Source: Methanomassiliicoccales archaeon (GTDB lineage: Archaea; Thermoplasmatota; Thermoplasmata; Methanomassiliicoccales; UBA472). Taken from it: a stretch of DNA of 64,000 bases. The notes beneath the pieces are model-generated. The model had not been told where the DNA came from and ran no database searches. It worked only from the letters and a program-made list of their open reading frames with translations. Of this stretch, positions 1 through 64,000 are shown in pieces (positions within the stretch are counted from its first letter, which is position 1; every line of letters starts with the position of its first letter). The DNA lies in contig CP058896.1 of the NCBI GenBank assembly GCA_013415865.1, positions 1,744,316-1,808,315 of the forward strand, read 5' to 3'. The position numbers and the translations under genes are program-made.

Positions 1-21
1 GCTCCGTATCGATGGGCCAGG

Positions 22-570
22 TTGCGAGATCTGCCTGAGATGCATCGAAAAGAACGGATCGATCCTTGTCCAGGTGATGATTTGATAGAGTTCTTTCTCT
101 CCAAATTCTGGGCGGTTGTTTGCGGGATGATCATTCTCGGAGCAGCAACAACCTCGATAAGCAATCTAGAGACGGCATCTGACGAGCGCTTTGATAATGT
201 CACATTCTCTTCTTTGGTCGAAGAGATTAACTCCTTCGTGGAGCTGGAGGGAAGCGCCAAGATTGTTATTCAATTGGGCCGCCTGCTCGAAGGACCAAAC
301 ACCATCATCAAGATAATGAAAGGCGGGATCGTACTATATGATGAAGGCAGGTCAAAAGGAGCGATAATACCATCATCCATCATAATTTTGGATGGGGAAG
401 GCAATGAGATTCCCAACGGTTCATCATTAATCGTACAAAAGGGACAATGCATTGTCATTCAGAAGGATGAGCATAGCCAAGTGGTCACATTAAGAGTTCA
501 GGATGCGAACGTCTCGACGACCTTCTTCACGGAATCTACGAATATATCGCAGTCTTTCTCATCATTATAG
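22..570 (+). CDS. hypothetical protein with one N-terminal hydrophobic helix
   Basis: 182-codon ORF. A hydrophobic stretch FWAVVCGMIILGAATT is followed by beta-rich, Ile/Ser/Gly-rich sequence. No motif recognised. The 3' end overlaps the convergent sufS-like gene by 73 nt, so the extent is uncertain. Confidence 0.35.
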   Translation: MRDLPEMHRKERIDPCPGDDLIEFFLSKFWAVVCGMIILGAATTSISNLETASDERFDNVTFSSLVEEINSFVELEGSAKIVIQLGRLLEGPNTIIKIMKGGIVLYDEGRSKGAIIPSSIIILDGEGNEIPNGSSLIVQKGQCIVIQKDEHSQVVTLRVQDANVSTTFFTESTNISQSFSSL

Positions 571-1706
571 AGATACAGGGAGGCTCTGGCACATCCATCG
601 ATCCCCCTTGATGCAAAGTAGGGGTGAGCACAATGATTTCCAGATCTGATCAATATCCTCGACATTTCATCGAGCAGCATGGCCACATCATGGGATCTCA
701 ATCCTTTGATATTGAATGAAAAAATACATCCTCTCTTCTCTGCCTGATAGGGCCTGAGGATCTCAACCTCCGGTATGTCCTTCAATCCAGATGTGATCCT
801 TTCATTCAATTTTCTTGAATGGGATGCAACCTCATCCATCCCAACCTCCCTAAGGTACTTTATAGCTGCACCAGATCCGATTATCCCAGCGTAGTTCAGG
901 AGTCCGGCCTCGAATTTCTCTGGTGGCGGCAAGGATGTCTCGCTATCATATGTGGTCTCAAGTACACTTCCTCCTCCCGACATCAAAGGACGAAGGTCCC
1001 TAAGAACCTCCTCGTTTCCATATAAGATGCCCATGCCAGAAGGACCAAGCATCTTGTGCATCGACATACAGAACACATCGATGTCCATCGCCTCCATATC
1101 GACCTTCATATGTGGTGCGGACTGAGCTCCGTCAACCACCATCAGGGCACCATTGTCATGTGCTATCTCAGCGATCTCTTTGATAGGGACGGTCACACCG
1201 TTGACATTGTTGGTATGGACCATGCTGACGACCTTGACCGACCTGTCCATAACGGATTTGAAGGATTCGATATCAAACGTCCCATCATCTTTTGACCTGG
1301 AAAATCTTCTTTTTATGCCAATCATCCTCTGGAGGTCTAACCAAGGGACATGGTTGCTGTTGTGCTCGATATCGCTCGTCACAACGATATCACCTTTTTT
1401 CAGCCGCAGGCCCTTCGCGACCGTGTTCAGCGACTCCGTGCAGCTCTTGGTGAAGACGATCTCTGAAGGCGAGGCCGCCCCGATGAAATCCGCTATGCTT
1501 TCTCGCGCCTCATCTATCTTGAACGAGACCTGCGTCGCGAGCCTATGGACGCTCCTTCCTGAGCACGCTGGATAATCGTAATAATATTCGTCCATAGCCT
1601 CCACGACCTGTCTTGGTCTCAAGCTCTGGCACGCTGAGTCAAGATATACGATCCTCGGCTCTGACTGGAGGACCTTGAAATCCTTTCGGATCTTTGCAAC
1701 GTCCAT
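498..1706 (-). CDS. sufS: cysteine desulfurase, SufS/CsdA-type (class V aminotransferase)
   Basis: PLP-lysine region SMHKMLGPSGMGILYG and catalytic-Cys motif RSGNHCAHP near the C-terminus. The likely start is MDVAKIRKDF; the ORF track extends to 1733. Confidence 0.85.
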   Translation of the reverse strand: MDVAKIRKDFKVLQSEPRIVYLDSACQSLRPRQVVEAMDEYYYDYPACSGRSVHRLATQVSFKIDEARESIADFIGAASPSEIVFTKSCTESLNTVAKGLRLKKGDIVVTSDIEHNSNHVPWLDLQRMIGIKRRFSRSKDDGTFDIESFKSVMDRSVKVVSMVHTNNVNGVTVPIKEIAEIAHDNGALMVVDGAQSAPHMKVDMEAMDIDVFCMSMHKMLGPSGMGILYGNEEVLRDLRPLMSGGGSVLETTYDSETSLPPPEKFEAGLLNYAGIIGSGAAIKYLREVGMDEVASHSRKLNERITSGLKDIPEVEILRPYQAEKRGCIFSFNIKGLRSHDVAMLLDEMSRILIRSGNHCAHPYFASRGIDGCARASLYLYNDEKDCDIFVDSVKKVVETFAS

Positions 1707-2129
1707 GTTAGCCATCCTTGAAGCATGCGCCATTGTATTTCATATTTACTTGTCTACATGTTCAAGGTGGTTTAGATAGTTTGAAACGGCCGTATCACGA
1801 CAAAAGCAGCGATGGCGTTCAAAGTAGGAATTAATGGTATCCTATGTGATCCATGACCTACAATAAGGAAAGGTAAGCGTCCAAATGGAAAAATGGATGC
1901 ATTCTCCGGGAGAACAGGTCCTGTGCGGTCTGCAGTTGTGCCTATAAAAAAAGAGAGGTTCTGTTTCACATGCCACGAGTTTCCGTGTAAGACCATCGAG
2001 GAGAGGCCGGTACTGCTCGGGTATTGCGATTTCATATCTGGAAGATCTGAGCGAGGATTTTGACCGTGAGAGCATCTTCAAATTATTTAGATATAGACCT
2101 GTCTACGTTATCCATTAGAAGGCGCTCGC

Positions 2130-3272
2130 TTGACATCTGTGTATTTCGACAACAGCGCAACGACCATGGTCGATGAAAGGGTAATAAAGGTCATGGACCG
2201 CTTCCACTTGGTTTCTTATGGGAACGCCAGTAGTATGCACAAGATGGGATTGGAGGCCGGTGAGGCCCTGGACCAAGCAAGGAGGTCGGTTGCACGTGCG
2301 ATCGGTGGGACAGCACGCGAGATTGTTTTCACATCCGGGGGAACAGAGGCCGACAACCTCGCGTTGATGGGTTACTCTTTAGCCAATAAAGAAAGAGGGA
2401 AGCACATCATCACTTCCTGCATAGAGCATCACGCTGTCCTGAGGACATGTGAGCATCTTCAGACCCTCGGTTTCGAAGTAACCTACCTGCCCGTGACGCC
2501 AGAAGGTCAGGTCAGACCAGAGGATCTCGAGAGGGCGATCCGTCAAGACACCATAATTGTCTCTATCATGTCGGCGAACAACGAGATAGGGACGATCCAA
2601 AATATCAGGGAGATCGGAGCCATAACAAGGTCCAGGGCCATAGCTTTCCATACTGATGCGGTCCAATCCATCTGTAAGCAGAATTTGCATGTTGTCAAGG
2701 ACAATATTGATATGCTGTCCATCAGTGCACACAAGTTCCATGGGCCCAAGGGAGTTGGGGCGTTGTTCGTCCGGAAAGGATTAAGGATATCTCCCATAAT
2801 CTTCGGCGGAGGGCAGGAAAGAGGGTTGAGGTCTTCGACCGAGAACGTGCCTGGGATAGTCGGGATGGCCAAGGCGATAGATGTCGGAATGGAAGAGATG
2901 GAGGATTCGGTAAAAAGAATGAGGGAGATGAGGGACCTCATCATAGAGGGCTGTCTTTCCTATGTCAAAGGCGCTATGCTTAACGGTCATCAGACGGAGC
3001 GCCTTTGCAACAACGCCCATTTCTGCTTCAAAGACCTCGAGGGGGAGTCTTTGGTCCTTATGCTGTCATCAGAGGGGTTCATGACCTCGACAGGTTCTGC
3101 ATGCTCATCGAGGTCCCTTGAGCCTTCTCATGTATTGAAGGCATTGGGGCTGAGGAACGATCAGGCCAGAGGGTCCCTGAGGGTGTCCCTCTCAAAATTC
3201 AACACCATGGACCAGGCGAAAGAGTTTGTCGACATCCTTCCGGAAATTGTAGAGAGGGTCAGAAAGCTTTGA
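2130..3272 (+). CDS. nifS: cysteine desulfurase, NifS/IscS-type
   Basis: N-terminus VYFDNSATT, PLP site SISAHKFHGPKGVGALF, active-site loop STGSACSS. Starts at TTG 2130 or GTG 2139. Confidence 0.9.
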   Translation: MTSVYFDNSATTMVDERVIKVMDRFHLVSYGNASSMHKMGLEAGEALDQARRSVARAIGGTAREIVFTSGGTEADNLALMGYSLANKERGKHIITSCIEHHAVLRTCEHLQTLGFEVTYLPVTPEGQVRPEDLERAIRQDTIIVSIMSANNEIGTIQNIREIGAITRSRAIAFHTDAVQSICKQNLHVVKDNIDMLSISAHKFHGPKGVGALFVRKGLRISPIIFGGGQERGLRSSTENVPGIVGMAKAIDVGMEEMEDSVKRMREMRDLIIEGCLSYVKGAMLNGHQTERLCNNAHFCFKDLEGESLVLMLSSEGFMTSTGSACSSRSLEPSHVLKALGLRNDQARGSLRVSLSKFNTMDQAKEFVDILPEIVERVRKL

Positions 3273-3332
3273 GATGAAACATTAGTTTGAACGCGACATA
3301 ATTATTATCAGCAAACCCATCACCAATGTCCG

Positions 3333-4247
3333 ATGAAAGGATTGAGGACTGTCTTGGCGGGAGTGACGTTGGGCAACCCTACAATGCTCGCCTCTGGAAT
3401 GATGGGAGAGACCGGTGCATCCCTGGCCAAGGCTGCGATGTCGGGAGCAGGGGCCGTGGTCACGAAGTCAGTGGGGCTTGAGCCGAGAGAAGGTTACAAG
3501 AACCCTACGCTCTACGAGGCGGATGGATATTACATAAATGCGATGGGACTTCCCAACCCAGGCATCAGGCTTTTCAAGGAAGAGATGAGAGAGGCGGTAT
3601 CATCTGGGGTACCTGTCTTCGGAAGTGTTTTCGCCTCAAGCATTAAGGATTTCGTTACTGTGGCATCTAACATGGAAGAGATCGGAGCGAGCGCCATCGA
3701 GCTTAATCTGAGCTGCCCTCACGCGAAGGGGTACGGCATGGAGATGGGCATAGATCCTGAGATGGTCCACGATATCGTCAGAGAGGTCAAGGGGTCTCTG
3801 AAGGTACCGGTCTTTGCAAAATTGACGCCGAACACCCACAGTCTGATCGAGGTGGGTCAGGCCGTCGAAAGGGCGGGGGGAGATGGTGTCGTCGCCATCA
3901 ACACCGTCAAGGCCATTGCGATCAGTGTTGAGTTCAGAAGACCAGTGCTCTCGAATATTTATGGTGGCCTGAGCGGACCTGCCGTCAAACCTATCGGGCT
4001 GAGGAGCGTGTATGACCTTTATGATAACATCGACATACCGATCATTGGTGTAGGGGGAATAGATGATTGGCGGGACGCGATGGAGTACATAATGGCAGGC
4101 GCGAAGGCCGTCCAGATCGGCTCCGCGATAGGCAAAAAGGGCATGACGGTATTTTCCGAGATAACCTCTGGCATGCTACGCTATATGGAACATAATGACG
4201 TTAGGGAGATCTCGGACCTGGTGGGGGTGGCCCATGAACGGAAATGA
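3333..4247 (+). CDS. pyrD: dihydroorotate dehydrogenase 1B, catalytic subunit
   Basis: Family motifs LNLSCPH, GGLSGPAVKPIGLR and IIGVGGI. Followed by an overlapping pyrK. Confidence 0.9.
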   Translation: MKGLRTVLAGVTLGNPTMLASGMMGETGASLAKAAMSGAGAVVTKSVGLEPREGYKNPTLYEADGYYINAMGLPNPGIRLFKEEMREAVSSGVPVFGSVFASSIKDFVTVASNMEEIGASAIELNLSCPHAKGYGMEMGIDPEMVHDIVREVKGSLKVPVFAKLTPNTHSLIEVGQAVERAGGDGVVAINTVKAIAISVEFRRPVLSNIYGGLSGPAVKPIGLRSVYDLYDNIDIPIIGVGGIDDWRDAMEYIMAGAKAVQIGSAIGKKGMTVFSEITSGMLRYMEHNDVREISDLVGVAHERK

Positions 4248-5010
4248 GGTCGTAAGGGTCATTGACAAGGTGAGCGAGGGGAGGGGGATCACAACGCTCA
4301 GGTTCGAGCTAGACAGGACCGTGCGTCCAGGCCAGTTCTTCATGGTATGGGTCCCTGGGGTCGACGAGGTGCCCATGTCCGCCTCTTATATCGGCAAGCT
4401 CAAAGGGATTACCGTCAGAGAGGTCGGCGAGGCGACCAAGGCCCTCAGCTCGGTCAAGGTCGGGGAAATGATCGGGATACGGGGACCATATGGCAGGGGC
4501 TTCATGCAGCCGGCGGGACGATACCTCGTGGTGGGGGGAGGGACGGGCATAGCAGCCGTCCTTCCGGCCATCGAGATGTCCAAGGACAGGAGCATCGTTG
4601 ATGTCGCTCTGGGGGCGAGGACCTCTTCAGAGCTGATCTTCGAGGAGAGGGCAAGGAAGGCCTCCGACCATGTGATGGTATCAACGGACGATGGGAGCAA
4701 AGGACACCATGGAACGGTCGTGTCGTTGGTGGACGAGATGTTGTCAAAGAGGTCATACTCTCAGCTGATCGCCTGTGGGCCTGAGAAGATGCTGTTCTAT
4801 CTTCTTGAGGTATGCAAAAAACATGGCGTGGAGAGCCAAATGTCTCTTGAAAGGTTCATGAAATGTGGTTCAGGCCTCTGCGGCTCCTGCGTCATCGATG
4901 GCAGAAGGGTATGCGCCGACGGCCCTGTCTTCCTGGGAAGAGAGATAGACGAGATGAAGGAGTTCGGCAGGAGCAAGAGGGACGAGGCAGGCCGTTCGGT
5001 CCCACTATGA
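4234..5010 (+). CDS. pyrK: dihydroorotate dehydrogenase electron-transfer subunit
   Basis: FAD/NAD-binding fold (VGGGTGIAAV) and C-terminal 2Fe-2S motif CGSGLCGSCV...C. ATG 4234 overlaps the pyrD end by 14 nt. Confidence 0.85.
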   Translation: MNGNEVVRVIDKVSEGRGITTLRFELDRTVRPGQFFMVWVPGVDEVPMSASYIGKLKGITVREVGEATKALSSVKVGEMIGIRGPYGRGFMQPAGRYLVVGGGTGIAAVLPAIEMSKDRSIVDVALGARTSSELIFEERARKASDHVMVSTDDGSKGHHGTVVSLVDEMLSKRSYSQLIACGPEKMLFYLLEVCKKHGVESQMSLERFMKCGSGLCGSCVIDGRRVCADGPVFLGREIDEMKEFGRSKRDEAGRSVPL

Positions 5011-6174
5011 CCTTGTCTTGTCAAGGACCATGATGACGATCTGCTTGAACTCGTCATCGCTCACCCTCCCCTTCTTTTCTCCCAGATTCTTGACCTCGTT
5101 GAGGATGCGTGATAGCTGGTTGTCAGAGGCCTTCAGCCCAAGGTCCTCGACGCGTTTCTTCACATAGGTGAGGCCAGTGTGCTTGCCCATGAGGATATGT
5201 CTCCTGTTACCGACGGCCTCGGGAGGTATGCTCTCATAAGTCAATGGACACTCCAATATCGCAGCTACATGTATTCCCGATTCATGCGCGAAAACGTTCG
5301 GGCCTACCAAAGGTTGGTTCCTTGGCCTTGGTAGCCGGGAGTACTCCGCGACCAGATCGCAGAGCTGGGTCAGCTTTGAACAATCGATGCCAAGGTCGCA
5401 TCCGTACACGAATTTCATCACTGGCGCGAACTGCTCCAATGGAAGGTTGCCGGCCCTTTCCCCTATACCATTGACGGTGGTGGTCAAAGCGGTGGCACCG
5501 GCCTTGACCCCCGCGATGGCGTTTGCCAGCACAAGTCCATAATCATTATGCAGGTGCAGACCGATGGGGACCTTCACTGCCTTCCTCACCTCCGAGACGA
5601 TGTGAAAGATCGCCTCAGGGGACGCGCATCCAACTGTATCTGTCACACCTATCCTTGCCGCACCCGCCTCTTCCGCTTTTTTATATATCTGGATGAGAAA
5701 GTCAAGGTCAGTCCTTGTGCTGTCCTCTGCACTTAGAGAGGCCTTCACACCTCTTTCATGACAATAGTCGAGACCTTCTTGGACCTTCTCCAATAAGAAC
5801 TCCCTTGGTTTCTTGAACTTGTACTTCAAATGGATGTCGGATGTGGCTATGAACAGTAGGACCATATCCACGCCAGCATCGACGCAGCAATCGATATCCC
5901 CCTTTGTGATCCTTGAGAGGGTCAATATGTCCGCATCTAATCCCAGTGAGCATATCTCCTTGACCGTCCTTTGCTCGCTCTCGCATACAGCTGGAAACCC
6001 TGCCTCTATCTGATGGACCCCGATATCGTCAAGCTTTTCCGCGATCTCGATCTTCTGGTCCTGTGAGAAGGCCATGCCCGGCGTCTGTTCACCGTCCCTC
6101 AGGGTAGAATCATAGATGATGACGTCCTTGGCCTCGATCTTCGGGTTGTAAGGGCTCAACGCTATCTGTTGCAT
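5005..6174 (-). CDS. homocitrate / 2-isopropylmalate synthase family enzyme (short AksA/NifV-like form, no LeuA regulatory domain)
   Basis: HMGL-like motifs DSTLRDGEQ and HLHNDYGL..AN; about 390 aa. Start inferred at MQQIAL. The substrate cannot be called from sequence. Confidence 0.8.
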   Translation of the reverse strand: MQQIALSPYNPKIEAKDVIIYDSTLRDGEQTPGMAFSQDQKIEIAEKLDDIGVHQIEAGFPAVCESEQRTVKEICSLGLDADILTLSRITKGDIDCCVDAGVDMVLLFIATSDIHLKYKFKKPREFLLEKVQEGLDYCHERGVKASLSAEDSTRTDLDFLIQIYKKAEEAGAARIGVTDTVGCASPEAIFHIVSEVRKAVKVPIGLHLHNDYGLVLANAIAGVKAGATALTTTVNGIGERAGNLPLEQFAPVMKFVYGCDLGIDCSKLTQLCDLVAEYSRLPRPRNQPLVGPNVFAHESGIHVAAILECPLTYESIPPEAVGNRRHILMGKHTGLTYVKKRVEDLGLKASDNQLSRILNEVKNLGEKKGRVSDDEFKQIVIMVLDKTRS

Positions 6175-6255
6175 CGCACCGTCTAACCTGTACAGGGATA
6201 GATAAGCCTTGCCGAGGGAAAAGAAATTATCGCCGAAGAACATCTGGCGGATGAT

Positions 6256-6696
6256 ATGTCATCCCGCTCCACGTTCTTCAAGGTACAGCACGGGAAGATG
6301 GAAGTGAATGTGCCTTTCAAACTTTTTGAACCCGGTACCACGACCATCAGACCGACCGAGGCCGAGAAATTGAGGAAGCTCTTGAGGTCCCAGTATCCTT
6401 GGCTCTCAGACAATGCAGTGGATGTGATCCTTGTCAACGCCAAGGAAGAGATGGCAAGGATACTTGATTCAGGTAAGACTGCGGCCGACCGGGCCAGGGA
6501 TATGATACAAAAGGGCGAGCTGGAGAAGGCCTTGGGATTCCTTGAGGCACATCTCTTTATCAACGAGGACGACATCGACGCATGGTACCTCTGCGCTGAG
6601 GCCCTCATGAGGCTTGGCAAGAAGGATGAAGGGTTCGAGGCCATGCGCCATGCACGATCACTGGCTGAGAAGAAGGGGAAGATCGTACGAAGATGA
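6256..6696 (+). CDS. hypothetical protein with a TPR-like helical C-terminus
   Basis: 146-codon ORF. The C-terminal sequence AWYLCAEALMRLGKKDEGFEAMRHARSLAEKKG resembles one TPR unit. Confidence 0.4.
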   Translation: MSSRSTFFKVQHGKMEVNVPFKLFEPGTTTIRPTEAEKLRKLLRSQYPWLSDNAVDVILVNAKEEMARILDSGKTAADRARDMIQKGELEKALGFLEAHLFINEDDIDAWYLCAEALMRLGKKDEGFEAMRHARSLAEKKGKIVRR

Positions 6697-6701
6697 CGGT
6701 C

Positions 6702-7583
6702 TCATCTTTCAAAGAGCGCCCTGACCCCTCCCGCAACATCCTGGACCGTCGCCCCCCAAGGAACCGATGCGATGTTGCCTGAGATCTCATGGCCCTCCTT
6801 CACCTTGCAGCACTTGATCATGGTCGGGGTACCATCGTCCACAACGAGGTTCTTAGGGCAGATGTCTATGCAGGGGGCATCTCGGCCATAGACCGACCTG
6901 AAGATCCTCCTTGACAGGTCGCATCCTATGAGCGTGACATCTCCTTCAACAGCAGGGGTCTCATCCAGGTAATAGATCCTCTTTGAAGAGAAAAGGCCCG
7001 ATGCTCTGCACGGGAACATGACAGCATCCGTCTTTACAAGCCCCTCTTTCTGATTGAGGTCGATGTCAACCTGTTCGATGATGATGGGCAGTTCGACAAG
7101 CCCTGAGGACATGGCCTTTCGGACCAGGACCGAGAGCTTCGATGGGGTCGGTGGCACGACGTCGACCACCCTTAGGGTGAGCAGCTCATCCGCATGAAGG
7201 AATGAAACATGATTGAACATCCCTGAGACCACGACAGTAAGACCTCCATTTTCTTTGACCAGCTCGGCGAGCTCGGAAACATTGAGGACGTCGACACGTT
7301 CATCTTTTATGTATACAGTGTCCTTGGGGAGCGATATGACCTCGATGGAGGTTATTGGTCGGAATAGTTCCTTGCCTGGCCTCTTCAAGACCCTGACCAC
7401 GGCGACATTGTTCCCGTTCTTCAGCACCATGAACTCCGTCCTGGTGTAGGCGCTCTTCCCCTCCGCCATGGCCGTTATGTTCTCCATGGTAAGTTCGAAC
7501 TCCACCTCTCTGAAGGAGACATCTTTGCAGTGGTCGGGCATCATCAGGACCAGAACCGGTCCCCGATAATAAATATCATTCAT
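6702..7583 (-). CDS. conserved-looking hypothetical protein
   Basis: 293-codon ORF with normal composition and a Cys-containing C-terminus (CIDICP..KCCK). No family recognised. Confidence 0.5.
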   Translation of the reverse strand: MNDIYYRGPVLVLMMPDHCKDVSFREVEFELTMENITAMAEGKSAYTRTEFMVLKNGNNVAVVRVLKRPGKELFRPITSIEVISLPKDTVYIKDERVDVLNVSELAELVKENGGLTVVVSGMFNHVSFLHADELLTLRVVDVVPPTPSKLSVLVRKAMSSGLVELPIIIEQVDIDLNQKEGLVKTDAVMFPCRASGLFSSKRIYYLDETPAVEGDVTLIGCDLSRRIFRSVYGRDAPCIDICPKNLVVDDGTPTMIKCCKVKEGHEISGNIASVPWGATVQDVAGGVRALFER

Positions 7584-7654
7584 CGTGGATTGTAGGAAAG
7601 ACGGGACAAGTGTGATAATCTAGCACGACCATTCTGACCAGGCCGGGATGGGAT

Positions 7655-8575
7655 ATGTCAGAGGATCTTCAGGTCAGCGTCAGTACGATCAGGGAACGGT
7701 TGTTCACAGAAAGGCTCAGGGCTTTGCATCCTGAGGGCCTGAGCGCTTTTGAGGCTATGAAGCCCAGGTCCAGGTCAAAGTACATAGAGGACAATTGGGC
7801 CAGAATGTTCCCTCCTGTCGACCTCGCTCTCAGGAAGGTGGTCACGGGCCCGATCAAGCGTCTTGTAACGAAGGCGATGGGACCGGATGCCGATGAGGTG
7901 ATGCGCTCTCATTGGGAACCTCAGATCAAGGCCAAGATGCACAACACATTCGAGTTCTACATCATAATGCTCAGGTTCCATTCGTTCGCCAGGGCCAGCC
8001 TGGAAGAGCAGAGCAGGCTCCTTCTGAACTACTACCTGCTGCTGGTGGAAGGCGTCTATGCTGCACAGGTGAACCTCATATGCTATCTTTTGTCAAGAAC
8101 AGGGATCCCATATCGCTCTTCGAAGGCGATGTCGGAGCATAGCGCACCTGCCGGTTCTATGGGGGCCATCGAGGAGGACAGCCTTTGGAACAAGCTAAGA
8201 TTCATGGAGGATAATGGCCTCTCTTTTATGGTGGATGCATGCGACAGGCAGCTTCGTAACAGTGTGGCGCATCTGGATTTTATCGTATTCACGAACGGAT
8301 GTGTCGGCTATGGTGCGGGTCAACGAGGACCCAAGGTCATCAAGTATGAGGAGCTCGTGCATAAGGTGGAGGTCATGAAATCGATATCCGATGCCGTCAA
8401 CGAGGTCCTGGTCGAGGAGGTGACGGCCTGGCGCAAGGCCTCGAAGACCGTCCAGCAGAAGGCCGCGAAAAGACCGTCAAAGACAAAAAAAGAGATCAAG
8501 GACCCAGCCTCGGTCCTGAGGGCGGCAGCATTACAAAAGCCAAAGAAAAAGGATGAGGGAGAGGTCAGACTATAA
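7655..8575 (+). CDS. hypothetical helical protein with a HEPN-like R-x4-H motif and a Lys-rich tail
   Basis: 306-codon ORF. Contains LRNSVAHLDF (R201..H206, nt 8255-8272) in a predicted helical context, and the C-terminal tail KAAKRPSKTKKEIK..KPKKKDE. Confidence 0.5.
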   Translation: MSEDLQVSVSTIRERLFTERLRALHPEGLSAFEAMKPRSRSKYIEDNWARMFPPVDLALRKVVTGPIKRLVTKAMGPDADEVMRSHWEPQIKAKMHNTFEFYIIMLRFHSFARASLEEQSRLLLNYYLLLVEGVYAAQVNLICYLLSRTGIPYRSSKAMSEHSAPAGSMGAIEEDSLWNKLRFMEDNGLSFMVDACDRQLRNSVAHLDFIVFTNGCVGYGAGQRGPKVIKYEELVHKVEVMKSISDAVNEVLVEEVTAWRKASKTVQQKAAKRPSKTKKEIKDPASVLRAAALQKPKKKDEGEVRL

Positions 8576-8635
8576 AGCCCGAGAACCTTGTCCTTGGTCG
8601 GATAACTTGATATCTTACAATATGATTTAACGATA

Positions 8636-9523
8636 ATGAACAAGGGCCAAGTGGCCATCTTGGCCATGACGGGGGGCATAGTGGTCTTCATCATCAAGCT
8701 TGTCGCCTTCCTCGTCTCGGATTCCATAGCCCTTCTGTCCGATGCATTGGAGTCCATAATAAATATCGTCGCCTCGGGGATGTTGTTCGCTTCGATAAGG
8801 ATTGCAGAAAGACCTGCTGATAAGGAGCACCAGTTCGGACACCGTAAGGCAGAGAACATCTCATGTCTGATCGAAGGGATCTTGGTCCTGATGGCAGCGG
8901 TGTTCATCATCTATGCCAGCATCGGTAGATTGTTCAATCCGGTCACACTGAGAGATCTGGACCTGGCACTGCTCGTCTCTTTGTTCGCCACTGCTATCAA
9001 TGGCACCCTCTCATATGTTCTTGCCAGAGAATCACGAAGGACAGGATCGATCGCCCTCGAGGGGGATTCCAAGCATCTGTTGTCCGATGTCCTTTCCTCG
9101 TTGGGGGTGATTGTTGGATTGGCCATCGCTTCGTTCACCGGCCTCTTCTTCCTCGATTCCGTCCTTGCCTTCCTGGTCGGGGCCTTGATAATAAAGATGG
9201 GCTATGAGCTCATCAACAGGTCCTGCGGGGACCTCCTTGATATGCACTGCCCCTCTGTAGAGGAAAAGATAAGGGAGATCCTAGATAGGACCGATGGTCA
9301 CATCGAGTTCCATGAACTGAAGACAAGAAAGAGCGGGGACATGGTGTTCGTCACATTCCACCTTTGCGTCAATGGGGGGATGTCCGTCTACGAGTCGCAT
9401 GAGATAACGGAAAGGATCGAGAGCGAGCTGAAAAAGAGCTTCCCGGACCTCGAACTGACGATACATGTTGAGACCGAACACCAATCATGCCTTCATAAGA
9501 AAGGTCTGGACCCGGTCGAATGA
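8636..9523 (+). CDS. cation diffusion facilitator (CDF) metal efflux transporter
   Basis: TM2/TM5 metal-site motifs LLSDALESI and HLLSDVLSSLGV, plus a C-terminal cytoplasmic domain. Confidence 0.9.
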   Translation: MNKGQVAILAMTGGIVVFIIKLVAFLVSDSIALLSDALESIINIVASGMLFASIRIAERPADKEHQFGHRKAENISCLIEGILVLMAAVFIIYASIGRLFNPVTLRDLDLALLVSLFATAINGTLSYVLARESRRTGSIALEGDSKHLLSDVLSSLGVIVGLAIASFTGLFFLDSVLAFLVGALIIKMGYELINRSCGDLLDMHCPSVEEKIREILDRTDGHIEFHELKTRKSGDMVFVTFHLCVNGGMSVYESHEITERIESELKKSFPDLELTIHVETEHQSCLHKKGLDPVE

Positions 9524-9549
9524 TCTTAGTTCTCATCTTGGAATAAAGG

Positions 9550-9557
9550 TTTAATAT
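9550..9557 (+). promoter_or_regulatory. putative TATA box for tRNA-Cys
   Basis: TTTAATAT lies about 27 nt upstream of the tRNA 5' end, a typical archaeal spacing. Confidence 0.4.
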
Positions 9558-9582
9558 CTGGGATAGAATCAGCTACAACCAA

Positions 9583-9670
9583 GCCGGGATGACAGAGCGG
9601 CCATGTGGCAGACTGCAGCCCTAATGGCGGATATCTGCAGACCCGTGTTCAAATCGCGGTCCCGGCTCCA
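9583..9670 (+). tRNA. tRNA-Cys (GCA) with a 14-nt intron at 37/38
   Basis: Hand-folded. Acceptor GCCGGGA/TCCCGGC; anticodon stem GCAGA/TCTGC; loop CU-GCA-G[intron 9619..9632]A; T arm CCGTG-TTCAAAT-CGCGG; discriminator U73 (Cys identity base); encoded CCA. Confidence 0.9.
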
Positions 9671-9686
9671 ATTTTTCATCCAGGTC

Positions 9687-10733
9687 CTATCTCGTCCTAT
9701 CGCTCTCCCTTTTTCTGATCGCGTCCATGGCCCATCGCGCATGCTCTGCGAGATCCTCATCGACGCCCAGTACAAAAGGTTCTAGGGCGGCGATCGTGGA
9801 ACAATCGCCCGTATTTCCCAAGGCGATGATGGCATTTCTTTTTAACGTCCTTAGGGAAGGGCCATGCCAACGTAGAGAGGAGCATCGCCGCAAGTACTCC
9901 CTCTCGTCCATCTTGAGCAGTTCCAGCAACTTAGGAGCCATCCCCCATGGATGTGACCTTTGAGGACCCTCAACCTTCATCTTTACAAGCCCCTCATTCC
10001 GAGGACATACCTCCTGGCAGACATCGCAGCCGTCTATCCTGTCCTCTACCGCCTCCCTGAGCTCGATGGGTATTGGCCTTTCGGATGACAATACATAACT
10101 TAGGCATTTGGAAGGGTCGAGGACAAAGGGCTCCGGGATGGCCTTGGTGGGACACAATCTGATGCATCTTTGGCATGAACCACATCTTGGACCGATCTCT
10201 TCATCCGGCTCCAATTCCGCATCTGTCAGGACCACAGAATAGATGACCCAGGACCCCAGGTCCTCGTTCTGTATCAGGGTGTTCTTTCCAAACACACCCA
10301 CCCCAGAACGGCACACGGCGGGCTTTACGGGCACTCTAGGGTCCCAAAAAGCGTCGTGCCCCTCAGAACGGATCATCTCGATCATCTTGTCTCGCTTATA
10401 TTCTAGGTCAGCGTAGGTATCATCCCAATGATGCCTGGCGACCTTGCCCCGCGGGTCCCAAGGCTCTTTGGTCATCTCAGTACCCTCGTGATGGTACCTT
10501 AGGCCCAGGGCGATGATCGATCTTGCTTTAGGCATGATGCTCCTCGGGTCACATGATATCGACGTGTCGTTCAATGTGGGTTCTGCACGCCTCATGTCCG
10601 ATGGTACCTTACCTGCAAGGATCTCTTCGTCAGCGATCTTCTTGAACCTATCGAACCTTTCTACACCAGTTATGCCTACAAGGTCCAAACCCAGTTCGAT
10701 GCCGGCCTTCTTTACTTTAAAGGAATCTAACAT
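9687..10733 (-). CDS. epoxyqueuosine reductase (QueG)-like Fe-S protein
   Basis: GKNTLI, two ferredoxin-type motifs CGSCQRCIRLCP and CDVCQEVCPRN, and a C-terminal HEAT-like LKRNAIIALGN. Confidence 0.75.
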   Translation of the reverse strand: MLDSFKVKKAGIELGLDLVGITGVERFDRFKKIADEEILAGKVPSDMRRAEPTLNDTSISCDPRSIMPKARSIIALGLRYHHEGTEMTKEPWDPRGKVARHHWDDTYADLEYKRDKMIEMIRSEGHDAFWDPRVPVKPAVCRSGVGVFGKNTLIQNEDLGSWVIYSVVLTDAELEPDEEIGPRCGSCQRCIRLCPTKAIPEPFVLDPSKCLSYVLSSERPIPIELREAVEDRIDGCDVCQEVCPRNEGLVKMKVEGPQRSHPWGMAPKLLELLKMDEREYLRRCSSLRWHGPSLRTLKRNAIIALGNTGDCSTIAALEPFVLGVDEDLAEHARWAMDAIRKRESDRTR

Positions 10734-10886
10734 CTGATCGCAGAGAACATTCCTACGGTCCCGTTAATATCATTTTCAATTTATCTTCGTCAAATGAGTT
10801 AATTCGCCTTTTGTCAAATCCTTTATCATTGTTAACTGTCTTTATGCTACCAAAGCCCCTGACCAGATGATGTGGGAGGCACCAAG

Positions 10887-11798
10887 ATGAGATTCAATAG
10901 CATACTTGATACCATAGGCAGGACCCCTATCGTGAGGCTCAACAGAACAGTTACTGAAGGCTATGCTGAGGTCTATGTCAAGATGGAGTCATTCAATCCC
11001 ATGCACTCTGTCAAGGACAGGGTCGCTCTGGCTTTGATCGAGGATGCTGAAAAAAGAGGCGTCCTCCGGCCAGGGATGTGCGTGGTCGAGCCGACATCTG
11101 GCAATACAGGCATCGGTCTGGCAATGGTGTGCGCGGCAAAGGGCTACAGGCTCATATTGACGATGCCTGAGAACATGAGCTCGGAGAGGCGCAAGCTCTT
11201 GAGCGCGATGGGGGCGGGGGTCATCCTGACGCCGGCATCGGAAGGGATGTCCGGCGCCGTCATGAAAGCGAAAGAGATATGCTCATCCTCACCTGACCAT
11301 TTCATCCCCCAGCAGTTCGAGAACCAAGCAAATGTCGAGATACATTATAGGACCACGGCGGAAGAGATCCTGGCGGATATGCCAGATATCGACCTATTCG
11401 TTGCTGGTATAGGTACTGGAGGAACGATAACGGGAGTGGGGAAGGCTCTGAAGGAGAAAAAGCCTGGGACATGGGTCGTCGGCATCGAACCTGCAGGCTC
11501 CCCCGTGCTGGGAGGAGGTAGACCAGGCCCTCATAAGATACAAGGTATCGGTGCTGGTTTTAAGCCAAAGATCTTCGACCGAAAGTATGTAGATTGGATA
11601 TTGACGGTCAAAGACGAGGACGCATATAGGTGGGCCAGGAAGATCGCGAGAGAGGAGGGCATCTTGGTGGGGATCTCAGGAGGGGCGGCGCTCTCTGCAG
11701 CGATGGAGATGGCCAAGGACCTGCCTGGAAAAAAGATCTTGGCCCTGATTCCCGACTCTGGAGAAAGATATTTAAGCACCGATCTGTTCAACGAGTAG
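10887..11798 (+). CDS. cysK: cysteine synthase A (O-acetylserine sulfhydrylase)
   Basis: PLP lysine motif NPMHSVKDR, plus TSGNTG and GTGGT loops. GGGAGG lies 7 nt upstream of ATG 10887. Confidence 0.9.
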
Positions 11799-11803
11799 GT
11801 CCT

Positions 11804-12451
11804 ATGAGCTGGAGGGAGGCAGTACAGACCGTCCTCGAAAGGGACCCGGCCGCGAAGTCCTATATGGAGGCCCTGCTTTTCAGTCCAGGCCTGCATGCCA
11901 TCCTCATCCACAAGATATCGCACAAACAATATCTGAAAGGTCACATACGTCTTGCGAGGGCGATCAATTATCTCGGCCGTTTCCTGACGGGTGCGGACAT
12001 CCATCCAGGGGCCACGATAGGCAAAGGGTTCTTCATCGACCACGCGGTCGGTGTCGTGATCGGAGAGACGGCGGTCATCGGTGAGAACGTATCGTTGTTC
12101 CAGGGCGTGACCCTGGGCGGTGTGAGCACCAGCAAGGGCAAACGCCATCCGACCATTGGCAATAATGTGACGATCGGGGCAGGAGCGATCGTTCTGGGCA
12201 ATATCACTGTCGGCGACAATGTCAAGATCGGTGCGGGGTCGGTCGTCGTCAAGGACGTACCACCGAACTCCACCGTGGTGGGAGTGCCAGGCAAGGTGAT
12301 CAAAAGGGAGGGTGCGGTGGTAAAGACAGACCTCCGCCATGATGAGCTACCGGACCCCCTCCGTGATGCCATCATGGACCTGACCAATCAAATATCAGAA
12401 CTGGACCATCGGATAGCCATGTTGGAAGAGCGCCTCAAAAAGGAAAAATAA
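11804..12451 (+). CDS. cysE: serine O-acetyltransferase
   Basis: SATase N-terminal helices and hexapeptide repeats ([30 protein letters not shown]). ATG 11804 lies 5 nt after the cysK stop. Confidence 0.9.
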
Positions 12452-12481
12452 GTTGAACATCATCACATGCCGGGCGCGACC

Positions 12482-13879
12482 ATGACATTGGAGATATACA
12501 ATACCCTGACCAAAAGGACAGAGGAGTTCATCCCGATCGATGACAAGAAGGTCAGGATGTACGTGTGCGGCGTCACCGTCTATAATGACATCCATATGGG
12601 CCATGCGCGCTCGATCATCGTGTTCGACATGGTCGCCAGGTACCTGAGGTACAAAGGTTATGAGGTGAAGCATGTCACGAACTTCACCGACGTTGACGAT
12701 AAGATCATCAACAAGGCCAACGAGATGGGCATGGACCCCCTGGCGCTCTCGAAGATGTATATAGAACATTACTTTGAGGACCTTCAGAAGCTCGGTGTCA
12801 AAAGCGCTGACATCTACCCTAAGGCCTCTGAGAGCATAGATGACATAATAAGGATGGTCCAGAAGATAATCGATGCCGGATATGGGTATGTGGCAGAGGA
12901 CGGCAGCATCTACTTCAGCGTTGAAAGGTTCAAGGACTATGGTAAGCTCTCCGGGAACAAGCTTGAAGATATGTTGGCCGGGGCCAGGATCGAGGTGGAC
13001 GAGACGAAGAGGAGCCCGGTCGACTTCTGCCTTTGGAAGGCCGCAAAGCCAGGGGAGGTATCCTGGGACAGCCCCTGGGGGAAGGGAAGGCCGGGCTGGC
13101 ATATCGAGTGCTCTGCCATGGTCTATCGTCACCTCGGGGAGACGTTGGACATACATGGAGGAGGCAACGACCTGATATTCCCTCATCATGAGAACGAGAT
13201 CCTCCAGTCGGAGGCGGTCACAGGAAAGCCGTTGGCAAAATATTGGATGCATAACGGCATGCTCCAGGTGGAGGGGGAGAAGATGTCAAAGTCCCTGAAG
13301 AACTTCTTCACGGTCAGGGACGTCATGCAGCATTATTCTACACAGGAGGTCAGGTTCTACTTCCTGAACACGCATTATAGAGGTCCTTTGACCTATAGCG
13401 AGGACGCTTTGAACGAGGCTGCCGCCGCCCTGCGGAGACTGCAGCACACCTATATGGAGCTCAGGGACCACCTAGAGTCGGCATCAGGTAACTATGACGC
13501 CGACGACCTGGTAAAAAGGACGAGAGCGGAGTTCATCGAGCACATGGACGATGACCTCAATACAAGAGGGGCGATATCGGTGCTGTTCGAGCTTGCTAGG
13601 GAGAGCAACAAGCTCATGCATCATGACCTGTTGAGCAAGAAGGGCACCAGATGCATCATGGCATTGTTCGAGGAGTTCGACACGATACTAGGGATATTAC
13701 CTACTCTGGAGAAGGACGCCGACCAGCTCGATGATGTGATGGAGGTCATAATAGCCGTAAGGCAGGAGCTCCGAAAGAGGAAGCTCTATGACCTGGCCGA
13801 CAAGATCAGGGATGACCTCAAGCAGAAGGGGATAATGCTCGAGGACACGGTGGACGGGGTCAAATGGAGAGCGGAATGA
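12482..13879 (+). CDS. cysS: cysteinyl-tRNA synthetase
   Basis: HIGH-type HMGHARS and KMSKS motifs, N-terminus IYNTLT, WHIECS. The start could also be 12467. Confidence 0.95.
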   Translation: MTLEIYNTLTKRTEEFIPIDDKKVRMYVCGVTVYNDIHMGHARSIIVFDMVARYLRYKGYEVKHVTNFTDVDDKIINKANEMGMDPLALSKMYIEHYFEDLQKLGVKSADIYPKASESIDDIIRMVQKIIDAGYGYVAEDGSIYFSVERFKDYGKLSGNKLEDMLAGARIEVDETKRSPVDFCLWKAAKPGEVSWDSPWGKGRPGWHIECSAMVYRHLGETLDIHGGGNDLIFPHHENEILQSEAVTGKPLAKYWMHNGMLQVEGEKMSKSLKNFFTVRDVMQHYSTQEVRFYFLNTHYRGPLTYSEDALNEAAAALRRLQHTYMELRDHLESASGNYDADDLVKRTRAEFIEHMDDDLNTRGAISVLFELARESNKLMHHDLLSKKGTRCIMALFEEFDTILGILPTLEKDADQLDDVMEVIIAVRQELRKRKLYDLADKIRDDLKQKGIMLEDTVDGVKWRAE

Positions 13880-14901
13880 GCCCGGCGGAGAAAAAGGCGA
13901 TATTGATAGCAGGGGGGACGGTCCGCTTACCGAGGGACCTTCACCTACCATTCAAGCCAAGCCGGTCGACCGCTGGGCCCGGTGCAGGCTCCGTCTCGGT
14001 CGTCATCAGCTTTGAGGGAGTGAGGGTCAAGAAGGCAATATCAAGAGAGAAGGGCGAGTTCCAGCTCGTCGAAGGGCCGGATGGTCTGAGGATGTTGTGG
14101 CAAGGGAGGCCTTTCATCGAGCATGTCGACCTGCAACCGACGATCTACCATAGCCCCGAGCAGGCGTTCATCAATCTCCACCAGGAATGCATCTATGATT
14201 GCAAGTTCTGCACATCTCCTAGGTTGCCAAGGGATGTGACCAAAGGTCTTGACAAAAAGAAGGTCATGCGCATGGTCGAGCAGGTCGTCGGAAGAGATGA
14301 CCTGAAGTGCGTTTCCATCACCTCCGCGGTCGTCGGGAGCCCAGAGAGGACCGTCGACGAGTTGGTGGAGGTCGTGAGGATGATAAGGGGCCTTATAGGA
14401 CCCGATATGCCGATAGGTGTAGAGCCTTATGTGTCGAGGTTGGATGACATCGACAGACTTAAAGAGGCCGGGGCGACGGAGATCAAGATAAACATCGAGA
14501 CCTGGGACCGAGAGATATTCAGGAAGGTCTGCGGTGATATGGATATCGATTGGATACTCCAGGCACTGAGGCACGCGGTGAAGGTGTTTGGAAGATGGAA
14601 GGTGACCACAAATATCATCTTTGGCCTAGGGGAGACGGATGAGAACGTGCTCGAGGCGGTAGAGGAGCTCGTCGAGATGGGGGTGGTACCATCGTTGAGG
14701 CCGCTGAGGGTCAACGATATCAACAGGGGACCGCTCATCGAGGCTTTAGGGGCCATTGCCCCAGTGACACCAGAGAGGATCTTACGGCTCAGCATCGCTG
14801 CGAAGGAGATCTATCGGAAACATGGGACCGGTCCAATGCAATACTCCACCATGTGCCATGCCTGTAAATGTTGCGACATCGTCCCCTTTGCCGATATCTG
14901 A
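13876..14901 (+). CDS. radical SAM protein of unknown specificity
   Basis: CIYDCKFC (Cx3Cx2C), TIM-barrel-like core, and a C-terminal CHACKCCD cluster. ATG 13876 overlaps the cysS stop (ATGA). Confidence 0.8.
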   Translation: MSPAEKKAILIAGGTVRLPRDLHLPFKPSRSTAGPGAGSVSVVISFEGVRVKKAISREKGEFQLVEGPDGLRMLWQGRPFIEHVDLQPTIYHSPEQAFINLHQECIYDCKFCTSPRLPRDVTKGLDKKKVMRMVEQVVGRDDLKCVSITSAVVGSPERTVDELVEVVRMIRGLIGPDMPIGVEPYVSRLDDIDRLKEAGATEIKINIETWDREIFRKVCGDMDIDWILQALRHAVKVFGRWKVTTNIIFGLGETDENVLEAVEELVEMGVVPSLRPLRVNDINRGPLIEALGAIAPVTPERILRLSIAAKEIYRKHGTGPMQYSTMCHACKCCDIVPFADI

Positions 14902-15021
14902 CCTCATGAAAAAGATTTAGGTCATCTCCTTTTCCTTCGGACCAGGATGTAGTCCAGAGCCTTAGGGTCACCCTTTCAAGATTTTAGGTCCCCTACATAT
15001 TTAGTTTTAGGCAGACCAAAA

Positions 15022-15029
15022 TTTATATA
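15022..15029 (+). promoter_or_regulatory. putative TATA box of the dtxR-feoB operon (near-leaderless)
   Basis: TTTATATA is centred about 28 nt upstream of ATG 15054. It is flanked upstream by three TTTAGG-containing repeats. Confidence 0.45.
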
Positions 15030-15053
15030 GCTCCCGTCTCTCTCGAATAATTG

Positions 15054-15740
15054 ATGGTCAGCGAGAACGTCGAAGAATACCTCGAATGCCTTTGGGAGCT
15101 TTCGCAGGATGGGCGTCCTGTAAAGACCAAGAATATTGCAAAGAAAATGAACGTCTCCCCGGCCAGCGTCACAGAGATGATGCAGAGGCTTTCTGAAGCG
15201 GGCTATGTGAAATATGAGAAATACAAAGGGACGACACTTACTGACGAGGGCCATAGGATCGGGGCAAGGATAAAGAGGAAGCACCGGCTCCTCGAAAGGT
15301 TTCTGGTCGATGTCCTCGGTCTTGATAAAGGGGAAGGTCATGAGGAGGCGTGCCGTCTTGAGCACACATTATCGGACGAGAGCGAGAAGCGGATCTGCCA
15401 GATGATGAACAATCCCAAGACCTGCCCGGACGGTGACCCTATACCTGAATGCAATGAGGACTGTACGCTCTGCGCTTCTGAACCTTCAATACCTTTGACC
15501 GAGGTCGAGAGGGGCGAAAAGGTGAAGATCACACACCTGGTCTGTGACGATGCGATCAAAATGCGAAGGATAATCTCCATGGGGATAGTCCCTGGGAGGA
15601 CCCTTTGCGTCGAGGACAGGCTCCCGATGGGCGGCCCGATACTTCTTTCCATACAGGACTCGAAGATCGCTCTGGCGAGGGACTATGCCTCGATGGTCCA
15701 CGTGACCTTGGCCGGAGAGTGCGAAAAGCGTTGGGCCTAG
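15054..15740 (+). CDS. iron-dependent repressor, DtxR/IdeR family, with a C-terminal FeoA/SH3-like domain
   Basis: N-terminal wHTH (EEYLECLWEL..NIAKKMNVSPASVTEMMQRL), dimerisation/metal domain (RKHRLLERFL), and a C-terminal FeoA-like domain. Confidence 0.9.
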   Translation: MVSENVEEYLECLWELSQDGRPVKTKNIAKKMNVSPASVTEMMQRLSEAGYVKYEKYKGTTLTDEGHRIGARIKRKHRLLERFLVDVLGLDKGEGHEEACRLEHTLSDESEKRICQMMNNPKTCPDGDPIPECNEDCTLCASEPSIPLTEVERGEKVKITHLVCDDAIKMRRIISMGIVPGRTLCVEDRLPMGGPILLSIQDSKIALARDYASMVHVTLAGECEKRWA

Positions 15741-15750
15741 AAGGGGCACG

Positions 15751-17673
15751 ATGATGACCAAAGAAAGGACCGTTGCGCTGCTAGGCCATCCCAATGTCGG
15801 TAAGTCTGTCGTCTTCAGCAGGCTCACCGGCATCAGTGCGGTCTCTTCGAACTATCCAGGCACCACGGTGGAGTATCAGGAGGGCAGGGTGGTCCACAAC
15901 GGAATAAACCTGACCATATATGATCTGCCCGGGACCTATGGGCTAACGGGCGTGACCGAGGACGAGAAGGTCGCGACCAGACTGCTTGCAGAGAAGAACC
16001 CCGACTGCGTGGTCGTCATCGCGGACGCATCAAGATTGGAACCGAGCTTGGTGCTCGCCTTTCAGGTCATAGAGCTCGGTCTTCCGACGGTCCTGCTATT
16101 GAACCAGATGGACATCGCTAGGAAACGTTACACCATCGACGTGAAGAAGCTCGAGAGCATCCTCAAGATACCTGTAGTGCCGAGCGTGGCCCTCACCGGA
16201 GAAGGATTGGACGAGCTGGTAAAGCTCATCGCTCATGATGGTGGGAAGACCTCTGATTTTCGCGTCGCCTATGACTCCCACATTGAGGACATCATTAAGG
16301 GCCTAGAGGACAAGGTGACCACCTGGCCCTCAGCGAATTCCAGGCGCGGGCCGGTCCTCAAGCTGTTGGAGGGCAACGAGCAATTCTATCACCTCTTTGA
16401 TGAAAGTGTTAAGATCAAGGCAGAGGCCGAGAAAAGGCGATTTGAGGAGCATCACAAGGAACCGATAGAGGTCCACATGAACAGGGACCGGTATGGGGAG
16501 GCGGGGAGGATCATCTCCGATGTCGTCAGCCCCATCCCAAGGAAGATGACAAGGAGGGAAAGGGCTTCGGAGCTCACCATGAGGCCATGGCCTGGGATAC
16601 CTGTCCTTCTCATCGTACTGCTGTCAGTCTTTTTGATAATGGTCGTCGCTGGTGCAACTATCGAGACGGTCCTGGTCGCTGTTTATAAAGATGCGACCTC
16701 TGGTCTATTCGAAGACCTTGCCGCCCTGATCGGTGGGGAACTTGGGAGGTCTTTGGCAAACGGTCTGAACCTGACCTTGATGTCAATAGTGGCCATAGTG
16801 ATCCCTTACATCCTGCTCTTCTACTTTCTACTAGCGATACTCGAGGACACGGGATATCTCCCCAGGGTCGTCATACTTTTGGACGGGATCATGCAGAAGA
16901 TCGGCCTCAGCGGAAGGTCGGTCATTCCAATGATCATCGGGACAGGATGCAACGTCCCTGCGGTCCTCGCCACGAGGGTCATGGCCTCCCGGCGCGAGCG
17001 CCTCATCCTCTCAACAGTTATTATCCTCGCGGTGCCCTGCGGTGCCCAGACCGTCGTGATATTGGGAACGGTGGGCACATATGGGACCATCTACCATGTT
17101 GCCGCGATATATCTCATCCTTCTCGCCCTGATCATATTTGCGAGCCTTATGATCCACCGGATGATGAGGTTCGAGCCGATAGGCCTGCTGATAGAGGTGC
17201 CAGAACTCACGATGCCTGTTCTACAAAATGTCATATCGAAGACCTATCTGCGCACGAAGGACTTCTTCTTCATCGCCTTCCCGATCCTGCTGGTCACAAG
17301 CCTTGTTCTCGAACTCCTGCTCAACTTCGAACTGCTCGACGCCCTGGTAGAGCCGTTCTCTCCCCTTACCACCGGGCTCCTGGGACTGCCGGCCGTCATG
17401 GTGATAGCCCTTCTCTTCGGGATCCTGAGGAAGGAGATGTCGTTGCAGCTCCTTGTGATCCTGTTCGGCACTGCTGACCTGGCGTCTGTGCTCACAATAG
17501 ACCAGATGTTCGTATTCGCATTGGTGATGGCCACATATATTCCCTGCGTGGCCGCGTTCAGCGTGATGCTGAAGGAATTCGGGCCGAAAGATTCCATAAA
17601 GGTGCTTTTAGGTTCAATAGTGACATCTTTCGCCCTGGGGGGAGCGGCAAATCTGGTCCTTGGCGTGATATGA
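15751..17673 (+). CDS. feoB: ferrous iron transporter B
   Basis: G-domain GHPNVGKS, DLPG and NQMD motifs, followed by a polytopic membrane domain. Confidence 0.95.
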   Translation: MMTKERTVALLGHPNVGKSVVFSRLTGISAVSSNYPGTTVEYQEGRVVHNGINLTIYDLPGTYGLTGVTEDEKVATRLLAEKNPDCVVVIADASRLEPSLVLAFQVIELGLPTVLLLNQMDIARKRYTIDVKKLESILKIPVVPSVALTGEGLDELVKLIAHDGGKTSDFRVAYDSHIEDIIKGLEDKVTTWPSANSRRGPVLKLLEGNEQFYHLFDESVKIKAEAEKRRFEEHHKEPIEVHMNRDRYGEAGRIISDVVSPIPRKMTRRERASELTMRPWPGIPVLLIVLLSVFLIMVVAGATIETVLVAVYKDATSGLFEDLAALIGGELGRSLANGLNLTLMSIVAIVIPYILLFYFLLAILEDTGYLPRVVILLDGIMQKIGLSGRSVIPMIIGTGCNVPAVLATRVMASRRERLILSTVIILAVPCGAQTVVILGTVGTYGTIYHVAAIYLILLALIIFASLMIHRMMRFEPIGLLIEVPELTMPVLQNVISKTYLRTKDFFFIAFPILLVTSLVLELLLNFELLDALVEPFSPLTTGLLGLPAVMVIALLFGILRKEMSLQLLVILFGTADLASVLTIDQMFVFALVMATYIPCVAAFSVMLKEFGPKDSIKVLLGSIVTSFALGGAANLVLGVI

Positions 17674-17736
17674 CCCTCAGAGAGTGCCAGTGATTGTGCC
17701 ATTGATTAAATATCTAAAAACGTTCACGGCCTCTCT

Positions 17737-18357
17737 ATGTTCGAGATCCTCTTCATCTCGGCCTTGGGATTAAGTCTATTGATGTGCGCCACCCCGGGGG
17801 CCGTGAACACCGAGGCCCTGAGGAGGGGTGTAGCTGGTGGGTTCCGCAGGGCGTTCATGTTGGAGATCGGGTCCTGCATCGGAGACCTGTTCTGGGCCTC
17901 CTTGGCACTTGTAGGGCTTGCCTTCCTGACCGAGAACAGCACATTGAGGATCGCATTGGGCATTGGAGGGAGCGCCCTTCTTCTGTATCTTGCGTATAAA
18001 GGGATCATGGACGCGAGGAGGTGTGAAATGCCCGAGGTCCCAGAAAACCTTGGCAAGGACGATCTCACCACAGGAGCCCTGATATCTCTCGGTAACCCTT
18101 TCCAGCTGGCCTTCTGGGTCGGAATAGGCGGGACGGCGATCGCGGTCATCGTCCCTGACCCCGAAACAATACATTACATGGTATTTTTCTTAGGTTACAC
18201 ATCAGGTCTCTTGGTCTTTTCAATTCTCTACTCATCCCTGGTGGCCTATGGCCGACGATACATCACGCCAAAGCTCTTTCAGATCATCAATATCCTGTGC
18301 GCCCTTGTACTTGTCTACTTTGCCCTCAGCCTTATCTATGCAACGTTCATTGAATGA
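17737..18357 (+). CDS. LysE/RhtB family amino-acid exporter
   Basis: About 200 aa with 6 TM helices and N-terminal TPGAVN. Confidence 0.75.
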   Translation: MFEILFISALGLSLLMCATPGAVNTEALRRGVAGGFRRAFMLEIGSCIGDLFWASLALVGLAFLTENSTLRIALGIGGSALLLYLAYKGIMDARRCEMPEVPENLGKDDLTTGALISLGNPFQLAFWVGIGGTAIAVIVPDPETIHYMVFFLGYTSGLLVFSILYSSLVAYGRRYITPKLFQIINILCALVLVYFALSLIYATFIE

Positions 18358-18575
18358 TATGTTGGGGTCAATTATCGCTAGAGGGCCTCTCAATAAAAAT
18401 CCCGACAGTTCGATCCCGATAAGATCCAACGTATACTGTCCATCTCTTATCTGGAACTGCTGCAAGCCATGCCTCGCCCCCCAGGCAATTGTATGTCGCT
18501 CTCAATGTATCGAGATGATGGGGGCTGGTCTCCATTCAGGACAGTATAAAATTGCTCTACACTGCGCATTTCAGC

Positions 18576-20270
18576 TTAATCGTGCGTGAAGTACGCCTCG
18601 ACCTTTGGTGAGACCCTTCCTATCCTGGCAAAACCAAAGCGCTCGAACTGGACGACCTTTCCGACCTCTTCATCAGGGACCCTCTCGGCCCTTCCTTGCT
18701 TCCTTGTCCCATCTGGCATGAGGACAGTGCATTCCACAGAGCTGTCCGGCACCCAATGGACGATCTTGACCTTCTCTTTCAGGATGGAGAGGTCGTTTCC
18801 GATATACCTGCCCTTCCCGTTCACGATCTCGATGTTCCCCAGGTCCTTGAGGCGGACCTTGCCACGCTCCACCGCCTGCGCAAGATCCTCCTCAGTGACA
18901 AAGACCATGATCGGTCTCCCACTGAGCCGATGCTCCCTATATCCTCGCTCTGGATGGTCCGGATGCTTGGGTACCTTTGCATGAAGCTCATCAACGCCGC
19001 ATATGTCGAGCGGCTGCGGGTCCCATACGAAGAAATACCTATTTGCGGCCTTGTCGACCCTGTCCCTGTTATAAGAGTAGAGCGTATCCCATGAGAATTC
19101 GATATCCACTTCTTTTATGCCGCAATCGATCCAAAAGGCCCGTATGGAATCTGCCTGGATGCCTCTCTTCTCCATTGCTCTGACGGTCCCGAGCCGGACA
19201 TCATCCCAGCCCGTGTACTCGCCGGTCTTTATCCCTTTTCCTACAGTGGAAGTCTTGAGTATGGCGTCTGGGATCGAGACGAGACCATAATGGTGGTACC
19301 ACGGCATCTTCCAACCGAAGTATCTGAAGATGTACTCCTGCCTCAGGGTGTTGTTGAGATGGTCCTTTCCACGTATGACATGCGTTAGACCGAGATAATG
19401 ATCGTCCACGGCCACGCAGAAGTTCATCATGGGATACACGCAATAGCGGTCCCCCGTCCTTGGATGGGGCACGGATTTGACTATCCTGAAACCCACAAAG
19501 TCGCGTATCGCAGGATTTGGGTGGTCCAGGTCGGTCTTGACGACCAACACCGCCTTTTCCTCTTCATAGTGGCCGGCCAGCATCTTGTCCCATTTCTCCA
19601 ACTGCTCCTCCACAGGAAGGTCCCTGTGCGGACAAGGCCTTGATGCTTCCTTCGCATTACGCCAATCCTCGACCGGGCACGTACAGATGTAGGCCTTCCC
19701 CATCTCGATGAGCTGCCTCGCGATCTCATAATAAAAGGGGAACCTTTCGCTCTGGATAACGGTCTCGTCGACCTTCACCCCTAGCCATTCGAGGTCCTCA
19801 GGTATCATCTTATAGGCGTCAGGGTCGATCTTCTCCGGGTTGGTGTCCTCCATCCTATTGATGAACTTCCCGTTGTAACGTTTGCAATACTCATCATTGA
19901 GTATCGCCACCCTGGTGTGGCCCAGATGCAGAGGTCCGGAAGGGCCCGGGGCGAAGCGCATCACCACCTGTCCGTTCACAGCTCCAGGCAGGTCGACCAG
20001 CCTATGCACCTTCTCGACCTTCTCCTTCTTGACTGTCAGCGACGGGTCTATGGACTCCAATAGCGATTTCTGCTCCTCTAGGCTCATGGCGTTCACTCTC
20101 GCCAGAACCGATTCGATCAATGGGATGATCTCTTTGATATGAGGGCGAAGGGCCGGCTGCTCGGCCATGACCTTGCCCTGGACGGCCTTGGCGTTCGCCT
20201 TGCCGCCATAAAGGAACGCGTTCTGAAGTGCGTACTTGAGTATGACGTTCTCTGCGCTAGGATCGACCAT
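18576..20270 (-). CDS. gltX: glutamyl-tRNA synthetase (archaeal type)
   Basis: RFAPGPSGPLHLGHTR (HIGH region), class I core and archaeal-length C-terminal domain. Confidence 0.95.
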   Translation of the reverse strand: MVDPSAENVILKYALQNAFLYGGKANAKAVQGKVMAEQPALRPHIKEIIPLIESVLARVNAMSLEEQKSLLESIDPSLTVKKEKVEKVHRLVDLPGAVNGQVVMRFAPGPSGPLHLGHTRVAILNDEYCKRYNGKFINRMEDTNPEKIDPDAYKMIPEDLEWLGVKVDETVIQSERFPFYYEIARQLIEMGKAYICTCPVEDWRNAKEASRPCPHRDLPVEEQLEKWDKMLAGHYEEEKAVLVVKTDLDHPNPAIRDFVGFRIVKSVPHPRTGDRYCVYPMMNFCVAVDDHYLGLTHVIRGKDHLNNTLRQEYIFRYFGWKMPWYHHYGLVSIPDAILKTSTVGKGIKTGEYTGWDDVRLGTVRAMEKRGIQADSIRAFWIDCGIKEVDIEFSWDTLYSYNRDRVDKAANRYFFVWDPQPLDICGVDELHAKVPKHPDHPERGYREHRLSGRPIMVFVTEEDLAQAVERGKVRLKDLGNIEIVNGKGRYIGNDLSILKEKVKIVHWVPDSSVECTVLMPDGTRKQGRAERVPDEEVGKVVQFERFGFARIGRVSPKVEAYFTHD

Positions 20271-20379
20271 CGGCCGTCCGATTGGATATTACCATCAAAT
20301 ATCTTTGCTATCCGCAGAATATCCGTTAGAAGATCGTACCAGGCGAACTGTTATTAGAACCCATGCGAATGACCAAAGC

Positions 20380-21651
20380 ATGTCCATGCGCTCGTTGATG
20401 AGCTCCTTCAAAGACCTCAGGAGGATAAAGAAGCACGTTCCGAACGAACTGGAGCCTACCAAGATATTATTGGAGGACCAACGAAGGCCGGTCCTTTTCG
20501 AGGACCTTAACGGGATGAAGGCCATCGGCAATGTCTGGTCCGATAGGGAGAGGGTGGCGAATGCCCTTGGTCTTAGGAAAGAGACATTGACAGAGAGCTT
20601 GGTGGAGGCCCTGTCCAGTCCAAGAAAGCCTCGAGTAGTAAAGGATGCAGAGTTCTATGACCATGTGCACGATGACTTTGACCTGATGAGGCTCCCGATA
20701 CCCAAATATTATCCGAAGGACGGGGGGAGGTACATCACATCAGGGGTGGCGGTCGCCGAGTTCGAGGGGAAGAGGAACATCTCGTTCCATCGCCTCATGC
20801 TATTGGACAGCCACAGGTTTGCGATAAGATTGGTCCCAAGGCATCTGTATACCATGCACCAGATGAGCCTCAAGAAGGGGAAGGAGCTCAAGGTCGCATT
20901 CTGTGTCGGGGTGTGTCCATCGATATTGTTGGCCGGGGCGACATCTACAGATTACGCAGCCGATGAGATGGAGATAGCCAGCGCGATCAGGTATCATGGC
21001 CTCAAGGAAGATGTCGAGGTCGCTGCTACCGAGGAAGGGCTGATGGTCCCTGCCAGATCGGAGTTCGTGATCGAGGGCAGGCTGACAGCGGCATTGGTGG
21101 ACGAGGGGCCGTTCGTAGACATCACGGGCACCTATGACCCGGTCAGGAAGCAGCCCCTGTTCGAGGTGGACAGGGTCTACCACAGGACCGACCCGATCTT
21201 CCATCTGGTCCTGCCAGGAGGGCTGGAGCATTACCTGTTGATGGGGATGCCCAGGGAGCCGGTCATATACAAGACGGTGAGGCAGGTCGTGCCGAGGGTG
21301 CATGGAGTCAGACTTACCGAGGGTGGCTGCTGCTGGTTGCACGGCGTCGTCTCGATAACCAAGAACAAGGAAGGAGATGCGATGAACGCCGCCATGGCCG
21401 CGTTCACTGGCCATCCATCGATGAAGAAGGTCACCATCGTTGATGAGGACATAGACATTTATGATGACCAGAAGGTGGAATGGGCAGAGGCGACGAGATT
21501 CCAGGCCAGCAGGTCCCTTTTGGTCGTGAACAATGCTGCCGGGTCATCGTTGGACCCAAGCACTGAATCGACAACATCAAAGGTCGCCATCGATGCGACC
21601 AAGCCGATCGGTGCAGAAGGGTTCGACAAGGCCATGTTGGACAGATGTTGA
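20380..21651 (+). CDS. UbiD-family (prFMN-dependent) decarboxylase
   Basis: UbiD-like length and blocks (GGRYITSG, FHRLML, PREPVIY, CWLHGVVSI). Start inferred at ATG 20380. Confidence 0.8.
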   Translation: MSMRSLMSSFKDLRRIKKHVPNELEPTKILLEDQRRPVLFEDLNGMKAIGNVWSDRERVANALGLRKETLTESLVEALSSPRKPRVVKDAEFYDHVHDDFDLMRLPIPKYYPKDGGRYITSGVAVAEFEGKRNISFHRLMLLDSHRFAIRLVPRHLYTMHQMSLKKGKELKVAFCVGVCPSILLAGATSTDYAADEMEIASAIRYHGLKEDVEVAATEEGLMVPARSEFVIEGRLTAALVDEGPFVDITGTYDPVRKQPLFEVDRVYHRTDPIFHLVLPGGLEHYLLMGMPREPVIYKTVRQVVPRVHGVRLTEGGCCWLHGVVSITKNKEGDAMNAAMAAFTGHPSMKKVTIVDEDIDIYDDQKVEWAEATRFQASRSLLVVNNAAGSSLDPSTESTTSKVAIDATKPIGAEGFDKAMLDRC

Positions 21652-22605
21652 TGAGATATGAGCAGAGCTGGGTTCAATAATTCTTCTCAATCAACATCGC
21701 CCGCAAAATAATAGATGTCGATCCAGGTTTCGGCTTACAGTCGGTAGTTTGGTTTCATGGTGTTATTGTAATCTGGCACTTTTAACATTTCCAAATCTGA
21801 GATATTTCCTAGCATGCAGAGGGAGGATCCAATCATAGGTCGTTCATAATAATTTTCAAGTCAACTGTTATTAAAAATCGGGTCTTAATATTATAAAAAA
21901 TGAGGTGGACTTTAATTTCGCTCCAACCCCCCTTCTACAAATTTTATTTACCATGCGCGCATTTTAAGATACGGCAATCTATTAACATCCATCGGTTAAA
22001 AGGGTGATTAATGTAAGGATAATCAATGAAGAATCCAAGGCCAGTCATGATTAAGCAAGGTTTGAATTTTTTCACGACCGGTCTTTCTTACTATGGCCCT
22101 TTCTTAAAATTATTTAATTGTTATGATAAATAATATTAAATCAATAAGGTAGGTCAACGCAATTTTCATTTCGAAGATTTCGGACCTCCTCTAATTATTG
22201 AACTTTATTCTATTTAATTTAATATATTATTATCGATTGATTATCATTTTTGCACACGAAAGTAAGGTTCGAACAATGTCCTATTCAATTGATGAAATTA
22301 CTTAAATATCCAGATATTGATTTTATGAATTATATTATTATAAATATTTTTAATTATTTTCATTATCTTATTATCAATTTTGATAATTAATTATTTATAT
22401 ACTGCAACTACAAACATATATCAAAAGCAAAATTGTCTTTGGGCATATTGAGGACTAAAATATAGGGGAGAAAGGTTAGAACAGCCCTCGAATTGACCAG
22501 ATGCGATTTTGCGCTCAAGGAAAAGACGAACAAATCTCGCGAGCAATCGATGAAAAAAGGTTGACGCGCAGATCTGCCGCTCGAAAATGGAGGAGGATGA
22601 ACTCT
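21652..22605. other. extremely AT-rich ORF-free intergenic island
   Basis: The track shows no ORF of 60 codons or more between 21678 and 22500. Hand count gives 4 G+C in 60 nt at 22321-22380 and 12 in 60 at 22381-22440, against 36 in 60 for a typical coding line (12001-12060). Confidence 0.85.
22370..22387. repeat. perfect 18-bp palindrome ATTATCAA-TT-TTGATAAT
   Basis: Read directly from the sequence. Related TTATCA/TGATAA half-sites recur near 22121 and 22232. Confidence 0.7.
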
Positions 22606-25600
22606 ATGGATAAAAGGAAATCAGCGATGGCGGTCTTTATTGCATTAATTATGGTTGCATCCACTTTTTTTGTCGCAGTACCTTTGGCACAGGCTGCGAA
22701 CGATAAGTGGACTTCCGAATTATATGCGTGGGACCCTGTCCAGAATGCATGGGTGAACGGTAACCTTGCCGGTTATCGGGAAGGAGATCTCGTTGGATTC
22801 AAATATGTTCTGACACACGACTCGGGGACTAATAATTTATCACCTGAGATAGACTCAGTATATGACCATTATAATATTGCGAAACATGCTTTCGGTATAG
22901 ATGCGGAGATCCTTTGGGCATATAACAGAGTGGGATGGAGCACCCAATTCCCAGTACATAGCGATGACGCGGACCTTAACACCCCCGATTTGGTTAGGAA
23001 CATCGATCCGGATGTATCCAATGCCTTTTTCGGAATTAGCGGTGGGGTAGTACAGAAATACTACAAGTTCAACGCGGGAAGATTCGAAGTACCGACCGGT
23101 ACGTCAATATACATTTATTTCCAAGCTCATTTAGCTGAGACCGCTTACTACAGCACAGTGACAACTCCGGAACCAATCACTGGCACGCCGGCCCCTCACT
23201 ATGGGGCTGCGTATTTCCCGGGGGCTTCGTTGCAAGCAGCGCTCTCTCTGGTATATACAGGAACGACTGCCCAGACCCAGAGCATTCCGGTCACTTATGC
23301 AGCTGGTAGCATCTCAGGCATGAAGTTCCATGATGCCAACTCAAATGGGATCAGGGACCCTGGGGAGGGAGGATTGTCGAACTGGACGATAATATTGGAA
23401 GGAGTATCCGCTGGAGGTTTCCCCATAGTCATGCAAACAACAACTGCGACCGATGGGACATACTCCTTCAACCAACTTCCGTGGGGCACATATTCCGTGA
23501 GAGAGGTGCTCAAACCAGGATGGACCCAGACATATCCAACTTCAAATGGTGGCGTCCACGTTGGGATAGTGATAGATGGAACAGACCTAACTGAGCAAAA
23601 TGTGAATTTCGGTAACTCGGCCCCTGGGAAGATAAGGGCAGCAAAGGTCATCGACAGAGATGGCGATGAATCAACCGAAGAGGACCAAATGCCCGGCGAA
23701 GGTTGGACATTTGAATTGTTCTATTATGACGCGGGAACATGGAGGTCTTTGGGCAGCAAGGTGACGGGGGCGGACGGCTATACGGCATGGTGGAGCCTGC
23801 TCCCACTTGGGAACTATAAAATGGTCGAGACCGGTAAAGCTGGGTACGCAGGGGTCCAGGAAAAATTCATATCCATAACCACAGCCCACCAAGAGATAAC
23901 CATGACCTTCTACAACAGGCCATTGGGCTCGATCACGGTCACCAAGGTGATCGACCAGGACGGGGATCCAGAGACCATGGAGGACCAGTCCAACGGTGGG
24001 GCAGGTTGGGAGTTCGAGCTATTATATTATAATGGCCAGACGTGGGTCAGCCAGGGAAAGAAGACCACTGACGGAACCGGTACAGTGACATGGAACGACC
24101 TGCCATTGGGCAGATATAAGGTCGTGGAGACACCGAGGGATTATTGGCATAACGCTGACCCTGTCGAAATTACGTTAACGGAGGCGGGTGTGAACGTTCC
24201 TGTGACAATGATCAATACCCCCCCGACACCTGCTATCAAAATAGTGAAGACCGGTCCTGTTGAAGCAGAGGTCGGAGAGATCATAACATACACGTATACA
24301 GTGACAAATGTAGGAGAGGCCCCGCTGAGCAATGTATATGTGATGGACTCGGTCTCAGGAGCGACCACATATATCTCAGGCGATGTAAATCTCAATGGAA
24401 TGCTGGATCTCACTGAGGTCTGGATCTTTGAGGACACGTGGACTGTAGCCGCCTCACCTGACCCATTGATAAACATTGCGACCGCCTATGGTACTTGGGA
24501 AGGCGTACAAGTTATGGACCAAGATGAATGGTCCTTGGACGTGGCCAAGCCGGCGATACACATCGAGAAGTACGGACCGACCGAGGCCGAGGTGGGCGAC
24601 TTAATCAAGTTCACCTTTGTGGTCACCAATGTTGGCGACGTCCCGTTGGCGAATGTTACGGTTGTTGATTCAATAGCTGGAGCAGCAATCTATGTCTCTG
24701 GTGATGTGAACAATAACCATATGCTCGATCTGACCGAAATGTGGACCTTTGAGCTATATTGGACTGTGCAATCTGCTCCGGATCCATTGTATAATGTCGG
24801 TACTGCTACTGGGTACTATGAAGATACACCAGTGACCGATGAAGACGATCATACGACGGTCGTAATTCAACCGGGTATGATCATAGTATATAAGTATGAT
24901 GACCTAAATGGAAATGGAGTCCATGATATTGGCGAGCCTGGTGTGCAAGGCGTCACAATCGAGCTATGGTTGAATGGAGAATTAAAAGAGACTAAGACCA
25001 CAAATGCGACCGGGGAAGCCGTATTCGATAAACTTAGAATGGGCACCTATGTCGTAAAAGAAATAATGCCAGCAGGGTGGTACTCCGATGCTCCATTAAC
25101 TCAGGAAGTGGTCATCGATCGGTCCGGCGAACAGGTGGACGTCACCTTCCTGAACATCCGCTACGGACAGATCTGCGTCTACAAGTACGACGACCTGAAC
25201 GGCAACGGAATAAGGGACGCGGGCGAGCCTGCGGTACCTGGCGTCACCATCGAACTCTGGTTCGGTGAACAGCTCGTAGGAAGTGGGACGACCGATTCGA
25301 ACGGAATGGTATGCTTCAGCAACCTCAAGCTCGGAACCTACCATGTCAAGGAGATCCTCCCGACGGGCTGGTACTCCGATGCTCCATTAACTCAGGAAGT
25401 GGTCATCGATGAGTCCGGCGAACGGGTGGACGTCACCTTCCTGAACATCAGGTATGTGACACTGTGCATCTACAAGTTCGCGGACATGGATGGAGACCTT
25501 GAGACCACTACCGATAGAGAGCCTGTGAATGTATGGGTGAAGGTAATCGGTCCTGGAGATGCGATCATCTTTGAAGGATACATAGGAGATGACGGTTACC

Positions 25601-26487
25601 TGTGCATTGAGAATCTCAAGGTTGGTGAATACACCGTGACGGAGACTCTTGAATGCTACTGGATACCGTTGACCGAGACCACGATAACGCAGAACGGACA
25701 ATCTGGGGACAGATTGGTGTTCACGTTCATAAATATGGAAATGGTCCCGTATCCTGGAGGACATACCATAGGCTTCTGGAAGAACAACATCCTGAAGAAC
25801 ATGCAAGGAAGGACAAAAGGAATACAGGTTCCATATGCCGATATTGCGAGATATCTCTCAGAAATTGATGAGATGTACGGCGATGAATATGAATTCCTTA
25901 ATGACCTGAGCTTCCAGGAGGCCTACAACATCCTAAGCATACCGAACCCAAGTGACCCGCAGGACAAGGCAGAGGCTCAGATCCTCTCGATGATATTGAC
26001 ATCTAGGCTATGGGCTCCGGAATGGGGCGACTCGTTCGTGCATCTGCCAGATGTAGGTCAGGGATCTACCTACACTGGATCTGGCAGCGGAGCGATTGAC
26101 TACATCCTGGGCCTGTATTCAGATGGAGCTTACAGCAAGGCACAGTATCTCGCGGATGGAATGAACAATGCTCCCGAGGGTGTCGACTGGTACGACTGGT
26201 GGTATGTAGGTCTCGATGTGTATGTCTTCAAGGACTACCTGTACGGATCACCGGTGGAAGGAGTTACGCTGACACTGACCGGACCTGATGGTACCATGAT
26301 CAGCCAGACGGACGAGTTGGGTTATGCCAGGTTCGAATGGCTCATACCGGGGACATACTTCCTTGAGATCACAGTGCCAGTGGGAATGGACCCGGTCGGA
26401 GCGACCACATTCACCTTCACGGTGAACCAGGCATGGGGCCTAGGGGACGACATCGTCAAGAGCTTTGTCGTCACCGATGAGCCATAA
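22606..26487 (+). CDS. giant secreted repeat protein (SdrD-B/Cna-B-like and DUF11-like Ig-fold repeats), putative adhesin
   Basis: Sec signal MDKRKSAMAVFIALIMVASTFFVAVPLAQA|AN. Repeats of the type YKYDDLNGNGxxDxGEPGVxGVTIELW and KTGPxEAEVGxxIxYTxxVTNVG. GGAGGAGG at 22589-22596. Alternative ATG at 22597. Confidence 0.85.
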   Translation: MDKRKSAMAVFIALIMVASTFFVAVPLAQAANDKWTSELYAWDPVQNAWVNGNLAGYREGDLVGFKYVLTHDSGTNNLSPEIDSVYDHYNIAKHAFGIDAEILWAYNRVGWSTQFPVHSDDADLNTPDLVRNIDPDVSNAFFGISGGVVQKYYKFNAGRFEVPTGTSIYIYFQAHLAETAYYSTVTTPEPITGTPAPHYGAAYFPGASLQAALSLVYTGTTAQTQSIPVTYAAGSISGMKFHDANSNGIRDPGEGGLSNWTIILEGVSAGGFPIVMQTTTATDGTYSFNQLPWGTYSVREVLKPGWTQTYPTSNGGVHVGIVIDGTDLTEQNVNFGNSAPGKIRAAKVIDRDGDESTEEDQMPGEGWTFELFYYDAGTWRSLGSKVTGADGYTAWWSLLPLGNYKMVETGKAGYAGVQEKFISITTAHQEITMTFYNRPLGSITVTKVIDQDGDPETMEDQSNGGAGWEFELLYYNGQTWVSQGKKTTDGTGTVTWNDLPLGRYKVVETPRDYWHNADPVEITLTEAGVNVPVTMINTPPTPAIKIVKTGPVEAEVGEIITYTYTVTNVGEAPLSNVYVMDSVSGATTYISGDVNLNGMLDLTEVWIFEDTWTVAASPDPLINIATAYGTWEGVQVMDQDEWSLDVAKPAIHIEKYGPTEAEVGDLIKFTFVVTNVGDVPLANVTVVDSIAGAAIYVSGDVNNNHMLDLTEMWTFELYWTVQSAPDPLYNVGTATGYYEDTPVTDEDDHTTVVIQPGMIIVYKYDDLNGNGVHDIGEPGVQGVTIELWLNGELKETKTTNATGEAVFDKLRMGTYVVKEIMPAGWYSDAPLTQEVVIDRSGEQVDVTFLNIRYGQICVYKYDDLNGNGIRDAGEPAVPGVTIELWFGEQLVGSGTTDSNGMVCFSNLKLGTYHVKEILPTGWYSDAPLTQEVVIDESGERVDVTFLNIRYVTLCIYKFADMDGDLETTTDREPVNVWVKVIGPGDAIIFEGYIGDDGYLCIENLKVGEYTVTETLECYWIPLTETTITQNGQSGDRLVFTFINMEMVPYPGGHTIGFWKNNILKNMQGRTKGIQVPYADIARYLSEIDEMYGDEYEFLNDLSFQEAYNILSIPNPSDPQDKAEAQILSMILTSRLWAPEWGDSFVHLPDVGQGSTYTGSGSGAIDYILGLYSDGAYSKAQYLADGMNNAPEGVDWYDWWYVGLDVYVFKDYLYGSPVEGVTLTLTGPDGTMISQTDELGYARFEWLIPGTYFLEITVPVGMDPVGATTFTFTVNQAWGLGDDIVKSFVVTDEP
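23638..24228 (+). repeat. tandem pair of about 100-aa domains (KVIDxDGDxxTxEDQ...GW.FEL.YY)
   Basis: Unit 1 is 23638-23940 and unit 2 is 23941-24228, aligned by eye at the protein level. Confidence 0.75.
24229..24873 (+). repeat. tandem pair of DUF11-like domains
   Basis: PAIKIVKTGPVEAEVGEIITYTYTVTNVGEAPLSNV.. aligns with PAIHIEKYGPTEAEVGDLIKFTFVVTNVGDVPLANV..; the units begin at 24229 and 24550. Confidence 0.8.
24874..25455 (+). repeat. 2 x 291-bp tandem repeat (SdrD-B-like domains) with a near-identical 3' portion
   Basis: 25078-25164 and 25369-25455 differ at only a handful of positions (TGGTACTCCGATGCTCCATTAACTCAGGAAGTGGTCATCGAT...). The 5' halves of the units are much more diverged. 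Confidence 0.9.
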
Positions 26488-26500
26488 GAAAAGAACTTAA

Positions 26501-26517
26501 GGGGGCCAAAAGCCCCC
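26501..26517. terminator. GC hairpin between convergent genes (possible bidirectional terminator)
   Basis: GGGGGC-CAAAA-GCCCCC lies 14 nt after the adhesin stop and 7 nt before the purA stop. Confidence 0.45.
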
Positions 26518-26523
26518 TCAACC

Positions 26524-27879
<1,356 letters not shown>

Positions 27880-28980
27880 TCATCCGAACAGTTCCCTGTA
27901 TCGCTCAATTACCGCACGATAAGGGCGGTCGCATTTGAACCCTGTAGGCGAGAAGTGCGTCCTAGACACATTCCCGATCGCGCTCAGGCCCTCTAACAGT
28001 CTATCAAGTCTCGGCGAAGAGATATGAAGGTCCGAAGAGATCTCGTTGTTCTCGTAAAAGAACGGAACATCGAGCTCCTCCTTCCAAAGCTGCAGGTACT
28101 TGGCGCATCTCTCTTTTTCATGGAGGGTGTCTGGCAAAGGCATGCTTTTCAAAAAATCTTTGTTTGTCAGGTTCCCTGACCATAAAGGTCCCGACGCACC
28201 CTCTTCAAATTGCGTTAGCACTTTTCGCTCATGTGTCCCTCGGTCGAACACCAGATAGCCAAGTTTTTCCAAAGAGGCATCAGCGGCATCCGCGCTTTCT
28301 GGCATCCTGAGGTACAGCCTCATGTAATGGTCCGCGTAGAAGCAGAGCAATGGTTCGACCCCCCTGTCGAACATCGCCGCCTGCCTGACGACATACCCTA
28401 TGAGTATACGAAGGCCCACCTCATGGCCGAACACACATCTGCACGGCCTCGCCTGATATCGTCTGATGCATTTTTTTGCATGGGTGCCTGCCAGGGGAGC
28501 GGTGTCCGTGGCCGTCAAGGCCAGTATGCCGTTCTTCCTGATGCCTTGTATCGCTGAATGAAGAAAAGGGACAGGGGTACCGAAAGGGTCCAGGTCGATA
28601 TAGTCGAACTTTTCCTTCGCTAAGAGACATCTAAGGTCCTCGTTCCTTACGATGCATCTCTCCAGGGCATTGACCTCGACGTTCTTCCTTATGACGTCCA
28701 CTGATTCCTTTTCCCAATCATTGATATGAAACTCTGTGCTGGGACGGGCCTCGTTCATGATTCTGATGGACCTGGCCCCGGTGGCCGACATGGCATCCAA
28801 GGACCTCCTTGGTTGTACCTCAGGATGCGAAAAGAACATGACAGAGACGTCTCGGTTGAACGCCATCTGACTGTTGTAGAAGACCCTCCCCATCTTCTTA
28901 CCAGGACCGCTCTCCGTGCGTTCCTTGGGGACAAAGAGCCTCGTCGCGCCCTCGATGATCTGCTCCAGCTCTCGGTCCAT
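27880..28980 (-). CDS. trm1: tRNA (guanine26-N2)-dimethyltransferase
   Basis: FYNSQMAFNRD, DAMSATGARSIR and IDLDPFGTP motifs. ATG 28980 lies 2 nt after the upstream gene's stop. Confidence 0.9.
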   Translation of the reverse strand: MDRELEQIIEGATRLFVPKERTESGPGKKMGRVFYNSQMAFNRDVSVMFFSHPEVQPRRSLDAMSATGARSIRIMNEARPSTEFHINDWEKESVDVIRKNVEVNALERCIVRNEDLRCLLAKEKFDYIDLDPFGTPVPFLHSAIQGIRKNGILALTATDTAPLAGTHAKKCIRRYQARPCRCVFGHEVGLRILIGYVVRQAAMFDRGVEPLLCFYADHYMRLYLRMPESADAADASLEKLGYLVFDRGTHERKVLTQFEEGASGPLWSGNLTNKDFLKSMPLPDTLHEKERCAKYLQLWKEELDVPFFYENNEISSDLHISSPRLDRLLEGLSAIGNVSRTHFSPTGFKCDRPYRAVIERYRELFG

Positions 28981-28982
28981 GT

Positions 28983-29525
28983 TCAAAGAAGCTCGCCCTT
29001 CATGAGCTTCATGATCTTGTAGGGCAGAAGGTTCCTGTTGATCGGCGTGACCTCAAGGATGCGCACGTCATCTCTCCTTCTTATGTCCTGAAGAAGGGGG
29101 TTCCTCGATTTCTTATGCAATGTCAAAAGGATCGGTTTCTCAACATCCAGAGCGGCCTTGACCGCATTGACGAACTTCTCCGACTCCACCTCGATCTTTC
29201 CTACCTCATCGATGACGATGACATCGGACTCCTCGCAGGCCTTGTTCAGCGCATTGACGCCTATCTCCTCTAGGACCTCGAGGTCTATGCCGAACTTCCC
29301 GACCATGAACTTGCTCTTGATCTCGGTCGATGCCAGGATGCCCTTCTCCTTGGTGCGCCAGTCGATGACATAGAAACCGCTCCGCCTCTTATCGTCGAGG
29401 ATAGGCTCAGTGATCATACCCCCGACCTTCAGGCCTTCAGACTCCAGCATCTCGATCACCTTCATCAAGGTCTGCGTCTTTCCTGCCTGAGGCAGTCCCG
29501 TGATCCCTATCTTGATATTGTTCAT
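28983..29525 (-). CDS. THEP1/MJ1559-like nucleoside triphosphatase
   Basis: KIGITGLPQAGKT P-loop, VIVIDEVGKIE Walker B, about 180 aa. Confidence 0.75.
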   Translation of the reverse strand: MNNIKIGITGLPQAGKTQTLMKVIEMLESEGLKVGGMITEPILDDKRRSGFYVIDWRTKEKGILASTEIKSKFMVGKFGIDLEVLEEIGVNALNKACEESDVIVIDEVGKIEVESEKFVNAVKAALDVEKPILLTLHKKSRNPLLQDIRRRDDVRILEVTPINRNLLPYKIMKLMKGELL

Positions 29526-29633
29526 TTACTTCACCGTCATCGGCGAGCGAAAGGTTCGCCTATGGGATGAGGACCGTATCGCATTGTTGAATAAATAATA
29601 ATGGCTTGGTTTTATAAAAAAGACGATTGTTCG

Positions 29634-30023
29634 TCATTCACCGCCTGAGACGGACTCAACGAACATCAGTGGATATCTCAGCTCATCTATGTATCTCATT
29701 CCCGAGACGACCTCCACATCTTCTATCCTGATCACCAGTTTGACGTCCAGCATAGGCCCTGTGAGCGTCTGGTAATCGAACTCGTCCTTTTTCTTTCTCA
29801 GGGGTCCGCGGTCGATCCTCACCTTGACGTCCTTAACAAATGGCTGGACCTTGACACCTTCCTCTATCGCCTTCTCAAGAGTTTCGACATTTGTCGATGA
29901 AAGCGGGGTACCAACGAACTGATGGTAGATGGTCCCTAATTTGATCCCAGACTCGAAGACCGCCCTCTCTCTCAGGCTGCATTTGAAATATTTGGAGGCC
30001 AGCTCTTCCCTTTTACTAGGCAT
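29634..30023 (-). CDS. archaeal dihydroneopterin aldolase (MptD)-like protein
   Basis: About 130 aa with ERAVFESGIKLGTIYHQFVGTP, which I recall as typical of the archaeal DHNA/MptD family. This is from memory only. Confidence 0.5.
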   Translation of the reverse strand: MPSKREELASKYFKCSLRERAVFESGIKLGTIYHQFVGTPLSSTNVETLEKAIEEGVKVQPFVKDVKVRIDRGPLRKKKDEFDYQTLTGPMLDVKLVIRIEDVEVVSGMRYIDELRYPLMFVESVSGGE

Positions 30024-30453
30024 GTCGCTCTTCGCTCCCTTTGATACTCCATCCCCCTGCCCTGATAAAAATAGTTCGTAGGGACCGATAGACCACCTTT
30101 CGATCTGCAGCTAGGTGCATATTCTGGGGCCGTGATTGCCCAGATCAACGTTACCCACGCGCTGAAGTTCATTTTGAGAGATGGTGTTATCAAGCTCTTT
30201 ATTGGTGGTCTTAGTGGGGGGTAAGAATATAGAACATTGATCTCTAACAGTATCAATGGACAGAGCGGTTAATCATGGCCCTGAAACACACGATCCGGTG
30301 AGATCCTCCCGCATTCATTGAACGAAGTCGCTGGCCGGTCGATAAGAGCTCTAAGGGCGTTATCGTTCAAAATCATACAAAGGGCACCTAGTGAAAAGTA
30401 TGAAATAACACCGACTCGGCTAATGCCATCATCAGTACAAGGAGGATGAACGG

Positions 30454-31071
30454 ATGGAGGTACAAAAGAAGGTATACCAGTTACCCGCGCTGAAGTTCGG
30501 CTACGGTGACCTGGCCCCGTTCCTGTCGGAAGAGCAATTGATGATACACCACACCAAGCACCATGCGGCATATGTCAACGGTGCCAATGCGGCCTTGGAG
30601 AAACTGGAGAAGGCCAGGAGGGAAGGTGTGGATGCAGACCAGAAGGCCATCGCCAAGGAGATGGCCTTTAATGTTGGAGGCTATATACTCCATAAAAAAT
30701 TCTGGGAGAACCTTGCACCGACCGGTAAAGGCGGGGGAACACCAGGCGGGAGGCTCGGCGATGAACTGGTCAAAGAGTTCGGCTCTTTTGAAAGGTTCAA
30801 GAAGGAGTTCAGCCAGGTGGCAACGAGCGTCGAGGGATCTGGATGGGCAGCCCTCACATATTGCCTGGGCGTCGAGAGACCTATGATAATGCAGATAGAG
30901 AAGCACGCGGTCAACGTCAACCCCGGTCATAAGATATTGATGGTCTTGGACGTCTGGGAACATGCTTACTATCTCGACTACAAGAACCTTAGGCCCAAGT
31001 ATGTCGAGGCGTTCTGGAACAATGTAGATTGGGACGACGTCCAAAAGAAGTTTGACGATCTAAGGCGTTGA
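30454..31071 (+). CDS. sod: Fe/Mn superoxide dismutase
   Basis: HHTKHH and [11 protein letters not shown] motifs. GGAGG lies 8 nt upstream. Confidence 0.95.
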
Positions 31072-31186
31072 GGCCCAAACCATTTTTCTAATCCTTTCCC
31101 ATCTTGAAAAATTTATTATTGCTCAGAGTGGCATCCTCCTTTTGACCTGAATATGAGGTTTTAAATGGCCATGGAGGACTAAGGCG

Positions 31187-31822
31187 ATGGTAGAGGTGGC
31201 CAGATCAAAGAAGGAGCTGAGGTCGGCGCTCCTGTCCAACGATGGCGAAAAAGCGCATGCCATAATATTCGATGACATATCTGGCCTATCAGCGATGGAG
31301 AGGGTGGAAAAGGTCATCCGTCCGGTATTGGACGAGATAGGCATCATGTGGTGGAAGGGGGAATCCTCTCTCTCACAGGTTTATTTCTCGGCGAAGCTCT
31401 GCGAGGAAGCGGTCCTGAGGCTCACGTCCGAGCAGAAATTGAGCATTTCGGAAGGGCCCAAGGTCGCCGTGGCCGCGCTCGAGGACCACCATCTCCTAGG
31501 GTCCAAGGTGGTAAGGATGATGGTCCAATCGGCCGGTCAGAGGGTCATAGACTATGGAAGGATGGATGTCGATTCTCTCGTGAATAAGGTATGCGAGGAT
31601 GACATAGAGTATCTGCTCGTCTCAACTCTGATGCTGCGCTCAGCTTTGAGGGTGAAGGACCTCAAAAAAGAGCTCGAGGAAAGAGGCCGCAGGACAAAGG
31701 TCATCGTCGGTGGAGCACCGTTCAGGTTCGATTGGGGCCTGTGGAGAAAGGTCGATGCCGACTTCACCGCATCATCCCCATTGATGGCCTTGGAGTTCAT
31801 CAGGAGGGAGGAGGAGCTATGA
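31187..31822 (+). CDS. cobalamin-binding corrinoid protein (MtbC/MttC-size)
   Basis: B12-binding cap helices, D-x-H-x2-G as EDHHLLG, S-x-L (VSTLML) and GG (VGGAPF) motifs. Confidence 0.85.
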   Translation: MVEVARSKKELRSALLSNDGEKAHAIIFDDISGLSAMERVEKVIRPVLDEIGIMWWKGESSLSQVYFSAKLCEEAVLRLTSEQKLSISEGPKVAVAALEDHHLLGSKVVRMMVQSAGQRVIDYGRMDVDSLVNKVCEDDIEYLLVSTLMLRSALRVKDLKKELEERGRRTKVIVGGAPFRFDWGLWRKVDADFTASSPLMALEFIRREEEL

Positions 31823-32856
31823 GCAGAGGCATATCCTCCATGGACAGGACGATGGCCGCCATACGTCACGAGCAACCTGACAGGGTACCAGCATTCCTTA
31901 ACCTCACTATGCATGGGGCCAAGGCCCTAGGGGTACCACTGAAGAGATACTTCTCGGACCCAGAGCTCGTCTGCAAGGGGCAGTTATTGATGCTCGAACG
32001 CTTCGGGGCGGATTCCTGCACGGCCTTCACATACTCTTCCGCGGAGCACGAGGCGTTCGGGGGTCATACGTACTTCTATGAGGACGGGCCTCCGAACTCA
32101 GGGAGGCCTATCATCGAGAATATTGAGGACATAGACCATCTTAAGGAGCCTGACATAGACTCCACCAGGTCGCTCATGGTCACGATCGAGGCGACGAGGC
32201 TGCTGAAGGACAGGTTGGGGGAAGAGGTCCCGATATTGGGACTTATAATATCGCCATTCTCTCTCCCGGTCATGCAGATGGGCTTCGACCGTTACTTTGA
32301 GCTTATGTACAAGGACCGGTCAAGGTTCGATGCGCTTATGAGGTTGAACACTGACTTCGAGGTAGAGCTGGCAAATCGTCAACTGGAGGCCGGGGCCACC
32401 GCGATAGTGTATTTTGACCCTGTCTCGTCCACCACCATCATTCCCAGGGAGAAGTTCTTGGAGACGGGCTTCAAGGTGGCGGAGAGGTGCATTTCAAGGA
32501 TAAAGGGGCCCACGGCCATCCACTTCGCATCAGGCAGATTCCTTGGCATAGCGGACAAGGTGGCCGAGCTCAACGTCATTGGGGTAGGGGTCGGTGTGGA
32601 GGAGGACCTCGCCGAGATAAAGAGAAAGATCGGGGACAGGTTGACCATCATCGGGAACCTGAACGGCGTCGAGATGCCTTCATGGTCTGAGGAGGATGTG
32701 GACATCAACGTCAAGGAGGCCATCGAAAAGGCTGCCCCGGGAGGAGGTTTCATCCTTTCGGACAATCATGGGGAGATCCCCTATCAGGTACCTGACAAGG
32801 TCCTTCATGACATAATGTCCGCTGTGGAACGGTATGGCCGTTACAGCGGTACATAG
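31819..32856 (+). CDS. URO-D-family methyltransferase (MtaA/MtbA/CmuA superfamily), atypical
   Basis: N-terminus PDRVP and URO-D-like blocks. ATG 31819 overlaps the corrinoid gene's stop (ATGA). It has only three Cys and lacks the H-x-C...C zinc site; it reads IHFASG and LSDNHGE at the positions I align to it. Confidence 0.8.
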   Translation: MSRGISSMDRTMAAIRHEQPDRVPAFLNLTMHGAKALGVPLKRYFSDPELVCKGQLLMLERFGADSCTAFTYSSAEHEAFGGHTYFYEDGPPNSGRPIIENIEDIDHLKEPDIDSTRSLMVTIEATRLLKDRLGEEVPILGLIISPFSLPVMQMGFDRYFELMYKDRSRFDALMRLNTDFEVELANRQLEAGATAIVYFDPVSSTTIIPREKFLETGFKVAERCISRIKGPTAIHFASGRFLGIADKVAELNVIGVGVGVEEDLAEIKRKIGDRLTIIGNLNGVEMPSWSEEDVDINVKEAIEKAAPGGGFILSDNHGEIPYQVPDKVLHDIMSAVERYGRYSGT

Positions 32857-32876
32857 ATCTGATGAGAGGGAGGGTC

Positions 32877-33611
32877 TCATTCCTGTCCTATGTCTGCAAC
32901 AAGCTTCTTGGCACCGTCGAGCGCCTTCCTTCCGCGCACCGTTATTGCATACCTGCCCCTTCCCCGTGCCTTGCTGACATAACCCGCGTCACATAATGGC
33001 CTGAGGTGATGTTGCAGATGTCCTGTCCTGAGCCCAAGGGATGAGCTAAGGTCCGAGAACGAAGACTCTCCTGCATCGAGCTTCAGGAGGATCCTGACCC
33101 TGACCGGATAAGAGAGCGGGTCTAAAGCCCTCGCGATGCCTTCTGGGTCATCAGCCACATCTCTTTGAACAGAAGGGCCGATGTTGGCCTTTATCTTCTC
33201 AGAGATCTCCATCGTCAACTTGGTGTCCCGGAGAAGGTTCTGGGCTATTGATGAGCATGCTGAATCCTTGCAGGGCGAGCTATTTGAGCACAGTATTCCT
33301 TCCAGTTCTTTGATCGAGAGCATCGCCCCTTCAAAGTCATCATTCTTATATCTGGAGACGGACAAGGCAAGAGCATCCCTTATCTTTTCAAGACACGCTT
33401 TTCGATTGGGGCATTCTGACGAGGCGACGAGCGCATCAAGGTTAGACCTCATCCTTTCCATGTTCGTCTCGGACATCAGCTCCACCATCTTGGACTGGAT
33501 GATGTTCCGGAACCCATCCCCCTTTGCCTCGGATATCATACAATTGAGTTCCTTGATGTCCTTGTGCAGGGCCTCTAGCCTCTCGACGATCTCGTTCTGG
33601 TCCGTCGACAT
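32877..33611 (-). CDS. ArsR-type wHTH regulator with an N-terminal coiled-coil and Cys-rich domain
   Basis: C-terminal YPVRVRILLKL..SFSDLSSSLGLRTGHLQHHLRPLCDAGYV. N-terminal Cys clusters ECPNRKAC and CSNSSPCKDSAC. Confidence 0.7.
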   Translation of the reverse strand: MSTDQNEIVERLEALHKDIKELNCMISEAKGDGFRNIIQSKMVELMSETNMERMRSNLDALVASSECPNRKACLEKIRDALALSVSRYKNDDFEGAMLSIKELEGILCSNSSPCKDSACSSIAQNLLRDTKLTMEISEKIKANIGPSVQRDVADDPEGIARALDPLSYPVRVRILLKLDAGESSFSDLSSSLGLRTGHLQHHLRPLCDAGYVSKARGRGRYAITVRGRKALDGAKKLVADIGQE

Positions 33612-33690
33612 TTAAAGATAGTTATGGAAGCAAGAATATTAATAGAATTGTATTAAAACATAATATTTATCTATTTTACAAAAGCATGAC

Positions 33691-34116
33691 ATGCCCGGTG
33701 AACTCATGGTCGAGATGCCAAAGGAAGTAGTGGAGATGTTCAACAATCCTCAAGCGGTCAAGGTCCTTACGACCATTTCCGCTGATGGCACATTGCATTC
33801 TGTCAGGGTAGGGAGCCTGATCGCCCCTGCGCCGAACCTGATCGCCGTCGGAGCGATATTGATGAAGACCTCCTCCAAGAACATGGAGCATATGAAGCAG
33901 AAGAACCAGCAGGTCGCTCTCCTTGTCGGAGCTGAGATGAAGTCATATCTTGTCCAGGCGAAGATCAAGGAAGTGCACAAATCGGGCCCTCTGTTCGACA
34001 AGATGAATGAGAACCTTAAGGCCATAGGACTTCAGGCAAGCGCGGTCTGGACCTTCGAGCCGACCGGCGTGTGGAACCAGAGCGCCAACTACGAGGCTGG
34101 TAAGAAGATCGCGTAA
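33691..34116 (+). CDS. pyridoxamine-5'-phosphate-oxidase-like FMN-binding split-barrel protein
   Basis: About 140 aa with VKVLTTISADGTLHSV.. typical of the PNPOx-like family. Weak, motif-level call. Confidence 0.45.
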   Translation: MPGELMVEMPKEVVEMFNNPQAVKVLTTISADGTLHSVRVGSLIAPAPNLIAVGAILMKTSSKNMEHMKQKNQQVALLVGAEMKSYLVQAKIKEVHKSGPLFDKMNENLKAIGLQASAVWTFEPTGVWNQSANYEAGKKIA

Positions 34117-34179
34117 GCTAAATCCATTTTCATTTTTTACCTATAATTTTGATCCACCTTATTGGAGCATCCCATCGGT

Positions 34180-34623
34180 TCAAGGTTCCAGTAGCTCGAA
34201 TCCAGATCCTTTATCAAATCTCCTCACCGCCTCATTCTCGACGATCTCGGTGACCACCGCCTCGATGACCTTCCAGGTCCTGACCCCCGCACGTACGCAT
34301 CCGGTCACGGTCGTGTCTCCTCTACCAGAGGCTATATGCATATGTAGCACTGGTCGCCCATTCTCGTCTGGGAATATGGTGCCAACGCCAGCTATCTCCC
34401 TCGGCTCATTTAGCGAGATCCTCATGGGAACGACGGGCGAGGCATCTCCATCAACAGGCCCCACCACCAAGGCGCTGCCCTCATCGAGAGCTCCAAGGGC
34501 AAGGACGCTCGCCCTCATGATGTTATTGTCTTTCGCGAACCTTTCCAACATCTCATGAAGCACCTCGCCATGTTCAAGCCTGACGACAAAGACCCGTCCC
34601 GACCTCGCCTCTGAACTTTTCAT
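34180..34623 (-). CDS. PPC (DUF296) domain protein
   Basis: GRVFVVRLEHGEVLHEMLERFAKDNNI..ASVLALGAL..HMHIASG pattern of the PPC family. Confidence 0.65.
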   Translation of the reverse strand: MKSSEARSGRVFVVRLEHGEVLHEMLERFAKDNNIMRASVLALGALDEGSALVVGPVDGDASPVVPMRISLNEPREIAGVGTIFPDENGRPVLHMHIASGRGDTTVTGCVRAGVRTWKVIEAVVTEIVENEAVRRFDKGSGFELLEP

Positions 34624-34773
34624 AACATCACGCCTTTATAATTCAGTGAAATATGAAACGCTCGCTCAATAACCAATTTATCGTACCTGGACACATAACC
34701 CCCCAAGACCGGGGGATAAGGACTGCAGAGCACCATCGAGGAAAGGCTCGTCGCCTATGCGACCGAGAACGGA

Positions 34774-35211
34774 TTGTTCAAGGGAAGGTTGGAGGATGAG
34801 AAATCTCTGTTCCATCTCTACGTGGAGTACCCTGAAGGGTCTGGAAATATAATGGACATAGTTGGCCCTAAGGGCCGGCCCGATACGGCGCTCATTATCG
34901 CCAGGGTCTCGATCGATCAAGTGCATCGGACCTCCTACGCCTCGCTCACGTCGACGAAGAGGTCAGAACTGGTATCAGAGATGATGAGGACCTTGATCTT
35001 TCAGCCCGTGGGTTTCATGGTATTACCTAACCTAGAGGCCCCAGAGAGCTTTCAGTTCGTTAGGGATATCTATGAGGACGGTCTGACCAAGACATCGTTC
35101 ATGGAAGCACTTGGGCAGGTACACAGATGCGTCACCTATGTGGTCTGGAAATTCAACAATGCATTCTCTGAGGGAAGGCCCTCTGAACCTCCTGGAACCA
35201 TGTATGGATGA
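34774..35211 (+). CDS. hypothetical protein
   Basis: 145-codon ORF with a TTG start in the track and normal composition. No motif recognised. Confidence 0.4.
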   Translation: MFKGRLEDEKSLFHLYVEYPEGSGNIMDIVGPKGRPDTALIIARVSIDQVHRTSYASLTSTKRSELVSEMMRTLIFQPVGFMVLPNLEAPESFQFVRDIYEDGLTKTSFMEALGQVHRCVTYVVWKFNNAFSEGRPSEPPGTMYG

Positions 35212-35263
35212 ACCTTGGATAGCTTGCCAAATCTTTTATATGGACTGAATAATCGCAGCAGAG

Positions 35264-36172
35264 ATGCAGGCCAAAGAGACCATCCAGCGGCTCAAGGCAG
35301 AGAAGAGGGCGATCATACTTGCCCACAATTATCAACCACCAGAGATTCAGGACATCGCTGATTTCGTCGGGGACTCTCTTGGACTTTCAATGAAGGCGGC
35401 GTCGACCGATGCAGAAGTGATCGTCTTCTGCGGTGTGGACTTCATGGCTGAGAGCGCCAAGGTGCTCAACCCCTCGAAGGTGGTGTTACTTCCAGAACCC
35501 GAGGCGAGATGTCCGATGGCCGCAATGTGCGATGCAGAGACCCTTCGCATGGTCAAGGAGAAGTACCCTGCAGCGGCCGTGGTCGCCTATGTCAACACAT
35601 CGGCCGCCGTGAAGACGGAGGCCGACATCTGCTGCACCTCGTCCAACGCTGTAAAGGTCGTCGGTTCGTTGGCGAACAAGGAGGTGATCTTCGTTCCCGA
35701 TTGCAATCTCGGGAAGTATGTCCAGAGGTTCTTCCCCGAAAAGGACATATTGATATGGCCAGGTTTCTGTGCCACCCATGACGGGATCGCCGCCCAAGAC
35801 ATCTTGGAAATGAGGAAAAGGCATCCTGATGCGGTGGTATTGGTACATCCTGAGTGCAGACCTGAGGTCATAGATATCGCCGACAAGATCGCCTCTACCG
35901 AAGGGATGCTCAGGTTCGCAAAAGCATCGTCCGAGCATGAGTTCATCATAGTCACGGAGAGGGATATGACGTACCGGCTCTCAAAGGAAAATCCAGAGAA
36001 GCGCTTCTATTCCATTCCAACGGCCATATGCCCAACCATGAAGATGATCACACTTGAGAAGGTAATAAGGAGCCTCGAGACCCTAGAGCCTAGGATGGAG
36101 CTTTCTGAGGACGTGATGGCAAAGGCAAGGCGCCCTCTTGAAAAAATGATGGAGATAGGGCGTGGGGACTGA
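35264..36172 (+). CDS. nadA: quinolinate synthase
   Basis: ILAHNYQ, FCGVDFMAE and HPEC motifs. Confidence 0.95.
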   Translation: MQAKETIQRLKAEKRAIILAHNYQPPEIQDIADFVGDSLGLSMKAASTDAEVIVFCGVDFMAESAKVLNPSKVVLLPEPEARCPMAAMCDAETLRMVKEKYPAAAVVAYVNTSAAVKTEADICCTSSNAVKVVGSLANKEVIFVPDCNLGKYVQRFFPEKDILIWPGFCATHDGIAAQDILEMRKRHPDAVVLVHPECRPEVIDIADKIASTEGMLRFAKASSEHEFIIVTERDMTYRLSKENPEKRFYSIPTAICPTMKMITLEKVIRSLETLEPRMELSEDVMAKARRPLEKMMEIGRGD

Positions 36173-36173
36173 C

Positions 36174-37784
36174 TCAGTCCTCGCCCTTTGAAGGCGGCGA
36201 CGGCTCCGCGCCCTTTGACGCTATTACATCATCGATCCTGATTATCATCGTCGCTGCATCGGCCGCGGAGCTTATGACCTGCCTTCCTACCCTTATCGGC
36301 TCCAGGACATACTTCTTCCGCATGTCCTCGACCTTTCCATCGAAGACGTTCACGCCCGCATCCACCATCCCGTTTGCATGCGCTTGCCTCAACTGGATCA
36401 ATATGTCGACCTTATCGAGCCCCGCATTCTCTGCCAATGTCGCTGGTATCGATTCCAAGGATGCGGCGAAGGCATTGATAACCAGCTGCTCCCTCCCACT
36501 GACCTTTGAGGCGTACTCTTTCAGCCTCATCGATATCTCCATGGCGGCCGCACCGGCACCGGTGATCATCTTTCCGTCCTCTGTAGCCACCCTCACGACG
36601 TTCAGGGCATCGTCAAGGGAACGCTCGGTCTCCGACACCACATGCTCGGTCCCGCCCCTGATCAATATGGTCACAGACCTGGGGTTCCTACATCCAGTGA
36701 TGAATGTCATCTCATCCCCTTCGAGCTTCTTGGCCTCGACGAGAGAAGCATGCCCTAGGTCAGCAGGCTCGATGTGCCGTGGATCACCTACAAGATTGGC
36801 CCCGCATGCCCTAGATAACTTCTCCATGTCGGATTCCTTGACCTTCTGAAGAGCGAAGACCCCTGCCTTTGACAATACATGTTTTGCCTCATCGCCGATC
36901 CCCTTCTGGCAGATGACCACGTTCGCCCCGGCCTTCAATATTGCATTTACAAGCTCTCTCTGCTCCCTTTCCTCCTCCTCTAAGAAAGCGTGCATCTGGG
37001 ATGGGTCGGTGATCTCGATCTTCGCCTCGACCTCCGTCTTTTTAACCTCTAGGGCGGTCGTTATCAGGGCGATTGAGGCATTCTCGACCCTCTTGGGCAT
37101 GATCACATGCTCTGGGCCTTTGTCCACCACCATGCCTTTTATGAGCATGGTGTCCTCGACGGACCCGCCCTGTTTCTTCACGATATTTATATTATCAAGG
37201 TCCACCACGGTCCTTCCATCCCTTCTTTCGGTCACTGCTTTGACCGCATCCACAGCGATCGTGGCCAGATGGTCCCGGACTCCGACGATGGCCTTGCTCA
37301 TCATTGATGTCCTAGCGATGTCCAGCAGCTCCTTCCTATCATCTGGGTCGATGGGTCTGGCGATATCTTCAAGGACCTCTAGGGCCTTGGAGGACGCCAT
37401 CGAGAAACCTCTGGCGATGACAGTTGGATGGACATCTGCATCTATCAGTTCTTGTGCCTTCTTCAGCAGCTCCCCTGTCAACAGCACTGCGGTCGTTGTA
37501 CCATCACCACATTCTTGATCGAGCGTCTTAGCGACCTCGACGAGCATCTTGGCGACCGGGTGCTGGACCTCGATGTCCTTCAATATCGTCACACCATCGT
37601 TCGTTATCGTAACATCCCCTATGGGTGTGACAAGCATCTTGTCCATCCCTCTTGGTCCCAGGGTCGTCTTCAAAGTATCTGCGATGGTCCTGGCGACCAT
37701 TATGTTGTTGTACTGCGCATCCTTACCCTTCTCTCTTCTTGTCCCCTCTTTGAGGATCAAAATAGGTCCGGTGTTGGTGCCCAT
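36174..37784 (-). CDS. ths: thermosome subunit (group II chaperonin)
   Basis: GPRGMDKM, GDGTTT and VPGGGA-like (ITGAGAAAME) motifs; 536 aa. Confidence 0.97.
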   Translation of the reverse strand: MGTNTGPILILKEGTRREKGKDAQYNNIMVARTIADTLKTTLGPRGMDKMLVTPIGDVTITNDGVTILKDIEVQHPVAKMLVEVAKTLDQECGDGTTTAVLLTGELLKKAQELIDADVHPTVIARGFSMASSKALEVLEDIARPIDPDDRKELLDIARTSMMSKAIVGVRDHLATIAVDAVKAVTERRDGRTVVDLDNINIVKKQGGSVEDTMLIKGMVVDKGPEHVIMPKRVENASIALITTALEVKKTEVEAKIEITDPSQMHAFLEEEEREQRELVNAILKAGANVVICQKGIGDEAKHVLSKAGVFALQKVKESDMEKLSRACGANLVGDPRHIEPADLGHASLVEAKKLEGDEMTFITGCRNPRSVTILIRGGTEHVVSETERSLDDALNVVRVATEDGKMITGAGAAAMEISMRLKEYASKVSGREQLVINAFAASLESIPATLAENAGLDKVDILIQLRQAHANGMVDAGVNVFDGKVEDMRKKYVLEPIRVGRQVISSAADAATMIIRIDDVIASKGAEPSPPSKGED

Positions 37785-38034
37785 TTTCTCGCCTCCTCAT
37801 CTATTGAAGCTATCTTGGTTCACATCGATTGAAAATAGACCGGATGAGATACAAAAAATTTAGGGCTCAACGATGGGCATAACTTTCGATGCTAGGATCA
37901 TCATTTGACGGTCTAAATGATCTCTTAATGATTGATAATAGGGTCCCTGCCATAATGGTATTATTTTTTATCATATTGTATCAAGAAATATACAAGCCCT
38001 ATTCTGACCTTATTGGTATCGAGATGATATAGAC

Positions 38035-38454
38035 ATGGGCAAAAAGGTCAAAAGGTCCGAGATAAGGGCCATAATCGACGCATCATTCGATAAGGACCTG
38101 GAAGCGGTTGAAATGATCAGGTCGCGCTTTATCGATCTGATCGATATGTGTATAGAAAAAGACGTCGAGCCAGAGACACTGTTGCATGAATTGACCGTCA
38201 TAAGACATTTCTCAGAAACGTTATTGATGAACAAGATAGCAGGAACTGATGATCTCAGTAAGCTAGGAAAGAAAAAAAGGAAGGAATTCGTAAAGACATG
38301 CGAAGTGATAGACCAAAAGGGTGCTGAGACCTTTTTGTCCTTGAATGCAGAGGGTCTGAGTAGATCGAATCACAAGAAGGCAAGCGATCAGGCCGTACCT
38401 AACGAATCACAGCCATATAACCCACGGAATGAGAGGCCGTGGTACATCCAATGA
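38035..38454 (+). CDS. hypothetical protein
   Basis: 139-codon ORF with a charged, helical N-terminal half and a disordered C-terminus. No motif recognised. Confidence 0.4.
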   Translation: MGKKVKRSEIRAIIDASFDKDLEAVEMIRSRFIDLIDMCIEKDVEPETLLHELTVIRHFSETLLMNKIAGTDDLSKLGKKKRKEFVKTCEVIDQKGAETFLSLNAEGLSRSNHKKASDQAVPNESQPYNPRNERPWYIQ

Positions 38455-38550
38455 AAGGTAGATGAGGCCCCTGAGCATTAAAGACCTTATGTCTGTTGTC
38501 GATCAGAAGGCGGTAGATCATCTGTGACGGGGGCCACATTGTAGGCTCAT

Positions 38551-40125
38551 GTGGGGGGATCAACGGTGTTCGAGATCAATGTGCTGAAAGGGTCAAGCTC
38601 CATCGGTGGGAACAAGATCCTGCTCAGTTTTGAAGGGCGCAACGTCCTTTTTGACTTCGGCTATGATTATTCGGTCGACAAACAGTATTTCGATACCTTC
38701 ACGAAGGCCAGACAGAACAGGGGGATACATGACCATTTGGCCTTGGATATGTTGCCAAGGTTGTCTATCTACCGGTCGGACATAATCACGAAAGACTGCT
38801 CTGAAACATGCGCATCTTTTCCAAAGGTCGATCTGGACGCGCTCTTCGTTTCACACGCTCACATGGACCATATGGGCATGGCCGGCTACTTGGATGCGAA
38901 AGTCCCTTTCATCGGGACACCTATGACGCTGGTGCTGATGAAAGCTATCGAGGACACGTCCGAAATGATCGGGACGGAGGTCGCCTACTATGGGGAGCGT
39001 AGCCATGATGGTGATTTCTTGCTCAAAAGCAAGGGCAGTAACATTGATTACATCGGAAGGCCCCTGATATCGACCTCAAGCTCTGATGGCCTGGATGATT
39101 TTCTAGACCTTTCTCCAACGAAAAGGAAGATAAGAAGGGATAAATGTGGAAACCTGGATGATCTGGATTTCGGGGCCAAATGCTTCATGGTGGACCATTC
39201 CATCTACGGTGCGGCGGCCTTCGGTGTCGATACCGGCGATGGCTGGGTCGTATATACTGGGGACCTCCGGGACCACGGTATGAACGGAGAGAGGACCACA
39301 CAGTTCGCCAAGGAAGCTTCGAAGATACATCCTAAAGTGCTGATCATCGAGGGTACCAGGACCTCAAGGGACGAGGAACTGGAGGATGTGACGGAAAATG
39401 ACGTCGAAAGAAGATGTCTGGAGGAATGCACGGACGTCGATGGCCTGATAGTCGCCGACTTCGGGCCCAGGAACTTCGAGAGGCTTGAGACGTTCAAACG
39501 TATCGCAGAAAAGGTCGGGAGGGAGCTTGTAATAACACCAAAGGACGCATATTTCCTCGATGCTATGAGGTCGGCGGACGGGACTGAGAGGCTCGATGAC
39601 CTTCGTGTACTGGTACCTAACAAGGACCTGCAGCACAGCACCGAATTAAGGATGCTAGGAAATATCGACGCTTCGAAGATATCACCCCTTGACATCAAGA
39701 GGGATCCTGATGGGCACATCCTTTGTTTTTCATTCTATGACCTTCCACATCTTTTGGACATCAGGCCTGACAGAGGATTATATATTTATTCGGGAAGCGG
39801 GTCTTTCGATGAGGAACAGGACCACGACTTTGAAAGGTTGGATAACTGGATAAGATTATTGGGGATGCGAAAGGTCGGCTTTGAGATGGGAGAGAGGGAA
39901 GGGAGGAGAGGCAAGAGGGTCAAAGAGCCGTTATTCACACCGGGATTCCACGCATCTGGTCATGCCTCGAAGGCGGCCCTCAAGAAGATGATCGATACAA
40001 TAAGACCTGAATATCTGCTTCCTGTGCATACAGAAAATGGTTCTTTCTTCAGGGAGGAGATCTCATCCGTTCCAAGAGAGAACATCATATTACCGAAGGA
40101 TGGGCATCCGATCGTGTTCAGCTGA
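38551..40125 (+). CDS. metallo-beta-lactamase / beta-CASP ribonuclease, RNase J-like
   Basis: HAHMDH (HxHxDH), VDHS, YTGD, beta-CASP motif A IIEGT, motif B FHASGHAS, motif C LPVHTE. Confidence 0.75.
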   Translation: MGGSTVFEINVLKGSSSIGGNKILLSFEGRNVLFDFGYDYSVDKQYFDTFTKARQNRGIHDHLALDMLPRLSIYRSDIITKDCSETCASFPKVDLDALFVSHAHMDHMGMAGYLDAKVPFIGTPMTLVLMKAIEDTSEMIGTEVAYYGERSHDGDFLLKSKGSNIDYIGRPLISTSSSDGLDDFLDLSPTKRKIRRDKCGNLDDLDFGAKCFMVDHSIYGAAAFGVDTGDGWVVYTGDLRDHGMNGERTTQFAKEASKIHPKVLIIEGTRTSRDEELEDVTENDVERRCLEECTDVDGLIVADFGPRNFERLETFKRIAEKVGRELVITPKDAYFLDAMRSADGTERLDDLRVLVPNKDLQHSTELRMLGNIDASKISPLDIKRDPDGHILCFSFYDLPHLLDIRPDRGLYIYSGSGSFDEEQDHDFERLDNWIRLLGMRKVGFEMGEREGRRGKRVKEPLFTPGFHASGHASKAALKKMIDTIRPEYLLPVHTENGSFFREEISSVPRENIILPKDGHPIVFS

Positions 40126-40296
40126 GGAATGAAGGAAAGACATGAGGACACCCCCATCCCATTTATTCCGACCTTTATTCCTTTAGAACATTTCAAGGAT
40201 ATAGGTAAGGGCCACGCCTTTCCAATGTTGACCCCATTACCATGCACTATTGTAAGGTCTTCTTCCTCGTATATACGAACATGTAACGGCATCGGG

Positions 40297-40680
40297 TCAT
40301 CGGACGTTTTCCTGCGATCCTAGACCTTTCTCGATATCGACCATGACCCTTCCATTCTCCACTTTGACCTTGAATGTGGGAATGTCATGTGTCTCAAGGC
40401 TCCTGCCCCTGTCAGGCGGCCCTCTTCCATAGTTCCTGTCGGCCGGGCCTAGGAGAGCCTCCCCTGTAACGATGTCAAATTGGGCGAAATGGAGGGGGCA
40501 TGTCACTATCCTTCCATTGACGGTGCCACGGTCCAGCCTGGCCCCCTCATGTCCGCATCCCCGTCCGAACGCGTACAATTTACCAGCGTACCGAGCGACA
40601 ACAACATCATCACCCCCCACCTTGAAGGAGACCATGCCTCCCTCGGCGATCTCGTCCTCAGATCCAACGTCTACGAACAT
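40297..40680 (-). CDS. Rieske [2Fe-2S] domain protein
   Basis: CGH-x16-CPLH. ATG 40680 lies 1 nt after the upstream gene's stop. Confidence 0.8.
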   Translation of the reverse strand: MFVDVGSEDEIAEGGMVSFKVGGDDVVVARYAGKLYAFGRGCGHEGARLDRGTVNGRIVTCPLHFAQFDIVTGEALLGPADRNYGRGPPDRGRSLETHDIPTFKVKVENGRVMVDIEKGLGSQENVR

Positions 40681-40681
40681 C

Positions 40682-41014
40682 CTATCGCTCCATCTCGTTC
40701 TCTGGTATCTGTGGCAATGAGTCTGGGTCATGGACATCGATGTGCACAAAGAGACCGCACCAACATCGTTTCATCCGATCGAAATGCTTCTTATGCCAGG
40801 GTATGCAGGGGCACACCTTTTTCATGTCCTCATCCCTCACCCCTGTCAATCCCTTGCAGGGGCAGAACGGTATCCCGTGCCGCTCATAAAGGACAAGCTC
40901 CTGTTCGAGGCAGAAATCGACGAGCTCCTCATCTGGTGTGAATTTGAAACCGAGGGCGCTCACCAAGGGCCCGAACTGCTCGCGAAGGGCCTCCTTCTCT
41001 TTATCGATCTTCAT
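40682..41014 (-). CDS. ferredoxin:thioredoxin reductase catalytic-subunit-like protein
   Basis: FCPC-x14-CPC-x13-CWCGLFV compares with the FTR-B signature CPC..CPC..CHC. Start inferred at MKIDKEKE; the ORF track extends to 41209 across the upstream gene. Confidence 0.7.
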   Translation of the reverse strand: MKIDKEKEALREQFGPLVSALGFKFTPDEELVDFCLEQELVLYERHGIPFCPCKGLTGVRDEDMKKVCPCIPWHKKHFDRMKRCWCGLFVHIDVHDPDSLPQIPENEMER

Positions 41015-41024
41015 GTTCTTCAAC

Positions 41025-41276
41025 TTACTTGACACCCAGGAGGGAGCTGTACTTCCCTGGGTTGTAACCTTGTACGCAGGCATCGTCGATATACACAATG
41101 GGGAACGAAAGGTCCAACCTCTCCTTCTCCAGCCTTTCCCGGATCCTTTTTTTATCCTCATCGCTGGCCAGGTCATAATCGACGAAATCGAACGGTATGT
41201 TACGCTCATTGAACCATTGCTTTGTCTTCCTGCACCATGGACAAGTACTAAGGGTGTACATCAATACCTTTTTCAA
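41025..41276 (-). CDS. glutaredoxin-like small thioredoxin-fold protein
   Basis: 83 aa with MYTLSTCPWCRKTKQWF (CxxC), and FPIVYI before the C-terminal helix. Confidence 0.85.
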   Translation of the reverse strand: MKKVLMYTLSTCPWCRKTKQWFNERNIPFDFVDYDLASDEDKKRIRERLEKERLDLSFPIVYIDDACVQGYNPGKYSSLLGVK

Positions 41277-41280
41277 ATCA

Positions 41281-41625
41281 TCAATCCTCCAATCTGACCG
41301 ATATCTTCCCTTCAGAGACCCTCGTGGGATATCTTTTCAAGGCGACCTCGGGGGCCATCATCAGACCTCCCGTCCTTATGTCGAAGCTCCAGTCATGGCA
41401 GGGGCATGTGATGATATGCCCGCTCAAGGTCCCAGATGACAAAGGACAGCCCAGATGCGGACATCTGTTCGACAGGGCGAACACATCCCCCTGATGCTCC
41501 ACAAGCAGGACTGAAACTCCCTTGGGGTGGACGACCTTCATGCGCTTTTTCTCGAGGTCCGTAATCACGGCCACTTCCACCCATCCACCGGTCCCTGCCA
41601 TCCTTTTTTGCTCCGTGACCATCAC
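41281..41625 (-). CDS. Rieske [2Fe-2S] ferredoxin-like protein
   Basis: CPH-x16-CPCH; 114 aa. Confidence 0.85.
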   Translation of the reverse strand: MMVTEQKRMAGTGGWVEVAVITDLEKKRMKVVHPKGVSVLLVEHQGDVFALSNRCPHLGCPLSSGTLSGHIITCPCHDWSFDIRTGGLMMAPEVALKRYPTRVSEGKISVRLED

Positions 41626-41664
41626 AATGGCTACTGGCCGCTCATAAAACTATTGGTCCAATGC

Positions 41665-42303
41665 TCAGAGCAATATCTCTATGGAAGATATCAGGAAATA
41701 AAGGCCGAAAATGACCATTATACCGCCGGAGGCCACTATGAGAAGGTGATGCCATTTGACGTTCCAGAGACCCTTGGAACGGTTCACGGTCCTGCTCACG
41801 AGGATGTTCCAACCTGCGTCACATGAGATATGTACGATCACGAAAGCTGGCAGCATCCATATGCCGAACTCAGTGGCCGTGGCCACAAGTGCGGCTCCGA
41901 CGGTGGCCCACCAAAGGAGCCAATAAGGGTTGGACGCGGTCGAAAGGACACCATCAAAAGAGGCCCTCCTCTTTAACGCGCCTTCCTGCGTGATTATGAC
42001 ATCCCTCGCCCTCAGCATGCCGACCCCCATCCACAGTATGATCGCCCCTCCCACTATCCCGATCGTCGCTATTATAGAATCGTCGGATAGGATGGTCGCG
42101 AAGCCAAGGAAGATAAGGGCTATCAAGGGAACCTCTATCAGGGCATGTCCTAATGTAATGCCCAGACCTGCCCTGCCATCGCGATAACCCTGGGCAACAG
42201 TGGCAGCAAAGGTCGGACCTGGCATCATCACACCGGATAGCGAGATGAAGGCCACGGTGGCAAGGAAGAATATCGGCCCCTCCAGCGACATCAAAGCTAC
42301 CAA
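41665..42303 (-). CDS. LysE/RhtB family exporter
   Basis: About 210 aa with 6 TM helices and MPGPTFAATV near the N-terminus. Confidence 0.7.
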   Translation of the reverse strand: MVALMSLEGPIFFLATVAFISLSGVMMPGPTFAATVAQGYRDGRAGLGITLGHALIEVPLIALIFLGFATILSDDSIIATIGIVGGAIILWMGVGMLRARDVIITQEGALKRRASFDGVLSTASNPYWLLWWATVGAALVATATEFGIWMLPAFVIVHISCDAGWNILVSRTVNRSKGLWNVKWHHLLIVASGGIMVIFGLYFLISSIEILL

Positions 42304-42347
42304 AGTTGCAAACTGTATATAGAGATATTCCCAGCCCGGTCAGGGGG

Positions 42348-43010
42348 TCAGAGATACCACATCTCGGTCATTGAGATATAGTGTTCTGGGTCGAACTCCC
42401 GCAACGATGCGGTCTCCACATCCACCACCTGTATCCCATGTATCCTGGAGTTCATGATCTCCTCCAGGCTCACTGGCGGGCTGGTGTAGTACATATCGCA
42501 ATAGCGCTTGATGATGCTAAGGTCCTCTACCTCTCGCTGCCTTGGCGACATGGTAAAGAAGAGAGGTATCGGCATGATGTAGTGGGGCGGCGCTGCCAGC
42601 AAAAATTTGTGGCAATGATTGCTGTAGCGCGCGATCTTCGACGCTATCCTTGCCTTGATATAGTCCAAGGGGTCCAGGGCGTGGGCAGGGGGCACATATC
42701 CTGTCTCCACCTCTATGATGACCACACCGTCGCCCTTTCTTCCTCGGACATCGCAGTTCAGGCCAGCATCGATCGTGTGCTCAAGGTCGACCTCATATCC
42801 ATCTTTCACAAGGTACTTGGCCACTATCAGCTCCATAACGGAGTGGTTGATCTTCAAAAGGTTTTTTTCCCTGAGCTCTATCAGCCTCCTCTCCAAGGCC
42901 TGCATCTTAGAAAGCTCCTCAGGTGTACAGTCGATGACCAGCTTTGTCATCAGGGTGTCAAGGTCTTCGACGAACTTATCCAACAGCTCAACCTCATTTT
43001 CATACTTCAA
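42348..43010 (-). CDS. hypothetical protein with an Hjc-like / PD-(D/E)xK-like core
   Basis: ELIVAKYLVKDGYEV...CDVRGRKGDGVVIIEVET resembles the Hjc pattern E..L...L...GF.V...D......IEVK, but reads E-V-E where Hjc has E-x-K. It also has an extra N-terminal coiled coil and a 110-aa C-terminal extension. Confidence 0.4.
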   Translation of the reverse strand: MKYENEVELLDKFVEDLDTLMTKLVIDCTPEELSKMQALERRLIELREKNLLKINHSVMELIVAKYLVKDGYEVDLEHTIDAGLNCDVRGRKGDGVVIIEVETGYVPPAHALDPLDYIKARIASKIARYSNHCHKFLLAAPPHYIMPIPLFFTMSPRQREVEDLSIIKRYCDMYYTSPPVSLEEIMNSRIHGIQVVDVETASLREFDPEHYISMTEMWYL

Positions 43011-43028
43011 CGCGTTCTGAGCTAATAA

Positions 43029-43283
43029 TCATCTCTTTTGATGCTCCTTGCTTATTATCAGCGTCAGGGTGGACCTTATGCCTGCCACTTTCCTTAATCT
43101 TTCAGATATTGCCCTTTCCAAGGACTCCATGTCCGGCGCGCTTATCTTTGCCACGATATCATAGACGCCATACACGACACACGCCATCTCGATCTCTTCG
43201 ATGGCCTCAAGGCTTTGTAGGACGACCGATTCCATCCCGATGTCCGTGTTTATGATGACAAAGGCGCTAGGCATGCAGACCAT
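43029..43283 (-). CDS. stand-alone Lrp/AsnC ligand-binding (RAM) domain protein
   Basis: 84 aa, AFVIINTD..V..L..I.EI.....VYGVYDIVAKI.A.D...L....I..KLRKV.GI..T.T.I pattern. No HTH. Confidence 0.7.
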   Translation of the reverse strand: MVCMPSAFVIINTDIGMESVVLQSLEAIEEIEMACVVYGVYDIVAKISAPDMESLERAISERLRKVAGIRSTLTLIISKEHQKR

Positions 43284-43344
43284 ATAATGATTGACCGTCC
43301 GAGGTTAAAATGACTGCGGGCGTGTTTTCGTATCTAGGTCTTTG

Positions 43345-43599
43345 TCAATCTTCTACACCAGGCTCGAAAACGTCCAGGATCACGCCCTTCTCGCAGGAGA
43401 CAATGAACCCATAACCGCAGGATTCTATCTGGTGTGCCACCTTGAGCGAGTATGGCATCCCAATAAAGCTCTTCTTCACCATCTCCAGCGACATCTTCTT
43501 CATCTCTTCACCTCTCACACTCATAGCGGGAGCCCGCCCTGGTGATGAAATATGTTTATCCCCCATGCCAAGATAATCATGTTGTCCGATTATTTTCAC
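43345..43599 (-). CDS. small hypothetical protein
   Basis: 84-codon ORF; the start may be the internal MSVRGEE. No motif recognised. Confidence 0.3.
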   Translation of the reverse strand: MKIIGQHDYLGMGDKHISSPGRAPAMSVRGEEMKKMSLEMVKKSFIGMPYSLKVAHQIESCGYGFIVSCEKGVILDVFEPGVED

Positions 43600-43778
43600 A
43601 TCTTACATCCCGGAGTCGGAATCCTTACACTCCCGGCAAAGAGGGTTTTTATCATGGATCTGCGTTGGTCCATTGCGGACCTGAGGAGACATCCTTATCC
43701 CTGGATGATGAGAAGAGGGTCAGCTGATCCAATGTCGAGATGATGAGCCCTATGAGTGCTGACACGGGGCAGGTCCGC

Positions 43779-44228
43779 TCATTCATGCAATTTTCTCAAG
43801 GTGATCTTCAGCCCTGGCGGGACGTTCTCAGGACAATAGCACTTGTTGGCGGATATCCCTATGACCTGAGAATCATCTGGTATCAATATCCCTGTTATGC
43901 CATCGAGAGCAGCTCTGATAAGCTTGTCGAGGTCAGGCCTTTTGGTGTTGAGGTGCACCTTCTTCGGCGTGCTCTTCGGGCGGGTCATATAGAATTCCAA
44001 GGATATCAGATAGCCACACCTTTTATCATCGGTATAAAAGCTGGTCTCTCTGAAGCTGTTAACATGTTGGGCCTCGGTCGCGATGCGCTGCCTCCAGCCC
44101 TCGGTGTTCTTGTTCATATGGGTCGTGACCACCCTGTCGAGCTTCTTGATATAGAACGAGCGAGTGCTTCCCTGGGGCACAGGCTCTCCCCCGACGAAGA
44201 ACTCTATCACATCAGGGTCTATATCCAT
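43779..44228 (-). CDS. rusA: RusA-family Holliday junction resolvase
   Basis: FFVGGEPVPQGS near the N-terminus and KRPDLDKLIRAALDGITGILIPDDSQV, the catalytic Asp block typical of RusA. The ORF track extends to 44297. Confidence 0.8.
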   Translation of the reverse strand: MDIDPDVIEFFVGGEPVPQGSTRSFYIKKLDRVVTTHMNKNTEGWRQRIATEAQHVNSFRETSFYTDDKRCGYLISLEFYMTRPKSTPKKVHLNTKRPDLDKLIRAALDGITGILIPDDSQVIGISANKCYCPENVPPGLKITLRKLHE

Positions 44229-44350
44229 CCCATATTCCTCGACCGGGCTGGCCTCATGTACCCCACTGCCCAGATCATCATCCTCGACCAAGTGCATCCC
44301 AGGACATTAATATGCTTCACCATATTAATTTTCTTGGTATGCACCAGGGC

Positions 44351-45667
44351 CTAAGGGACCAACCTGTTCCTGTCCCGTGGGAACAGGATGGCCTCCCTTA
44401 TGTTCGGTAGCCCGAGCATCTTGACTATCAACCTTTCGATCCCCAGACCAAAGCCCCCATGGGGAGGCATGCCATAGGCAAAGGAACTGAGATAGAACTC
44501 AAAATCCTTTGGTACCAGGCCCTTCTTTTCCATCCTCGCGACGAGCTTGTCATACCTATGCTCCCTCTGGCCTCCCGAGGCCATCTCCTGCCCTTTATAA
44601 TCAAGGTCGAACGAGAATGAGCTCTGGGTACCTTCCTTCTCCATTATATAGAACGGCTTTGATTCTTCAGGATACTCCACGATCCAGTACATATCGTTGC
44701 CCTTCTCGGCCATGATGTCCCCTAGGATCTTCTCCCCCTCGGTCCCAAGGTCATCACCATATCTCAGGCCCATGCCGGTAGAATTGACGATGTCCAAAGC
44801 CTCCGAGTATGTGATGACAGGATATGGTAACCTTGGGGCCACCACTGTCGCACCTATCTTCTCGAGGTGCTCTTTTCCTTTCTCAGCGACTCCCTTGAAG
44901 ATATGGTGTGTGACCCCTTCCAGGACGTCCATGACATCCCTCTGCGATTCGATGAATGCAAGTTCCGCATCGAACGAGATGAACTCGGAGACATGCCTCA
45001 CCGTATCAGAAAGTTCCGCCCTGAAGGCAGGGCCGATCTCATAGACACGGTCCAGGCCAGTGGCCATCATCATCTGTTTGTACAGCTGAGGTGACTGCGC
45101 AAGATAGGCCTTTTTATCAAAGTACTTGACCTCGAAAAGGGAGGCCCCGCCCTCCGCACCTGAAGCTACGATCTTCGGGGTGAACATCTCGACGAAGCCG
45201 TGGGACAGCATGTACTCATCGAGGAGCCTAAGTGTCAGGGACTTGATCTCGAATATCGCCCTGTTCTCCGGCTTCCTGAGGTCCATGAACCTGTTGTTGA
45301 ACCTCGTGTCCATCTCAACGCTCACCTTGTCGACTACCCCCATGGGTAATGGGGACATGGCGGCGCTTAAGATATCCATGGAGAGGGGGATGATCTCAAA
45401 GCCGGCCTTGGCCTGGGCGCTCTGTTTCACAACTCCCCTTATCGATACGACCGATTCCCTCGCGACGCCCGATAATAAAGACATGAGGTCAGGTGCTGTC
45501 TTCTTTTTCGGTGCAGTCACCTGGATGGTACCGAACCTGTCCCGTAGGATGAGGAAAGATATCCCCCCGAGGTTCCTCACCTCCTGTACCCAACCTTTGA
45601 CGACGACCTCTTTGTCAAAATCCTCGCTAGTGATGCTCTTAGAGCTCCTGAATGGAATGTCGTTCAT
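44351..45667 (-). CDS. aspS: aspartyl-tRNA synthetase (archaeal type)
   Basis: OB-fold N-terminus (GWVQEVRNLGGISFLILRD), class II motifs FRAE and GGFGLGIERL. Confidence 0.95.
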   Translation of the reverse strand: MNDIPFRSSKSITSEDFDKEVVVKGWVQEVRNLGGISFLILRDRFGTIQVTAPKKKTAPDLMSLLSGVARESVVSIRGVVKQSAQAKAGFEIIPLSMDILSAAMSPLPMGVVDKVSVEMDTRFNNRFMDLRKPENRAIFEIKSLTLRLLDEYMLSHGFVEMFTPKIVASGAEGGASLFEVKYFDKKAYLAQSPQLYKQMMMATGLDRVYEIGPAFRAELSDTVRHVSEFISFDAELAFIESQRDVMDVLEGVTHHIFKGVAEKGKEHLEKIGATVVAPRLPYPVITYSEALDIVNSTGMGLRYGDDLGTEGEKILGDIMAEKGNDMYWIVEYPEESKPFYIMEKEGTQSSFSFDLDYKGQEMASGGQREHRYDKLVARMEKKGLVPKDFEFYLSSFAYGMPPHGGFGLGIERLIVKMLGLPNIREAILFPRDRNRLVP

Positions 45668-45803
45668 CAGCTCGACCTGGCCCCTAAAGGCCGATGACCG
45701 TATATAATTTGGTCGCTTCGTTCAGAGCTCAGACGGTCGCTGTTCGTTCTGTCGAATTCATTATCCGAAACTATTATGTTCGGTCACTGCTCATTCCAAC
45801 TGC

Positions 45804-46025
45804 ATGGCAAAAATAACCATTGATGAGAACGAGTGCACAGGTTGTGGATTGTGCTACAACGATGAATGCCCCGACGTGTTTAAGGAGGGGGAGGGAGGCA
45901 CCTCATCATTGCAGGAAAAATTCCGCAAGGGCTCGCCGGCCGTGGGCGAGGTCCCTGATTCGATGAAGGGATGTGCTGAGAAGGCGGCGGATGCGTGCCC
46001 AGTCTCTGCGATAAAGATCGAGTAA
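45804..46025 (+). CDS. small single-cluster ferredoxin
   Basis: CTGCGLC...CP near the N-terminus and ACPVSAI at the C-terminus; 73 aa. Confidence 0.85.
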   Translation: MAKITIDENECTGCGLCYNDECPDVFKEGEGGTSSLQEKFRKGSPAVGEVPDSMKGCAEKAADACPVSAIKIE

Positions 46026-46226
46026 TACCATCGACCATAAAAGGATCGTGGGCACAAGCGATCGAAGCATTGATCGGGATGCATATCATCGGTCCTTAAA
46101 TTCTCACAAGGACCGGGCCTCAATGGACCAATATATTTGATAGTTGACAATCCAGACACATATCCATGAGCATCAAGGATTATATAGGGAAAGCCCATTC
46201 AGTTTCAACTTAGGCACGGAATTGTT

Positions 46227-47369
46227 ATGAGCGACAGGGTCACTGTTTCGGTCATCAAAGCTGATGTGGGGTCGGTCTGTGGGCATTCAAGGCCGCACCC
46301 GAAGATGATGGTCCGCGCTGAGGAGGTCCTGAAGGAAGGCCTGCGCGCGAACACGATCAACGATTTCTACGTCACCAGGGTCGGCGACGACATCAACCTG
46401 TTCATGACGCACAACCGGGGGGAGAACAACAAGGATGTACACTGCCTCGCCTGGGAGGCATTCCAGGCCGCTGCAAAGGTCGCCAAGGAGATGAAGATGT
46501 ACGCTGCCGGGCAGGACATTCTGAAAGATGCCTTCAGCGGAAATGTCAGGGGAATGGGACCGGGCGCCGCTGAGATGGAGTTCAAGGAGCGTGGCGCAGA
46601 GCCTATCATCTTCTTCATGGCCGACAAGACGGAGCCCTCCGCTTATTCAATGCCATTGTCGCGTATTTTCATGGACCCCTTCACCACGACCGGCCTCGTG
46701 ATAGACCCGAGGGCCCATGTCGGGTTCAAGTTCGAGATAGTGGACGTGCTGGACTCGAAAAAGATCGTCATGTCCGCCCCGGAGGAGTCATATGATATCC
46801 TCAGCCTCCTCGGCGATACCACCAGGTATGCGATAAAGAGGATATGGTCCAAGCATGAGGACATCGGCATCGGGGCGGTCGTGAGCACCGAGAAACTGAA
46901 CCTTTGCACAGGAAAGTATGTCGGGAAGGACGACCCCGTCGCCATCGTGAGATGCCAGAGCGGGCTCCCCGCCGTGGGAGAGGTCCTTCAACCCTTCATG
47001 TTCCCACAGCTCGTGGCCGGTTGGATGCGGGGGTCGCATTATGGGGCATGGTATCCTTGCGCCGTTGACCATTCAGACCCGACCTATTTCGACGGGCCTC
47101 CGCGCATCTGCAGCCTTGGCTTCATGATAAGCCATGGGAAGTTCCAAGGATGTGAGGACCCAGGTTCCCCGCCCGGTGTGCACAGACCTGTTGACTTCTT
47201 TGCCGGTGCGGAGTGGGATGAGGCCCGCAGGAAGGCCATAAAGGCGAGCATCTACATGCGCCAGCACGGACCGTTCATGCCAGGCATACTCGGTCCCGAG
47301 GAGATGGAGTACACCACGAGGCCGGCGGTCCTATCCAAATTAAAGGACAGGATGGAGAACATTGACTAA
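46227..47369 (+). CDS. fbp: fructose-1,6-bisphosphate aldolase/phosphatase (class V FBPase)
   Basis: VSVIKADVGS..GHSRPHP N-terminal signature; about 380 aa. Confidence 0.95.
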   Translation: MSDRVTVSVIKADVGSVCGHSRPHPKMMVRAEEVLKEGLRANTINDFYVTRVGDDINLFMTHNRGENNKDVHCLAWEAFQAAAKVAKEMKMYAAGQDILKDAFSGNVRGMGPGAAEMEFKERGAEPIIFFMADKTEPSAYSMPLSRIFMDPFTTTGLVIDPRAHVGFKFEIVDVLDSKKIVMSAPEESYDILSLLGDTTRYAIKRIWSKHEDIGIGAVVSTEKLNLCTGKYVGKDDPVAIVRCQSGLPAVGEVLQPFMFPQLVAGWMRGSHYGAWYPCAVDHSDPTYFDGPPRICSLGFMISHGKFQGCEDPGSPPGVHRPVDFFAGAEWDEARRKAIKASIYMRQHGPFMPGILGPEEMEYTTRPAVLSKLKDRMENID

Positions 47370-47370
47370 G

Positions 47371-48036
47371 ATGTACCCGATGATAGTCGTGAACTTCAAG
47401 ACCTATGCCGAGGTCGAAGGACCGAAGGCCATGGAAGTTGCAAGGGCCTGTCAGGAGGTGTCAGATGAAACGGGCGCTCACATCATCATCTGCCCCCCTA
47501 CTGTAGAGCTGTCTAAGGTCGCCTCCGAGGTCAAGATCCCGGTCTTCTGTCAGCATGTGGACCAAAAGGGCCGGGGGGCAAATACAGGATGGGTCACGCC
47601 ATATGGTGTCAAGGCAGCGGGAGCTAAGGGCACATTGCTGAACCACTCCGAGCACAGGCTGATGATGTATGACCTGATGGGCACTATAAAGGAATGTAAG
47701 GAGGCGGGCCTCACTACCATAGCCTGTGCAGATGGTCCAGAGTCCGCGATGGTCATCGCGACATACGACCCAGATCTCATCGCCATCGAGCCTCCGGAGC
47801 TCATAGGAGGCAACATCTCGGTGACCGAGGCACGGCCAGAGGTCATAGAGAAAGGCATTGCGGCGGTAAGGCGGGTGTCCCAGGACATTCCCGTGCTCTG
47901 CGGTGCCGGGATCAAGACCGGAGCGGACGTCCGTAAGGCCGTTGAGCTCGGGACCAAAGGTGTTTTGCTCGCCTCCGGTGTGGTCAAGTCCAAGGACATC
48001 AGGGCCACGCTTCGTGACCTCGTCAGCAAGATCTGA
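47371..48036 (+). CDS. tpiA: triosephosphate isomerase (archaeal short form)
   Basis: VVNFKTY, LNHSEHR, IAIEPPELIG and GAGI motifs. ATG lies 1 nt after the fbp stop. Confidence 0.9.
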   Translation: MYPMIVVNFKTYAEVEGPKAMEVARACQEVSDETGAHIIICPPTVELSKVASEVKIPVFCQHVDQKGRGANTGWVTPYGVKAAGAKGTLLNHSEHRLMMYDLMGTIKECKEAGLTTIACADGPESAMVIATYDPDLIAIEPPELIGGNISVTEARPEVIEKGIAAVRRVSQDIPVLCGAGIKTGADVRKAVELGTKGVLLASGVVKSKDIRATLRDLVSKI

Positions 48037-48114
48037 TGTTCCCCAAATGACCTAGATCGTAGATTTATTGCAATATGTCAGGTTATTATCGTCCTTGAAC
48101 TTCTACGATACTTG

Positions 48115-50085
48115 ATGAGGGCGTCGGTCGTTCTCCTGGTCCTTATAGTGCTCACGGCCCCGAACCTGAACGACCGCCCCTCTTCCAACCTGGTCTCGGC
48201 CGAAGATACCGGCCTTTTGGAACCCGGTCTGATGTTATATGAGGTATCGCCGGCCAAACCTCTTGAGTTCATTTCCTTCATGAACGTAGGCGACAGCGCG
48301 CTTGATGCCGGTGAATATTCGGTCTCGGATGGGGAAGGCACATTGACCCTGCCAAAGGTGGCCCTCCCGCCTGGGGGCATCCTGACCATGATCAGAAGCC
48401 CCACAGATCTGCCATCTATCGCCTCGAGAGACCAGGTCTTCCTATATGAGGACCCGGCCGTCCTAAGGAAAGGGACCTTCGCCCTGGCGGACCAAGGGGA
48501 CCAAGTACTTCTGTTGCTTGGTGATCGGCCTATCGATGCGTTCTGTTATGGTGAGGCCAATGCACCCTTTGGATGGGAGGGTCCTCCATTCCATTTCATC
48601 GATAAGGCGCACATGGCACAGCGCATCGCTACAAGCACCGGCATGAGAAGCAATGATGCCTGGATATCAAGCGTCGTAGGTAGAAGTATGTACAACCCCT
48701 TCGAATGTGACGGGCTCGTGACCCCCGTCGTGCATCCTGATGATGGGAGCGAAAAGATCATCGATCTCATTCATTCCTCCAGCTCCATCGATGTCTGCAT
48801 CTATACCCTTGAAAGCATGGAGATCACCGCCGCGCTCACATCGTCAGCGGAAAGAGGGGCGAAGGTGCGCATACTCCTTGAAGGCCAACCGGTCGGTGGG
48901 ATGAGCACTTATGAGAAGCGGGCCATTGCGGAGATGGTTGCTGTGGGCGTGGGGGTATTGACCGTCAGGTCCAACGACTCGTACAGACGCTATGAGTACA
49001 TCCATTCAAAATTCGCGGTGTTCGATTCCCGCTACGTTTCGATATCTTCTGAGAATTGGGGATATGGGCTGAATAACAACCGAGGGTGGGGGGCGATCAT
49101 CGACTCGACAGCTCTGGCATCCTATATGACAGACATATTCGAGGACCTATCTGATGACCGATTTGGCGATGTCAGGAACGAACAAGGCCTAGATGCACGT
49201 CCTATTTCTCAGTTAAGACCGAGAGCACCCTTACCTAAATCAATGCCAGCATACCATGCGAACATTACGGTCATCACATCTCCCAGATCAGCCCTCGGCC
49301 CGATCACCGGCCTGCTCGATGATGCTCAAAGGATGATATTCATCGAGGCCATGAGCCTGGACCTCGAATGGTTCGAGAGGTCTGGCCTTTTGGAGGCCGT
49401 AAGGTCCTCTGCCAAGAGAGGGGTCGAGGTCAAGATCCTGTTGGGACCGATGGACCAGACCGATGACCGTACAAATTCGGTCTCAGAGATATCAAGGACA
49501 ATGGCCGGACTCCCAGTAGAATGCAAGATCATAAGCCCTTATCACAATTTTACATCCGTACATAACAAGGGGATCATAGTAGATGATGCGGTGGTCGTAT
49601 CGAGCATTAATCTCGTACCGTACGCTTTCGAGGAGAACTTCGAGGTCGGGGCGATCATCACGTCAGCTGAGCTGTCATCCATGTTCGCAAATTTCTTCCT
49701 AGAAGATTGGCAGGATGATCCAGAAGCGCCCGTGATCGTCCTCTCAGGGCAAGGGGCCGAATGGAAGGAAGGGAGACCGATAATGATAGATGCCAGCTCT
49801 TCCCACGACAACTCAGGTAGGGTCAACATCAGTTGGGACGTTGATGGTGATGGTGATTACGAGATCAAAGGGCCGATACTGTCGATAAGTCTTGGCCCTG
49901 GAGAGCACAGGGTACAGGTCAGGGCCGTCGACGGTCAAGGAAATGCGGCCTTCGTAAATTTTACATTGGTCGTGAAGAGGTCGGGTTCTGTACCTTTGTC
50001 CAAGGTCGTCCTGTCGGCCCCCACCATATGTATCTTCTCAATGCTGGCATATCGAAGCTTCCAGAAAAGGATTAAGAAGAGATAG
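48115..50085 (+). CDS. membrane-anchored extracellular phospholipase-D-family enzyme with lamin-tail-like and PKD-like domains
   Basis: Signal peptide MRASVVLLVLIVLTAP. LTD-like EFISFMNVGDSALDAGEYSVSD. Two HKD motifs, HSKFAVFD and HNKGIIVD. PKD-like WDVDGDGDYE. C-terminal TM helix plus the basic tail QKRIKKR. Confidence 0.8.
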   Translation: MRASVVLLVLIVLTAPNLNDRPSSNLVSAEDTGLLEPGLMLYEVSPAKPLEFISFMNVGDSALDAGEYSVSDGEGTLTLPKVALPPGGILTMIRSPTDLPSIASRDQVFLYEDPAVLRKGTFALADQGDQVLLLLGDRPIDAFCYGEANAPFGWEGPPFHFIDKAHMAQRIATSTGMRSNDAWISSVVGRSMYNPFECDGLVTPVVHPDDGSEKIIDLIHSSSSIDVCIYTLESMEITAALTSSAERGAKVRILLEGQPVGGMSTYEKRAIAEMVAVGVGVLTVRSNDSYRRYEYIHSKFAVFDSRYVSISSENWGYGLNNNRGWGAIIDSTALASYMTDIFEDLSDDRFGDVRNEQGLDARPISQLRPRAPLPKSMPAYHANITVITSPRSALGPITGLLDDAQRMIFIEAMSLDLEWFERSGLLEAVRSSAKRGVEVKILLGPMDQTDDRTNSVSEISRTMAGLPVECKIISPYHNFTSVHNKGIIVDDAVVVSSINLVPYAFEENFEVGAIITSAELSSMFANFFLEDWQDDPEAPVIVLSGQGAEWKEGRPIMIDASSSHDNSGRVNISWDVDGDGDYEIKGPILSISLGPGEHRVQVRAVDGQGNAAFVNFTLVVKRSGSVPLSKVVLSAPTICIFSMLAYRSFQKRIKKR

Positions 50086-50090
50086 AGTGA

Positions 50091-50534
50091 TTGCTGGCCG
50101 TGCAGGTCAGATATTTCCAGAGCAAGGACCTCGCCGAGGTCTATGACATCGCATGCAGGTCGCTCAGGGAGAATTATAATCCTAGCATATTCCTCGACCT
50201 CTCGCCCTTTTGGAAAGAGGGGTTCATCGTGCTCGAGGAGTTTGGACAGATAGTCGGTTTCATATTCGGGATATTGGTATCAAATGTCGAGGCCAGGGTC
50301 CTCATGCTGGCCGTGAGGAGCGAGGTAAGGGGGAAGGGCCTTGGCTCTTTCCTATGCACGCAGTTCGTTCAGGAATGCGTCAAGAAGGGCATAAGGGTCA
50401 TATCCTTGGAGGTCAGGCAGAGCAACCTTTCAGCCAAGAAGTTCTATGAAAAGCTGGGGTTCACGACGGTCGGTGTGATAAAAGGTTATTACTCCGATGG
50501 AGAGGATGGCATCGCGATGCAGCTGTATCTTTGA
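50091..50534 (+). CDS. GNAT N-acetyltransferase, RimI-like
   Basis: RGKGLGSFL acetyl-CoA loop and KFYEKLGF; 147 aa. Confidence 0.8.
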   Translation: MLAVQVRYFQSKDLAEVYDIACRSLRENYNPSIFLDLSPFWKEGFIVLEEFGQIVGFIFGILVSNVEARVLMLAVRSEVRGKGLGSFLCTQFVQECVKKGIRVISLEVRQSNLSAKKFYEKLGFTTVGVIKGYYSDGEDGIAMQLYL

Positions 50535-52064
50535 TCAATGGAACATATCGTCACGGTCCGCGCTCTCATTGGCAAAATAGTATTGCGACCGCTCTTTTTG
50601 TGCTTGGGATATATCGGTGGAGAGGCCCTTGACATAGGATCCATAACGCTCCTTGATCTGCTCCTCCGCCGTCATGCTGCGTTTCACGGCCTTCTCCACA
50701 TCTCCCTCGTCGATCAATCCTTTGCCCTCGAGGGCTGCAATATCCCCAGCCGCTCGGATCAACCCGCCCAGCTCTCTCAACCTCAAAGAGAGCGCACCCT
50801 CGATGCCATCGGTCCTCTTGGCCCTCTTACGGGCCTCCCTGATGACCGCCTCGATGGCACCTCGAGAGGCATGCGGGATGCGACCGTCCATGACGATCTC
50901 CTGCGCAAGGAACTGTGCCAGCTTCGCCCTGTTCAGGTCATTGTCCTTCATGGCGACGTTGACGAGCACCTCATAGCCGTTCCCATTGATCCTTGATCGT
51001 AAAGGTGAAAGCACATGTTCAAGGTCCTGGATGTTGCAGGCCCCTACGAAAATGAAATCACATGGGACAGCGTCGACCTTCACGCTCGCTCCGGAGCTCT
51101 GAGGGTTATGACCGGTGATAGGGAACGCCTTTTCCTGCATGGCCGTCAATATGAACCTTTGGAGGTTCCCGAGGTGAGGGAGTTCATCGATGAAAAGCAC
51201 ACCTTCATGTGCCTCATGGACGGCCCCGGCGACGACCCTCTCGAACGGTGGCGTCCCTAGGTTCGAGTGACCACCATAGGGGTCGTGCCTCACGTCCCCT
51301 AAGAGCTCGGCCTCAGAGGCCCCAGTGGCAAGCACGAAAGGGTTCCTGTTCAAGGGGACCAGGACCTTCCTGGGTGATAATCTCTCCAGCTCCCTTCTTT
51401 TCTCAAGGGCCTTTTGGTCGAGCATCCTTATCTTATCCCCGGCCCTCTCGAAGACCACGACCTCTTCCTTGCCAAAGATGGTCCTGGTGGTGGTGACCTT
51501 GGTCTTCCCGACCATCCCCTGGAACACGGGGGCCGATCCCATGGACTCCATAAGGCCGGACATGATGTCACCGAACGGGTTGGATTGACCTTCGGTCGCC
51601 TTGTTGCGCTCGCACTTCGGGCAGATCCTCTCCCTCGGGCTGGAATAGGTACCGCAATTGCGGCATCGGTATCCCAGCTTCTCGGCGACATTCTGGGGGG
51701 CCGCCTGAGGTTCGATCAGCTCCCCCTCGGCCGACTCCTTCGACTCCCTCTCCTGTTCGACCTCGCTGGCCTTCTTTATCTCTATCGAAGGCCTTTCCGG
51801 GTTCTCAGGATTGTGAACGACCCTGATCTCCTCTTTGGGCTTTGGAAGGTGGAGCGCAAGGGCCTGGGCTATCATCGACTTCCCTGTGCCCGGCGGACCG
51901 ACCAACAGAAGGTTCCTCCGTTGACGTGCGGCGATGCGGGCAAGGGCCACGGCCTCGTCCTGGCCTATGACCCTGGCCAACGGGTCCTTCGGTATCTCAA
52001 TGTCCGCCGTGGACTCTATCGACCGGAGGTCGACCTCCCGTTGTATGTTCACCTTACCTGTCAT
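50535..52064 (-). CDS. LonB-like AAA+ ATPase lacking a protease domain, with a Zn-ribbon insertion
   Basis: VIGQDEAV..LLLVGPPGTGKS (Walker A), GVLFIDELP (Walker B), LRSR sensor. Insertion CRNCGTYSSPRERICPKCE. The protein ends after the AAA lid, with no Ser-Lys protease domain and no TM hairpin. Confidence 0.7.
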   Translation of the reverse strand: MTGKVNIQREVDLRSIESTADIEIPKDPLARVIGQDEAVALARIAARQRRNLLLVGPPGTGKSMIAQALALHLPKPKEEIRVVHNPENPERPSIEIKKASEVEQERESKESAEGELIEPQAAPQNVAEKLGYRCRNCGTYSSPRERICPKCERNKATEGQSNPFGDIMSGLMESMGSAPVFQGMVGKTKVTTTRTIFGKEEVVVFERAGDKIRMLDQKALEKRRELERLSPRKVLVPLNRNPFVLATGASEAELLGDVRHDPYGGHSNLGTPPFERVVAGAVHEAHEGVLFIDELPHLGNLQRFILTAMQEKAFPITGHNPQSSGASVKVDAVPCDFIFVGACNIQDLEHVLSPLRSRINGNGYEVLVNVAMKDNDLNRAKLAQFLAQEIVMDGRIPHASRGAIEAVIREARKRAKRTDGIEGALSLRLRELGGLIRAAGDIAALEGKGLIDEGDVEKAVKRSMTAEEQIKERYGSYVKGLSTDISQAQKERSQYYFANESADRDDMFH

Positions 52065-52066
52065 GG

Positions 52067-53512
52067 TCAGTTCAGGTCGTCCTTTGTCCAGACCTCGATG
52101 CCCGTCGGCTGCTTGGTGATGTTGCCCATCTTGGTACCGACGATGGTGGCGATCTCCTTCTCCGCAGCGATATCTAGTATCCTCTGGGTGATGATGCCGT
52201 CGAACACGACGGAGGAGATCTTGGCGGTCTCGGCCTTAAGGGTGTTTACGAGCTCTTTCACCGCCACCTCTTTGACCTCGCCAGCATCATCGATGATCTT
52301 CGCCTTAGATGTGGTGAGGAGCTCATTGATCATGTTCTTGAACTTCTCCTGGTTCTCAGACAATTTCTTCGATGGGCGGCGCGGCTCGGGCGTCTCTATT
52401 GCACGCTCAGCACGGTCCTGCTTCTCCGCACGCTCTTCCCTGGGCTGGCGCTCAGCACGGTCCTGGCGTTCCTGTCTCTCCTTGCGCTCTGGCCGCTGCT
52501 CCATGCGCTCGGCCCTCTCCTCGCGCTGCTCTTTGGGCTGGCGCTCGGCCCGCTCCGGTCTTTCCTGTGCCTTCTCTTCCAGCTCGGCAGCGGCCCTCTC
52601 GGCCTTCTCCTGGCGCTCAAAGCGCTCCAGCCGGTCGGCCTTCTCGCTGCGCTCAGACTTTCCGTTCTGACCGTCCGTCTCGATGCCGAACATCTCGATG
52701 AACTGTTCACCAGGGATCTTGTTCCTGAGGCACTTCATTATCTGCTTCTGGGTCAGCTCTTCGACCTCATGGGCCCTTGGCGCCCTTGCGACGAAGTCCA
52801 CCTCTGCCACCTGGAACAGCTCGCGCAGTATCAGCTCCCCGCCCCTGTCACCATCGACGAAGGCTGTGACGACACGCTCCTTCGAAAGGTCGCTGATGGT
52901 CTTGGGGATGTTTGTACCTTCGACCGCAATAGCGTTCTTTATCCCAGACTTCAAAAGGTTGAGGACATCGCTCCTTCCCTCGACCACTATGATCGCATCA
53001 GAGTCCACGACATTCGGTCCTGCCGGAAGGCGGTCCTTGCCATAATAGATGATCTCCTCCACCTGAACTGATTGCCTGACGCTCTCGGTAAGGTCCACCC
53101 CCGTGGTCTTCGAGACCTTGATGAGCTCGGTCAAGAGCTCCTTCGCGCGGTCGATTATCTTAGCACGTTTCGTCACCCTCACGTCCTCTATCGACTCGAT
53201 CGCGATCTTTGCCTTGCAAGGCCCTACGCGGTCTATCGTCTCAAGTGCGGACGCGAGTATGACGGTCTCGACCTGGTCGAGACTTGAAGGTATCAATATC
53301 TCTCCTTCGGACTTGCCTTGCTTCGAGTGGACGTCGACCTCGATCCTCCCTATCCTGCCGCTCTTCTGCAGGTCCCTGAGGTCGAGCTCGTCACCCAGAA
53401 GTCCTTCGGTCTGTCCGAAGATAGCACCGACGACATCAGGCTTCTCCACGATACCGTCTGCGTTGAGCCTGGCCTTAATAAGGTACTTCGTGGTGCTTGG
53501 GTCTATGTTCAT
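52067..53512 (-). CDS. dnaG: archaeal DnaG (Toprim primase / exosome-associated protein)
   Basis: N-terminus [32 protein letters not shown] and Toprim [17 protein letters not shown]. Confidence 0.9.
52373..52660 (-). repeat. Glu/Arg/Gln-rich low-complexity repeat inside dnaG (aa about 285-380)
   Basis: [76 protein letters not shown]. At the DNA level, imperfect direct repeats such as GCGCTCAGCACGGTCCTG occur at about 52396 and 52447. Confidence 0.85.
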
Positions 53513-53884
53513 GTATACACCTCATTTCGCATATGGAAAAACGTCCTAAGTCCAATTACGCACAACAGTCCTGCATCCCGCAAGAGTTATGTTCAGTTCC
53601 CTCTGGCGGAAATCCTTTCTACGGTGCATCTCAAGTCCTTAGCTGAGATTCGTGATGGATGATAGTGAATGTGTGATATCGGAAAGCTTAGCCGCTTTTC
53701 CGGACCCTAATGGTGATAATCCTAGTTATTAATGTTTCGGTCGATACGACCGACGGAGGGGATCTGAACTAGATGGTACGAACCTTCGTTCTGTGAAAAA
53801 TCGGACCTGCGACCCCTCACCCCAGAAGTTCCAAACCATATCAATATTTATTTGTTCGAGCATTTGGATTATTCATCCAACATA

Positions 53885-55708
53885 ATGAGAGGTCGTTCAT
53901 TGTACGATCGCATGGAGAAGGTCCGCGAGCAACTTAGGAAGGGCGACATAGGTGAGAACAGGTCCTGCGAATATTATCCCTGCCATTACGACGGGCAGAA
54001 CTGTTCATTGTGCTATTGCCCCTTCTACCCATGCAACGATGAGACCCTTGGGAAGTTCGTCAGCTCAAAGAAAGGCGGTGTGGTTTGGAGCTGCGAGGAC
54101 TGTTTTTTCGTGCATAGGGGGGAGGTGGTCAAGGATCTGTTCAGAATGATTGACGCCAGGAACGGTCATGACCTATCCCATGATGAATTGATGGATCTCA
54201 AAAAGGAGCTCGAGGAGCTCCATTTCAAGAAGGCCAAGTGCGTGATGGTGATGGGCGCGACGTCGGGGGCAGGAAAATCCTTGATGGCGACGGCGCTCTG
54301 CCGACATTTCTCGGACCTGGGCTACTCGGTCTCGCCGTTCAAAGGGCAGAACATGTCCCTGAACTCGACCGTGACCAAGAGAGGGGAAGAGATCGCCCGG
54401 GCGCAGGACCTCCAGGCGAGGGCCGCAAGGACAGAGCCGCGCGCGAGGATGAACCCGATACTCCTGAAACCGGTCAAGGATGATATCTCTCAGGTCATCG
54501 TCGAGGGGAGACCTCTTAGGGACATGAACGTTGCGCAATATTATGATGGATTTGCCTTGACCGAGGGCATGAACATCATCAAAAGGAACCTGGACATCCT
54601 TTCGAGGATCTCGGACATCATCGTCATCGAAGGTGCTGGCAGTCCCGCCGAGATCAACATGTCGGACAAGGACATCACGAACATGCGCACGGCCGAGGTC
54701 GCGGGAGCGACATGTATCCTGATCGTTAACATAGAGTGGGGCGGGGCCTTCGCGTACGCATATGGAACCCTGATGCTGCTTCCAGAGCATGAACGGCGGA
54801 TGTTCAAGGGCATCATCATCACGAACCTCCATGGAAGCAAGGCGTCCCTGCGCTCTGGAGAAGAACTTTTGGAGAGAGAGACAGGGGTTCCGGTCCTGGG
54901 CGTGGTGCCTCACATCGACCTCGACCTTCCGGACGAGGATTCGATGTTCATAGGGATGAGAAGGACGAATGGCGATATCAAGGTCGGGATCATCCGCCTC
55001 CCTAGGATATCCAACTTCACAGATTTCGATTCCCTTGGCTTGTCAGGGGCCAGATTGATCTACATCACCTCACCCTCTGAGGTAGAGGAGGTCGATGCCC
55101 TCATCATACCCGGAACCAAGAACACGGTCGCCGACCTTGAATGGTTGATGGAAAGCGGCATAGGGGATGCCCTGCTGGAGCAGGTCGGACGGAAACCTTT
55201 GCTCGGGGTCTGTGGGGGTTACCAGATGATGGGGACGGTTATCGACGATCCCTATGGCATCGAGGGAGGGAGACCTGGAACATATAAAGGCCTAGGGCTG
55301 CTGCCTCTCAGGACCGTGTTCGACCGCCGGGATAAGAGGACCGTGCAGGTGACAGGCTCACTTCTTCCGGAAAAGGTCGGTCGGGTCAGGGGATATGAGA
55401 TACACATGGGGATATCGGAGCGCGGCGATTGTCAGGCATTGTTCGAGCTCGATTCACCTGATGGAGGCGTCCCTGAAGGTTGCGTCGCATATGACGGGAT
55501 GGTCATGGGCACCTACCTGCATGGCCTTTTCGACCTTCCCGCCTTCAGGGAGCGGTTTCTTTCCCTGGCAAAGAAGGGAGAGAAGACCGATATGCTGGAA
55601 GAGGACCATGAAGCAACGGTCGAGAGGAGCCTGGACCTCCTAGCGCGGACGCTGGAAGAAAATGTGGACCTTGACCTTCTTCACAAGGAGATGGGGGTGA
55701 CAAGGTGA
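53885..55708 (+). CDS. cobQ: cobyric acid synthase with an N-terminal cysteine-rich small domain
   Basis: N-terminus CEYYPCHYDGQNCSLCYCPFYPC..CEDC. ATPase domain MGATSGAGKS..PFKGQNMSLNS..MNPILLKP. Glutaminase domain LLGVCGGYQMMG..YLHGLF. The ORF track starts at TTG 53852. Confidence 0.9.
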   Translation: MRGRSLYDRMEKVREQLRKGDIGENRSCEYYPCHYDGQNCSLCYCPFYPCNDETLGKFVSSKKGGVVWSCEDCFFVHRGEVVKDLFRMIDARNGHDLSHDELMDLKKELEELHFKKAKCVMVMGATSGAGKSLMATALCRHFSDLGYSVSPFKGQNMSLNSTVTKRGEEIARAQDLQARAARTEPRARMNPILLKPVKDDISQVIVEGRPLRDMNVAQYYDGFALTEGMNIIKRNLDILSRISDIIVIEGAGSPAEINMSDKDITNMRTAEVAGATCILIVNIEWGGAFAYAYGTLMLLPEHERRMFKGIIITNLHGSKASLRSGEELLERETGVPVLGVVPHIDLDLPDEDSMFIGMRRTNGDIKVGIIRLPRISNFTDFDSLGLSGARLIYITSPSEVEEVDALIIPGTKNTVADLEWLMESGIGDALLEQVGRKPLLGVCGGYQMMGTVIDDPYGIEGGRPGTYKGLGLLPLRTVFDRRDKRTVQVTGSLLPEKVGRVRGYEIHMGISERGDCQALFELDSPDGGVPEGCVAYDGMVMGTYLHGLFDLPAFRERFLSLAKKGEKTDMLEEDHEATVERSLDLLARTLEENVDLDLLHKEMGVTR

Positions 55709-56553
55709 AGGGCAACATCATGTTCCAGGCGACATCTTCAAGCGCTGGCAAGAGCACTCTCACCGCCGGTCTCTGCAGATTGCTGGCCCGTAAAGGCGTA
55801 TCTGTGGCGCCCTTCAAGGCACAGAACCTTTCTCTGAACTCCTTCGTGACCGTCGATGGAGGTGAGATAGGTATATCCCAGGCACATCAGGCATGGGCAT
55901 GCGGGACCGAGCCGCATGTGGACATGAACCCGGTCCTGTTGAAGCCAAAGGGCAGGTCGGGCATGCAGGTCATCGTCAATGGGAGACCATATAAAGAGAT
56001 AGGCCCCGACGGTGAGAAGGTCGAGACGGACGAGCTTATAAAGGCCGTCAAGGAGGCCTATTCCCGCCTCATTTCAAGGTACGATGTGATCGTGATCGAG
56101 GGCTCGGGATCGCCGGCAGAGGTCAACCTAAGGGGGAGGGACATCGCGAACATGACCACGGCCAGGATCACCTCTGCTCCGGTGATATTGGTCGGCGACA
56201 TCGACAAGGGCGGCGTGTTCGCCGGCCTTTTCGGCACCTACAGCCTGCTCTCTGAGGATGAGAAGCGAATGGTGAAAGGATTTATCATCAACAGGTTCAG
56301 GGGAGACGCGTCGATCCTCAAGAAAGGCGTCGATGAGCTGGAACGAAGGCTTTCCTGTCCTTGCCTCGGCATCATGCCCTACCTGAGGCTCAACGTTCCC
56401 GCCGAGGACAGCATGGAGCTCGGGAAGAGCGGTCCCATGTCCTCTGAGGGGGATGTCCGGGATTCCTGGTCAAGGTCCCTTGACCTGCTCGCTGATGAGA
56501 TGGCCCGTTCATTGGACATCGGTAAGATAGAGAACTTGATCGCAAAAGGATAA
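55705..56553 (+). CDS. CobQ-like ATPase-domain-only paralogue (no glutaminase domain)
   Basis: MFQATSSSAGKS..PFKAQNLSLNS..MNPVLLKPKG..VIEGSGSPAE, but it ends at 282 aa. GTG 55705 overlaps the cobQ stop (GTGA). Confidence 0.75.
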   Translation: MKGNIMFQATSSSAGKSTLTAGLCRLLARKGVSVAPFKAQNLSLNSFVTVDGGEIGISQAHQAWACGTEPHVDMNPVLLKPKGRSGMQVIVNGRPYKEIGPDGEKVETDELIKAVKEAYSRLISRYDVIVIEGSGSPAEVNLRGRDIANMTTARITSAPVILVGDIDKGGVFAGLFGTYSLLSEDEKRMVKGFIINRFRGDASILKKGVDELERRLSCPCLGIMPYLRLNVPAEDSMELGKSGPMSSEGDVRDSWSRSLDLLADEMARSLDIGKIENLIAKG

Positions 56554-56558
56554 GGCCT

Positions 56559-56759
56559 TCAACCACCAGATGCGACCTTGATGACCCTCAGTTCCTCTGA
56601 GTCGACCAATCTCTCCGTTATAGGGACCGGCACCTTGCCCCTCAGGACGATGTGGGCATCTGGATAAAGTCCCATCTTCCTCAAGAGGTCCTCCACTGTC
56701 GAACCATCGGCCAGCTCGTACGTCGTGACCGTCCTGTTGAAATTGACGCTCACTTTCAA
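56559..56759 (-). CDS. ThiS/MoaD/SAMP-type ubiquitin-like small protein
   Basis: 66 aa, beta-grasp-like, with a C-terminal diglycine ...KVASGG-stop. Confidence 0.7.
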   Translation of the reverse strand: MKVSVNFNRTVTTYELADGSTVEDLLRKMGLYPDAHIVLRGKVPVPITERLVDSEELRVIKVASGG

Positions 56760-56865
56760 TTCTCAAGCCTCAGACCACCTTGAGCGATACCATCGGATTA
56801 ATACTTTGCACGGTCGAAATCTTTTTCATAGAAAATATTCAAAGGGTTTGGTCCAGCCACATTCG

Positions 56866-57267
56866 TCAAAGCTTCCCGAACCAGTTCTTGACCTTGAAGC
56901 TGTTCAGGTACAGCAGTATTACGAGCGCGATGCCGATCGATACCAGCGTCGACAACATCTCCGCGTCCGAGAAATCATCCAGGTACCAGCTGTAGACCGA
57001 GAATGCCATGCTGATTATCAGGATGACCACGCCGAACGTCCATACCCACCCCCATCCCTTGAGGCAACCTAGCCCGAATAGCAGGAACGCCAGGCCCAGG
57101 ACCGTGGAGACCGCGGCAGCGACCATTGCATCTGTATCGTCGATGCCATCGATGAACAATATCGCTCCTGCGAAAAGCCAGACAAGACCTGCAAGGAATG
57201 CCAGGACCCCGACCACCGCGACACCGATTGGGATACCTTTCTGTGCCATGGGCGACCAGATTGGCAT
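56866..57267 (-). CDS. small integral membrane protein (4 predicted TM helices)
   Basis: 133-codon ORF with four hydrophobic stretches. No family recognised. Confidence 0.5.
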   Translation of the reverse strand: MPIWSPMAQKGIPIGVAVVGVLAFLAGLVWLFAGAILFIDGIDDTDAMVAAAVSTVLGLAFLLFGLGCLKGWGWVWTFGVVILIISMAFSVYSWYLDDFSDAEMLSTLVSIGIALVILLYLNSFKVKNWFGKL

Positions 57268-57337
57268 GCTGAGTATATCCTCTTTCCCTGGATCTTTCCT
57301 ATCAGAGGATAGGTCCAGGCCGGCCGCATATCAAAAT

Positions 57338-57345
57338 AAATATAT
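57338..57345 (+). promoter_or_regulatory. putative TATA box for tRNA-Ser
   Basis: TAAATATA lies about 28 nt upstream of the tRNA 5' end. Confidence 0.4.
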
Positions 57346-57368
57346 GGGAATGCGAATCGGTGCGTCGG

Positions 57369-57455
57369 GCCGAGGTAACCAAGCCCGGTATGGTGGTAGT
57401 CTCGAAAACTACTGGGAACCCTCCCTCGGGAGTTCAAATCTCCCCCTCGGCGCCA
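57369..57455 (+). tRNA. tRNA-Ser (CGA)
   Basis: Hand-folded. Acceptor GCCGAGG/CCTCGGC; D arm ACCA-AGCCCGGTA-TGGT; anticodon stem GTAGT/ACTAC with loop CT-CGA-AA; long variable arm GGGA-ACCC-TCCC; T arm GGGAG-TTCAAAT-CTCCC; discriminator G; encoded CCA. Confidence 0.92.
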
Positions 57456-57457
57456 TC

Positions 57458-58030
57458 TCATCTCAGGTACTCGAAATAACCGGGCCCTAGGACCCTGTCC
57501 TGGACCCAGTTCGCAAAGCTCTCCGTCCTGGGATACAGGTCAGCAGGGAAATTGGCGGTCATGAAATCCTCGAACATTGAGTTAAGGTATCCGTCCTGTT
57601 CGGGGCTAAGGCGGTCCTCTATCCTGGGGAAGACTATATCTTCCTCCTTTCGGACATGGGCCTGCATATGGTCGGCCATCCTTCTGCCTTCCAGGCATAA
57701 TTTGTCATAATTTCTTGACGAGAAGGCCTCTCTCAGGGATGCGATCATCGTTCGTGCCTCCTCATGCTCTGCGACAAGTTCTTCAAGATCCTCTTTTTTC
57801 AGGGATCCGTTCTCCACGGCCACGGGGAACACGAACCTTTCCTCTTTCATGTGATGGAAACCGTCCATGAACCTATCGAGGAAGCCAACGATCTCCTCCA
57901 TCTCCTCGACATGCTTGTTCACGGTCCTCTGTTTAGAGGCCTCTCCCAGGACATCGACTACCTGTCTTATGAGTCCATGATCGTATTGGAGCAAGGTGAT
58001 GGAGATGCGCATGGTTGATTTTTTACGCAT
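57458..58030 (-). CDS. hemerythrin-like (HHE cation-binding) domain protein
   Basis: Repeated His/Glu motifs: DHGLIR, HHMKEERFVFP, EHEEAR and HVRKEEDIVFP. Confidence 0.8.
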   Translation of the reverse strand: MRKKSTMRISITLLQYDHGLIRQVVDVLGEASKQRTVNKHVEEMEEIVGFLDRFMDGFHHMKEERFVFPVAVENGSLKKEDLEELVAEHEEARTMIASLREAFSSRNYDKLCLEGRRMADHMQAHVRKEEDIVFPRIEDRLSPEQDGYLNSMFEDFMTANFPADLYPRTESFANWVQDRVLGPGYFEYLR

Positions 58031-58100
58031 CTTACAGGTCTTATTTTTTTCCTAGGTCCTATGACGTATGGGCCTCCCTGTCTAAGTCACGGACCTTCGT

Positions 58101-58895
58101 TCAATCGACCTCGAGGCTGCCTGACCGAAAACCATCGATGTCAAGGCATACGTATCGAAAACCCTGGTCCTTCATGCCTTTAGATATCTCCTCTCTAAAT
58201 GTCAATATCTTTCCAAGGTCCTCCAGAGGGACCTCGATCCTTGCAACATCGCCATGTGCCCTCACCCTCACCTGGTCCAGACCTAGGGAGTGGAGAACAT
58301 TTTCAGAGCGCTCGACCCTCTCCAGCAGTTCTCTCGTGATCCTCGTCCCATAGGGGATTCGGGATGCAAGGCAGGCCGAGCTTGGCCTGTTCCAATTCGT
58401 GAGACCGAGCGATCTCGCCGCGGCACGGACCTCTGATTTTGTCATCCCCGCTTCGGCCAAGGGGCTCCTGACACCTAGCTCGGTCAAGGCCAAGGACCCG
58501 CGCCTGGTCATATGCATGTCATCGACATTGCTGCCGTCTATCACGACCTGGACGCCCCTCATCCTGGCGTGGGAAATGATCTCGGTAAGGATGATCTTTT
58601 TACAGTGATAGCATCTCATGGGGCCGTTCGAGACATACTCTTCCATCGACAATTCAGATGTTTCGAGCTCTTCAAGCTTAGCACCGATCTGCGAGGCGAT
58701 GGACCTCGCCGCCTCAAGCTCCCTGGTTGAAAGAGATGGGGACCTGGCGAGATAGCCTATGGCCGAGCTTCCCAGCTCATCGAATGCCACCTTCAGGAGA
58801 AGGCTGCTGTCGGTACCACCTGAGAATGCGACGGCGACCTTGCCCATCTCTCTGATGTGCGCGCGTAGGTCGACGAGCTTATCTTCATATCCCAT
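58101..58895 (-). CDS. larE: PP-loop ATP-pyrophosphatase, LarE-type sulfur transferase
   Basis: VAVAFSGGTDSS PP-loop, CYHCKK and SSACLASRIPYG. Start inferred at MGYEDK; the ORF track extends to 58961. Confidence 0.75.
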   Translation of the reverse strand: MGYEDKLVDLRAHIREMGKVAVAFSGGTDSSLLLKVAFDELGSSAIGYLARSPSLSTRELEAARSIASQIGAKLEELETSELSMEEYVSNGPMRCYHCKKIILTEIISHARMRGVQVVIDGSNVDDMHMTRRGSLALTELGVRSPLAEAGMTKSEVRAAARSLGLTNWNRPSSACLASRIPYGTRITRELLERVERSENVLHSLGLDQVRVRAHGDVARIEVPLEDLGKILTFREEISKGMKDQGFRYVCLDIDGFRSGSLEVD

Positions 58896-58994
58896 ATGCA
58901 TCGGATGAACGACCTCGGCATAGATAACGGTAGCCCTGTTGTCATATGACAGGCTCAGCAACTCAAAAATATCCCCGACCCCAATGGCGTCCGC

Positions 58995-59759
58995 ATGAAC
59001 GCCCGTGACGTCCTGGAAAGGTTACAAAGAGGCGAGATCGACATCGACAGAGCGGAGAGATTGCTGAGGCTGGACTTCCTTGAGTCAATAGGAGGGCACA
59101 CCGTCTTCGACCATGCAAGGGAGATGCGCAGGGGGATACCAGAGATCATCTTCGGCGAGACGAAGTCACCAGAGGTCGTTGGCGAGATCGTGATGAGGGC
59201 CATCGGCGATAGGGATGTGATCCTCATATCCAGGGCGAGGAGGGAGCATTTCGAGGAGGTCGTCAGGCGTCTTGGTGAGGAGCATGTACGATATGATGAG
59301 AGGGCAAGGACGGTCATCATCAACAAACGGGCCGTGCAAAGACCGAGAGGGGTGATAGGAATCATGACGGCCGGCTCTTCTGATATTGCTGTGGCAGAAG
59401 AGGCGAAGACCGTCGCGGAGGCGATGGGCTGCAGGGTCATCACGGCGTACGATGTCGGGGTGGCCGCCCTCCATAGGCTGTTGGATCCTTTGAAAATGAT
59501 GATCGACGAAGGTGTGGACTGCATCATCGTGGTGGCAGGAATGGAGGGGGCGCTCGCGACGGTGGTCTCAGGTCTGGTGGACGTCCCTGTCATAGGCGTG
59601 CCCACATCGGTGGGCTACGGACATGGCGGAAGGGGCGAGGCTGCGCTGATGGGAATGTTGCAGACATGCTCCCCAGGTCTTGTCGTGGTCAATATAGACA
59701 ACGGCGTGGCCGCAGGGGCGACCGCCGCCCTCATAAGCATCAGGAGCAGAAGGGGATGA
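58995..59759 (+). CDS. larB: LarB-type (PurE-like) pyridinium-3,5-biscarboxylic acid mononucleotide synthase
   Basis: GIPEIIFG, PurE-like IGIMTAGSSD..VAGMEGALATVV..VIGVPTSVGYG. Confidence 0.8.
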   Translation: MNARDVLERLQRGEIDIDRAERLLRLDFLESIGGHTVFDHAREMRRGIPEIIFGETKSPEVVGEIVMRAIGDRDVILISRARREHFEEVVRRLGEEHVRYDERARTVIINKRAVQRPRGVIGIMTAGSSDIAVAEEAKTVAEAMGCRVITAYDVGVAALHRLLDPLKMMIDEGVDCIIVVAGMEGALATVVSGLVDVPVIGVPTSVGYGHGGRGEAALMGMLQTCSPGLVVVNIDNGVAAGATAALISIRSRRG

Positions 59760-59766
59760 GCCGTCC

Positions 59767-60711
59767 GTGAGCTCCTTTTCCATCAGGACGATGAGGCCGA
59801 CCGATATAGAGATGGCGAGGGAGCTGGCCAGGTCGGTATGGGGGGACCAGCTGTACAGGGACACCGGTGTCGCCCTCGATTATCCGGCCAGGGACAGAAG
59901 GGTGTACGAAGCATACCTGGACCTCGAACCTGAAGGGAATTTCGTGGCCGAGTCCGAGGGAAAGGTGGTCGCCGCGGCATATGCGCATTCATGGGGGTCG
60001 GTGGGCTGGGTGGGACCTCTGGAGGTGATGCCCTCACATCAGGGCAAAGGGATAGGAAGGGCATTGATGGAGCGGGCTTCATTTTACCTCGAGTCGTCCG
60101 GTTGCACGACGATGGGCGTCGAGACCATGGGGGACAGCGACAGGAACATCAGGTTCTACACGTCCCTTGGATATAGGTTGCATTCGCCGACCTTCGTATA
60201 TGAGAAGCAATTGGGCGAGAGGGACATCTTTCCGCATGGCGTCGAGGTCAAAACGTCGTTGTCAGAGATCGAAAGGGAAGGGCTAAGGGAGCTGTCCGAT
60301 GCGGTCTTCCCTGAGATGGACCTGTCAAAGGAGTTCAGGATAGCGACCGAGATGTCGATCGGCCGGGTCCTTCTGATAAAGGACAGCGACCATCGTGAGC
60401 GGATATTGGGGGCCGCGATCGTCCATGGGAGGACGGTCGAGGGGCTGACAAGCCATCTGCTCAGGGCCCTTATGGTGGACCCTTATCATGAGGAAAGAAG
60501 CTCGCTGTTCTCAAGGTTGATCATGAGCAGTGAGGTCGTTGCCAAGGGGATGGGGGCCAAGAAGCTTTTTTTCACATCCTCTGTTACATCAGCATCGATC
60601 TCTGTTCTGGCCAGCGAAGGATATAGGACCATCGCCAACAACGTTCGCATGCTCAAGAAAGGACCTTATTATGAGAGGGGGGACCTTCAGCTCCTGAGCT
60701 GGGCCGGCTAG
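59767..60711 (+). CDS. GNAT-family acetyltransferase with a C-terminal extension
   Basis: QGKGIGRALM acetyl-CoA loop and FYTSLGY; 314 aa. The start may be ATG 59791. Confidence 0.7.
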   Translation: MSSFSIRTMRPTDIEMARELARSVWGDQLYRDTGVALDYPARDRRVYEAYLDLEPEGNFVAESEGKVVAAAYAHSWGSVGWVGPLEVMPSHQGKGIGRALMERASFYLESSGCTTMGVETMGDSDRNIRFYTSLGYRLHSPTFVYEKQLGERDIFPHGVEVKTSLSEIEREGLRELSDAVFPEMDLSKEFRIATEMSIGRVLLIKDSDHRERILGAAIVHGRTVEGLTSHLLRALMVDPYHEERSSLFSRLIMSSEVVAKGMGAKKLFFTSSVTSASISVLASEGYRTIANNVRMLKKGPYYERGDLQLLSWAG

Positions 60712-60778
60712 GCGGCCATTACGATGACCCCTGGACAAACGGTAAATATTGAATGCTCGTAGGATAGGTCCGATAAGA

Positions 60779-62068
60779 ATGAGCTACAGGGTCGCCGACC
60801 AGGCTTTCAAGGACCTATTCGGTCCGTTAGAAGCAGGGGAGCTCACGGCCACGAACCCCTGCGTGCTCTGTAAAGGCTCCAAGAACCTCTGTGGAAAAGA
60901 AAGATGCTCCCTCATGGTCAAGTACTATGCCCATCAGAGGACGAGGCCGCTGATAGACTCCTTAGAGCTGTCAGGGAGCAGTCCACCTGGTGTCTTCGTC
61001 GGCAGATATGGTTATCCCAAGGTGGACGTCGGGCCGCTCGTCCCTCCCGACCTTGGCGACACGGGGTTCATGGACACGCCGGAGGAATGGGTCGGCCGCC
61101 CGATCGAGGACATAGTGGAATTCCGATTCCGCCTGGTGAGGGGCAAGTTCAAGGTCTCGGTCAAGGACTTTCAGAACGCCGGGAGGATGATGGACCTCAC
61201 AAGGGACCTTGCATTGTCCATCAATTCCGTCGACGTGGAGGCGAACTTCAGCAAGAGGCCCTCTGGAAAGATAGTATTGGACGATGAGATCCAGCCTTTC
61301 GGACCGAGCGCGGCCCTCAAGGACTTCGAGATATCCAACCCTAAGTATGACCATAAGGTTGAGAAAGCGTATTATGACACGGACCTCAGCGCGGTCGAGG
61401 CGGTGACATCGCTCTACAAGCAAGGCGTATTGATCTCAAAGCTGCAAAAGGCCTTCAGCGTAGGGGCCTTCGGCATAGAGAGGAACAGGAGGCTGGTCCC
61501 GACCCGTTGGAGCATCACCGCCGTCGACGACACGTTGGGTAAAGATCTATTGAAGACCACCAAGACCTTCCCGCAGATCTCGGAATGGAGGGTCTATGAC
61601 TGGGACCAGCTCGACAACAGATGGTCGGTCCTATTGATGCCGACCTCGTGGAGGTATGAGCTCATCGAGGCGTGGTACCCCAACACGGCATGGAACCCGC
61701 TCGGCAGACAGATAGAGGTCATCTCGTCGCACGAGTTCTATGATGGCAGGAGGGAGTATGCAGAGATCGGGGGCTGCTACTACGCGGCCAGGCTTGCGGT
61801 CAATGAACTTCTGATGAGGGAGAGGAGGACCGCGGGGGCAGTGATCTTCAGGGAGGCGCATCCCGGTTACATCATGCCCGTAGGGGTCTGGAACGTCAGA
61901 GAGAATGTGAGGAGGGCATTGATGCAGAGGCCATCGAACTATAATAGCCTGAACGAGGCGATGTTGCATATAGGCCGGCGCATGGACATACCGGTCAGAA
62001 GATGGCTCTCGGCCAGCGAGGTGCTAAAGGACTACCTGCGACAAAGGAGGATCGATGACTATTCTTGA
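60779..62068 (+). CDS. nreA: NreA-like (archaeal Nre family) putative DNA-repair protein
   Basis: N-terminal CVLCKGSKNLCGKERC; length about 430 aa. The extreme C-terminus QRRIDDYS resembles a degenerate PIP box. The family call is from memory of the Nre N-terminal and C-terminal domains. Confidence 0.55.
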   Translation: MSYRVADQAFKDLFGPLEAGELTATNPCVLCKGSKNLCGKERCSLMVKYYAHQRTRPLIDSLELSGSSPPGVFVGRYGYPKVDVGPLVPPDLGDTGFMDTPEEWVGRPIEDIVEFRFRLVRGKFKVSVKDFQNAGRMMDLTRDLALSINSVDVEANFSKRPSGKIVLDDEIQPFGPSAALKDFEISNPKYDHKVEKAYYDTDLSAVEAVTSLYKQGVLISKLQKAFSVGAFGIERNRRLVPTRWSITAVDDTLGKDLLKTTKTFPQISEWRVYDWDQLDNRWSVLLMPTSWRYELIEAWYPNTAWNPLGRQIEVISSHEFYDGRREYAEIGGCYYAARLAVNELLMRERRTAGAVIFREAHPGYIMPVGVWNVRENVRRALMQRPSNYNSLNEAMLHIGRRMDIPVRRWLSASEVLKDYLRQRRIDDYS

Positions 62069-62888
62069 CCTCGACCTTTTCTTTGACGATGGCGAGAGGA
62101 AAGGGCCGCCGTCCGTCAAGGTCTATGAGGCGAAGGCATCGACCGCCCTGTCGAAGAGCAGCCTGCCAGGACTGGATTTTTGTCTGAACCCCTATATCGG
62201 ATGCGAGCACGGGTGCATATACTGCTTCGCACCGGACGTCGTAAGGAGGCAAAGGGAGACATGGTCGAGCGAGGTGGGATACCGGTCGAACATCCCTGTG
62301 CTGTTGAACAGGGAGCTCAGGACAAAGAGGGGCACGATAGGCATAGGAACGGTAACCGACCCCTACCAGCCTCTTGAGAGGCTGTTGCTTCTGACAAGGA
62401 AGTGCCTGCTGGAGATAGCGAGGCACGACAACCCCATCTCCATCCTGACGAAGTCGGACCTTGTGCTGAGGGATATCGAACTTATCAGGTCCACCGCGAG
62501 GCCGGAGGTCGGGGTGACCATAACGACCATGGACGCGGACCTGGCATCGAGGATCGAACCGAAGGCGTCACCGCCTGTCGCCAGGGTTGAGACTTTGAGG
62601 AGATTGGCCGATTCCGGGATCGAATGCTATGCGATGGTCGGCCCTGTGCTCCCTTTCCTTGAGCAACAGGAGATAAGAGAACTTCTCGGAGCGATCGCGG
62701 CCACCGGGTGCAAGAGGGTCATGGCGGACAGGTTGAGGATGAGGCCGGGGCTTGAGATGGCCTTCCTGACGGCGAACATTGTCAGGAGCAAGGGCGTATT
62801 GAGCGACCCCTACAGGGCGGAGATGTCGGTCAGGCTTGTAAGGGACGAATGCACCAGAATGGGGATGAGGTTCGAGACAGCGTTCTAG
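62055..62888 (+). CDS. radical SAM protein, SplB / 'DNA repair photolyase'-like
   Basis: NPYIGCEHGCIYCFA (Cx3Cx2C). ATG 62055 overlaps the nreA-like end by 14 nt. Confidence 0.75.
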   Translation: MTILDLDLFFDDGERKGPPSVKVYEAKASTALSKSSLPGLDFCLNPYIGCEHGCIYCFAPDVVRRQRETWSSEVGYRSNIPVLLNRELRTKRGTIGIGTVTDPYQPLERLLLLTRKCLLEIARHDNPISILTKSDLVLRDIELIRSTARPEVGVTITTMDADLASRIEPKASPPVARVETLRRLADSGIECYAMVGPVLPFLEQQEIRELLGAIAATGCKRVMADRLRMRPGLEMAFLTANIVRSKGVLSDPYRAEMSVRLVRDECTRMGMRFETAF

Positions 62889-62891
62889 GTC

Positions 62892-64000
62892 TCACTCTGG
62901 AACGAACATTCCCAGGCCGAAATGCGATGCGTAACCTATGGCGAAGGGCCCCTGCACCTCTTTTTCGAACTCGATCCTGAACCCCATTCCATATCTTTCT
63001 TGTTCTCCCCTTCGGGACCTCTTGAACTCATACCATTTGACCTGTCGCGACCCTTTTCGAAGGAACGGAATCGGTTGTATCCTGACAGGCGCAGGGAGAC
63101 CGGCATTCTCACATTCTCGTTTCAGCTGTTCCGCTATCCATTCATCGAATGGTCCACGCCCCTTCCGGTAATAATGTGATGGAACAAAAGGGGTCGCACT
63201 CTGAAATGTTTTACAACTTTTAGAGACAGAGGTCCTGTTATGTGCCCCCCATTCTATCGGGACCAAGCTGATGTCCCCCCGACCTCCAGGCTGATATAGG
63301 GCTGTCAATCTGTCGAGGATGTTCATCTCGTCCTCAGTGAAAGGTTCTCTCGACATTATTAAAAGATGGTCCAGCAATAGGTCATCATCCATGTCCAATG
63401 GCAGTATGTAAACATGCCTGTGACCTGTTATAGGAGATCCATCGCTCTTTTTTCCACTGAATTTGTAAGAGATGGAATCTTCCCCGAACATGGCCTTATT
63501 AATGCCCATCAACCTCACATGGACCTGATTGGTGATTTCCAGGCTTTTTGTCATATTAGGTCTAAGGTCCGATTGAAGCTTATAGAGGACAGCATTGGCC
63601 CTTTCATATCTTTTTATTCCATGATTCGCAAGTCCATCCTCAGGGTCTGGGACTAAATAATTAATAAATGTTAACAAAGGAGGGCGAGCATCACCCCTTT
63701 TTATCATCAGGTCCGTACCATATGTGAGGTTTGTCAACCATCCGCTCGTTCCATCATATGGTTTAACACATGCGACCCTGGAATATCTAAAATTAGGATC
63801 AAGGGTTCCCATACAATCCACAGGTGCTGAGTTCCAGGTCATAACCTTATTTTCAACGAGGCTGGCCTCCACCCAGGATTCTGACCTGCCAAGATAGTTG
63901 AGGTTTTCAAGGAGCTCTGAAAGAACCTCACGTTGCGTCGAGTCTAATTCCGCTCTTTCCCAAATCATCACGCAAGCTTCACTGGGCTCGACCACAACAA
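62892..64000 (-). CDS. csb2: Csb2-like CRISPR-associated protein (type I-G/I-U Cas5-Cas6 fusion), N-terminus outside the window
   Basis: NYLGRSESWVEA, GHRHVYILPLDMDDDLLLDHLLI and the C-terminal Gly-rich RAMP loop ASHFGLGMFVP match my memory of the Csb2/GSU0054 family. The reading frame stays open to the window edge. Confidence 0.55.
   Translation of the reverse strand, partial: VVVEPSEACVMIWERAELDSTQREVLSELLENLNYLGRSESWVEASLVENKVMTWNSAPVDCMGTLDPNFRYSRVACVKPYDGTSGWLTNLTYGTDLMIKRGDARPPLLTFINYLVPDPEDGLANHGIKRYERANAVLYKLQSDLRPNMTKSLEITNQVHVRLMGINKAMFGEDSISYKFSGKKSDGSPITGHRHVYILPLDMDDDLLLDHLLIMSREPFTEDEMNILDRLTALYQPGGRGDISLVPIEWGAHNRTSVSKSCKTFQSATPFVPSHYYRKGRGPFDEWIAEQLKRECENAGLPAPVRIQPIPFLRKGSRQVKWYEFKRSRRGEQERYGMGFRIEFEKEVQGPFAIGYASHFGLGMFVPE

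What the first reader, a model, noticed from the sequence alone, without database searches (positions are those of the whole stretch)
31187..33611. Orphan corrinoid protein plus zinc-site-less URO-D-family methyltransferase, next to a Cys-rich ArsR-type regulator
A 211-aa cobalamin-binding protein (DHHLLG = DxHxxG) is translationally coupled (ATGA) to a 345-aa MtaA/MtbA/CmuA-superfamily protein. No MT1 substrate methyltransferase (MtaB/MtmB/MtbB/MttB/MtgB-like) is present in the window. A two-protein arrangement recalls the MtsA/MtsB methylthiol system. Here, however, the URO-D-like protein has only three cysteines (LVCKG, DSCTA, ERCIS). By eye it shows IHFASG and LSDNHGE where CoM methylases carry the Zn ligands H-x-C ... 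C. It is therefore unlikely to activate a thiol acceptor and may use a different donor or acceptor, such as a methoxylated compound or a pterin. The convergent regulator has two Cys clusters that could sense redox state or metal.
Basis: partly seen in the sequence, partly recalled or inferred. Interest (0 to 1): 0.62.

Follow-up and report, generated by a model that had tools for sequence, protein, structure and literature searches.

The report
Zinc-less corrinoid methyltransferase-like sensor pair
A vitamin-B12-binding protein and a zinc-less relative of methanogen methyltransferases belong to a large, unstudied family that in almost all other microbes sits directly in front of a signalling kinase, so it is more likely a B12-based sensor than an orphan enzyme.

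Summary
Window 31187-31822 encodes a 211-aa corrinoid protein (DHHLLG). It is coupled by an ATGA overlap to a 345-aa URO-D/MtaA-fold protein (31819-32856). Two of the three MtaA zinc ligands are replaced in that protein (H-x-C to H-F-A; C to H). No MT1 gene lies in the window.

The pair is not a one-off. It belongs to a highly conserved family found in at least 586 species genomes across many phyla, and the ligand replacements are family-wide. The corrinoid gene lies directly upstream in all 80 loci that retain upstream DNA. In 74 of 79 loci with downstream DNA, the next gene is a signalling protein. Usually this is a DUF1638 domain fused to a histidine kinase or GGDEF domain. No MT1, pterin methyltransferase or RamA/RACE gene ranked among the recurrent flanking families.

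My best reading, which is inferred, is a cytoplasmic corrinoid-state sensor module. The window's Methanomassiliicoccales clade is the exception, because it has no transducer gene nearby.

The Cys-rich ArsR-type regulator is real and has four invariant cysteines. However, its conserved partner is the divergently transcribed PNPOx-like gene, not the pair. A relative keeps the regulator and that gene without the pair.

The parts
31187..31822 (+). Corrinoid (B12-binding) protein, 211 aa, with an N-terminal helical cap and a Rossmann B12-binding domain
   Evidence: PF02607 E 6e-7 and PF02310 E 6e-12. Best PDB hit is the trimethylamine corrinoid protein 7xcn, E 3e-14. D100-x-H102-x-x-G105, S146-x-L148 and G175-G176 are at least 90% conserved in 79 family members. 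TIGR02370 scores 66 bits against a cut-off of 215.
31802..31822 (+). Translational-coupling junction: purine-rich Shine-Dalgarno-like run followed by the ATGA stop/start overlap
   Evidence: Sequence read directly. The same 4-nt overlap recurs in most of the 80 related loci.
31819..32856 (+). URO-D/MtaA-fold protein, 345 aa, lacking the Cys ligands of the MtaA zinc site. Family signature: H235-x-A237-S238 ... D315-N-H317-G-E-I-P321.
   Evidence: PF01208 E 2.8e-60. AlphaFold model pLDDT 91.5. Best structural match is MtaA 4ay7, TM 0.87/0.89. Ligand columns are shown. It scores below the cut-offs of the MtaA/CmuA, MtbA, MtaA and HemE models.
32877..33611 (-). ArsR/SmtB-type winged-helix regulator with a 150-aa helical N-domain carrying C67-x5-C73 ... 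C114-x4-C119. It is adjacent to the pair but most likely a separate unit.
   Evidence: PF01022 E 2e-8. The fold of the C-terminal domain matches SmtB/CzrA/NolR. The N-domain has no Pfam, PDB or fold match. Cys conservation is shown. It occurs without the pair in L088/L089.
33639..33673 (.). Conserved 35-bp AT-rich block (TTAATAGAAnnnTATTAAAnCATAATATTTATCTA) in the divergent regulator/PNPOx-like promoter region. It is a candidate promoter or operator of that separate unit.
   Evidence: Invariant in the window, L003 and L085, and near-invariant in L084, although the flanking proteins are only 40-65% identical. It occurs once in the window and is absent upstream of the corrinoid gene.
33706..34116 (+). 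136-aa PNPOx-like (split-barrel) protein. It is the conserved divergent partner of the regulator, and it follows the pair directly where the regulator is absent.
   Evidence: There are 34 homologs. NCBI names the window copy 'pyridoxamine 5'-phosphate oxidase family protein', and three homologs carry PF01243. The window copy itself has no Pfam or PDB sequence hit. Contexts are shown.

Best explanation
The two translationally coupled genes form a self-contained module: a His-on corrinoid protein plus an MtaA-fold partner that has lost the thiol-activating zinc site.

The module belongs to a large, strongly conserved and uncharacterised family. In nearly all other lineages it is followed in the same operon by a cytoplasmic signal transducer. 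The N-terminal domain of that transducer is DUF1638, a domain genetically tied to stand-alone corrinoid proteins. DUF1638 is fused there to histidine-kinase or diguanylate-cyclase outputs.

The most likely mechanism is inferred, not shown. The MtaA-like protein docks the corrinoid protein and sets its state. That state could be methyl-Co(III) versus Co(I)/Co(II), in response to a methyl donor or acceptor that needs no zinc-thiolate chemistry, or to redox conditions. The DUF1638 transducer reads the state and passes it into a phosphorelay or c-di-GMP network.

In this window's Methanomassiliicoccales clade no transducer gene follows the pair, and several residues conserved elsewhere have changed. 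Here the pair either signals to an unlinked partner or works alone. The neighbouring ArsR-type regulator and PNPOx-like gene form an independent unit.
For: - Family-wide signature: 85 sequences share H235 (84/85), A237 (85/85) and D315-N-H317-G-E319 (85/85), with no Cys at the MtaA ligand columns. Mean identity is 63% across many phyla.
- Distribution: at least 586 species genomes carry it.
- Corrinoid gene: it lies directly upstream on the same strand in all 80 loci that retain upstream DNA, and the canonical B12 motifs are kept.
- Next gene downstream: a DUF1638-like domain in 59 loci and a related transducer lacking DUF1638 in 15, out of 79 loci with downstream DNA.
- Pfam counts on 71 downstream proteins: DUF1638 51, HATPase_c 40, HisKA 33, GGDEF 5, REC 5.
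- Same-strand genes at positions -2 and +2 are dominated by HATPase_c (30/75), REC (27) and PAS (28). No MT1, pterin methyltransferase or RamA/RACE family is among the 25 most frequent families listed.
- The DUF1638 protein PGA1_c13340 is needed, along with a RamA-like protein, for a split B12 methionine synthase, and it lies next to that system's corrinoid protein gene (PMC5764234).
- Fold: MtaA is the best structural match, so corrinoid docking is plausible.
- The pair behaves as a unit. In relatives it is present or absent as exactly two genes between SOD and the regulator/PNPOx-like genes.
Against: - Everything about function is inferred from gene neighbourhood. No biochemical or genetic data exist for any member.
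- The window's own copy has no transducer, DUF1638 protein or histidine kinase anywhere in the 64 kb. The sensor reading therefore rests on relatives that are 47-58% identical.
- Adjacent two-component genes can simply regulate a metabolic operon, as in the mec cassette (PMC9768040).
- The signal is unknown.
- The function of DUF1638 itself is unknown. It may act in corrinoid reactivation rather than sensing (PMC12478193).
- Only the genome-contig collection was scanned, and only the best 80 of at least 586 loci were inspected.
Confidence: 0.5

Rival explanations
1. The pair is a genuine two-protein metabolic methyltransferase, MtsA/MtsB-like, with one URO-D-fold enzyme doing both half-reactions. 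It would act on non-thiol substrates, for example an onium methyl donor, a methoxylated compound or a pterin. The adjacent kinases would merely regulate its expression or monitor its flux.
For: - MtaA fold and a tightly coupled corrinoid protein with intact B12 motifs.
- There is precedent for two-protein systems and for corrinoid methyltransferase clusters regulated by two-component systems (the mec cassette).
- In the window the pair stands alone without any transducer.
Against: - No RamA/RACE activase, MT1 or pterin methyltransferase ranked among the recurrent flanking families in about 75 loci, whereas signalling genes dominate.
- Hosts include many organisms not known as methylotrophs, such as Bacteroidales, Thiobacillus, Beggiatoa relatives and magnetotactic Nitrospirota.
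- A corrinoid-associated domain is fused to several different signalling outputs, which is the signature of an input domain.
- The zinc Cys ligands needed for thiol chemistry are absent.
Confidence: 0.25
2. The module is a B12-based light sensor, a special case of the sensor reading. Methyl- or adenosyl-cobalamin on the corrinoid protein would be photolysed, and the MtaA-like protein would regenerate the alkyl-cobalamin.
For: - The cap plus B12-binding architecture is the same as in CarH/AerR-type photoreceptors. CarH is a weak NCBIfam hit, E 3e-7.
- Several hosts are gradient or mat organisms, including large sulfur bacteria and magnetotactic bacteria. Their light responses are my own background knowledge.
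Against: - Many hosts come from dark anoxic habitats: methanogens, digester Bacteroidales and deep-sediment Desulfobacterota.
- No photoreceptor-type DNA-binding fusion was seen.
- Nothing here tests light sensitivity.
Confidence: 0.08
3. The pair handles corrinoids or tetrapyrroles rather than methyl groups, for example by storing, loading or remodelling the cofactor. The URO-D-fold protein would bind a tetrapyrrole, as UROD does.
For: - URODs are nearly as good structural matches as MtaA (TM 0.81-0.84).
- The C-terminal 'NHGE' motif resembles the UROD 'GHG' motif.
- CbiA-type amidotransferase genes lie about 20 kb away in the window.
Against: - The UROD N-terminal RQAGR motif and the catalytic Asp column are not conserved (residue roles from my own knowledge). 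HemE scores 70 bits against a cut-off of 303.
- No cobalamin riboswitch was found in the window or in the 20 related loci scanned whole, and no B12 biosynthesis gene ranked among the recurrent flanking families at positions -2 and +2.
Confidence: 0.07
4. The convergent Cys-rich ArsR-type regulator senses redox state or metal and controls the corrinoid/URO-D pair.
For: - All nine close homologs of the regulator come from Methanomassiliicoccales-type contigs. The three contexts inspected (L003, L084, L085) place it next to the pair, and two further homologs share a contig length with pair-carrying contigs.
- Four invariant Cys could bind a metal or a cluster.
Against: - L088/L089 carry the regulator and the divergent PNPOx-like gene next to SOD with no pair. 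L090 again shows regulator and PNPOx-like gene in divergent orientation.
- L002, L004 and L087 carry the pair without the regulator.
- The strongly conserved intergenic block lies in the regulator/PNPOx-like promoter region and has no copy upstream of the corrinoid gene.
Confidence: 0.1

Closest known systems
MtaA/MtbA methylcobamide:CoM methyltransferases (MT2) with their corrinoid proteins MtaC/MtbC/MttC
   Same: Same TIM-barrel fold (4ay7, TM 0.87-0.89). The first zinc-ligand His, the D-P-x-x-S motif and the G-N motif are conserved. The partner is a 210-aa cap plus Rossmann corrinoid protein with DxHxxG.
   Different: About 20-24% identity. The two Cys zinc ligands are replaced by Ala and His in every member. 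Scores are well below family cut-offs. There is no MT1 partner and no link to methanogenesis genes, and most hosts are bacteria.
MtsA/MtsB methylthiol:CoM methyltransferase (two-protein system)
   Same: A two-gene arrangement of one URO-D-fold protein plus one corrinoid protein without a separate MT1.
   Different: MtsA chemistry is zinc-thiolate based (my background knowledge), and the Cys ligands are absent here. No MtsA sequence was available for direct comparison.
Split B12-dependent methionine synthase of Phaeobacter inhibens with its DUF1638 protein and RamA-like activase (Price et al. 2018, PMC5764234)
   Same: A stand-alone corrinoid protein is functionally linked to a DUF1638 protein encoded next to it. 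DUF1638 is the domain that follows the pair in 59 related loci.
   Different: There DUF1638 is a free protein in a metabolic pathway with homocysteine- and pterin-binding methyltransferases and RamA. Here it is the N-terminal domain of kinases or cyclases, no RamA ranked among the recurrent flanking families, and the methyltransferase is URO-D-fold. The window itself has no DUF1638.
B12-dependent photoreceptor regulators (CarH/LitR/AerR)
   Same: They use a B12-binding domain plus helical cap as the sensory element of a regulator. CarH gives a weak hit, E 3e-7.
   Different: Those are single proteins or antirepressors that act on DNA-binding partners and sense light. They have no methyltransferase-like partner, no DUF1638 and no kinase.
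Type 1 mlp gene clusters (Kountz & Balskus 2023, PMC10418091)
   Same: They are widespread, non-methanogenic homologs of CoM methyltransferases encoded with a corrinoid protein and without a pterin methyltransferase.
   Different: mlp clusters have two or three Mlps plus a RACE activase, are mostly in Firmicutes, and are linked to methyl-sulfur or methyl-selenide chemistry. Here there is one URO-D-fold gene, RACE was not among the recurrent flanking families, and signalling genes flank the pair.
ArsR/SmtB metalloregulators (for the neighbouring regulator)
   Same: Winged-helix domain with an ArsR/HTH_5 signature and an SmtB/CzrA-like fold.
   Different: It carries a 150-aa N-terminal helical extension with a C-x5-C ... 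C-x4-C motif that has no Pfam, PDB or fold match. The family is small: 32 representatives among 1.84 billion.

Membership tests
MtaA/MtbA/MtsA-type methylcobamide:CoM methyltransferase (TIGR01463, NF040654, NF041608) | URO-D-type (beta/alpha)8 barrel fold | tested here: met
   Model pLDDT 91.5. Best PDB match 4ay7, TM 0.87/0.89, rmsd 2.4 A.
MtaA/MtbA/MtsA-type methylcobamide:CoM methyltransferase (TIGR01463, NF040654, NF041608) | Zinc site H-x-C ... C that activates the thiol acceptor | tested here: not met
   H235 is kept. The Cys columns are A237 and H317 in 85/85 family members.
MtaA/MtbA/MtsA-type methylcobamide:CoM methyltransferase (TIGR01463, NF040654, NF041608) | Score above the curated family cut-off | tested here: not met
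   TIGR01463 scores 99.8 against 235.4, MtbA 84.7 against 600, and MtaA 82.5 against 400.
MtaA/MtbA/MtsA-type methylcobamide:CoM methyltransferase (TIGR01463, NF040654, NF041608) | Works with a substrate-specific MT1 (MtaB, MtmB, MtbB or MttB) encoded nearby or in the genome | tested here: not met
   None was found in the 64-kb window, and none ranked among the 25 most frequent flanking families in the related loci. The rest of the genome could not be examined.
MtaA/MtbA/MtsA-type methylcobamide:CoM methyltransferase (TIGR01463, NF040654, NF041608) | Methyl transfer from methyl-Co(III) corrinoid to coenzyme M | not testable with these tools
   Requires an enzyme assay.
Uroporphyrinogen decarboxylase (HemE, TIGR01464) | Family score, plus the N-terminal RQAGR motif and the catalytic Asp | tested here: not met
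   Scores 70.2 bits against a cut-off of 302.95. In the alignments to 6w2o and 4wsh the RQAGR segment is unaligned and the 'fSDi' Asp column is Tyr72. The residue roles are from my own knowledge.
Methyltransferase-cognate corrinoid proteins (TIGR02370; MtaC/MtbC/MttC/MtgC) | Helical cap plus Rossmann B12-binding domain with DxHxxG, SxL and GG motifs | tested here: met
   PF02607 and PF02310. D100/H102/G105, S146/L148 and G175/G176 are at least 90% conserved in 79 homologs.
Methyltransferase-cognate corrinoid proteins (TIGR02370; MtaC/MtbC/MttC/MtgC) | Score above the subfamily or equivalog cut-offs | tested here: not met
   TIGR02370 scores 66.4 against 215.3, and MtbC 55.2 against 350.
Corrinoid / Zn-less MtaA-like / DUF1638-transducer cassette (unnamed family defined here) | URO-D-fold protein with the signature SPFS[LV]P[VP]MQ ... 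H-x-A-S ... DNHGEIP, preceded by an overlapping corrinoid gene | tested here: met
   All invariant columns of alignment A1 are present in the window protein. The ATGA overlap is confirmed.
Corrinoid / Zn-less MtaA-like / DUF1638-transducer cassette (unnamed family defined here) | Next gene encodes a DUF1638 (or related) signal transducer | tested here: not met
   This holds in 74 of 79 related loci, but the window has no DUF1638-like ORF at E below 10. The seven members of the window's clade all lack it.
Type 1 mlp gene cluster (PMC10418091) | At least two Mlp paralogs (Mlp2 and Mlp3), a corrinoid protein and a RACE activase | tested here: not met
   The window has a single URO-D-fold gene and no second copy, and no RACE/RamA family in its Pfam annotation.
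ArsR/SmtB family (neighbouring regulator) | Winged helix-turn-helix of the HTH_5 type | tested here: met
   PF01022 E 2e-8, 34.4 bits against a cut-off of 22. PDB profile hits are NmtR, ArsR and SmtB. Foldseek TMt is about 0.7.
ArsR/SmtB family (neighbouring regulator) | Known metal sites (alpha3N, alpha5) within the winged-helix core | not tested
   The invariant Cys lie in the N-terminal extension, outside the core. The classical sites were not mapped.
CarH/AerR-type B12 photoreceptors | B12-binding module fused to, or partnered with, a DNA-binding or antirepressor function; light-dependent | tested here: inconclusive
   The B12 module is present, but CarH scores 29.8 bits against a cut-off of 400. 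There is no DNA-binding fusion. Light dependence is not testable here.

The most novel reading that the evidence does not exclude
The corrinoid protein and its zinc-less MtaA-like partner form a previously unrecognised class of cytoplasmic sensory input module. The methylation or redox state of a protein-bound cobamide is set by a methyltransferase-like enzyme. It is then read by DUF1638 domains fused to histidine kinases and diguanylate cyclases. This would give DUF1638 its first molecular role, as a reader of corrinoid-protein state. The system would be spread across at least a dozen bacterial and archaeal phyla. The window would hold a transducer-less archaeal offshoot.
Probability: 0.45. 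Interest if true: 0.85.

Novelty: new variant of a known kind. Interest (0 to 1): 0.68.

Why it matters
Corrinoid methyltransferase systems are known as catabolic machinery, and B12 is known as a light-sensing chromophore. A family in which a methyltransferase-like enzyme and a corrinoid protein feed two-component and c-di-GMP signalling would be a new way for anaerobes and gradient organisms to sense methyl-group or redox status.

It would also explain a widespread gene pair that is routinely mis-annotated as 'uroporphyrinogen decarboxylase' or 'MtbA'. It would suggest a function for DUF1638, which is also required for split methionine synthases in marine bacteria.

For genome annotation, it warns against counting these genes as evidence of methylotrophic methanogenesis in Methanomassiliicoccales or Methanosarcinaceae genomes assembled from metagenomes.

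Tried and rejected
- **Homology of the window's neighbours to the transducer domains.** I compared the regulator's N-domain and the PNPOx-like protein, by profile-profile alignment, with DUF1638 and with the 'ADYAMxxDLL' domain that follows it. All probabilities were below 1%. Neither is a disguised transducer.
- **Rosetta-stone fusions.** The long ORFs in L036, L037, L046 and L067 looked like URO-D-DUF1638 or corrinoid-URO-D fusions. My own coordinate check shows they are over-extended ORFs running through overlapping genes (in another frame in L036). They were rejected.
- **Shared operator.** The conserved 35-bp block of the regulator/PNPOx-like promoter has no second copy in the window, even with 2 mismatches. 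The region upstream of the corrinoid gene is poorly conserved among relatives.
- **Reciprocal test.** I tried to ask whether DUF1638 transducers always have the pair upstream, by scanning metagenome contigs with a DUF1638 alignment.
- **Cobalamin riboswitch.** None was found in the window or in 20 related loci. The only hit was a c-di-GMP-I riboswitch elsewhere in L017.
- **Literature.** Eight full-text searches found no description of this cassette. The nearest papers (mlp clusters, mec cassette, Mto system) describe different systems. The library lacks most subscription journals, so absence is not proof.
- **Regulator N-domain fold.** The model has low confidence (pLDDT 46-76 in that region), and the fold search hits only the winged-helix part.


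Full report
**1. What is in the window**

The window comes from a Methanomassiliicoccales archaeon genome assembled from a metagenome. The URO-D-family protein is 100% identical to NCBI QLH75545.1 on a 1.8-Mb contig.

- A 211-aa protein at 31187-31822 carries the B12-binding cap and B12-binding domains (PF02607, PF02310). Its motif is D100-H-H102-L-L-G105.
- Its stop codon overlaps (ATGA) the start of a 345-aa URO-D-family protein at 31819-32856. An AGGAGGGAGGAGGAG run precedes that start.
- A 244-aa ArsR/HTH_5 regulator lies convergently at 32877-33611.
- The URO-D-family protein has three cysteines: C52, C67 and C224.

Pfam annotation of the rest of the 64 kb shows housekeeping genes and no MT1, RamA, histidine kinase or DUF1638. 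Examples are SOD, a thermosome subunit, NadA, tRNA synthetases, FeoB and a Rieske/ferredoxin-thioredoxin-reductase/glutaredoxin cluster.

**2. The zinc site**

- The best solved relative is MtaA of Methanosarcina mazei (4ay7, E 2.6e-14). In that alignment MtaA 'lHiC-G' pairs with 'iHFASG', and 'apgCG' pairs with 'sdnHG'.
- The MtaA chain residues are H246, C248 and C325. With the 6-residue tag offset these are the zinc ligands H240, C242 and C319 as I remember them from the structure paper. The His is therefore kept, and the two Cys become A237 and H317.
- A high-confidence model (pLDDT 91.5) superposes best on MtaA (TM 0.87/0.89), with uroporphyrinogen decarboxylases close behind (TM 0.81-0.84).
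- The protein scores far below every curated family cut-off: MtaA/CmuA 99.8 against 235, MtbA 85 against 600, MtaA 83 against 400, and HemE 70 against 303.
- It is neither a CoM methylase nor a decarboxylase by these criteria.

**3. The pair belongs to a large, conserved, uncharacterised family**

- A protein search returned more than 3,700 hits. The best 120 were 51-68% identical. Sources named some of them as Methanococcoides, Methanosarcina, Bacteroidetes, SAR324, Nitrospirae, Aminicenantes, Kosmotoga and others. All were annotated only as 'uroporphyrinogen decarboxylase family' or, by automatic transfer, 'MtbA'.
- In a 22-sequence alignment, 72 columns are invariant, including H235, A237, S238 and N316-H-G-E-I-P321. 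No Cys column is invariant.
It confirmed 586 relatives.
- Among 85 sequences, A237 and H317 are universal.
- Mean pairwise identity among members from many phyla is 63%.
- Several Cys columns elsewhere are semi-conserved: position 66 at 89%, 181 at 80%, 197 at 74% and 241 at 68%. None lies at the MtaA ligand positions.

**4. Gene neighbourhood in 80 other species**

- A corrinoid-protein homolog is present in 80 of 81 loci (the 80 relatives plus the window's own contig, L001). The exception, L052, is cut at the contig end.
- That gene always lies directly upstream on the same strand, mostly with the same 4-nt overlap. The 25 'far' cases are artefacts of my over-long ORF starts.
- The corrinoid proteins keep the DxHxxG, SxL and GG motifs.
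- All-against-all clustering of neighbouring ORFs gave only one other widely shared cluster. It has 207 members in 75 loci, mostly on the same strand, with a median position just downstream.
- These members are histidine kinases whose N-terminal ~240 residues match Pfam DUF1638.
- With a custom profile, 59 loci have a full DUF1638-like domain starting right after the URO-D-family gene. Another 15 have a transducer that lacks DUF1638 but shares the following 'ADYAMxxDLL' domain.
- Only 7 loci have neither. Two of these have under 300 nt of downstream DNA, one (L071) ends about 430 nt after the gene, and four are the window and its closest relatives.
- Pfam counts on the 71 downstream proteins are DUF1638 51, HATPase_c 40, HisKA 33, PAS about 12, GGDEF 5 and REC 5.
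- Same-strand genes one step further out are again signalling proteins: HATPase_c 30/75, REC 27, PAS 28, plus GGDEF and EAL. No MT1, pterin methyltransferase or RamA/RACE family is among the 25 most frequent families listed.
- In Methanococcoides burtonii the order is PAS kinase, corrinoid protein, URO-D-family protein, a 563-aa kinase and a peroxiredoxin.

**5. What is known about DUF1638**

- In Phaeobacter inhibens the DUF1638 protein PGA1_c13340 lies next to the stand-alone B12-binding piece of a split methionine synthase. [quoted passage not shown] - A 2025 paper lists the Ruegeria homolog as 'predicted to enable reductive recharging of cobalamin' (PMC12478193).
- DUF1638 is therefore a domain that works with corrinoid proteins.
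- A domain fused N-terminally to alternative outputs (kinase or GGDEF), with no membrane segment evident, has the pattern of a cytoplasmic input domain.
- In the transducers, three Cys of the domain are more than 90% conserved.

**6. Interpretation**

What is shown: the pair is a conserved two-gene unit. Its URO-D-fold member cannot have the MtaA-type Cys-ligated zinc site. It is almost always encoded with a DUF1638-type transducer inside clusters of signalling genes.

What is inferred: the MtaA-like protein docks the corrinoid protein and sets its state. That state would be methylated versus Co(I)/Co(II), depending on a methyl donor or acceptor that needs no thiolate activation, or on redox conditions. 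The transducer would read the state.

I cannot name the signal. The conserved pocket residues are polar, acidic or aromatic: H235, H317, E319, D315, N316, D200, N280 and N282, together with invariant Tyr, Phe and Trp. They could bind a different metal or an onium-type donor. This is speculation.

The main rival is a real two-protein methyltransferase whose adjacent kinases merely regulate it. This is how the mec cassette is organised, with a PocR kinase (PMC9768040). Three points count against it: no activase or second methyltransferase recurs next to the pair, the host range is broad, and the domain fusion is of the input type.

**7. The window's own clade is the exception**

- In a neighbour-joining tree rooted on MtaA, the window groups with six other Methanomassiliicoccales sequences: L002-L004, L084, L085 and L087. 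None of them has a downstream transducer.
- Another Methanomassiliicoccales genome (L026) lies outside this clade and does have a DUF1638-GAF-kinase.
- The clade is only 47-58% identical to the rest of the family.
- It has changed seven residues that are at least 90% conserved elsewhere: E36, V51, C66, L123, W184, A187 and A233. It has also lost most of the semi-conserved cysteines.
- All invariant family residues are retained.
- The pair here may therefore signal to an unlinked partner or work alone.

**8. The ArsR-type regulator**

- Its C-terminal half is a standard ArsR/SmtB winged helix.
- The N-terminal 150 residues are predicted to be helical, with low confidence, and match nothing in Pfam, in PDB sequences or in PDB folds.
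- Nine close homologs share five invariant Cys.
- An exhaustive search of 1.84 billion representatives found only 32 proteins with this N-domain. In the 30 that were aligned, four Cys are invariant: C67-x5-C73 ... C114-x4-C119.
- The regulator's constant neighbour, however, is the divergently transcribed 136-aa gene at 33706-34116. NCBI names the window copy as PNPOx family, and PF01243 matches three homologs.
- In L088/L089 the order is PNPOx-like gene, regulator, SOD, with no corrinoid/URO-D pair. In L090 the regulator and the PNPOx-like gene are again divergent.
- Conversely, L002, L004 and L087 have the pair followed by the PNPOx-like gene with no regulator.
- A 35-bp AT-rich block in the divergent promoter region is invariant across genomes whose proteins are 40-65% identical. 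It has no copy upstream of the corrinoid gene.
- The regulator and the PNPOx-like gene are therefore an independent unit that happens to abut the pair in a conserved syntenic stretch (SOD, [pair], [regulator], PNPOx-like, PCC, NadA).

**9. Comparison with known systems and novelty**

- The pair works like, and is folded like, an MT2-plus-corrinoid-protein couple. It fails the defining zinc-site and score tests for MtaA, MtbA and MtsA.
- It is not a type 1 mlp cluster, which has several Mlps plus RACE (PMC10418091).
- It is not an Mto/Mtv O-demethylase system. MtoA is MtrH-like and MtoB is MtvB-like (PMC8630106).
- Eight full-text searches found no description of a corrinoid/URO-D/DUF1638-kinase cassette. 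The library is incomplete, so this is not proof of novelty.
- I rate it a new variant of a known kind. If the sensor reading is right, it would be a new class of signal input.

**10. Limits**

- No function was tested.
- Only the best 80 of at least 586 loci were inspected.
- The rest of this genome could not be searched.
- Sequences of MtsA, MtvB and OdmB could not be obtained for a phylogeny.

Noticed in passing
window 33639-33673: A 35-bp AT-rich block (TTAATAGAAnnnTATTAAAnCATAATATTTATCTA) lies between the regulator and the PNPOx-like gene. It is invariant in three genomes and near-invariant in a fourth, despite 40-65% protein identity. It is probably the divergent promoters plus an operator.
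   Followed up: partly
window 33706-34116 (+); L088 5511-5921; L090 363-773: A small PNPOx-like protein family with only 34 close homologs is very conserved (about 75% identity where the URO-D-family proteins are about 58%). Where the regulator is present the two genes are divergent, and the gene is often near SOD. The two may form a redox or oxidative-stress unit.
   Followed up: partly
L005-L081, region after the DUF1638 domain (consensus ADYAMxxDLLxxL...LFxxLFAP...FPEYxxxYLNL...VCGLAIxNAR): An unannotated domain of about 150 aa, possibly GAF-like, follows DUF1638 in the transducers. In 15 loci it occurs without DUF1638, either as a stand-alone ~240-aa protein or at the N-terminus of a kinase or PAS protein. 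Pfam does not recognise it.
   Followed up: partly
URO-D-family alignment columns 66, 181, 197, 241 and 271 (window numbering): Semi-conserved cysteines (67-89%) in the kinase-linked majority are mostly absent from the window's transducer-less clade. They could form a redox-sensitive or metal site.
   Followed up: partly
L086 (Methanococcoides burtonii CP000300, 1,029,643-1,046,689): In a cultured methanogen the cassette is flanked by a PAS kinase upstream and a peroxiredoxin downstream. In Methanomassiliicoccales an Fe/Mn superoxide dismutase lies directly upstream of the pair. Both neighbours are oxidative-stress genes, which may be coincidence or a hint of redox sensing.
   Followed up: no
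window 22501-26487 (+): A 1328-aa protein has SpaA, SdrD_B, DUF7507, DUF11 and CarboxypepD_reg repeats, which suggests a surface or adhesin-like protein. It sits in the lowest-GC stretch of the window (0.44 against about 0.53).
   Followed up: no
window 40297-41700 (-): A compact cluster of Rieske, ferredoxin-thioredoxin reductase beta, glutaredoxin and Rieske genes is conserved in synteny in all related Methanomassiliicoccales contigs examined.
   Followed up: no
window 53852-56553 (+) and 50535-52064 (-): Two CbiA/GATase_3-type amidotransferase genes and a Mg-chelatase-like AAA protein lie about 20 kb from the corrinoid pair. They may act in corrinoid or F430 biosynthesis.
   Followed up: no
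window 57458-58030 (-), next to tRNA-Ser(CGA) at 57369-57455: A hemerythrin-domain protein overlaps the ORF shadow of the only tRNA in the window.
   Followed up: no
L017 4793-4879: A c-di-GMP-I riboswitch lies about 4 kb upstream of the cassette in a Syntrophomonadaceae genome assembled from a metagenome. It was the only Rfam hit in 20 related loci.
   Followed up: no

What the first reader, a model, noticed from the sequence alone, without database searches (positions are those of the whole stretch)
40297..41625. Four-gene Rieske / glutaredoxin-like / FTR-like / Rieske operon: a candidate novel disulfide-reductase system
Four small genes on the minus strand are separated by only 4, 10 and 1 nt. 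They are Rieske (CPH-x16-CPCH), a CPWC thioredoxin-fold protein, an FTR catalytic-subunit-like protein, and a second Rieske (CGH-x16-CPLH). Classical FTR takes electrons from plant-type or 4Fe-4S ferredoxins and carries CPC..CPC..CHC. Here the spacing differs (x14 and x13), and the catalytic His of CHC is replaced by Trp (CWC). The only candidate redox partners encoded alongside are two Rieske proteins, whose clusters are usually of much higher potential. This suggests either an unusual electron input or a system running in the thiol-oxidising direction. I am not aware of a described Rieske-FTR-Grx module.
Basis: partly seen in the sequence, partly recalled or inferred. Interest (0 to 1): 0.7.

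Follow-up and report, generated by a model that had tools for sequence, protein, structure and literature searches.

The report
Rieske-linked iron-sulfur disulfide reductase operon
Four tightly packed genes encode a small iron-sulfur disulfide reductase related to ferredoxin:thioredoxin reductase, its glutaredoxin-like partner and two Rieske iron-sulfur proteins; the same cassette recurs in hundreds of bacteria and archaea and I found no description of it, so it may be an unrecognised way of keeping protein thiols reduced.

Summary
Four minus-strand genes, separated by 4, 10 and 1 nt, encode RieskeA, a CPWC glutaredoxin-like protein, an FTR-catalytic-subunit-like protein (CPC-x14-CPC-x13-CWC) and RieskeB. 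The window comes from a Methanomassiliicoccales MAG.

This is not a one-off. The same gene order occurs in 68 of the 80 best genome loci, spanning at least 14 phylum-level groups of bacteria and archaea. It also occurs in 53 of 53 metagenome loci found through RieskeB alone. Genes there are separated by a median of 1-2 nt, and all cluster and active-site residues are invariant.

Natural fusions tie the parts together: Grx::FTR(CWC), FTR(CWC)::Rieske and rubredoxin::FTR(CWC).

The nearest solved relatives are the archaeal and bacterial ferredoxin:disulfide reductases (4TPU, 7PWE; both CYC), not plant FTR.

Best reading: this is a self-contained FDR-type disulfide reductase. Low-potential-type Rieske ferredoxins replace ferredoxin or rubredoxin as one-electron donors, and the Grx-like protein is the reduced product. 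Neighbouring flavoprotein reductases, a selenocysteine peroxiredoxin and a superoxide dismutase in other lineages point to oxidative-stress defence.

The direction of electron flow and the electron source remain inferred. I found no published description or curated family model. I rate it a new variant of a known kind.

The parts
41281..41625 (-). RieskeA. A soluble Rieske-type [2Fe-2S] ferredoxin of 114 aa. Ligands are C55, H57, C74 and H77. It also carries an invariant extra Cys pair, C60/C76, at the positions of the bc1/b6f-type disulfide. Proposed one-electron partner of the FTR-like enzyme.
   Evidence: Pfam Rieske 1.3e-19. Ligands and the extra Cys pair are kept in 85-87 of 87 orthologues. 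The nearest solved relatives are the dioxygenase ferredoxins 2qpz and 5bok, which lack the extra Cys pair. The start codon is ambiguous (GTG 41625, ATG 41622 or ATG 41601).
41025..41276 (-). Glutaredoxin-like thioredoxin-fold protein of 83 aa with active site C12-P-W-C15. Proposed dithiol/disulfide substrate and product of the FTR-like enzyme, and carrier of reducing power to target proteins.
   Evidence: Pfam Glutaredoxin 2.6e-11. CPWC is kept in 77 of 79 orthologues; cis-Pro59 and G70 in 79 of 79. The nearest solved relatives are M. acetivorans methanoredoxin 5cax (1.9e-11), the A. fulgidus and M. mazei Grx-like proteins, and the Grx domain of the 7pwe Grx/FDR fusion. It lies below every NCBIfam cut-off.
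40682..41014 (-). FTR-catalytic-subunit-like (FDR-type) protein of 110 aa with C51PC53-x14-C68PC70-x13-C84WC86. It is predicted to carry a [4Fe-4S] cluster next to a redox-active disulfide (C53/C86, by homology). This is the catalytic core of the module.
   Evidence: Pfam FeThRed_B 6.2e-22. All 120 listed homologues have the x14/x13 spacing and all have CWC. The six Cys, W85, H77 and H91 are invariant in 81 of 81 sequences; H74 in 79 of 81. W85 aligns with the Tyr of FDR and the His of FTR. The AF2 model has pLDDT 80.6, and its best fold matches are 7pwe, 4tpu and then 1dj7.
40297..40680 (-). RieskeB. A second soluble Rieske-type [2Fe-2S] ferredoxin of 127 aa. Ligands are C42, H44, C61 and H64, and there is no extra Cys pair. 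It has a lineage-variable insertion of about 15-40 aa after the cluster loops. Proposed second one-electron partner.
   Evidence: Pfam Rieske 2.1e-17. Ligands and Q67 are invariant in 73 of 73 sequences. The nearest solved relative is 5bok at 1e-17. Every relative found with a RieskeB-only pattern that has upstream DNA lies downstream of a CWC FTR: 71 of 71, with the full module in 53 of 53. Profile scores separate RieskeB cleanly from RieskeA.
41665..42303 (-). LysE/RhtB-family membrane transporter of 212 aa, 39 nt upstream on the same strand. It is a lineage-specific neighbour and may be co-transcribed. It is not part of the universal module.
   Evidence: Pfam LysE 1e-26. It sits directly upstream of RieskeA in all 8 Methanomassiliicoccales loci (L001-L007, L023) and in no other lineage.

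Best explanation
The four genes form one operon for a self-contained cytoplasmic thiol-disulfide oxidoreductase system of the ferredoxin:disulfide reductase (FDR/FTR) type.

The 110-aa CWC protein is the catalyst. By homology, four Cys (C51, C68, C70, C84) hold a [4Fe-4S] cluster beside a redox-active disulfide (C53-C86). This lets the enzyme convert two successive one-electron inputs into one two-electron disulfide reduction.

The two small Rieske [2Fe-2S] proteins are its dedicated one-electron carriers. They take the role played by plant-type ferredoxin for FTR and by the fused rubredoxin domain in Methanosarcina FDR. The CPWC glutaredoxin-like protein is the disulfide substrate. Once reduced, it passes reducing equivalents to target proteins such as peroxiredoxins.

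The window does not encode whatever reduces the Rieske proteins. In other lineages, adjacent nitroreductase-family or NADPH:FMN-reductase flavoproteins are the candidates. The likely physiological role is thiol maintenance or oxidative-stress defence in mostly anaerobic or microaerophilic organisms.

Shown here: gene identities, cofactor-ligand conservation, obligate synteny, translational-coupling-type spacing, and domain fusions. Inferred: cofactor content, electron path, direction of flow, targets and electron source.
For: Identity of the parts.

The module is a unit:
- 380 species genomes carry a relative of the FTR(CWC) gene; neighbours were examined only in the best 80.
- 68 of those best 80 loci keep all four genes in order, across Actinomycetota, Acidobacteriota, Nitrospirota, Omnitrophota, Desulfobacterota, Myxococcota, Ignavibacteriota, Bacteroidota, Spirochaetota, Fibrobacterota, Gallionellaceae, Methanomassiliicoccales, Bathyarchaeia and Methanoperedens.
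- The flanking genes differ from lineage to lineage.
- The reciprocal test through RieskeB gave FTR in 71 of 71 loci and the full module in 53 of 53.
- Median gaps are 1-2 nt, with frequent 4-nt overlaps.

Constraint on the parts: all cluster ligands and active-site Cys are invariant.

Physical and functional coupling, from fusions:
- P0121 is a Grx::FTR(CWC) fusion flanked by RieskeA and RieskeB.
- P0127 and P0131 are FTR(CWC)::Rieske fusions, each preceded by a Grx gene.
- In other CWC-x13 relatives the partner is a rubredoxin-like domain or gene (P0189, P0195, P0199, P0269; L178). Rieske and rubredoxin therefore appear interchangeable.

Relationship to FDR: sequence and fold place the protein nearest 4tpu and 7pwe, which is a Grx/FDR fusion. 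The Grx-like protein is nearest methanoredoxin 5cax. I recall, from Prakash et al. 2018 JBC (not held here), that FDR reduces methanoredoxin.

Reducing direction and stress role:
- A selenocysteine peroxiredoxin lies immediately upstream of the module in L093-L096.
- L178 has the order FMN_red, rubredoxin, FTR(CWC), Fe-SOD.
- FMN_red lies next to the module in L066 and L067.
- A nitroreductase-family gene abuts the module in about 28 Actinomycetota loci, and is translationally coupled after FTR in Methanosarcinales.
- Glutamate-cysteine ligase lies downstream in L024 and L042.

Low-potential character of the Rieske proteins: the nearest solved relatives are dioxygenase ferredoxins.
Against: There is no biochemical evidence for any step.

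Even low-potential Rieske centres (about -150 mV, textbook value) are less reducing than ferredoxin. They are no more reducing than typical Trx/Grx disulfides, so reduction would run near equilibrium or need pulling by an exergonic sink.

The window encodes no reductase for the Rieske proteins: no nitroreductase, FMN_red or Prx homologue occurs in the 64 kb. The flanking flavoproteins elsewhere are lineage-specific and could simply be co-regulated stress genes.

Trp at the position of the catalytic His (FTR) or Tyr (FDR) cannot act as an acid/base, so the chemistry may differ.

The need for two different Rieske proteins and RieskeA's invariant extra Cys pair are not explained.

The key FDR and FTR-evolution papers (Balsera 2013, Kumar 2015, Prakash 2018, Wei 2015) could not be read here. 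A prior mention of the Rieske linkage therefore cannot be excluded.
Confidence: 0.6

Rival explanations
1. The components and wiring are the same, but the system runs the other way, as a thiol oxidase or disulfide-forming system. The dithiol form of the CPWC protein is oxidised at the CWC enzyme. The two electrons leave one at a time through the two Rieske proteins to an acceptor such as a flavoprotein, quinone, O2 or a nitro compound.
For: This direction is thermodynamically downhill if the Rieske centres sit at or above about -150 mV (textbook values). The nearest relatives are dioxygenase ferredoxins. Two one-electron carriers fit the need to dispose of two electrons. The adjacent nitroreductase, FMN_red, OYE and quinone-oxidoreductase-like genes could be electron sinks rather than sources. 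FTR-type chemistry is reversible in principle.
Against: Adjacency to a peroxiredoxin, which needs a reductant, to SOD and to glutamate-cysteine ligase fits a reducing, protective role better. The characterised relatives FTR and FDR all work reductively (PMC6262447, PMC7278568). Most hosts are anaerobes with reducing cytoplasm, where making disulfides has no obvious use.
Confidence: 0.15
2. RieskeA is not only a carrier but a client. Its invariant Cys60/Cys76 pair beside the [2Fe-2S] cluster forms a disulfide that the Grx-like/CWC pair reduces or forms. This would switch the potential or stability of the Rieske centre, acting as a redox switch or sensor, or serve in maturation or repair of the Rieske proteins.
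For: The extra Cys pair is kept in 85-86 of 87 RieskeA sequences, although the nearest solved relatives lack it. All Rieske paralogues in the Methanosarcinales versions keep it. A disulfide reductase is encoded in the same operon.
Against: The FTR(CWC)::Rieske fusions and RieskeB lack the pair yet are just as tightly linked. In other CWC relatives rubredoxin takes the Rieske position, which argues for a plain electron-carrier role. The same Cys pair is a purely structural disulfide in bc1/b6f Rieske proteins (textbook knowledge).
Confidence: 0.1
3. The two non-equivalent Rieske proteins have different potentials, and the CWC centre splits (or merges) the two electrons of a dithiol/disulfide couple between them. 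This would be a thiol-based electron bifurcation or confurcation.
For: Two distinct, separately conserved Rieske families flank the enzyme. FTR-type catalysis proceeds through a stabilised one-electron intermediate (textbook knowledge). This is, in principle, what a bifurcating site needs.
Against: There is no direct evidence. Methanosarcinales versions have only A-type Rieske proteins, and the fusions have a single Rieske. Two different carriers are therefore not essential. Both Rieske proteins look like the low-potential type.
Confidence: 0.05
4. The adjacency is incidental: four unrelated small redox genes happen to lie together in this genome.
For: None, beyond the fact that all four belong to large, common families.
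Against: Conserved order across at least 14 phylum-level groups, reciprocal exclusivity for RieskeB, overlapping genes and domain fusions.
Confidence: 0.01

Closest known systems
Ferredoxin:disulfide reductase (FDR) of Methanosarcina acetivorans (PDB 4TPU)
   Same: It has an FTRc-like fold and six Cys arranged as CPC-x14-CPC-x(12/13)-CxC, with a non-His residue in the last motif. It is the best sequence match in the PDB (E 1.9e-6) and among the three best fold matches. It uses an auxiliary one-electron iron centre. It reduces small Trx/Grx-like proteins (PMC6262447), including methanoredoxin as I recall it; methanoredoxin is the nearest solved relative of the window's Grx-like protein.
   Different: FDR has CYC with x12 and a fused C-terminal rubredoxin domain. 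The window protein has CWC with x13, no fused domain, three extra invariant His residues, and two separately encoded Rieske proteins in place of rubredoxin. Sequence identity is only about 24%.
Glutaredoxin/ferredoxin-disulfide-reductase fusion of Desulfotalea psychrophila (PDB 7PWE)
   Same: It pairs a Grx-like domain with an FDR-type domain. Both the window's Grx-like and FTR-like proteins match it, and it is the best fold match. The CWC clade has its own Grx::FTR fusion, P0121.
   Different: 7PWE has CYC with x12 and is a single chain. I could not establish any Rieske partner for it. The AF2 model of the CWC fusion matches 7pwe domain by domain but not in overall arrangement (TM 0.42, rmsd 16.6).
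[quoted passage not shown]
   Same: Same Pfam family (FeThRed_B) and the same six-Cys logic of a [4Fe-4S] cluster plus an active-site disulfide.
   Different: FTRc has CPC-x16-CPC-x8-CHC with a catalytic His. It needs the variable subunit FTRv, takes electrons from [2Fe-2S] plant-type ferredoxin and reduces classical thioredoxins. Its sequence match is much weaker (E about 0.01).
Rieske-type ferredoxins of aromatic-ring dioxygenase systems (e.g. naphthalene dioxygenase ferredoxin 2QPZ, 5BOK, BphF 1FQT)
   Same: They are the closest solved relatives of both RieskeA and RieskeB. They are soluble proteins of about 105-125 aa with CxH...CxxH ligands and without the Ser/Tyr that raise the potential in bc1-type proteins.
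   Different: No oxygenase or FNR/GR-type reductase partner is present here; the partner is an FTR-like enzyme. RieskeA adds the bc1-type Cys pair. RieskeB carries an insertion.
NAD(P)H : flavoprotein : rubredoxin electron chains of anaerobes (oxidative-stress defence)
   Same: The logic is a small flavoprotein reductase feeding a small one-iron-centre carrier that feeds a detoxifying or repair enzyme. CWC relatives occur in the arrangement FMN_red, rubredoxin, FTR(CWC), SOD.
   Different: Here the carrier is a Rieske protein and the terminal enzyme is a disulfide reductase. The flavoprotein link is only contextual.

Membership tests
Pfam FeThRed_B (PF02943) superfamily | Profile match above the gathering threshold | tested here: met
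   78.1 bits against a cut-off of 22, E 6.2e-22, covering residues 9-108.
Pfam FeThRed_B (PF02943) superfamily | Six conserved Cys in three CxC motifs (four cluster ligands plus the redox-active pair) | tested here: met
   C51, C53, C68, C70, C84 and C86 are invariant in 81 of 81 orthologues and align with the Cys of 4tpu, 7pwe and 2pvd.
Classical FTR catalytic subunit (plant/cyanobacterial) | CHC motif with the catalytic His | tested here: not met
   The motif is CWC. W85 aligns with the His of 2pvd and is invariant.
Classical FTR catalytic subunit (plant/cyanobacterial) | Spacing CPC-x16-CPC-x8-CHC | tested here: not met
   The spacing is x14 and x13 in all 120 listed homologues.
Classical FTR catalytic subunit (plant/cyanobacterial) | Heterodimer with the variable subunit FTRv; electron donor is plant-type ferredoxin | not testable with these tools
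   No FTRv-like gene lies in the module or in the conserved flanks. The rest of the genome was not available.
FDR (M. acetivorans type) | FTRc-like domain with x14 spacing and a non-His residue in the third motif | tested here: met
   x14 is shared. The residue is W here against Y in 4tpu and 7pwe. It is the best sequence match and among the three best fold matches in the PDB.
FDR (M. acetivorans type) | Fused C-terminal rubredoxin domain | tested here: not met
   The protein is 110 aa with no further CxxC pairs. Only FeThRed_B is found by Pfam. More distant CWC-x13 relatives do carry an N-terminal rubredoxin-like domain.
FDR (M. acetivorans type) | Ferredoxin/flavodoxin-dependent reduction of Trx/Grx-like proteins | not testable with these tools
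   This needs biochemistry. Only the adjacent or fused Grx-like partner is shown.
Rieske [2Fe-2S] proteins | CxH ... CxxH ligand boxes in a Rieske fold | tested here: met
   Both proteins pass Pfam Rieske. The ligands are invariant or nearly so: C55 and H57 87/87, C74 86/87, H77 85/87 in RieskeA; all four 73/73 in RieskeB.
High-potential (bc1/b6f-type) Rieske proteins | Cluster-flanking disulfide Cys pair plus the Ser and Tyr hydrogen-bond donors after the second His (CPCHGSxY) | tested here: not met
   RieskeA has the Cys pair, but the following residues are D-W-S-F (D-W-R-F in the consensus). RieskeB has neither the pair nor the donors (CPLHFAQF). The role of Ser and Tyr is textbook knowledge.
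Class I (glutathione-dependent) glutaredoxins | CPYC-type active site with glutathione-binding motifs (TVP, GGxdD); equivalog-level family match | tested here: not met
   The active site is CPWC, the cis-Pro context is F/Y-P, and G-Y-N replaces GG-DD. All NCBIfam Grx models score below their cut-offs; the best is the YruB family at 49 bits against 88.55. The nearest structures are archaeal Grx-like proteins and methanoredoxin.

The most novel reading that the evidence does not exclude
The cassette may define a new class of thioredoxin/glutaredoxin-reductase system. In it, NAD(P)H-linked small flavoproteins (nitroreductase-like or FMN_red) feed Rieske [2Fe-2S] ferredoxins, which drive an FTR-type [4Fe-4S]/disulfide enzyme. 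The two non-equivalent Rieske proteins, one carrying a possibly redox-active cluster-flanking disulfide, would give the enzyme a property not seen in FTR or FDR. That property could be splitting the two electrons of a dithiol between carriers of different potential (thiol-based bifurcation or confurcation), or gating electron flow through a disulfide switch on RieskeA.
Probability: 0.1. Interest if true: 0.85.

Novelty: new variant of a known kind. Interest (0 to 1): 0.66.

Why it matters
Disulfide reductase systems are few in kind: NADPH-dependent flavoenzymes, the F420- and ferredoxin-dependent flavoenzymes, and the Fe-S enzymes FTR and FDR. They set the thiol redox state of the cell.

A widely distributed, horizontally mobile cassette that couples an FTR-type enzyme to dedicated Rieske ferredoxins would add a new electron-input route. 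Relatives of its FTR gene occur in at least 380 species-level genomes, from soil Actinomycetota to methanogens and anaerobic methane oxidisers.

It would also give Rieske proteins a role outside respiration and oxygenases, including in strict anaerobes where they are otherwise rare.

The natural CxC variants (H, Y, W, F) offer a test of what the 'catalytic' residue in FTR chemistry really does. If the link to peroxiredoxin and SOD holds, the cassette is an unrecognised oxidative-stress defence of anaerobes important in wetland and sediment carbon cycling.

Tried and rejected
1. Predicting the four-protein complex with AlphaFold, using linker-joined paired orthologues. No interface model exists.

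2. Literature. None found a paper linking Rieske proteins to FTR/FDR-type enzymes. The key papers are not held: Balsera 2013 Planta, Prakash 2018 JBC, Wei 2015 Biochemistry, Susanti 2014 PNAS and PMC5903248; Kumar 2015 Biochemistry was not looked up. What I say about them is from memory or from citing reviews.

3. A protein-database search with RieskeA, to look for fusions to a reductase. Only 9 hits came back and none was a fusion.

4. The ORF at 39960-40292(-), 4 nt downstream of RieskeB, as a possible fifth gene. Rejected: its only conservation is the antisense shadow of the convergent beta-CASP/RNase J-like gene.

5. A search of the 64-kb window for nitroreductase, FMN_red or peroxiredoxin homologues. 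None was found.

6. A universally conserved fifth gene around the module. None exists; the flanks vary by lineage.

7. NCBIfam. No curated model reaches its cut-off for any of the four proteins or for the fusions.

8. tRNA and Rfam scans of the window. Nothing relevant turned up.

9. The bacterial promoter/terminator scan was not run, because the host is an archaeon and the tool does not cover archaeal promoters.
Full report
**What is in the window**

| Gene | Coordinates | Length | Key motif |
|---|---|---|---|
| RieskeA | 41281-41625 | 114 aa | CPH-x16-CPCH |
| Grx-like | 41025-41276 | 83 aa (TTG start) | CPWC |
| FTR-like | 40682-41014 | 110 aa | CPC-x14-CPC-x13-CWC |
| RieskeB | 40297-40680 | 127 aa | CGH-x16-CPLH |

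- The gaps between the genes are 4, 10 and 1 nt.
- Pfam assigns them to Rieske (1.3e-19), Glutaredoxin (2.6e-11), FeThRed_B (6.2e-22; 78 bits against a cut-off of 22) and Rieske (2.1e-17).
- No NCBIfam model reaches its cut-off for any of them.
- The FTR-like protein is identical to one annotated in a Methanomassiliicoccales archaeon MAG on a 1.8-Mb contig. That sets the host.
- A LysE-family transporter gene lies 39 nt upstream on the same strand.
- A convergent beta-CASP/RNase J-like gene lies downstream.
- The small ORF at 39960-40292 is only the antisense shadow of that gene.

**The four genes are a unit**

A scan of one genome per species (185,579 species) with patterns from the FTR-like protein found 380 genomes encoding a relative. 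The best 80 loci showed the following.

- 68 carry RieskeA-Grx-FTR-RieskeB in this order within about 1.3 kb.
- They span Actinomycetota (mostly Thermoleophilia), Acidobacteriota, Nitrospirota, Omnitrophota, Thermodesulfobacteriota, Myxococcota, Ignavibacteriota, Bacteroidota, Spirochaetota, Fibrobacterota, Gallionellaceae ('Ca. Ferrigenium straubiae' KS), Methanomassiliicoccales, Bathyarchaeia and Methanoperedens.
- The exceptions are truncated contigs, one locus with an insertion, one Anaerolineae locus lacking RieskeB, and the Methanosarcinales. The Methanosarcinales have one to three A-type Rieske genes, then Grx, FTR and a nitroreductase-family gene, with no RieskeB.
- Genes outside the four differ from lineage to lineage. 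The cassette is therefore self-contained and evidently mobile.

The reciprocal test used a metagenome scan with a RieskeB-only peptide pattern, which found 572 relatives. Among the best 80:

- all 71 with at least 400 nt of upstream DNA have the FTR gene;
- all 53 with at least 1150 nt have the full four-gene order;
- all 72 complete FTR genes are CWC.

Across about 140 loci the median distances between successive genes are 1-2 nt and about 40-50% of junctions overlap, most often by 4 nt (starts assigned approximately). This is the signature of a co-translated operon.

**Sequence constraint**

Across the syntenic orthologues:

- **RieskeA:** the ligands C55, H57, C74 and H77, and an extra pair C60/C76, are present in 85-87 of 87 sequences.
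- **RieskeB:** the ligands C42, H44, C61 and H64, and Q67, are present in 73 of 73. It has no extra Cys and a variable insertion after the cluster loops.
- **Grx-like protein:** CPWC is present in 77 of 79; the cis-Pro and G70 in 79 of 79.
- **FTR-like protein:** the six Cys, W85, H77 and H91 are present in 81 of 81, and H74 in 79 of 81.
- **The two Rieske families are distinct.** Each profile scores its own family about 70-110 bits higher.

**Fusions tie the parts together**

I searched 1.84 billion cluster representatives with the FTR-like protein and inspected the longer hits.

- **P0121** is a Grx::FTR(CWC) fusion. In its contigs it is flanked by RieskeA upstream and RieskeB downstream. 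It is preceded by a peroxiredoxin whose peroxidatic Cys codon is an in-frame TGA (FYPADFTFV-U-ATE), that is, a selenocysteine Prx.
- **P0127 and P0131** are FTR(CWC)::Rieske fusions with a short linker. Each is preceded by a Grx gene, overlapping by 4 nt in one case.
- **P0189, P0195, P0199 and P0269** are more distant CWC-x13 proteins that carry an N-terminal rubredoxin-like domain.
- **P0163** sits in the arrangement FMN_red, rubredoxin-like (47 aa), FTR(CWC), Fe-SOD.

Within this clade the FTR-like domain is therefore joined either to a Grx, to a Rieske domain or to a rubredoxin. This is what one expects if Grx is the thiol partner and Rieske and rubredoxin are interchangeable one-electron partners.

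**Relation to known enzymes**

- **Sequence.** The nearest solved structures are M. acetivorans FDR (4tpu, E 1.9e-6) and 7pwe (8.7e-6). Plant and cyanobacterial FTRc are much weaker, at about 0.01.
- **Alignment of W85.** W85 pairs with the Tyr of FDR/7pwe and the His of FTR.
- **Fold, window protein.** An AF2 model (pLDDT 80.6, pTM 0.72) matches 7pwe, 4tpu and then 1dj7. 7pwe is the 'glutaredoxin/ferredoxin disulfide reductase fusion protein from Desulfotalea psychrophila'.
- **Fold, CWC fusion.** A model of P0121 is confident (pLDDT 92.4, pTM 0.88). It matches 7pwe over both domains but with a different overall arrangement (TM 0.42).
- **Grx-like protein.** It is nearest M. acetivorans methanoredoxin (5cax) and archaeal Grx-like proteins.
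- **Rieske proteins.** Both are nearest dioxygenase-type low-potential Rieske ferredoxins (2qpz, 5bok).
- **CxC variation.** Among the 150 nearest representatives the middle residue of the third motif is Y 31, W 26, H 20, F 14 and L 6, and x14 is the norm. W goes with x13 (22 of 26) and the others with x12.

CWC with x13 marks a distinct clade.

Reviews held here state that FDRs are Fe-S enzymes related to FTRc that reduce certain Trx homologues in Methanosarcina (PMC6262447; PMC7278568). Three further points are from my memory of Prakash et al. 2018 and could not be checked:

- the rubredoxin centre of FDR relays electrons to the active-site cluster;
- a Tyr replaces the essential His;
- FDR reduces methanoredoxin.

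**How it most likely works**

The CWC protein holds a [4Fe-4S] cluster next to a C53-C86 disulfide. It receives two electrons one at a time from reduced Rieske ferredoxins and reduces the disulfide of the CPWC protein, which then reduces target proteins.

Both Rieske proteins lack the Ser and Tyr after the second His that raise the potential of bc1-type proteins, and both resemble ferredoxins of about -150 mV (textbook values). A CPxC Grx-type disulfide is expected to lie near -200 mV. The step would therefore run near equilibrium rather than being impossible, and could be pulled by an exergonic sink such as peroxide reduction. This is inference; no potentials were measured.

The context supports a reducing, protective role.

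- A Sec-peroxiredoxin lies directly upstream.
- SOD and FMN_red lie next to a rubredoxin-type relative.
- FMN_red lies directly downstream in a Nitrospirota and a Gallionellaceae locus.
- A nitroreductase-family flavoprotein lies adjacent in about 28 Actinomycetota loci and is translationally coupled in Methanosarcinales. The two versions are 32% identical.
- Glutamate-cysteine ligase lies downstream in two Thermodesulfobacteriota loci.

These flavoproteins are the candidate NAD(P)H-linked reductases of the Rieske proteins. The window itself encodes none.

**What remains open**

- The direction of electron flow. A thiol-oxidising mode is thermodynamically easier and is not excluded.
- The electron source.
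- Why two different Rieske proteins are kept, when Methanosarcinales and the fusions manage with one type.
- What RieskeA's invariant extra Cys pair does. It could be a structural disulfide as in bc1 proteins, or a redox-active one served by the operon's own reductase.
- What replaces acid/base catalysis when the His or Tyr is Trp. The clade-specific invariant H74, H77 and H91 are candidates.
- Whether the proteins form a complex.

**Novelty and verdict**

I found no description of a Rieske-linked FTR/FDR system in any search I could run, and no curated family model. Several key subscription papers could not be read, so a passing earlier mention cannot be excluded.

The enzyme chemistry belongs to a known kind, the FTR/FDR Fe-S disulfide reductases with an adjacent or fused Trx-fold partner. 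The obligate pairing with two Rieske ferredoxins in a widely distributed four-gene cassette is a new variant of it.

Noticed in passing
window 41665-42303 (-): A LysE/RhtB-family transporter gene lies 39 nt upstream of RieskeA on the same strand. It is directly upstream of the module in all 8 Methanomassiliicoccales loci and in no other lineage. Some members of this family export cysteine or related amino acids (from memory), so a link to thiol export is conceivable but untested.
   Followed up: partly
L093 5056-5667 (also L094-L096): A peroxiredoxin gene immediately upstream of a RieskeA / Grx::FTR(CWC) / RieskeB cassette has an in-frame TGA at the peroxidatic Cys position (FYPADFTFV*ATE). 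It is probably a selenocysteine peroxiredoxin that gene callers split into 57- and 142-aa pieces.
   Followed up: partly
L057 6348-6923, L080 1693-2268, L079 6354-6932, L052 6321-6923; about 28 Actinomycetota loci (e.g. L062 1322-1918): A nitroreductase-family (PF00881) gene is attached to the module in two very distant lineages. In Methanosarcinales it overlaps or abuts the end of the FTR gene, in the place of RieskeB. In Actinomycetota it lies just upstream of RieskeA.
   Followed up: partly
L018, L040, L045, L053, L059, L066, L067, L074 (e.g. L045 6758-7357): A protein of about 200 aa with a SnoaL-like domain and a signal peptide lies next to the module in 8 loci from 5 phylum-level groups. 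Its function and its relation to the module are unknown.
   Followed up: partly
L178 318-1595; L177 378-1142: More distant CWC-x13 FTR-like proteins pair with rubredoxin instead of Rieske. One arrangement is FMN_red, a 47-aa rubredoxin-like gene, FTR(CWC) and Fe-SOD. Another is a Grx gene followed by a rubredoxin::FTR(CWC) fusion.
   Followed up: partly
window 41398-41448 (RieskeA C60 and C76 codons): RieskeA keeps an invariant extra Cys pair at the positions of the bc1/b6f Rieske disulfide. Its nearest solved relatives and the fused Rieske domains lack both Cys. The reason is unexplained.
   Followed up: partly
L024 6870-8009, L042 1662-2801; L018 6845-7693, L075 6703-7455: A glutamate-cysteine ligase family 2 gene lies directly downstream of the module in two Thermodesulfobacteriota loci. 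A VIT1-family iron transporter gene lies directly downstream in a Bacteroidota and an Ignavibacteriota locus.
   Followed up: no
L079 5065-5739 (Methanolobus halotolerans SY-01): In this cultured methanogen the Rieske genes upstream of Grx-FTR-nitroreductase look partly degraded. One ORF has lost the ligand boxes, and the other seems N-terminally shortened.
   Followed up: no
window 39960-40292 (-): A 110-aa ORF starts 4 nt after RieskeB and looks like a fifth operon gene. It is only conserved where it is antisense to the convergent beta-CASP/RNase J-like gene (38551-40125, +), so it is probably not a gene.
   Followed up: yes
window 57369-57455 (+): The only RNA gene detected in the 64 kb is a tRNA-Ser (CGA).
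   Followed up: yes

What the first reader, a model, noticed from the sequence alone, without database searches (positions are those of the whole stretch)
62892..64000. Csb2-like type I-G (I-U) Cas5-Cas6 fusion at the window edge, with no adaptation genes or array on the visible side
The motifs YLGRSESWV and GHRHVYILPLD..D...DHLLI, together with the terminal Gly-rich loop HFGLGMFVP, fit the Csb2 family as I remember it. The frame is still open at position 64000, so the N-terminus and any upstream cas7u, cas8u or cas3 genes lie outside the window. In canonical I-G loci csb2 is followed by cas4-cas1, cas2 and the array. Here the next gene is a convergent radical SAM gene only 3 nt away, and no repeat array occurs anywhere in the 64 kb. 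This could be an effector-only or otherwise rearranged CRISPR-derived system.
Basis: partly seen in the sequence, partly recalled or inferred. Interest (0 to 1): 0.65.

Follow-up and report, generated by a model that had tools for sequence, protein, structure and literature searches.

The report
Ordinary complete type I-G CRISPR-Cas locus
The gene fragment at the window edge is the last gene of a complete, already annotated type I-G CRISPR-Cas immune locus of a deep-aquifer methanogen; the "missing" adaptation genes and the array start lie just beyond the window, so it is ordinary.

Summary
Window 62892-64000 (-) encodes the C-terminal 368 aa of Csb2, the Cas5-Cas6 fusion that marks type I-G. 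It ends 3 nt from a convergent radical SAM gene, and the 64 kb hold no array.

The "effector-only / CRISPR-derived" reading does not hold. A public contig identical to the window over 6,574 bp continues past position 64000. It shows csb2, cas7g, cas8g1/csx17 and cas3g on the minus strand. Upstream and divergent lie cas4g-cas1g and cas2. All six pass NCBIfam's curated cut-offs at full length.

After cas2 come a conserved leader and one 36-nt repeat, 33/36 identical to the repeat of the closest relative, which has at least 23 copies at that spot. The divergent gene order recurs in relatives that carry arrays.

Only one repeat is visible. That contig is a k=31 de Bruijn assembly, which cannot spell out an array of 36-nt repeats. 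The source genome, Methanomassiliicoccales MAG Ch47 (one unclosed 1.82-Mb contig), is broken exactly between cas2 and the next gene. An array most likely sits in that gap (about 2:1). A truly emptied array is not excluded.

GenBank already names these proteins (QLH75575.1, "type I-U Cas5/Cas6"). Interest is low.

The parts
62892..64000 (-). csb2 (cas5-cas6 fusion), C-terminal 368 codons plus stop. This is the only part of the locus inside the window.

The remaining parts lie beyond position 64000 on the identical contig L001 (window position = L001 position + 57426):
- csb2, full gene: L001 5466-6875 (-)
- cas7g/csb1: 6928-7905 (-)
- cas8g1/csx17: 7918-10341 (-)
- cas3g: 10341-12791 (-)
- AT-rich divergent intergenic region: 12792-13028
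- cas4g-cas1g: 13029-14651 (+)
- cas2: 14665-14952 (+)
- leader: 14953-15125 (+)
- the single visible 36-nt repeat: 15126-15161 (+)

The next gene, an ABC ATPase, starts at L001 15303 and is the first gene of the GenBank record.
   Evidence: csb2. TIGR02165 scores 149.9 bits against a cut-off of 45 over profile 1-492 for the 469-aa protein. The protein is identical to GenBank QLH75575.1, 'type I-U CRISPR-associated protein Cas5/Cas6'.

Off-window parts: contig identity, 0 mismatches in 6,574 bp; family cut-offs passed by all six genes; leader and repeat; GenBank names and accessions.

Best explanation
The fragment is the 3' end of csb2, the last gene of the effector operon of a complete type I-G (formerly I-U) CRISPR-Cas locus. 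The locus lies in the Methanomassiliicoccales MAG Ch47, from a 2.8-km-deep Siberian aquifer.

Shown here: the locus is a roughly 9.7-kb low-GC island. It holds cas3g-cas8g1(csx17)-cas7g-csb2 on one strand and, divergently, cas4g/cas1g-cas2 followed by a leader and a 36-nt repeat. All six genes are full length and pass curated family cut-offs.

Inferred, from the characterised Thioalkalivibrio sulfidiphilus system (PMC9638904): the Cas6-like C-terminal domain of Csb2 cuts the pre-crRNA 4 nt 3' of the 7-bp repeat hairpin. This leaves an 8-nt 5' handle (here ATTGAAxx), and Csb2 stays on the 3' hairpin. Cas7g coats the guide and Cas8g1 supplies the large- and small-subunit functions. Cas3g, associated with the complex, unwinds and degrades matching DNA. 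Cas4-Cas1 and Cas2 insert new spacers at the leader-repeat junction.

The array itself is most probably in the one gap that the MAG assembly left open, between cas2 and the ABC transporter gene. I put this at about 65%.
For: Continuation of the window:
- A Logan contig is identical to the window over 6,574 bp and extends it.
- All six cas families score above NCBIfam's curated cut-offs with end-to-end alignments. PADLOC places all six among its type I-G models.
- Cas3 has the I-G domain order, helicase then HD.
- No other ORF of 90 aa or more lies in the operon, so there is no separate cas5, cas6 or cas11.

Leader, repeat and gene order:
- The leader is conserved. One repeat is 33/36 identical to the 23-or-more-copy array repeat of the closest relative, at the same place after cas2.
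- The repeat geometry (7-bp stem, then 4 nt plus an 8-nt handle) matches the characterised I-G repeat.
- The same divergent order occurs in L006, L017, L031, L051 and L002+L008, with an array after the adaptation genes wherever that side is in view.
- In 29 of 29 GTDB I-G loci where the adaptation module lies at the locus edge with at least 700 bp beyond it, an array follows within 1.5 kb.

Source genome:
- GenBank already annotates the proteins as type I-U Cas5/Cas6, Cas7, Csx17, Cas3', Cas1 and Cas2.
- MAG Ch47 is one contig of 1.82 Mb that is not flagged as closed.
- The ABC ATPase that follows cas2 has the accession just before HPY73_00010, the record's second gene. Cas7, Cas1 and Cas2 carry the highest accession numbers seen. 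The record therefore starts just before the ABC gene and most probably ends after cas2, so the only gap falls at the expected array site.
- Logan contigs never contain a duplicated 31-mer: 0 in 15 loci totalling 103 kb. Contigs that carry arrays hold 9-227.
Against: Only one repeat copy is visible. Its last two bases (AA instead of GC) and its first base differ from the relatives' consensus.

In other samples, Logan contigs of related loci often stop inside the first repeat instead of running through it. A contig that runs leader-repeat-trailer could therefore reflect a real single-repeat genotype.

No array was found in 57 kb on one side (the window, from the MAG assembly). None was found in 20 kb on the other side either, but that is Logan sequence and uninformative. 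I could not read the ends of the GenBank record or any reads.

No interference or adaptation activity has been tested for this locus.
Confidence: 0.9

Rival explanations
1. The locus is a complete I-G locus whose array has really been reduced to leader plus one repeat. In vivo recombination between the first and the terminal repeat would produce this. The result is an intact but unarmed system: it can still acquire spacers but currently makes no guide.
For: The 51.6-kb Logan contig runs without a break from cas2 through the leader, one repeat and 141 nt of unique sequence into the ABC gene. The repeat is a hybrid type: family consensus over bases 2-34 with a degenerate 3' end, as a first x terminal repeat recombinant would look. 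Related Logan contigs often break at the first repeat when an array is present.
Against: An in-silico collapse of an array gives exactly the same sequence. A k=31 contig cannot contain two 36-nt repeats. The MAG's only unclosed gap is at this very spot, which a unique single repeat would not cause. All cas genes are intact, and 29 of 29 comparable loci have arrays.
Confidence: 0.3
2. One reading: an effector-only or CRISPR-derived system that has lost adaptation genes and array and been put to another use, perhaps together with the neighbouring radical SAM gene.
For: Within the window there is no cas1, cas2 or array, and the rSAM gene abuts csb2. Some I-G loci in GTDB genomes do show effector genes with no adaptation genes in view (15 of 80).
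Against: cas4-cas1, cas2, a leader and a repeat lie 5.6-8.3 kb beyond the window edge on a contig identical to the window. The rSAM gene lies outside the low-GC island. It belongs with the overlapping Nre gene as a conserved chromosomal pair. It is absent next to csb2 in L006.
Confidence: 0.02
3. The locus is decaying, with cas pseudogenes left after loss of the array.
For: Only a single, slightly degenerate repeat is visible.
Against: Every cas ORF is uninterrupted. Lengths match the relatives: 469/471/482, 325/332, 807/809/815 and 816/836/815 aa. Each aligns end to end with its family profile.
Confidence: 0.03

Closest known systems
Type I-G CRISPR-Cas of Thioalkalivibrio sulfidiphilus HL-EbGr7 (Shangguan et al. 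2022, NAR 50:11214, PMC9638904)
   Same: It has the same gene set: Csb2, Cas7, Cas8g1/Csx17, Cas3, Cas4-Cas1 and Cas2, with no cas11, cas5 or cas6 gene. Both have a 36-nt repeat with a 7-bp stem and 12 nt after it, that is, 4 nt plus an 8-nt handle. An invariant C-terminal histidine (H460 in HFGLG) sits where that paper places the catalytic His (H503, at the C-terminus); this correspondence is inferred, not aligned.
   Different: This one is archaeal rather than gammaproteobacterial. Here the adaptation module is divergent and upstream of cas3. In T. sulfidiphilus, five genes including toxin-antitoxin pairs lie between csb2 and cas4-1. No biochemistry has been done on this locus.
Geobacter sulfurreducens GSU0051-GSU0054 locus, the founding members of the TIGRFAM/NCBIfam models (cas3_GSU0051, cas7_GSU0053, cas5_6_GSU0054)
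   Same: The proteins here pass the curated cut-offs of exactly these models.
   Different: The canonical order csb2, cas4-cas1, cas2, array on one strand is seen in 51 of 80 surveyed loci but is not used here. That the Geobacter locus has this canonical order is from my own knowledge, not tested.
Methanomassiliicoccales/Thermoplasmata I-G loci from metagenomes: L002+L008 (JGI 3300063078), L006 (NCBI/JGI MAG), L017 (OW818644.1)
   Same: They show the same divergent architecture, the same repeat family (CTAACCAGGT.TAA..CGACCTGGC.C.ATTGAAGC) and a related leader. L002/L003 also have the same chromosomal neighbours, rSAM and Nre.
   Different: Proteins are only 45-69% identical to those of L002/L008, against 82% for the flanking Nre. 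The relatives show 13 to 23 or more repeats; here one is visible.

Membership tests
Type I-G (I-U) CRISPR-Cas | The signature gene csb2, a Cas5-like N-terminal domain fused to a Cas6-like C-terminal domain | tested here: met
   TIGR02165 (an equivalog model) scores 149.9 bits against a cut-off of 45, with residues 1-469 aligned to profile 1-492. PADLOC Cas56g gives E=4e-115. The window fragment alone scores 98.5 bits.
Type I-G (I-U) CRISPR-Cas | Cas7g/Csb1 backbone subunit adjacent to csb2 | tested here: met
   TIGR02570 scores 84 bits against a cut-off of 38, and PF09617 hits.
Type I-G (I-U) CRISPR-Cas | Cas8g (Csx17) large subunit, with no separate cas11, cas5 or cas6 gene | tested here: met
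   TIGR04113 Cas8g1/Csx17 scores 491.7 bits against a cut-off of 150. No ORF of 90 aa or more in L001 5400-15462 is unaccounted for, apart from ORFs nested in the cas genes on the opposite strand.
Type I-G (I-U) CRISPR-Cas | Cas3g with the helicase N-terminal and the HD nuclease C-terminal | tested here: met
   TIGR02621 scores 746 bits against a cut-off of 400. cas3_core covers residues 198-434 and cas3_HD covers residues 612-746.
Type I-G (I-U) CRISPR-Cas | Cas4-Cas1 fusion plus Cas2 as the adaptation module | tested here: met
   NF049935 cas4g_cas1g scores 724.6 bits against a cut-off of 560, full length. TIGR01573 cas2 scores 40.9 bits against a cut-off of 24.5.
Type I-G (I-U) CRISPR-Cas | An adjacent CRISPR array of about 36-nt palindromic repeats with an 8-nt 5' handle | tested here: inconclusive
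   A conserved leader and one repeat of the right family and fold are present. A second repeat cannot be seen, because the only sequence available past cas2 is a k=31 contig and the GenBank record is broken there.
Type I-G (I-U) CRISPR-Cas | Catalytic histidine in the Cas6-like domain (H503 in T. sulfidiphilus Csb2) | tested here: inconclusive
   H460 in the C-terminal HFGLG motif is invariant in 16 of 16 aligned members. I could not align it with the T. sulfidiphilus sequence, which was not retrievable. No relative is in the PDB.
Type I-G (I-U) CRISPR-Cas | crRNA-guided DNA interference with a TTN PAM, and spacer acquisition | not testable with these tools
   This needs spacers, protospacers or experiments. 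No spacer of this genome is visible.

The most novel reading that the evidence does not exclude
The dominant genotype of this deep-subsurface methanogen carries a fully intact type I-G system whose array has been reset to leader plus a single hybrid repeat. It would have zero spacers, so it would be an adaptation-competent but memory-less CRISPR locus maintained in a slow-growing aquifer population.
Probability: 0.25. Interest if true: 0.3.

Novelty: already known. Interest (0 to 1): 0.08.

Why it matters
It matters little biologically. This is one more standard type I-G locus, and the public record already annotates it as such.

Its value is methodological, in three ways:
- A cas gene cut by a window edge looked like an orphan effector only because the adaptation module sits on the far side of the operon, in divergent orientation.
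- "No array" seen in a k=31 de Bruijn (Logan) contig carries no weight, because such contigs cannot contain repeated 36-mers.
- A MAG contig end that coincides with the expected array site is itself a hint that an array is there.

If the array were truly reduced to one repeat, the locus would be a natural example of a spacer-less but intact system. That would be mildly interesting for the dynamics of CRISPR memory loss.

Tried and rejected
Searches that found nothing or could not be run:
- An exact 40-mer from the window end was not found in genome contigs, metagenome contigs or viral contigs. The contig could not be extended that way.
- The first homologue search returned nothing above 55% identity, although the identical protein is in the collection.
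I reached it through a homologue search instead.
- The 1.8-Mb NCBI contig is listed as carrying the proteins, but the position index does not return it. I could not read the record's ends.
- A search for the variant repeat end (...TTGAAAA) in metagenome contigs found nothing.
- Pfam has no hit for Csb2, and the PDB has no sequence relative.

Checks that proved negative or inconclusive:
- A relaxed array scan flagged window 52441-52617. It is a degenerate coding repeat in a 481-aa ORF, not an array.
- I tried to compare one locus in Logan and non-Logan assemblies. One search returned no Logan place. and 61/63 showed Logan contigs either stopping in the first repeat or carrying at most one spacer. 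This is informative but not decisive.
- L116 (ENA) shows repeat, then spacer, then what looks like mobile-element sequence. I take it to be a likely assembly chimera, so single-repeat pictures occur as artefacts in other assemblers too.

Idea rejected:
- A functional link between the rSAM gene and csb2. The rSAM gene lies outside the low-GC island, overlaps Nre, and is absent in L006.

Full report
**1. The observation**

The minus-strand frame from 62892 to the window end is open.

NCBIfam's equivalog model for Csb2 (TIGR02165, cas5_6_GSU0054) matches at E=5e-28. The score is 98.5 bits against a curated cut-off of 45, starting at profile position 114. PADLOC's Cas56g model matches at E=2e-69 from position 102. 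The fragment therefore lacks about 100 N-terminal residues. Pfam has no model that hits it.

In an alignment of 16 family members, the quoted motifs are the invariant columns of the family.

The radical SAM ORF at 62055-62888 (+) is real. It belongs to the PA0069/Rv2578c family and ends 3 nt from the csb2 stop.

The 64 kb contain no CRISPR array. One relaxed hit at 52441-52617 is a degenerate repeat inside a coding ORF.

**2. What lies beyond the edge**

Exact 40-mer searches of the three DNA collections found nothing. An exact look-up of the complete neighbouring rSAM protein did find a 51,556-bp contig of the Logan assembly of run SRR6186653. Its overlap with the window is 6,574 bp with no mismatch, so it is the same genome. 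Window position = L001 position + 57426.

Past position 64000 it carries, in L001 coordinates:

| Feature | L001 position | Strand | Size |
|---|---|---|---|
| csb2 | 5466-6875 | - | 469 aa |
| cas7g | 6928-7905 | - | 325 aa |
| large subunit | 7918-10341 | - | 807 aa |
| cas3 | 10341-12791 | - | 816 aa |
| AT-rich spacer | 12792-13028 | | 237 nt |
| cas4-cas1 fusion | 13029-14651 | + | 540 aa |
| cas2 | 14665-14952 | + | 95 aa |

All six pass NCBIfam's curated cut-offs for the type I-G families with end-to-end alignments:

| Protein | Model | Bits | Cut-off |
|---|---|---|---|
| Csb2 | TIGR02165 | 149.9 | 45 |
| Cas7g | TIGR02570 | 84 | 38 |
| Cas8g1/Csx17 | TIGR04113 | 491.7 | 150 |
| Cas3g | TIGR02621 | 746 | 400 |
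| Cas4g/Cas1g | NF049935 | 724.6 | 560 |
| Cas2 | TIGR01573 | 40.9 | 24.5 |

PADLOC agrees. Cas3 has the I-G domain order, with the helicase core at residues 198-434 and the HD domain at 612-746. No further ORF of 90 aa or more sits in the operon, so there is no separate cas5, cas6 or cas11.

The cas region is a sharply bounded island of about 45% GC between flanks of 55-60%.

**3. Leader and repeat**

The 350 nt between cas2 and the next gene, an ABC ATPase starting at L001 15303, are not empty.

They align with the leaders of three related loci in conserved blocks. At the conserved leader-repeat junction, L001 15126-15161, they carry GTAACCAGGTTTAATACGACCTGGCCCAATTGAAAA.

This sequence is 33/36 identical to the repeat of the closest relative, which has at least 23 copies directly after its cas2 (L008). 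It is 28/36 identical to the repeat of L006, which has 13 copies. By my estimate, 28 of 36 matches by chance somewhere in about 146,000 positions has an expectation of about 6e-6.

It is the only copy within 12 mismatches in the window and in 30 kb of extension.

It folds into a 7-bp stem with a 6-nt loop and a 12-nt tail. That is the geometry described for the characterised type I-G repeat. There, Csb2 cuts 4 nt 3' of a 7-bp stem and leaves an 8-nt handle (PMC9638904).

**4. Is the gene order unusual?**

I surveyed 80 I-G loci from GTDB species representatives.

| Arrangement | Loci |
|---|---|
| Canonical csb2, adaptation genes, array on one strand | 51 |
| Divergent upstream arrangement, as here | 3 |
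| Adaptation genes upstream on the same strand | 2 |
| Effector genes followed directly by an array | 12 |
| Neither adaptation genes nor array in view | 3 |
| Contig too short to tell | 9 |

The metagenomic relatives L006 and L002+L008 also have the divergent upstream order. The closest relative keeps the same chromosomal neighbours, rSAM and Nre. Its Nre is 82% identical, against 45-69% for the cas proteins.

The arrangement is therefore a recurrent minor variant inherited in this lineage. It is not a sign of a derived system.

In 29 of 29 loci where the adaptation module lies at the edge of the locus with at least 700 bp beyond it, an array follows within 1.5 kb.

**5. One repeat or an array?**

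The Logan contig runs from cas2 through the leader, one repeat and 141 unique nt into the ABC gene, and on for 20 kb without an array.

This absence carries no weight. None of 15 Logan loci (103 kb) contains a single duplicated 31-mer, whereas JGI/NCBI contigs with arrays contain 9-227. A k=31 de Bruijn contig cannot spell two 36-nt repeats.

Related Logan contigs behave in one of two ways. Some stop inside the first repeat. Others run leader, repeat, one spacer, degenerate terminal repeat, trailer.

The visible repeat matches the family consensus at bases 2-34 and deviates at base 1 and the last two bases. A join between a first and a degenerate terminal repeat would look like this, whether made in the cell or in the assembler.

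Provenance of the source genome:
- The proteins are in GenBank as QLH75570-QLH75577 and QLH75764-QLH75766, from a 1,818,180-bp contig of "Methanomassiliicoccales archaeon".
- The sample is the 2.8-km borehole 5P aquifer in Western Siberia.
- Its only Methanomassiliicoccales MAG, Ch47, is listed as one contig of 1.82 Mb without the "(C)" flag for closed genomes (PMC7509429).
- The ABC ATPase that follows cas2 is QLH73991, and the permease after it is HPY73_00010, the second gene of the record.
- Cas7, Cas1 and Cas2 carry the highest accession numbers seen.

The single open gap of this hybrid Illumina/Nanopore assembly therefore falls exactly between cas2 and the ABC gene. By chance this would happen about once in 1,800 genes. 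A unique single repeat would not break an assembly; an array, especially one heterogeneous in the population, would.

I put the odds at about 2:1 that a real array lies in that gap. A truly spacer-less genotype is not excluded.

**6. Mechanism**

Shown:
- gene content and gene integrity
- family membership
- the leader
- the repeat sequence and its fold

Inferred from the T. sulfidiphilus work (PMC9638904):
- The C-terminal Cas6-like domain of Csb2 processes the pre-crRNA and stays on the 3' hairpin. It carries the invariant H460 in HFGLG, probably the counterpart of the catalytic H503.
- Cas7g forms the backbone.
- Cas8g1 provides the large subunit and a Cas11-like C-terminal bundle.
- Cas3g is a stable part of the complex and degrades the target.
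- Cas4-Cas1 and Cas2 add spacers at the leader-proximal repeat.

**7. Verdict**

The adaptation genes, and at least the start of the array, are simply on the other side of the operon, 5.6-8.6 kb beyond the window.

The locus is a standard type I-G system in a known minor gene order, already annotated in GenBank. Novelty: already known. Interest: low.

Noticed in passing
window 57369-57455 (tRNA-Ser CGA); L001 position 1 = window 57427: The 51.6-kb Logan contig ends inside the tRNA-Ser(CGA) gene, while the window (the MAG assembly) runs through it. This is probably a k-mer shared with other tRNA genes or organisms, but a tRNA is also a classic integration site.
   Followed up: no
window 60749-62068 (Nre, 439-aa ORF; 429 aa as called) and 62055-62888 (rSAM): An NreA-type gene (PF04894/PF04895) overlaps a PA0069/Rv2578c-family radical SAM gene by 14 nt. 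The pair is conserved next to the cas island in the closest relative (L002/L003; Nre 82% identical, rSAM 66%). It looks like a conserved two-gene unit, unrelated to CRISPR.
   Followed up: partly
L007 17500-20117 (about 8 kb past cas2, outside the window): Two tandem 276-aa serine recombinase genes (Resolvase + Recombinase domains) overlap by 8 nt, beside a patch of 35-45% GC. More than 3,200 homologues score E<1e-30, and many named ones come from Methanomassiliicoccales MAGs. This may be a mobile element or invertase pair.
   Followed up: no
L007 800-10640 against its flanks (starts at window 62892): The whole cas locus is a sharply bounded low-GC island (41-49% in 500-nt windows) between flanks of 55-62%. 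This suggests horizontal acquisition or a distinct mutational regime.
   Followed up: partly
L116 10860-11511 (ENA k141 contig, Bryobacterales-type I-G locus): After cas1 and the leader there is one repeat, and the contig then runs straight into a minus-strand gene (Lar_restr_allev family). This is probably a chimera in which the assembler walked from a spacer into the matching mobile element. The Logan contig of the same locus (L118) stops inside the repeat.
   Followed up: partly
L116-L118 and L121, between csb2 and cas2: Two MazE-like genes and a PemK toxin gene lie between csb2 and the adaptation genes. This recalls the toxin-antitoxin pairs reported at the same place in the T. sulfidiphilus I-G locus (PMC9638904).
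   Followed up: no
L020, L022, L024, L029 and many other Bryobacterales/Acidobacteriota loci: In these bacterial I-G loci cas2 precedes cas4-cas1. In the archaeal and several other loci the order is cas4-cas1 then cas2. This is a clade-specific inversion of the order within the adaptation module.
   Followed up: no
L006 1429-3066: In this Methanomassiliicoccales relative the Cas4-Cas1 fusion is called as two ORFs (286 + 196 aa) separated by 186 nt. This is probably a frameshift or assembly error, although a 13-repeat array is present.
   Followed up: no
L017 2655-3600 and 11687-12700 (OW818644.1): The best GTDB relative (Csb2 47% identical) has two arrays of the same repeat family in opposite orientation, one on each side of the cas genes. 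A second array elsewhere in the Ch47 genome is therefore conceivable.
   Followed up: no
window 52336-52655: There are imperfect 45-93-nt-spaced direct repeats inside a 481-aa minus-strand ORF (52067-53512). The encoded protein is repetitive; this is not a CRISPR array.
   Followed up: partly
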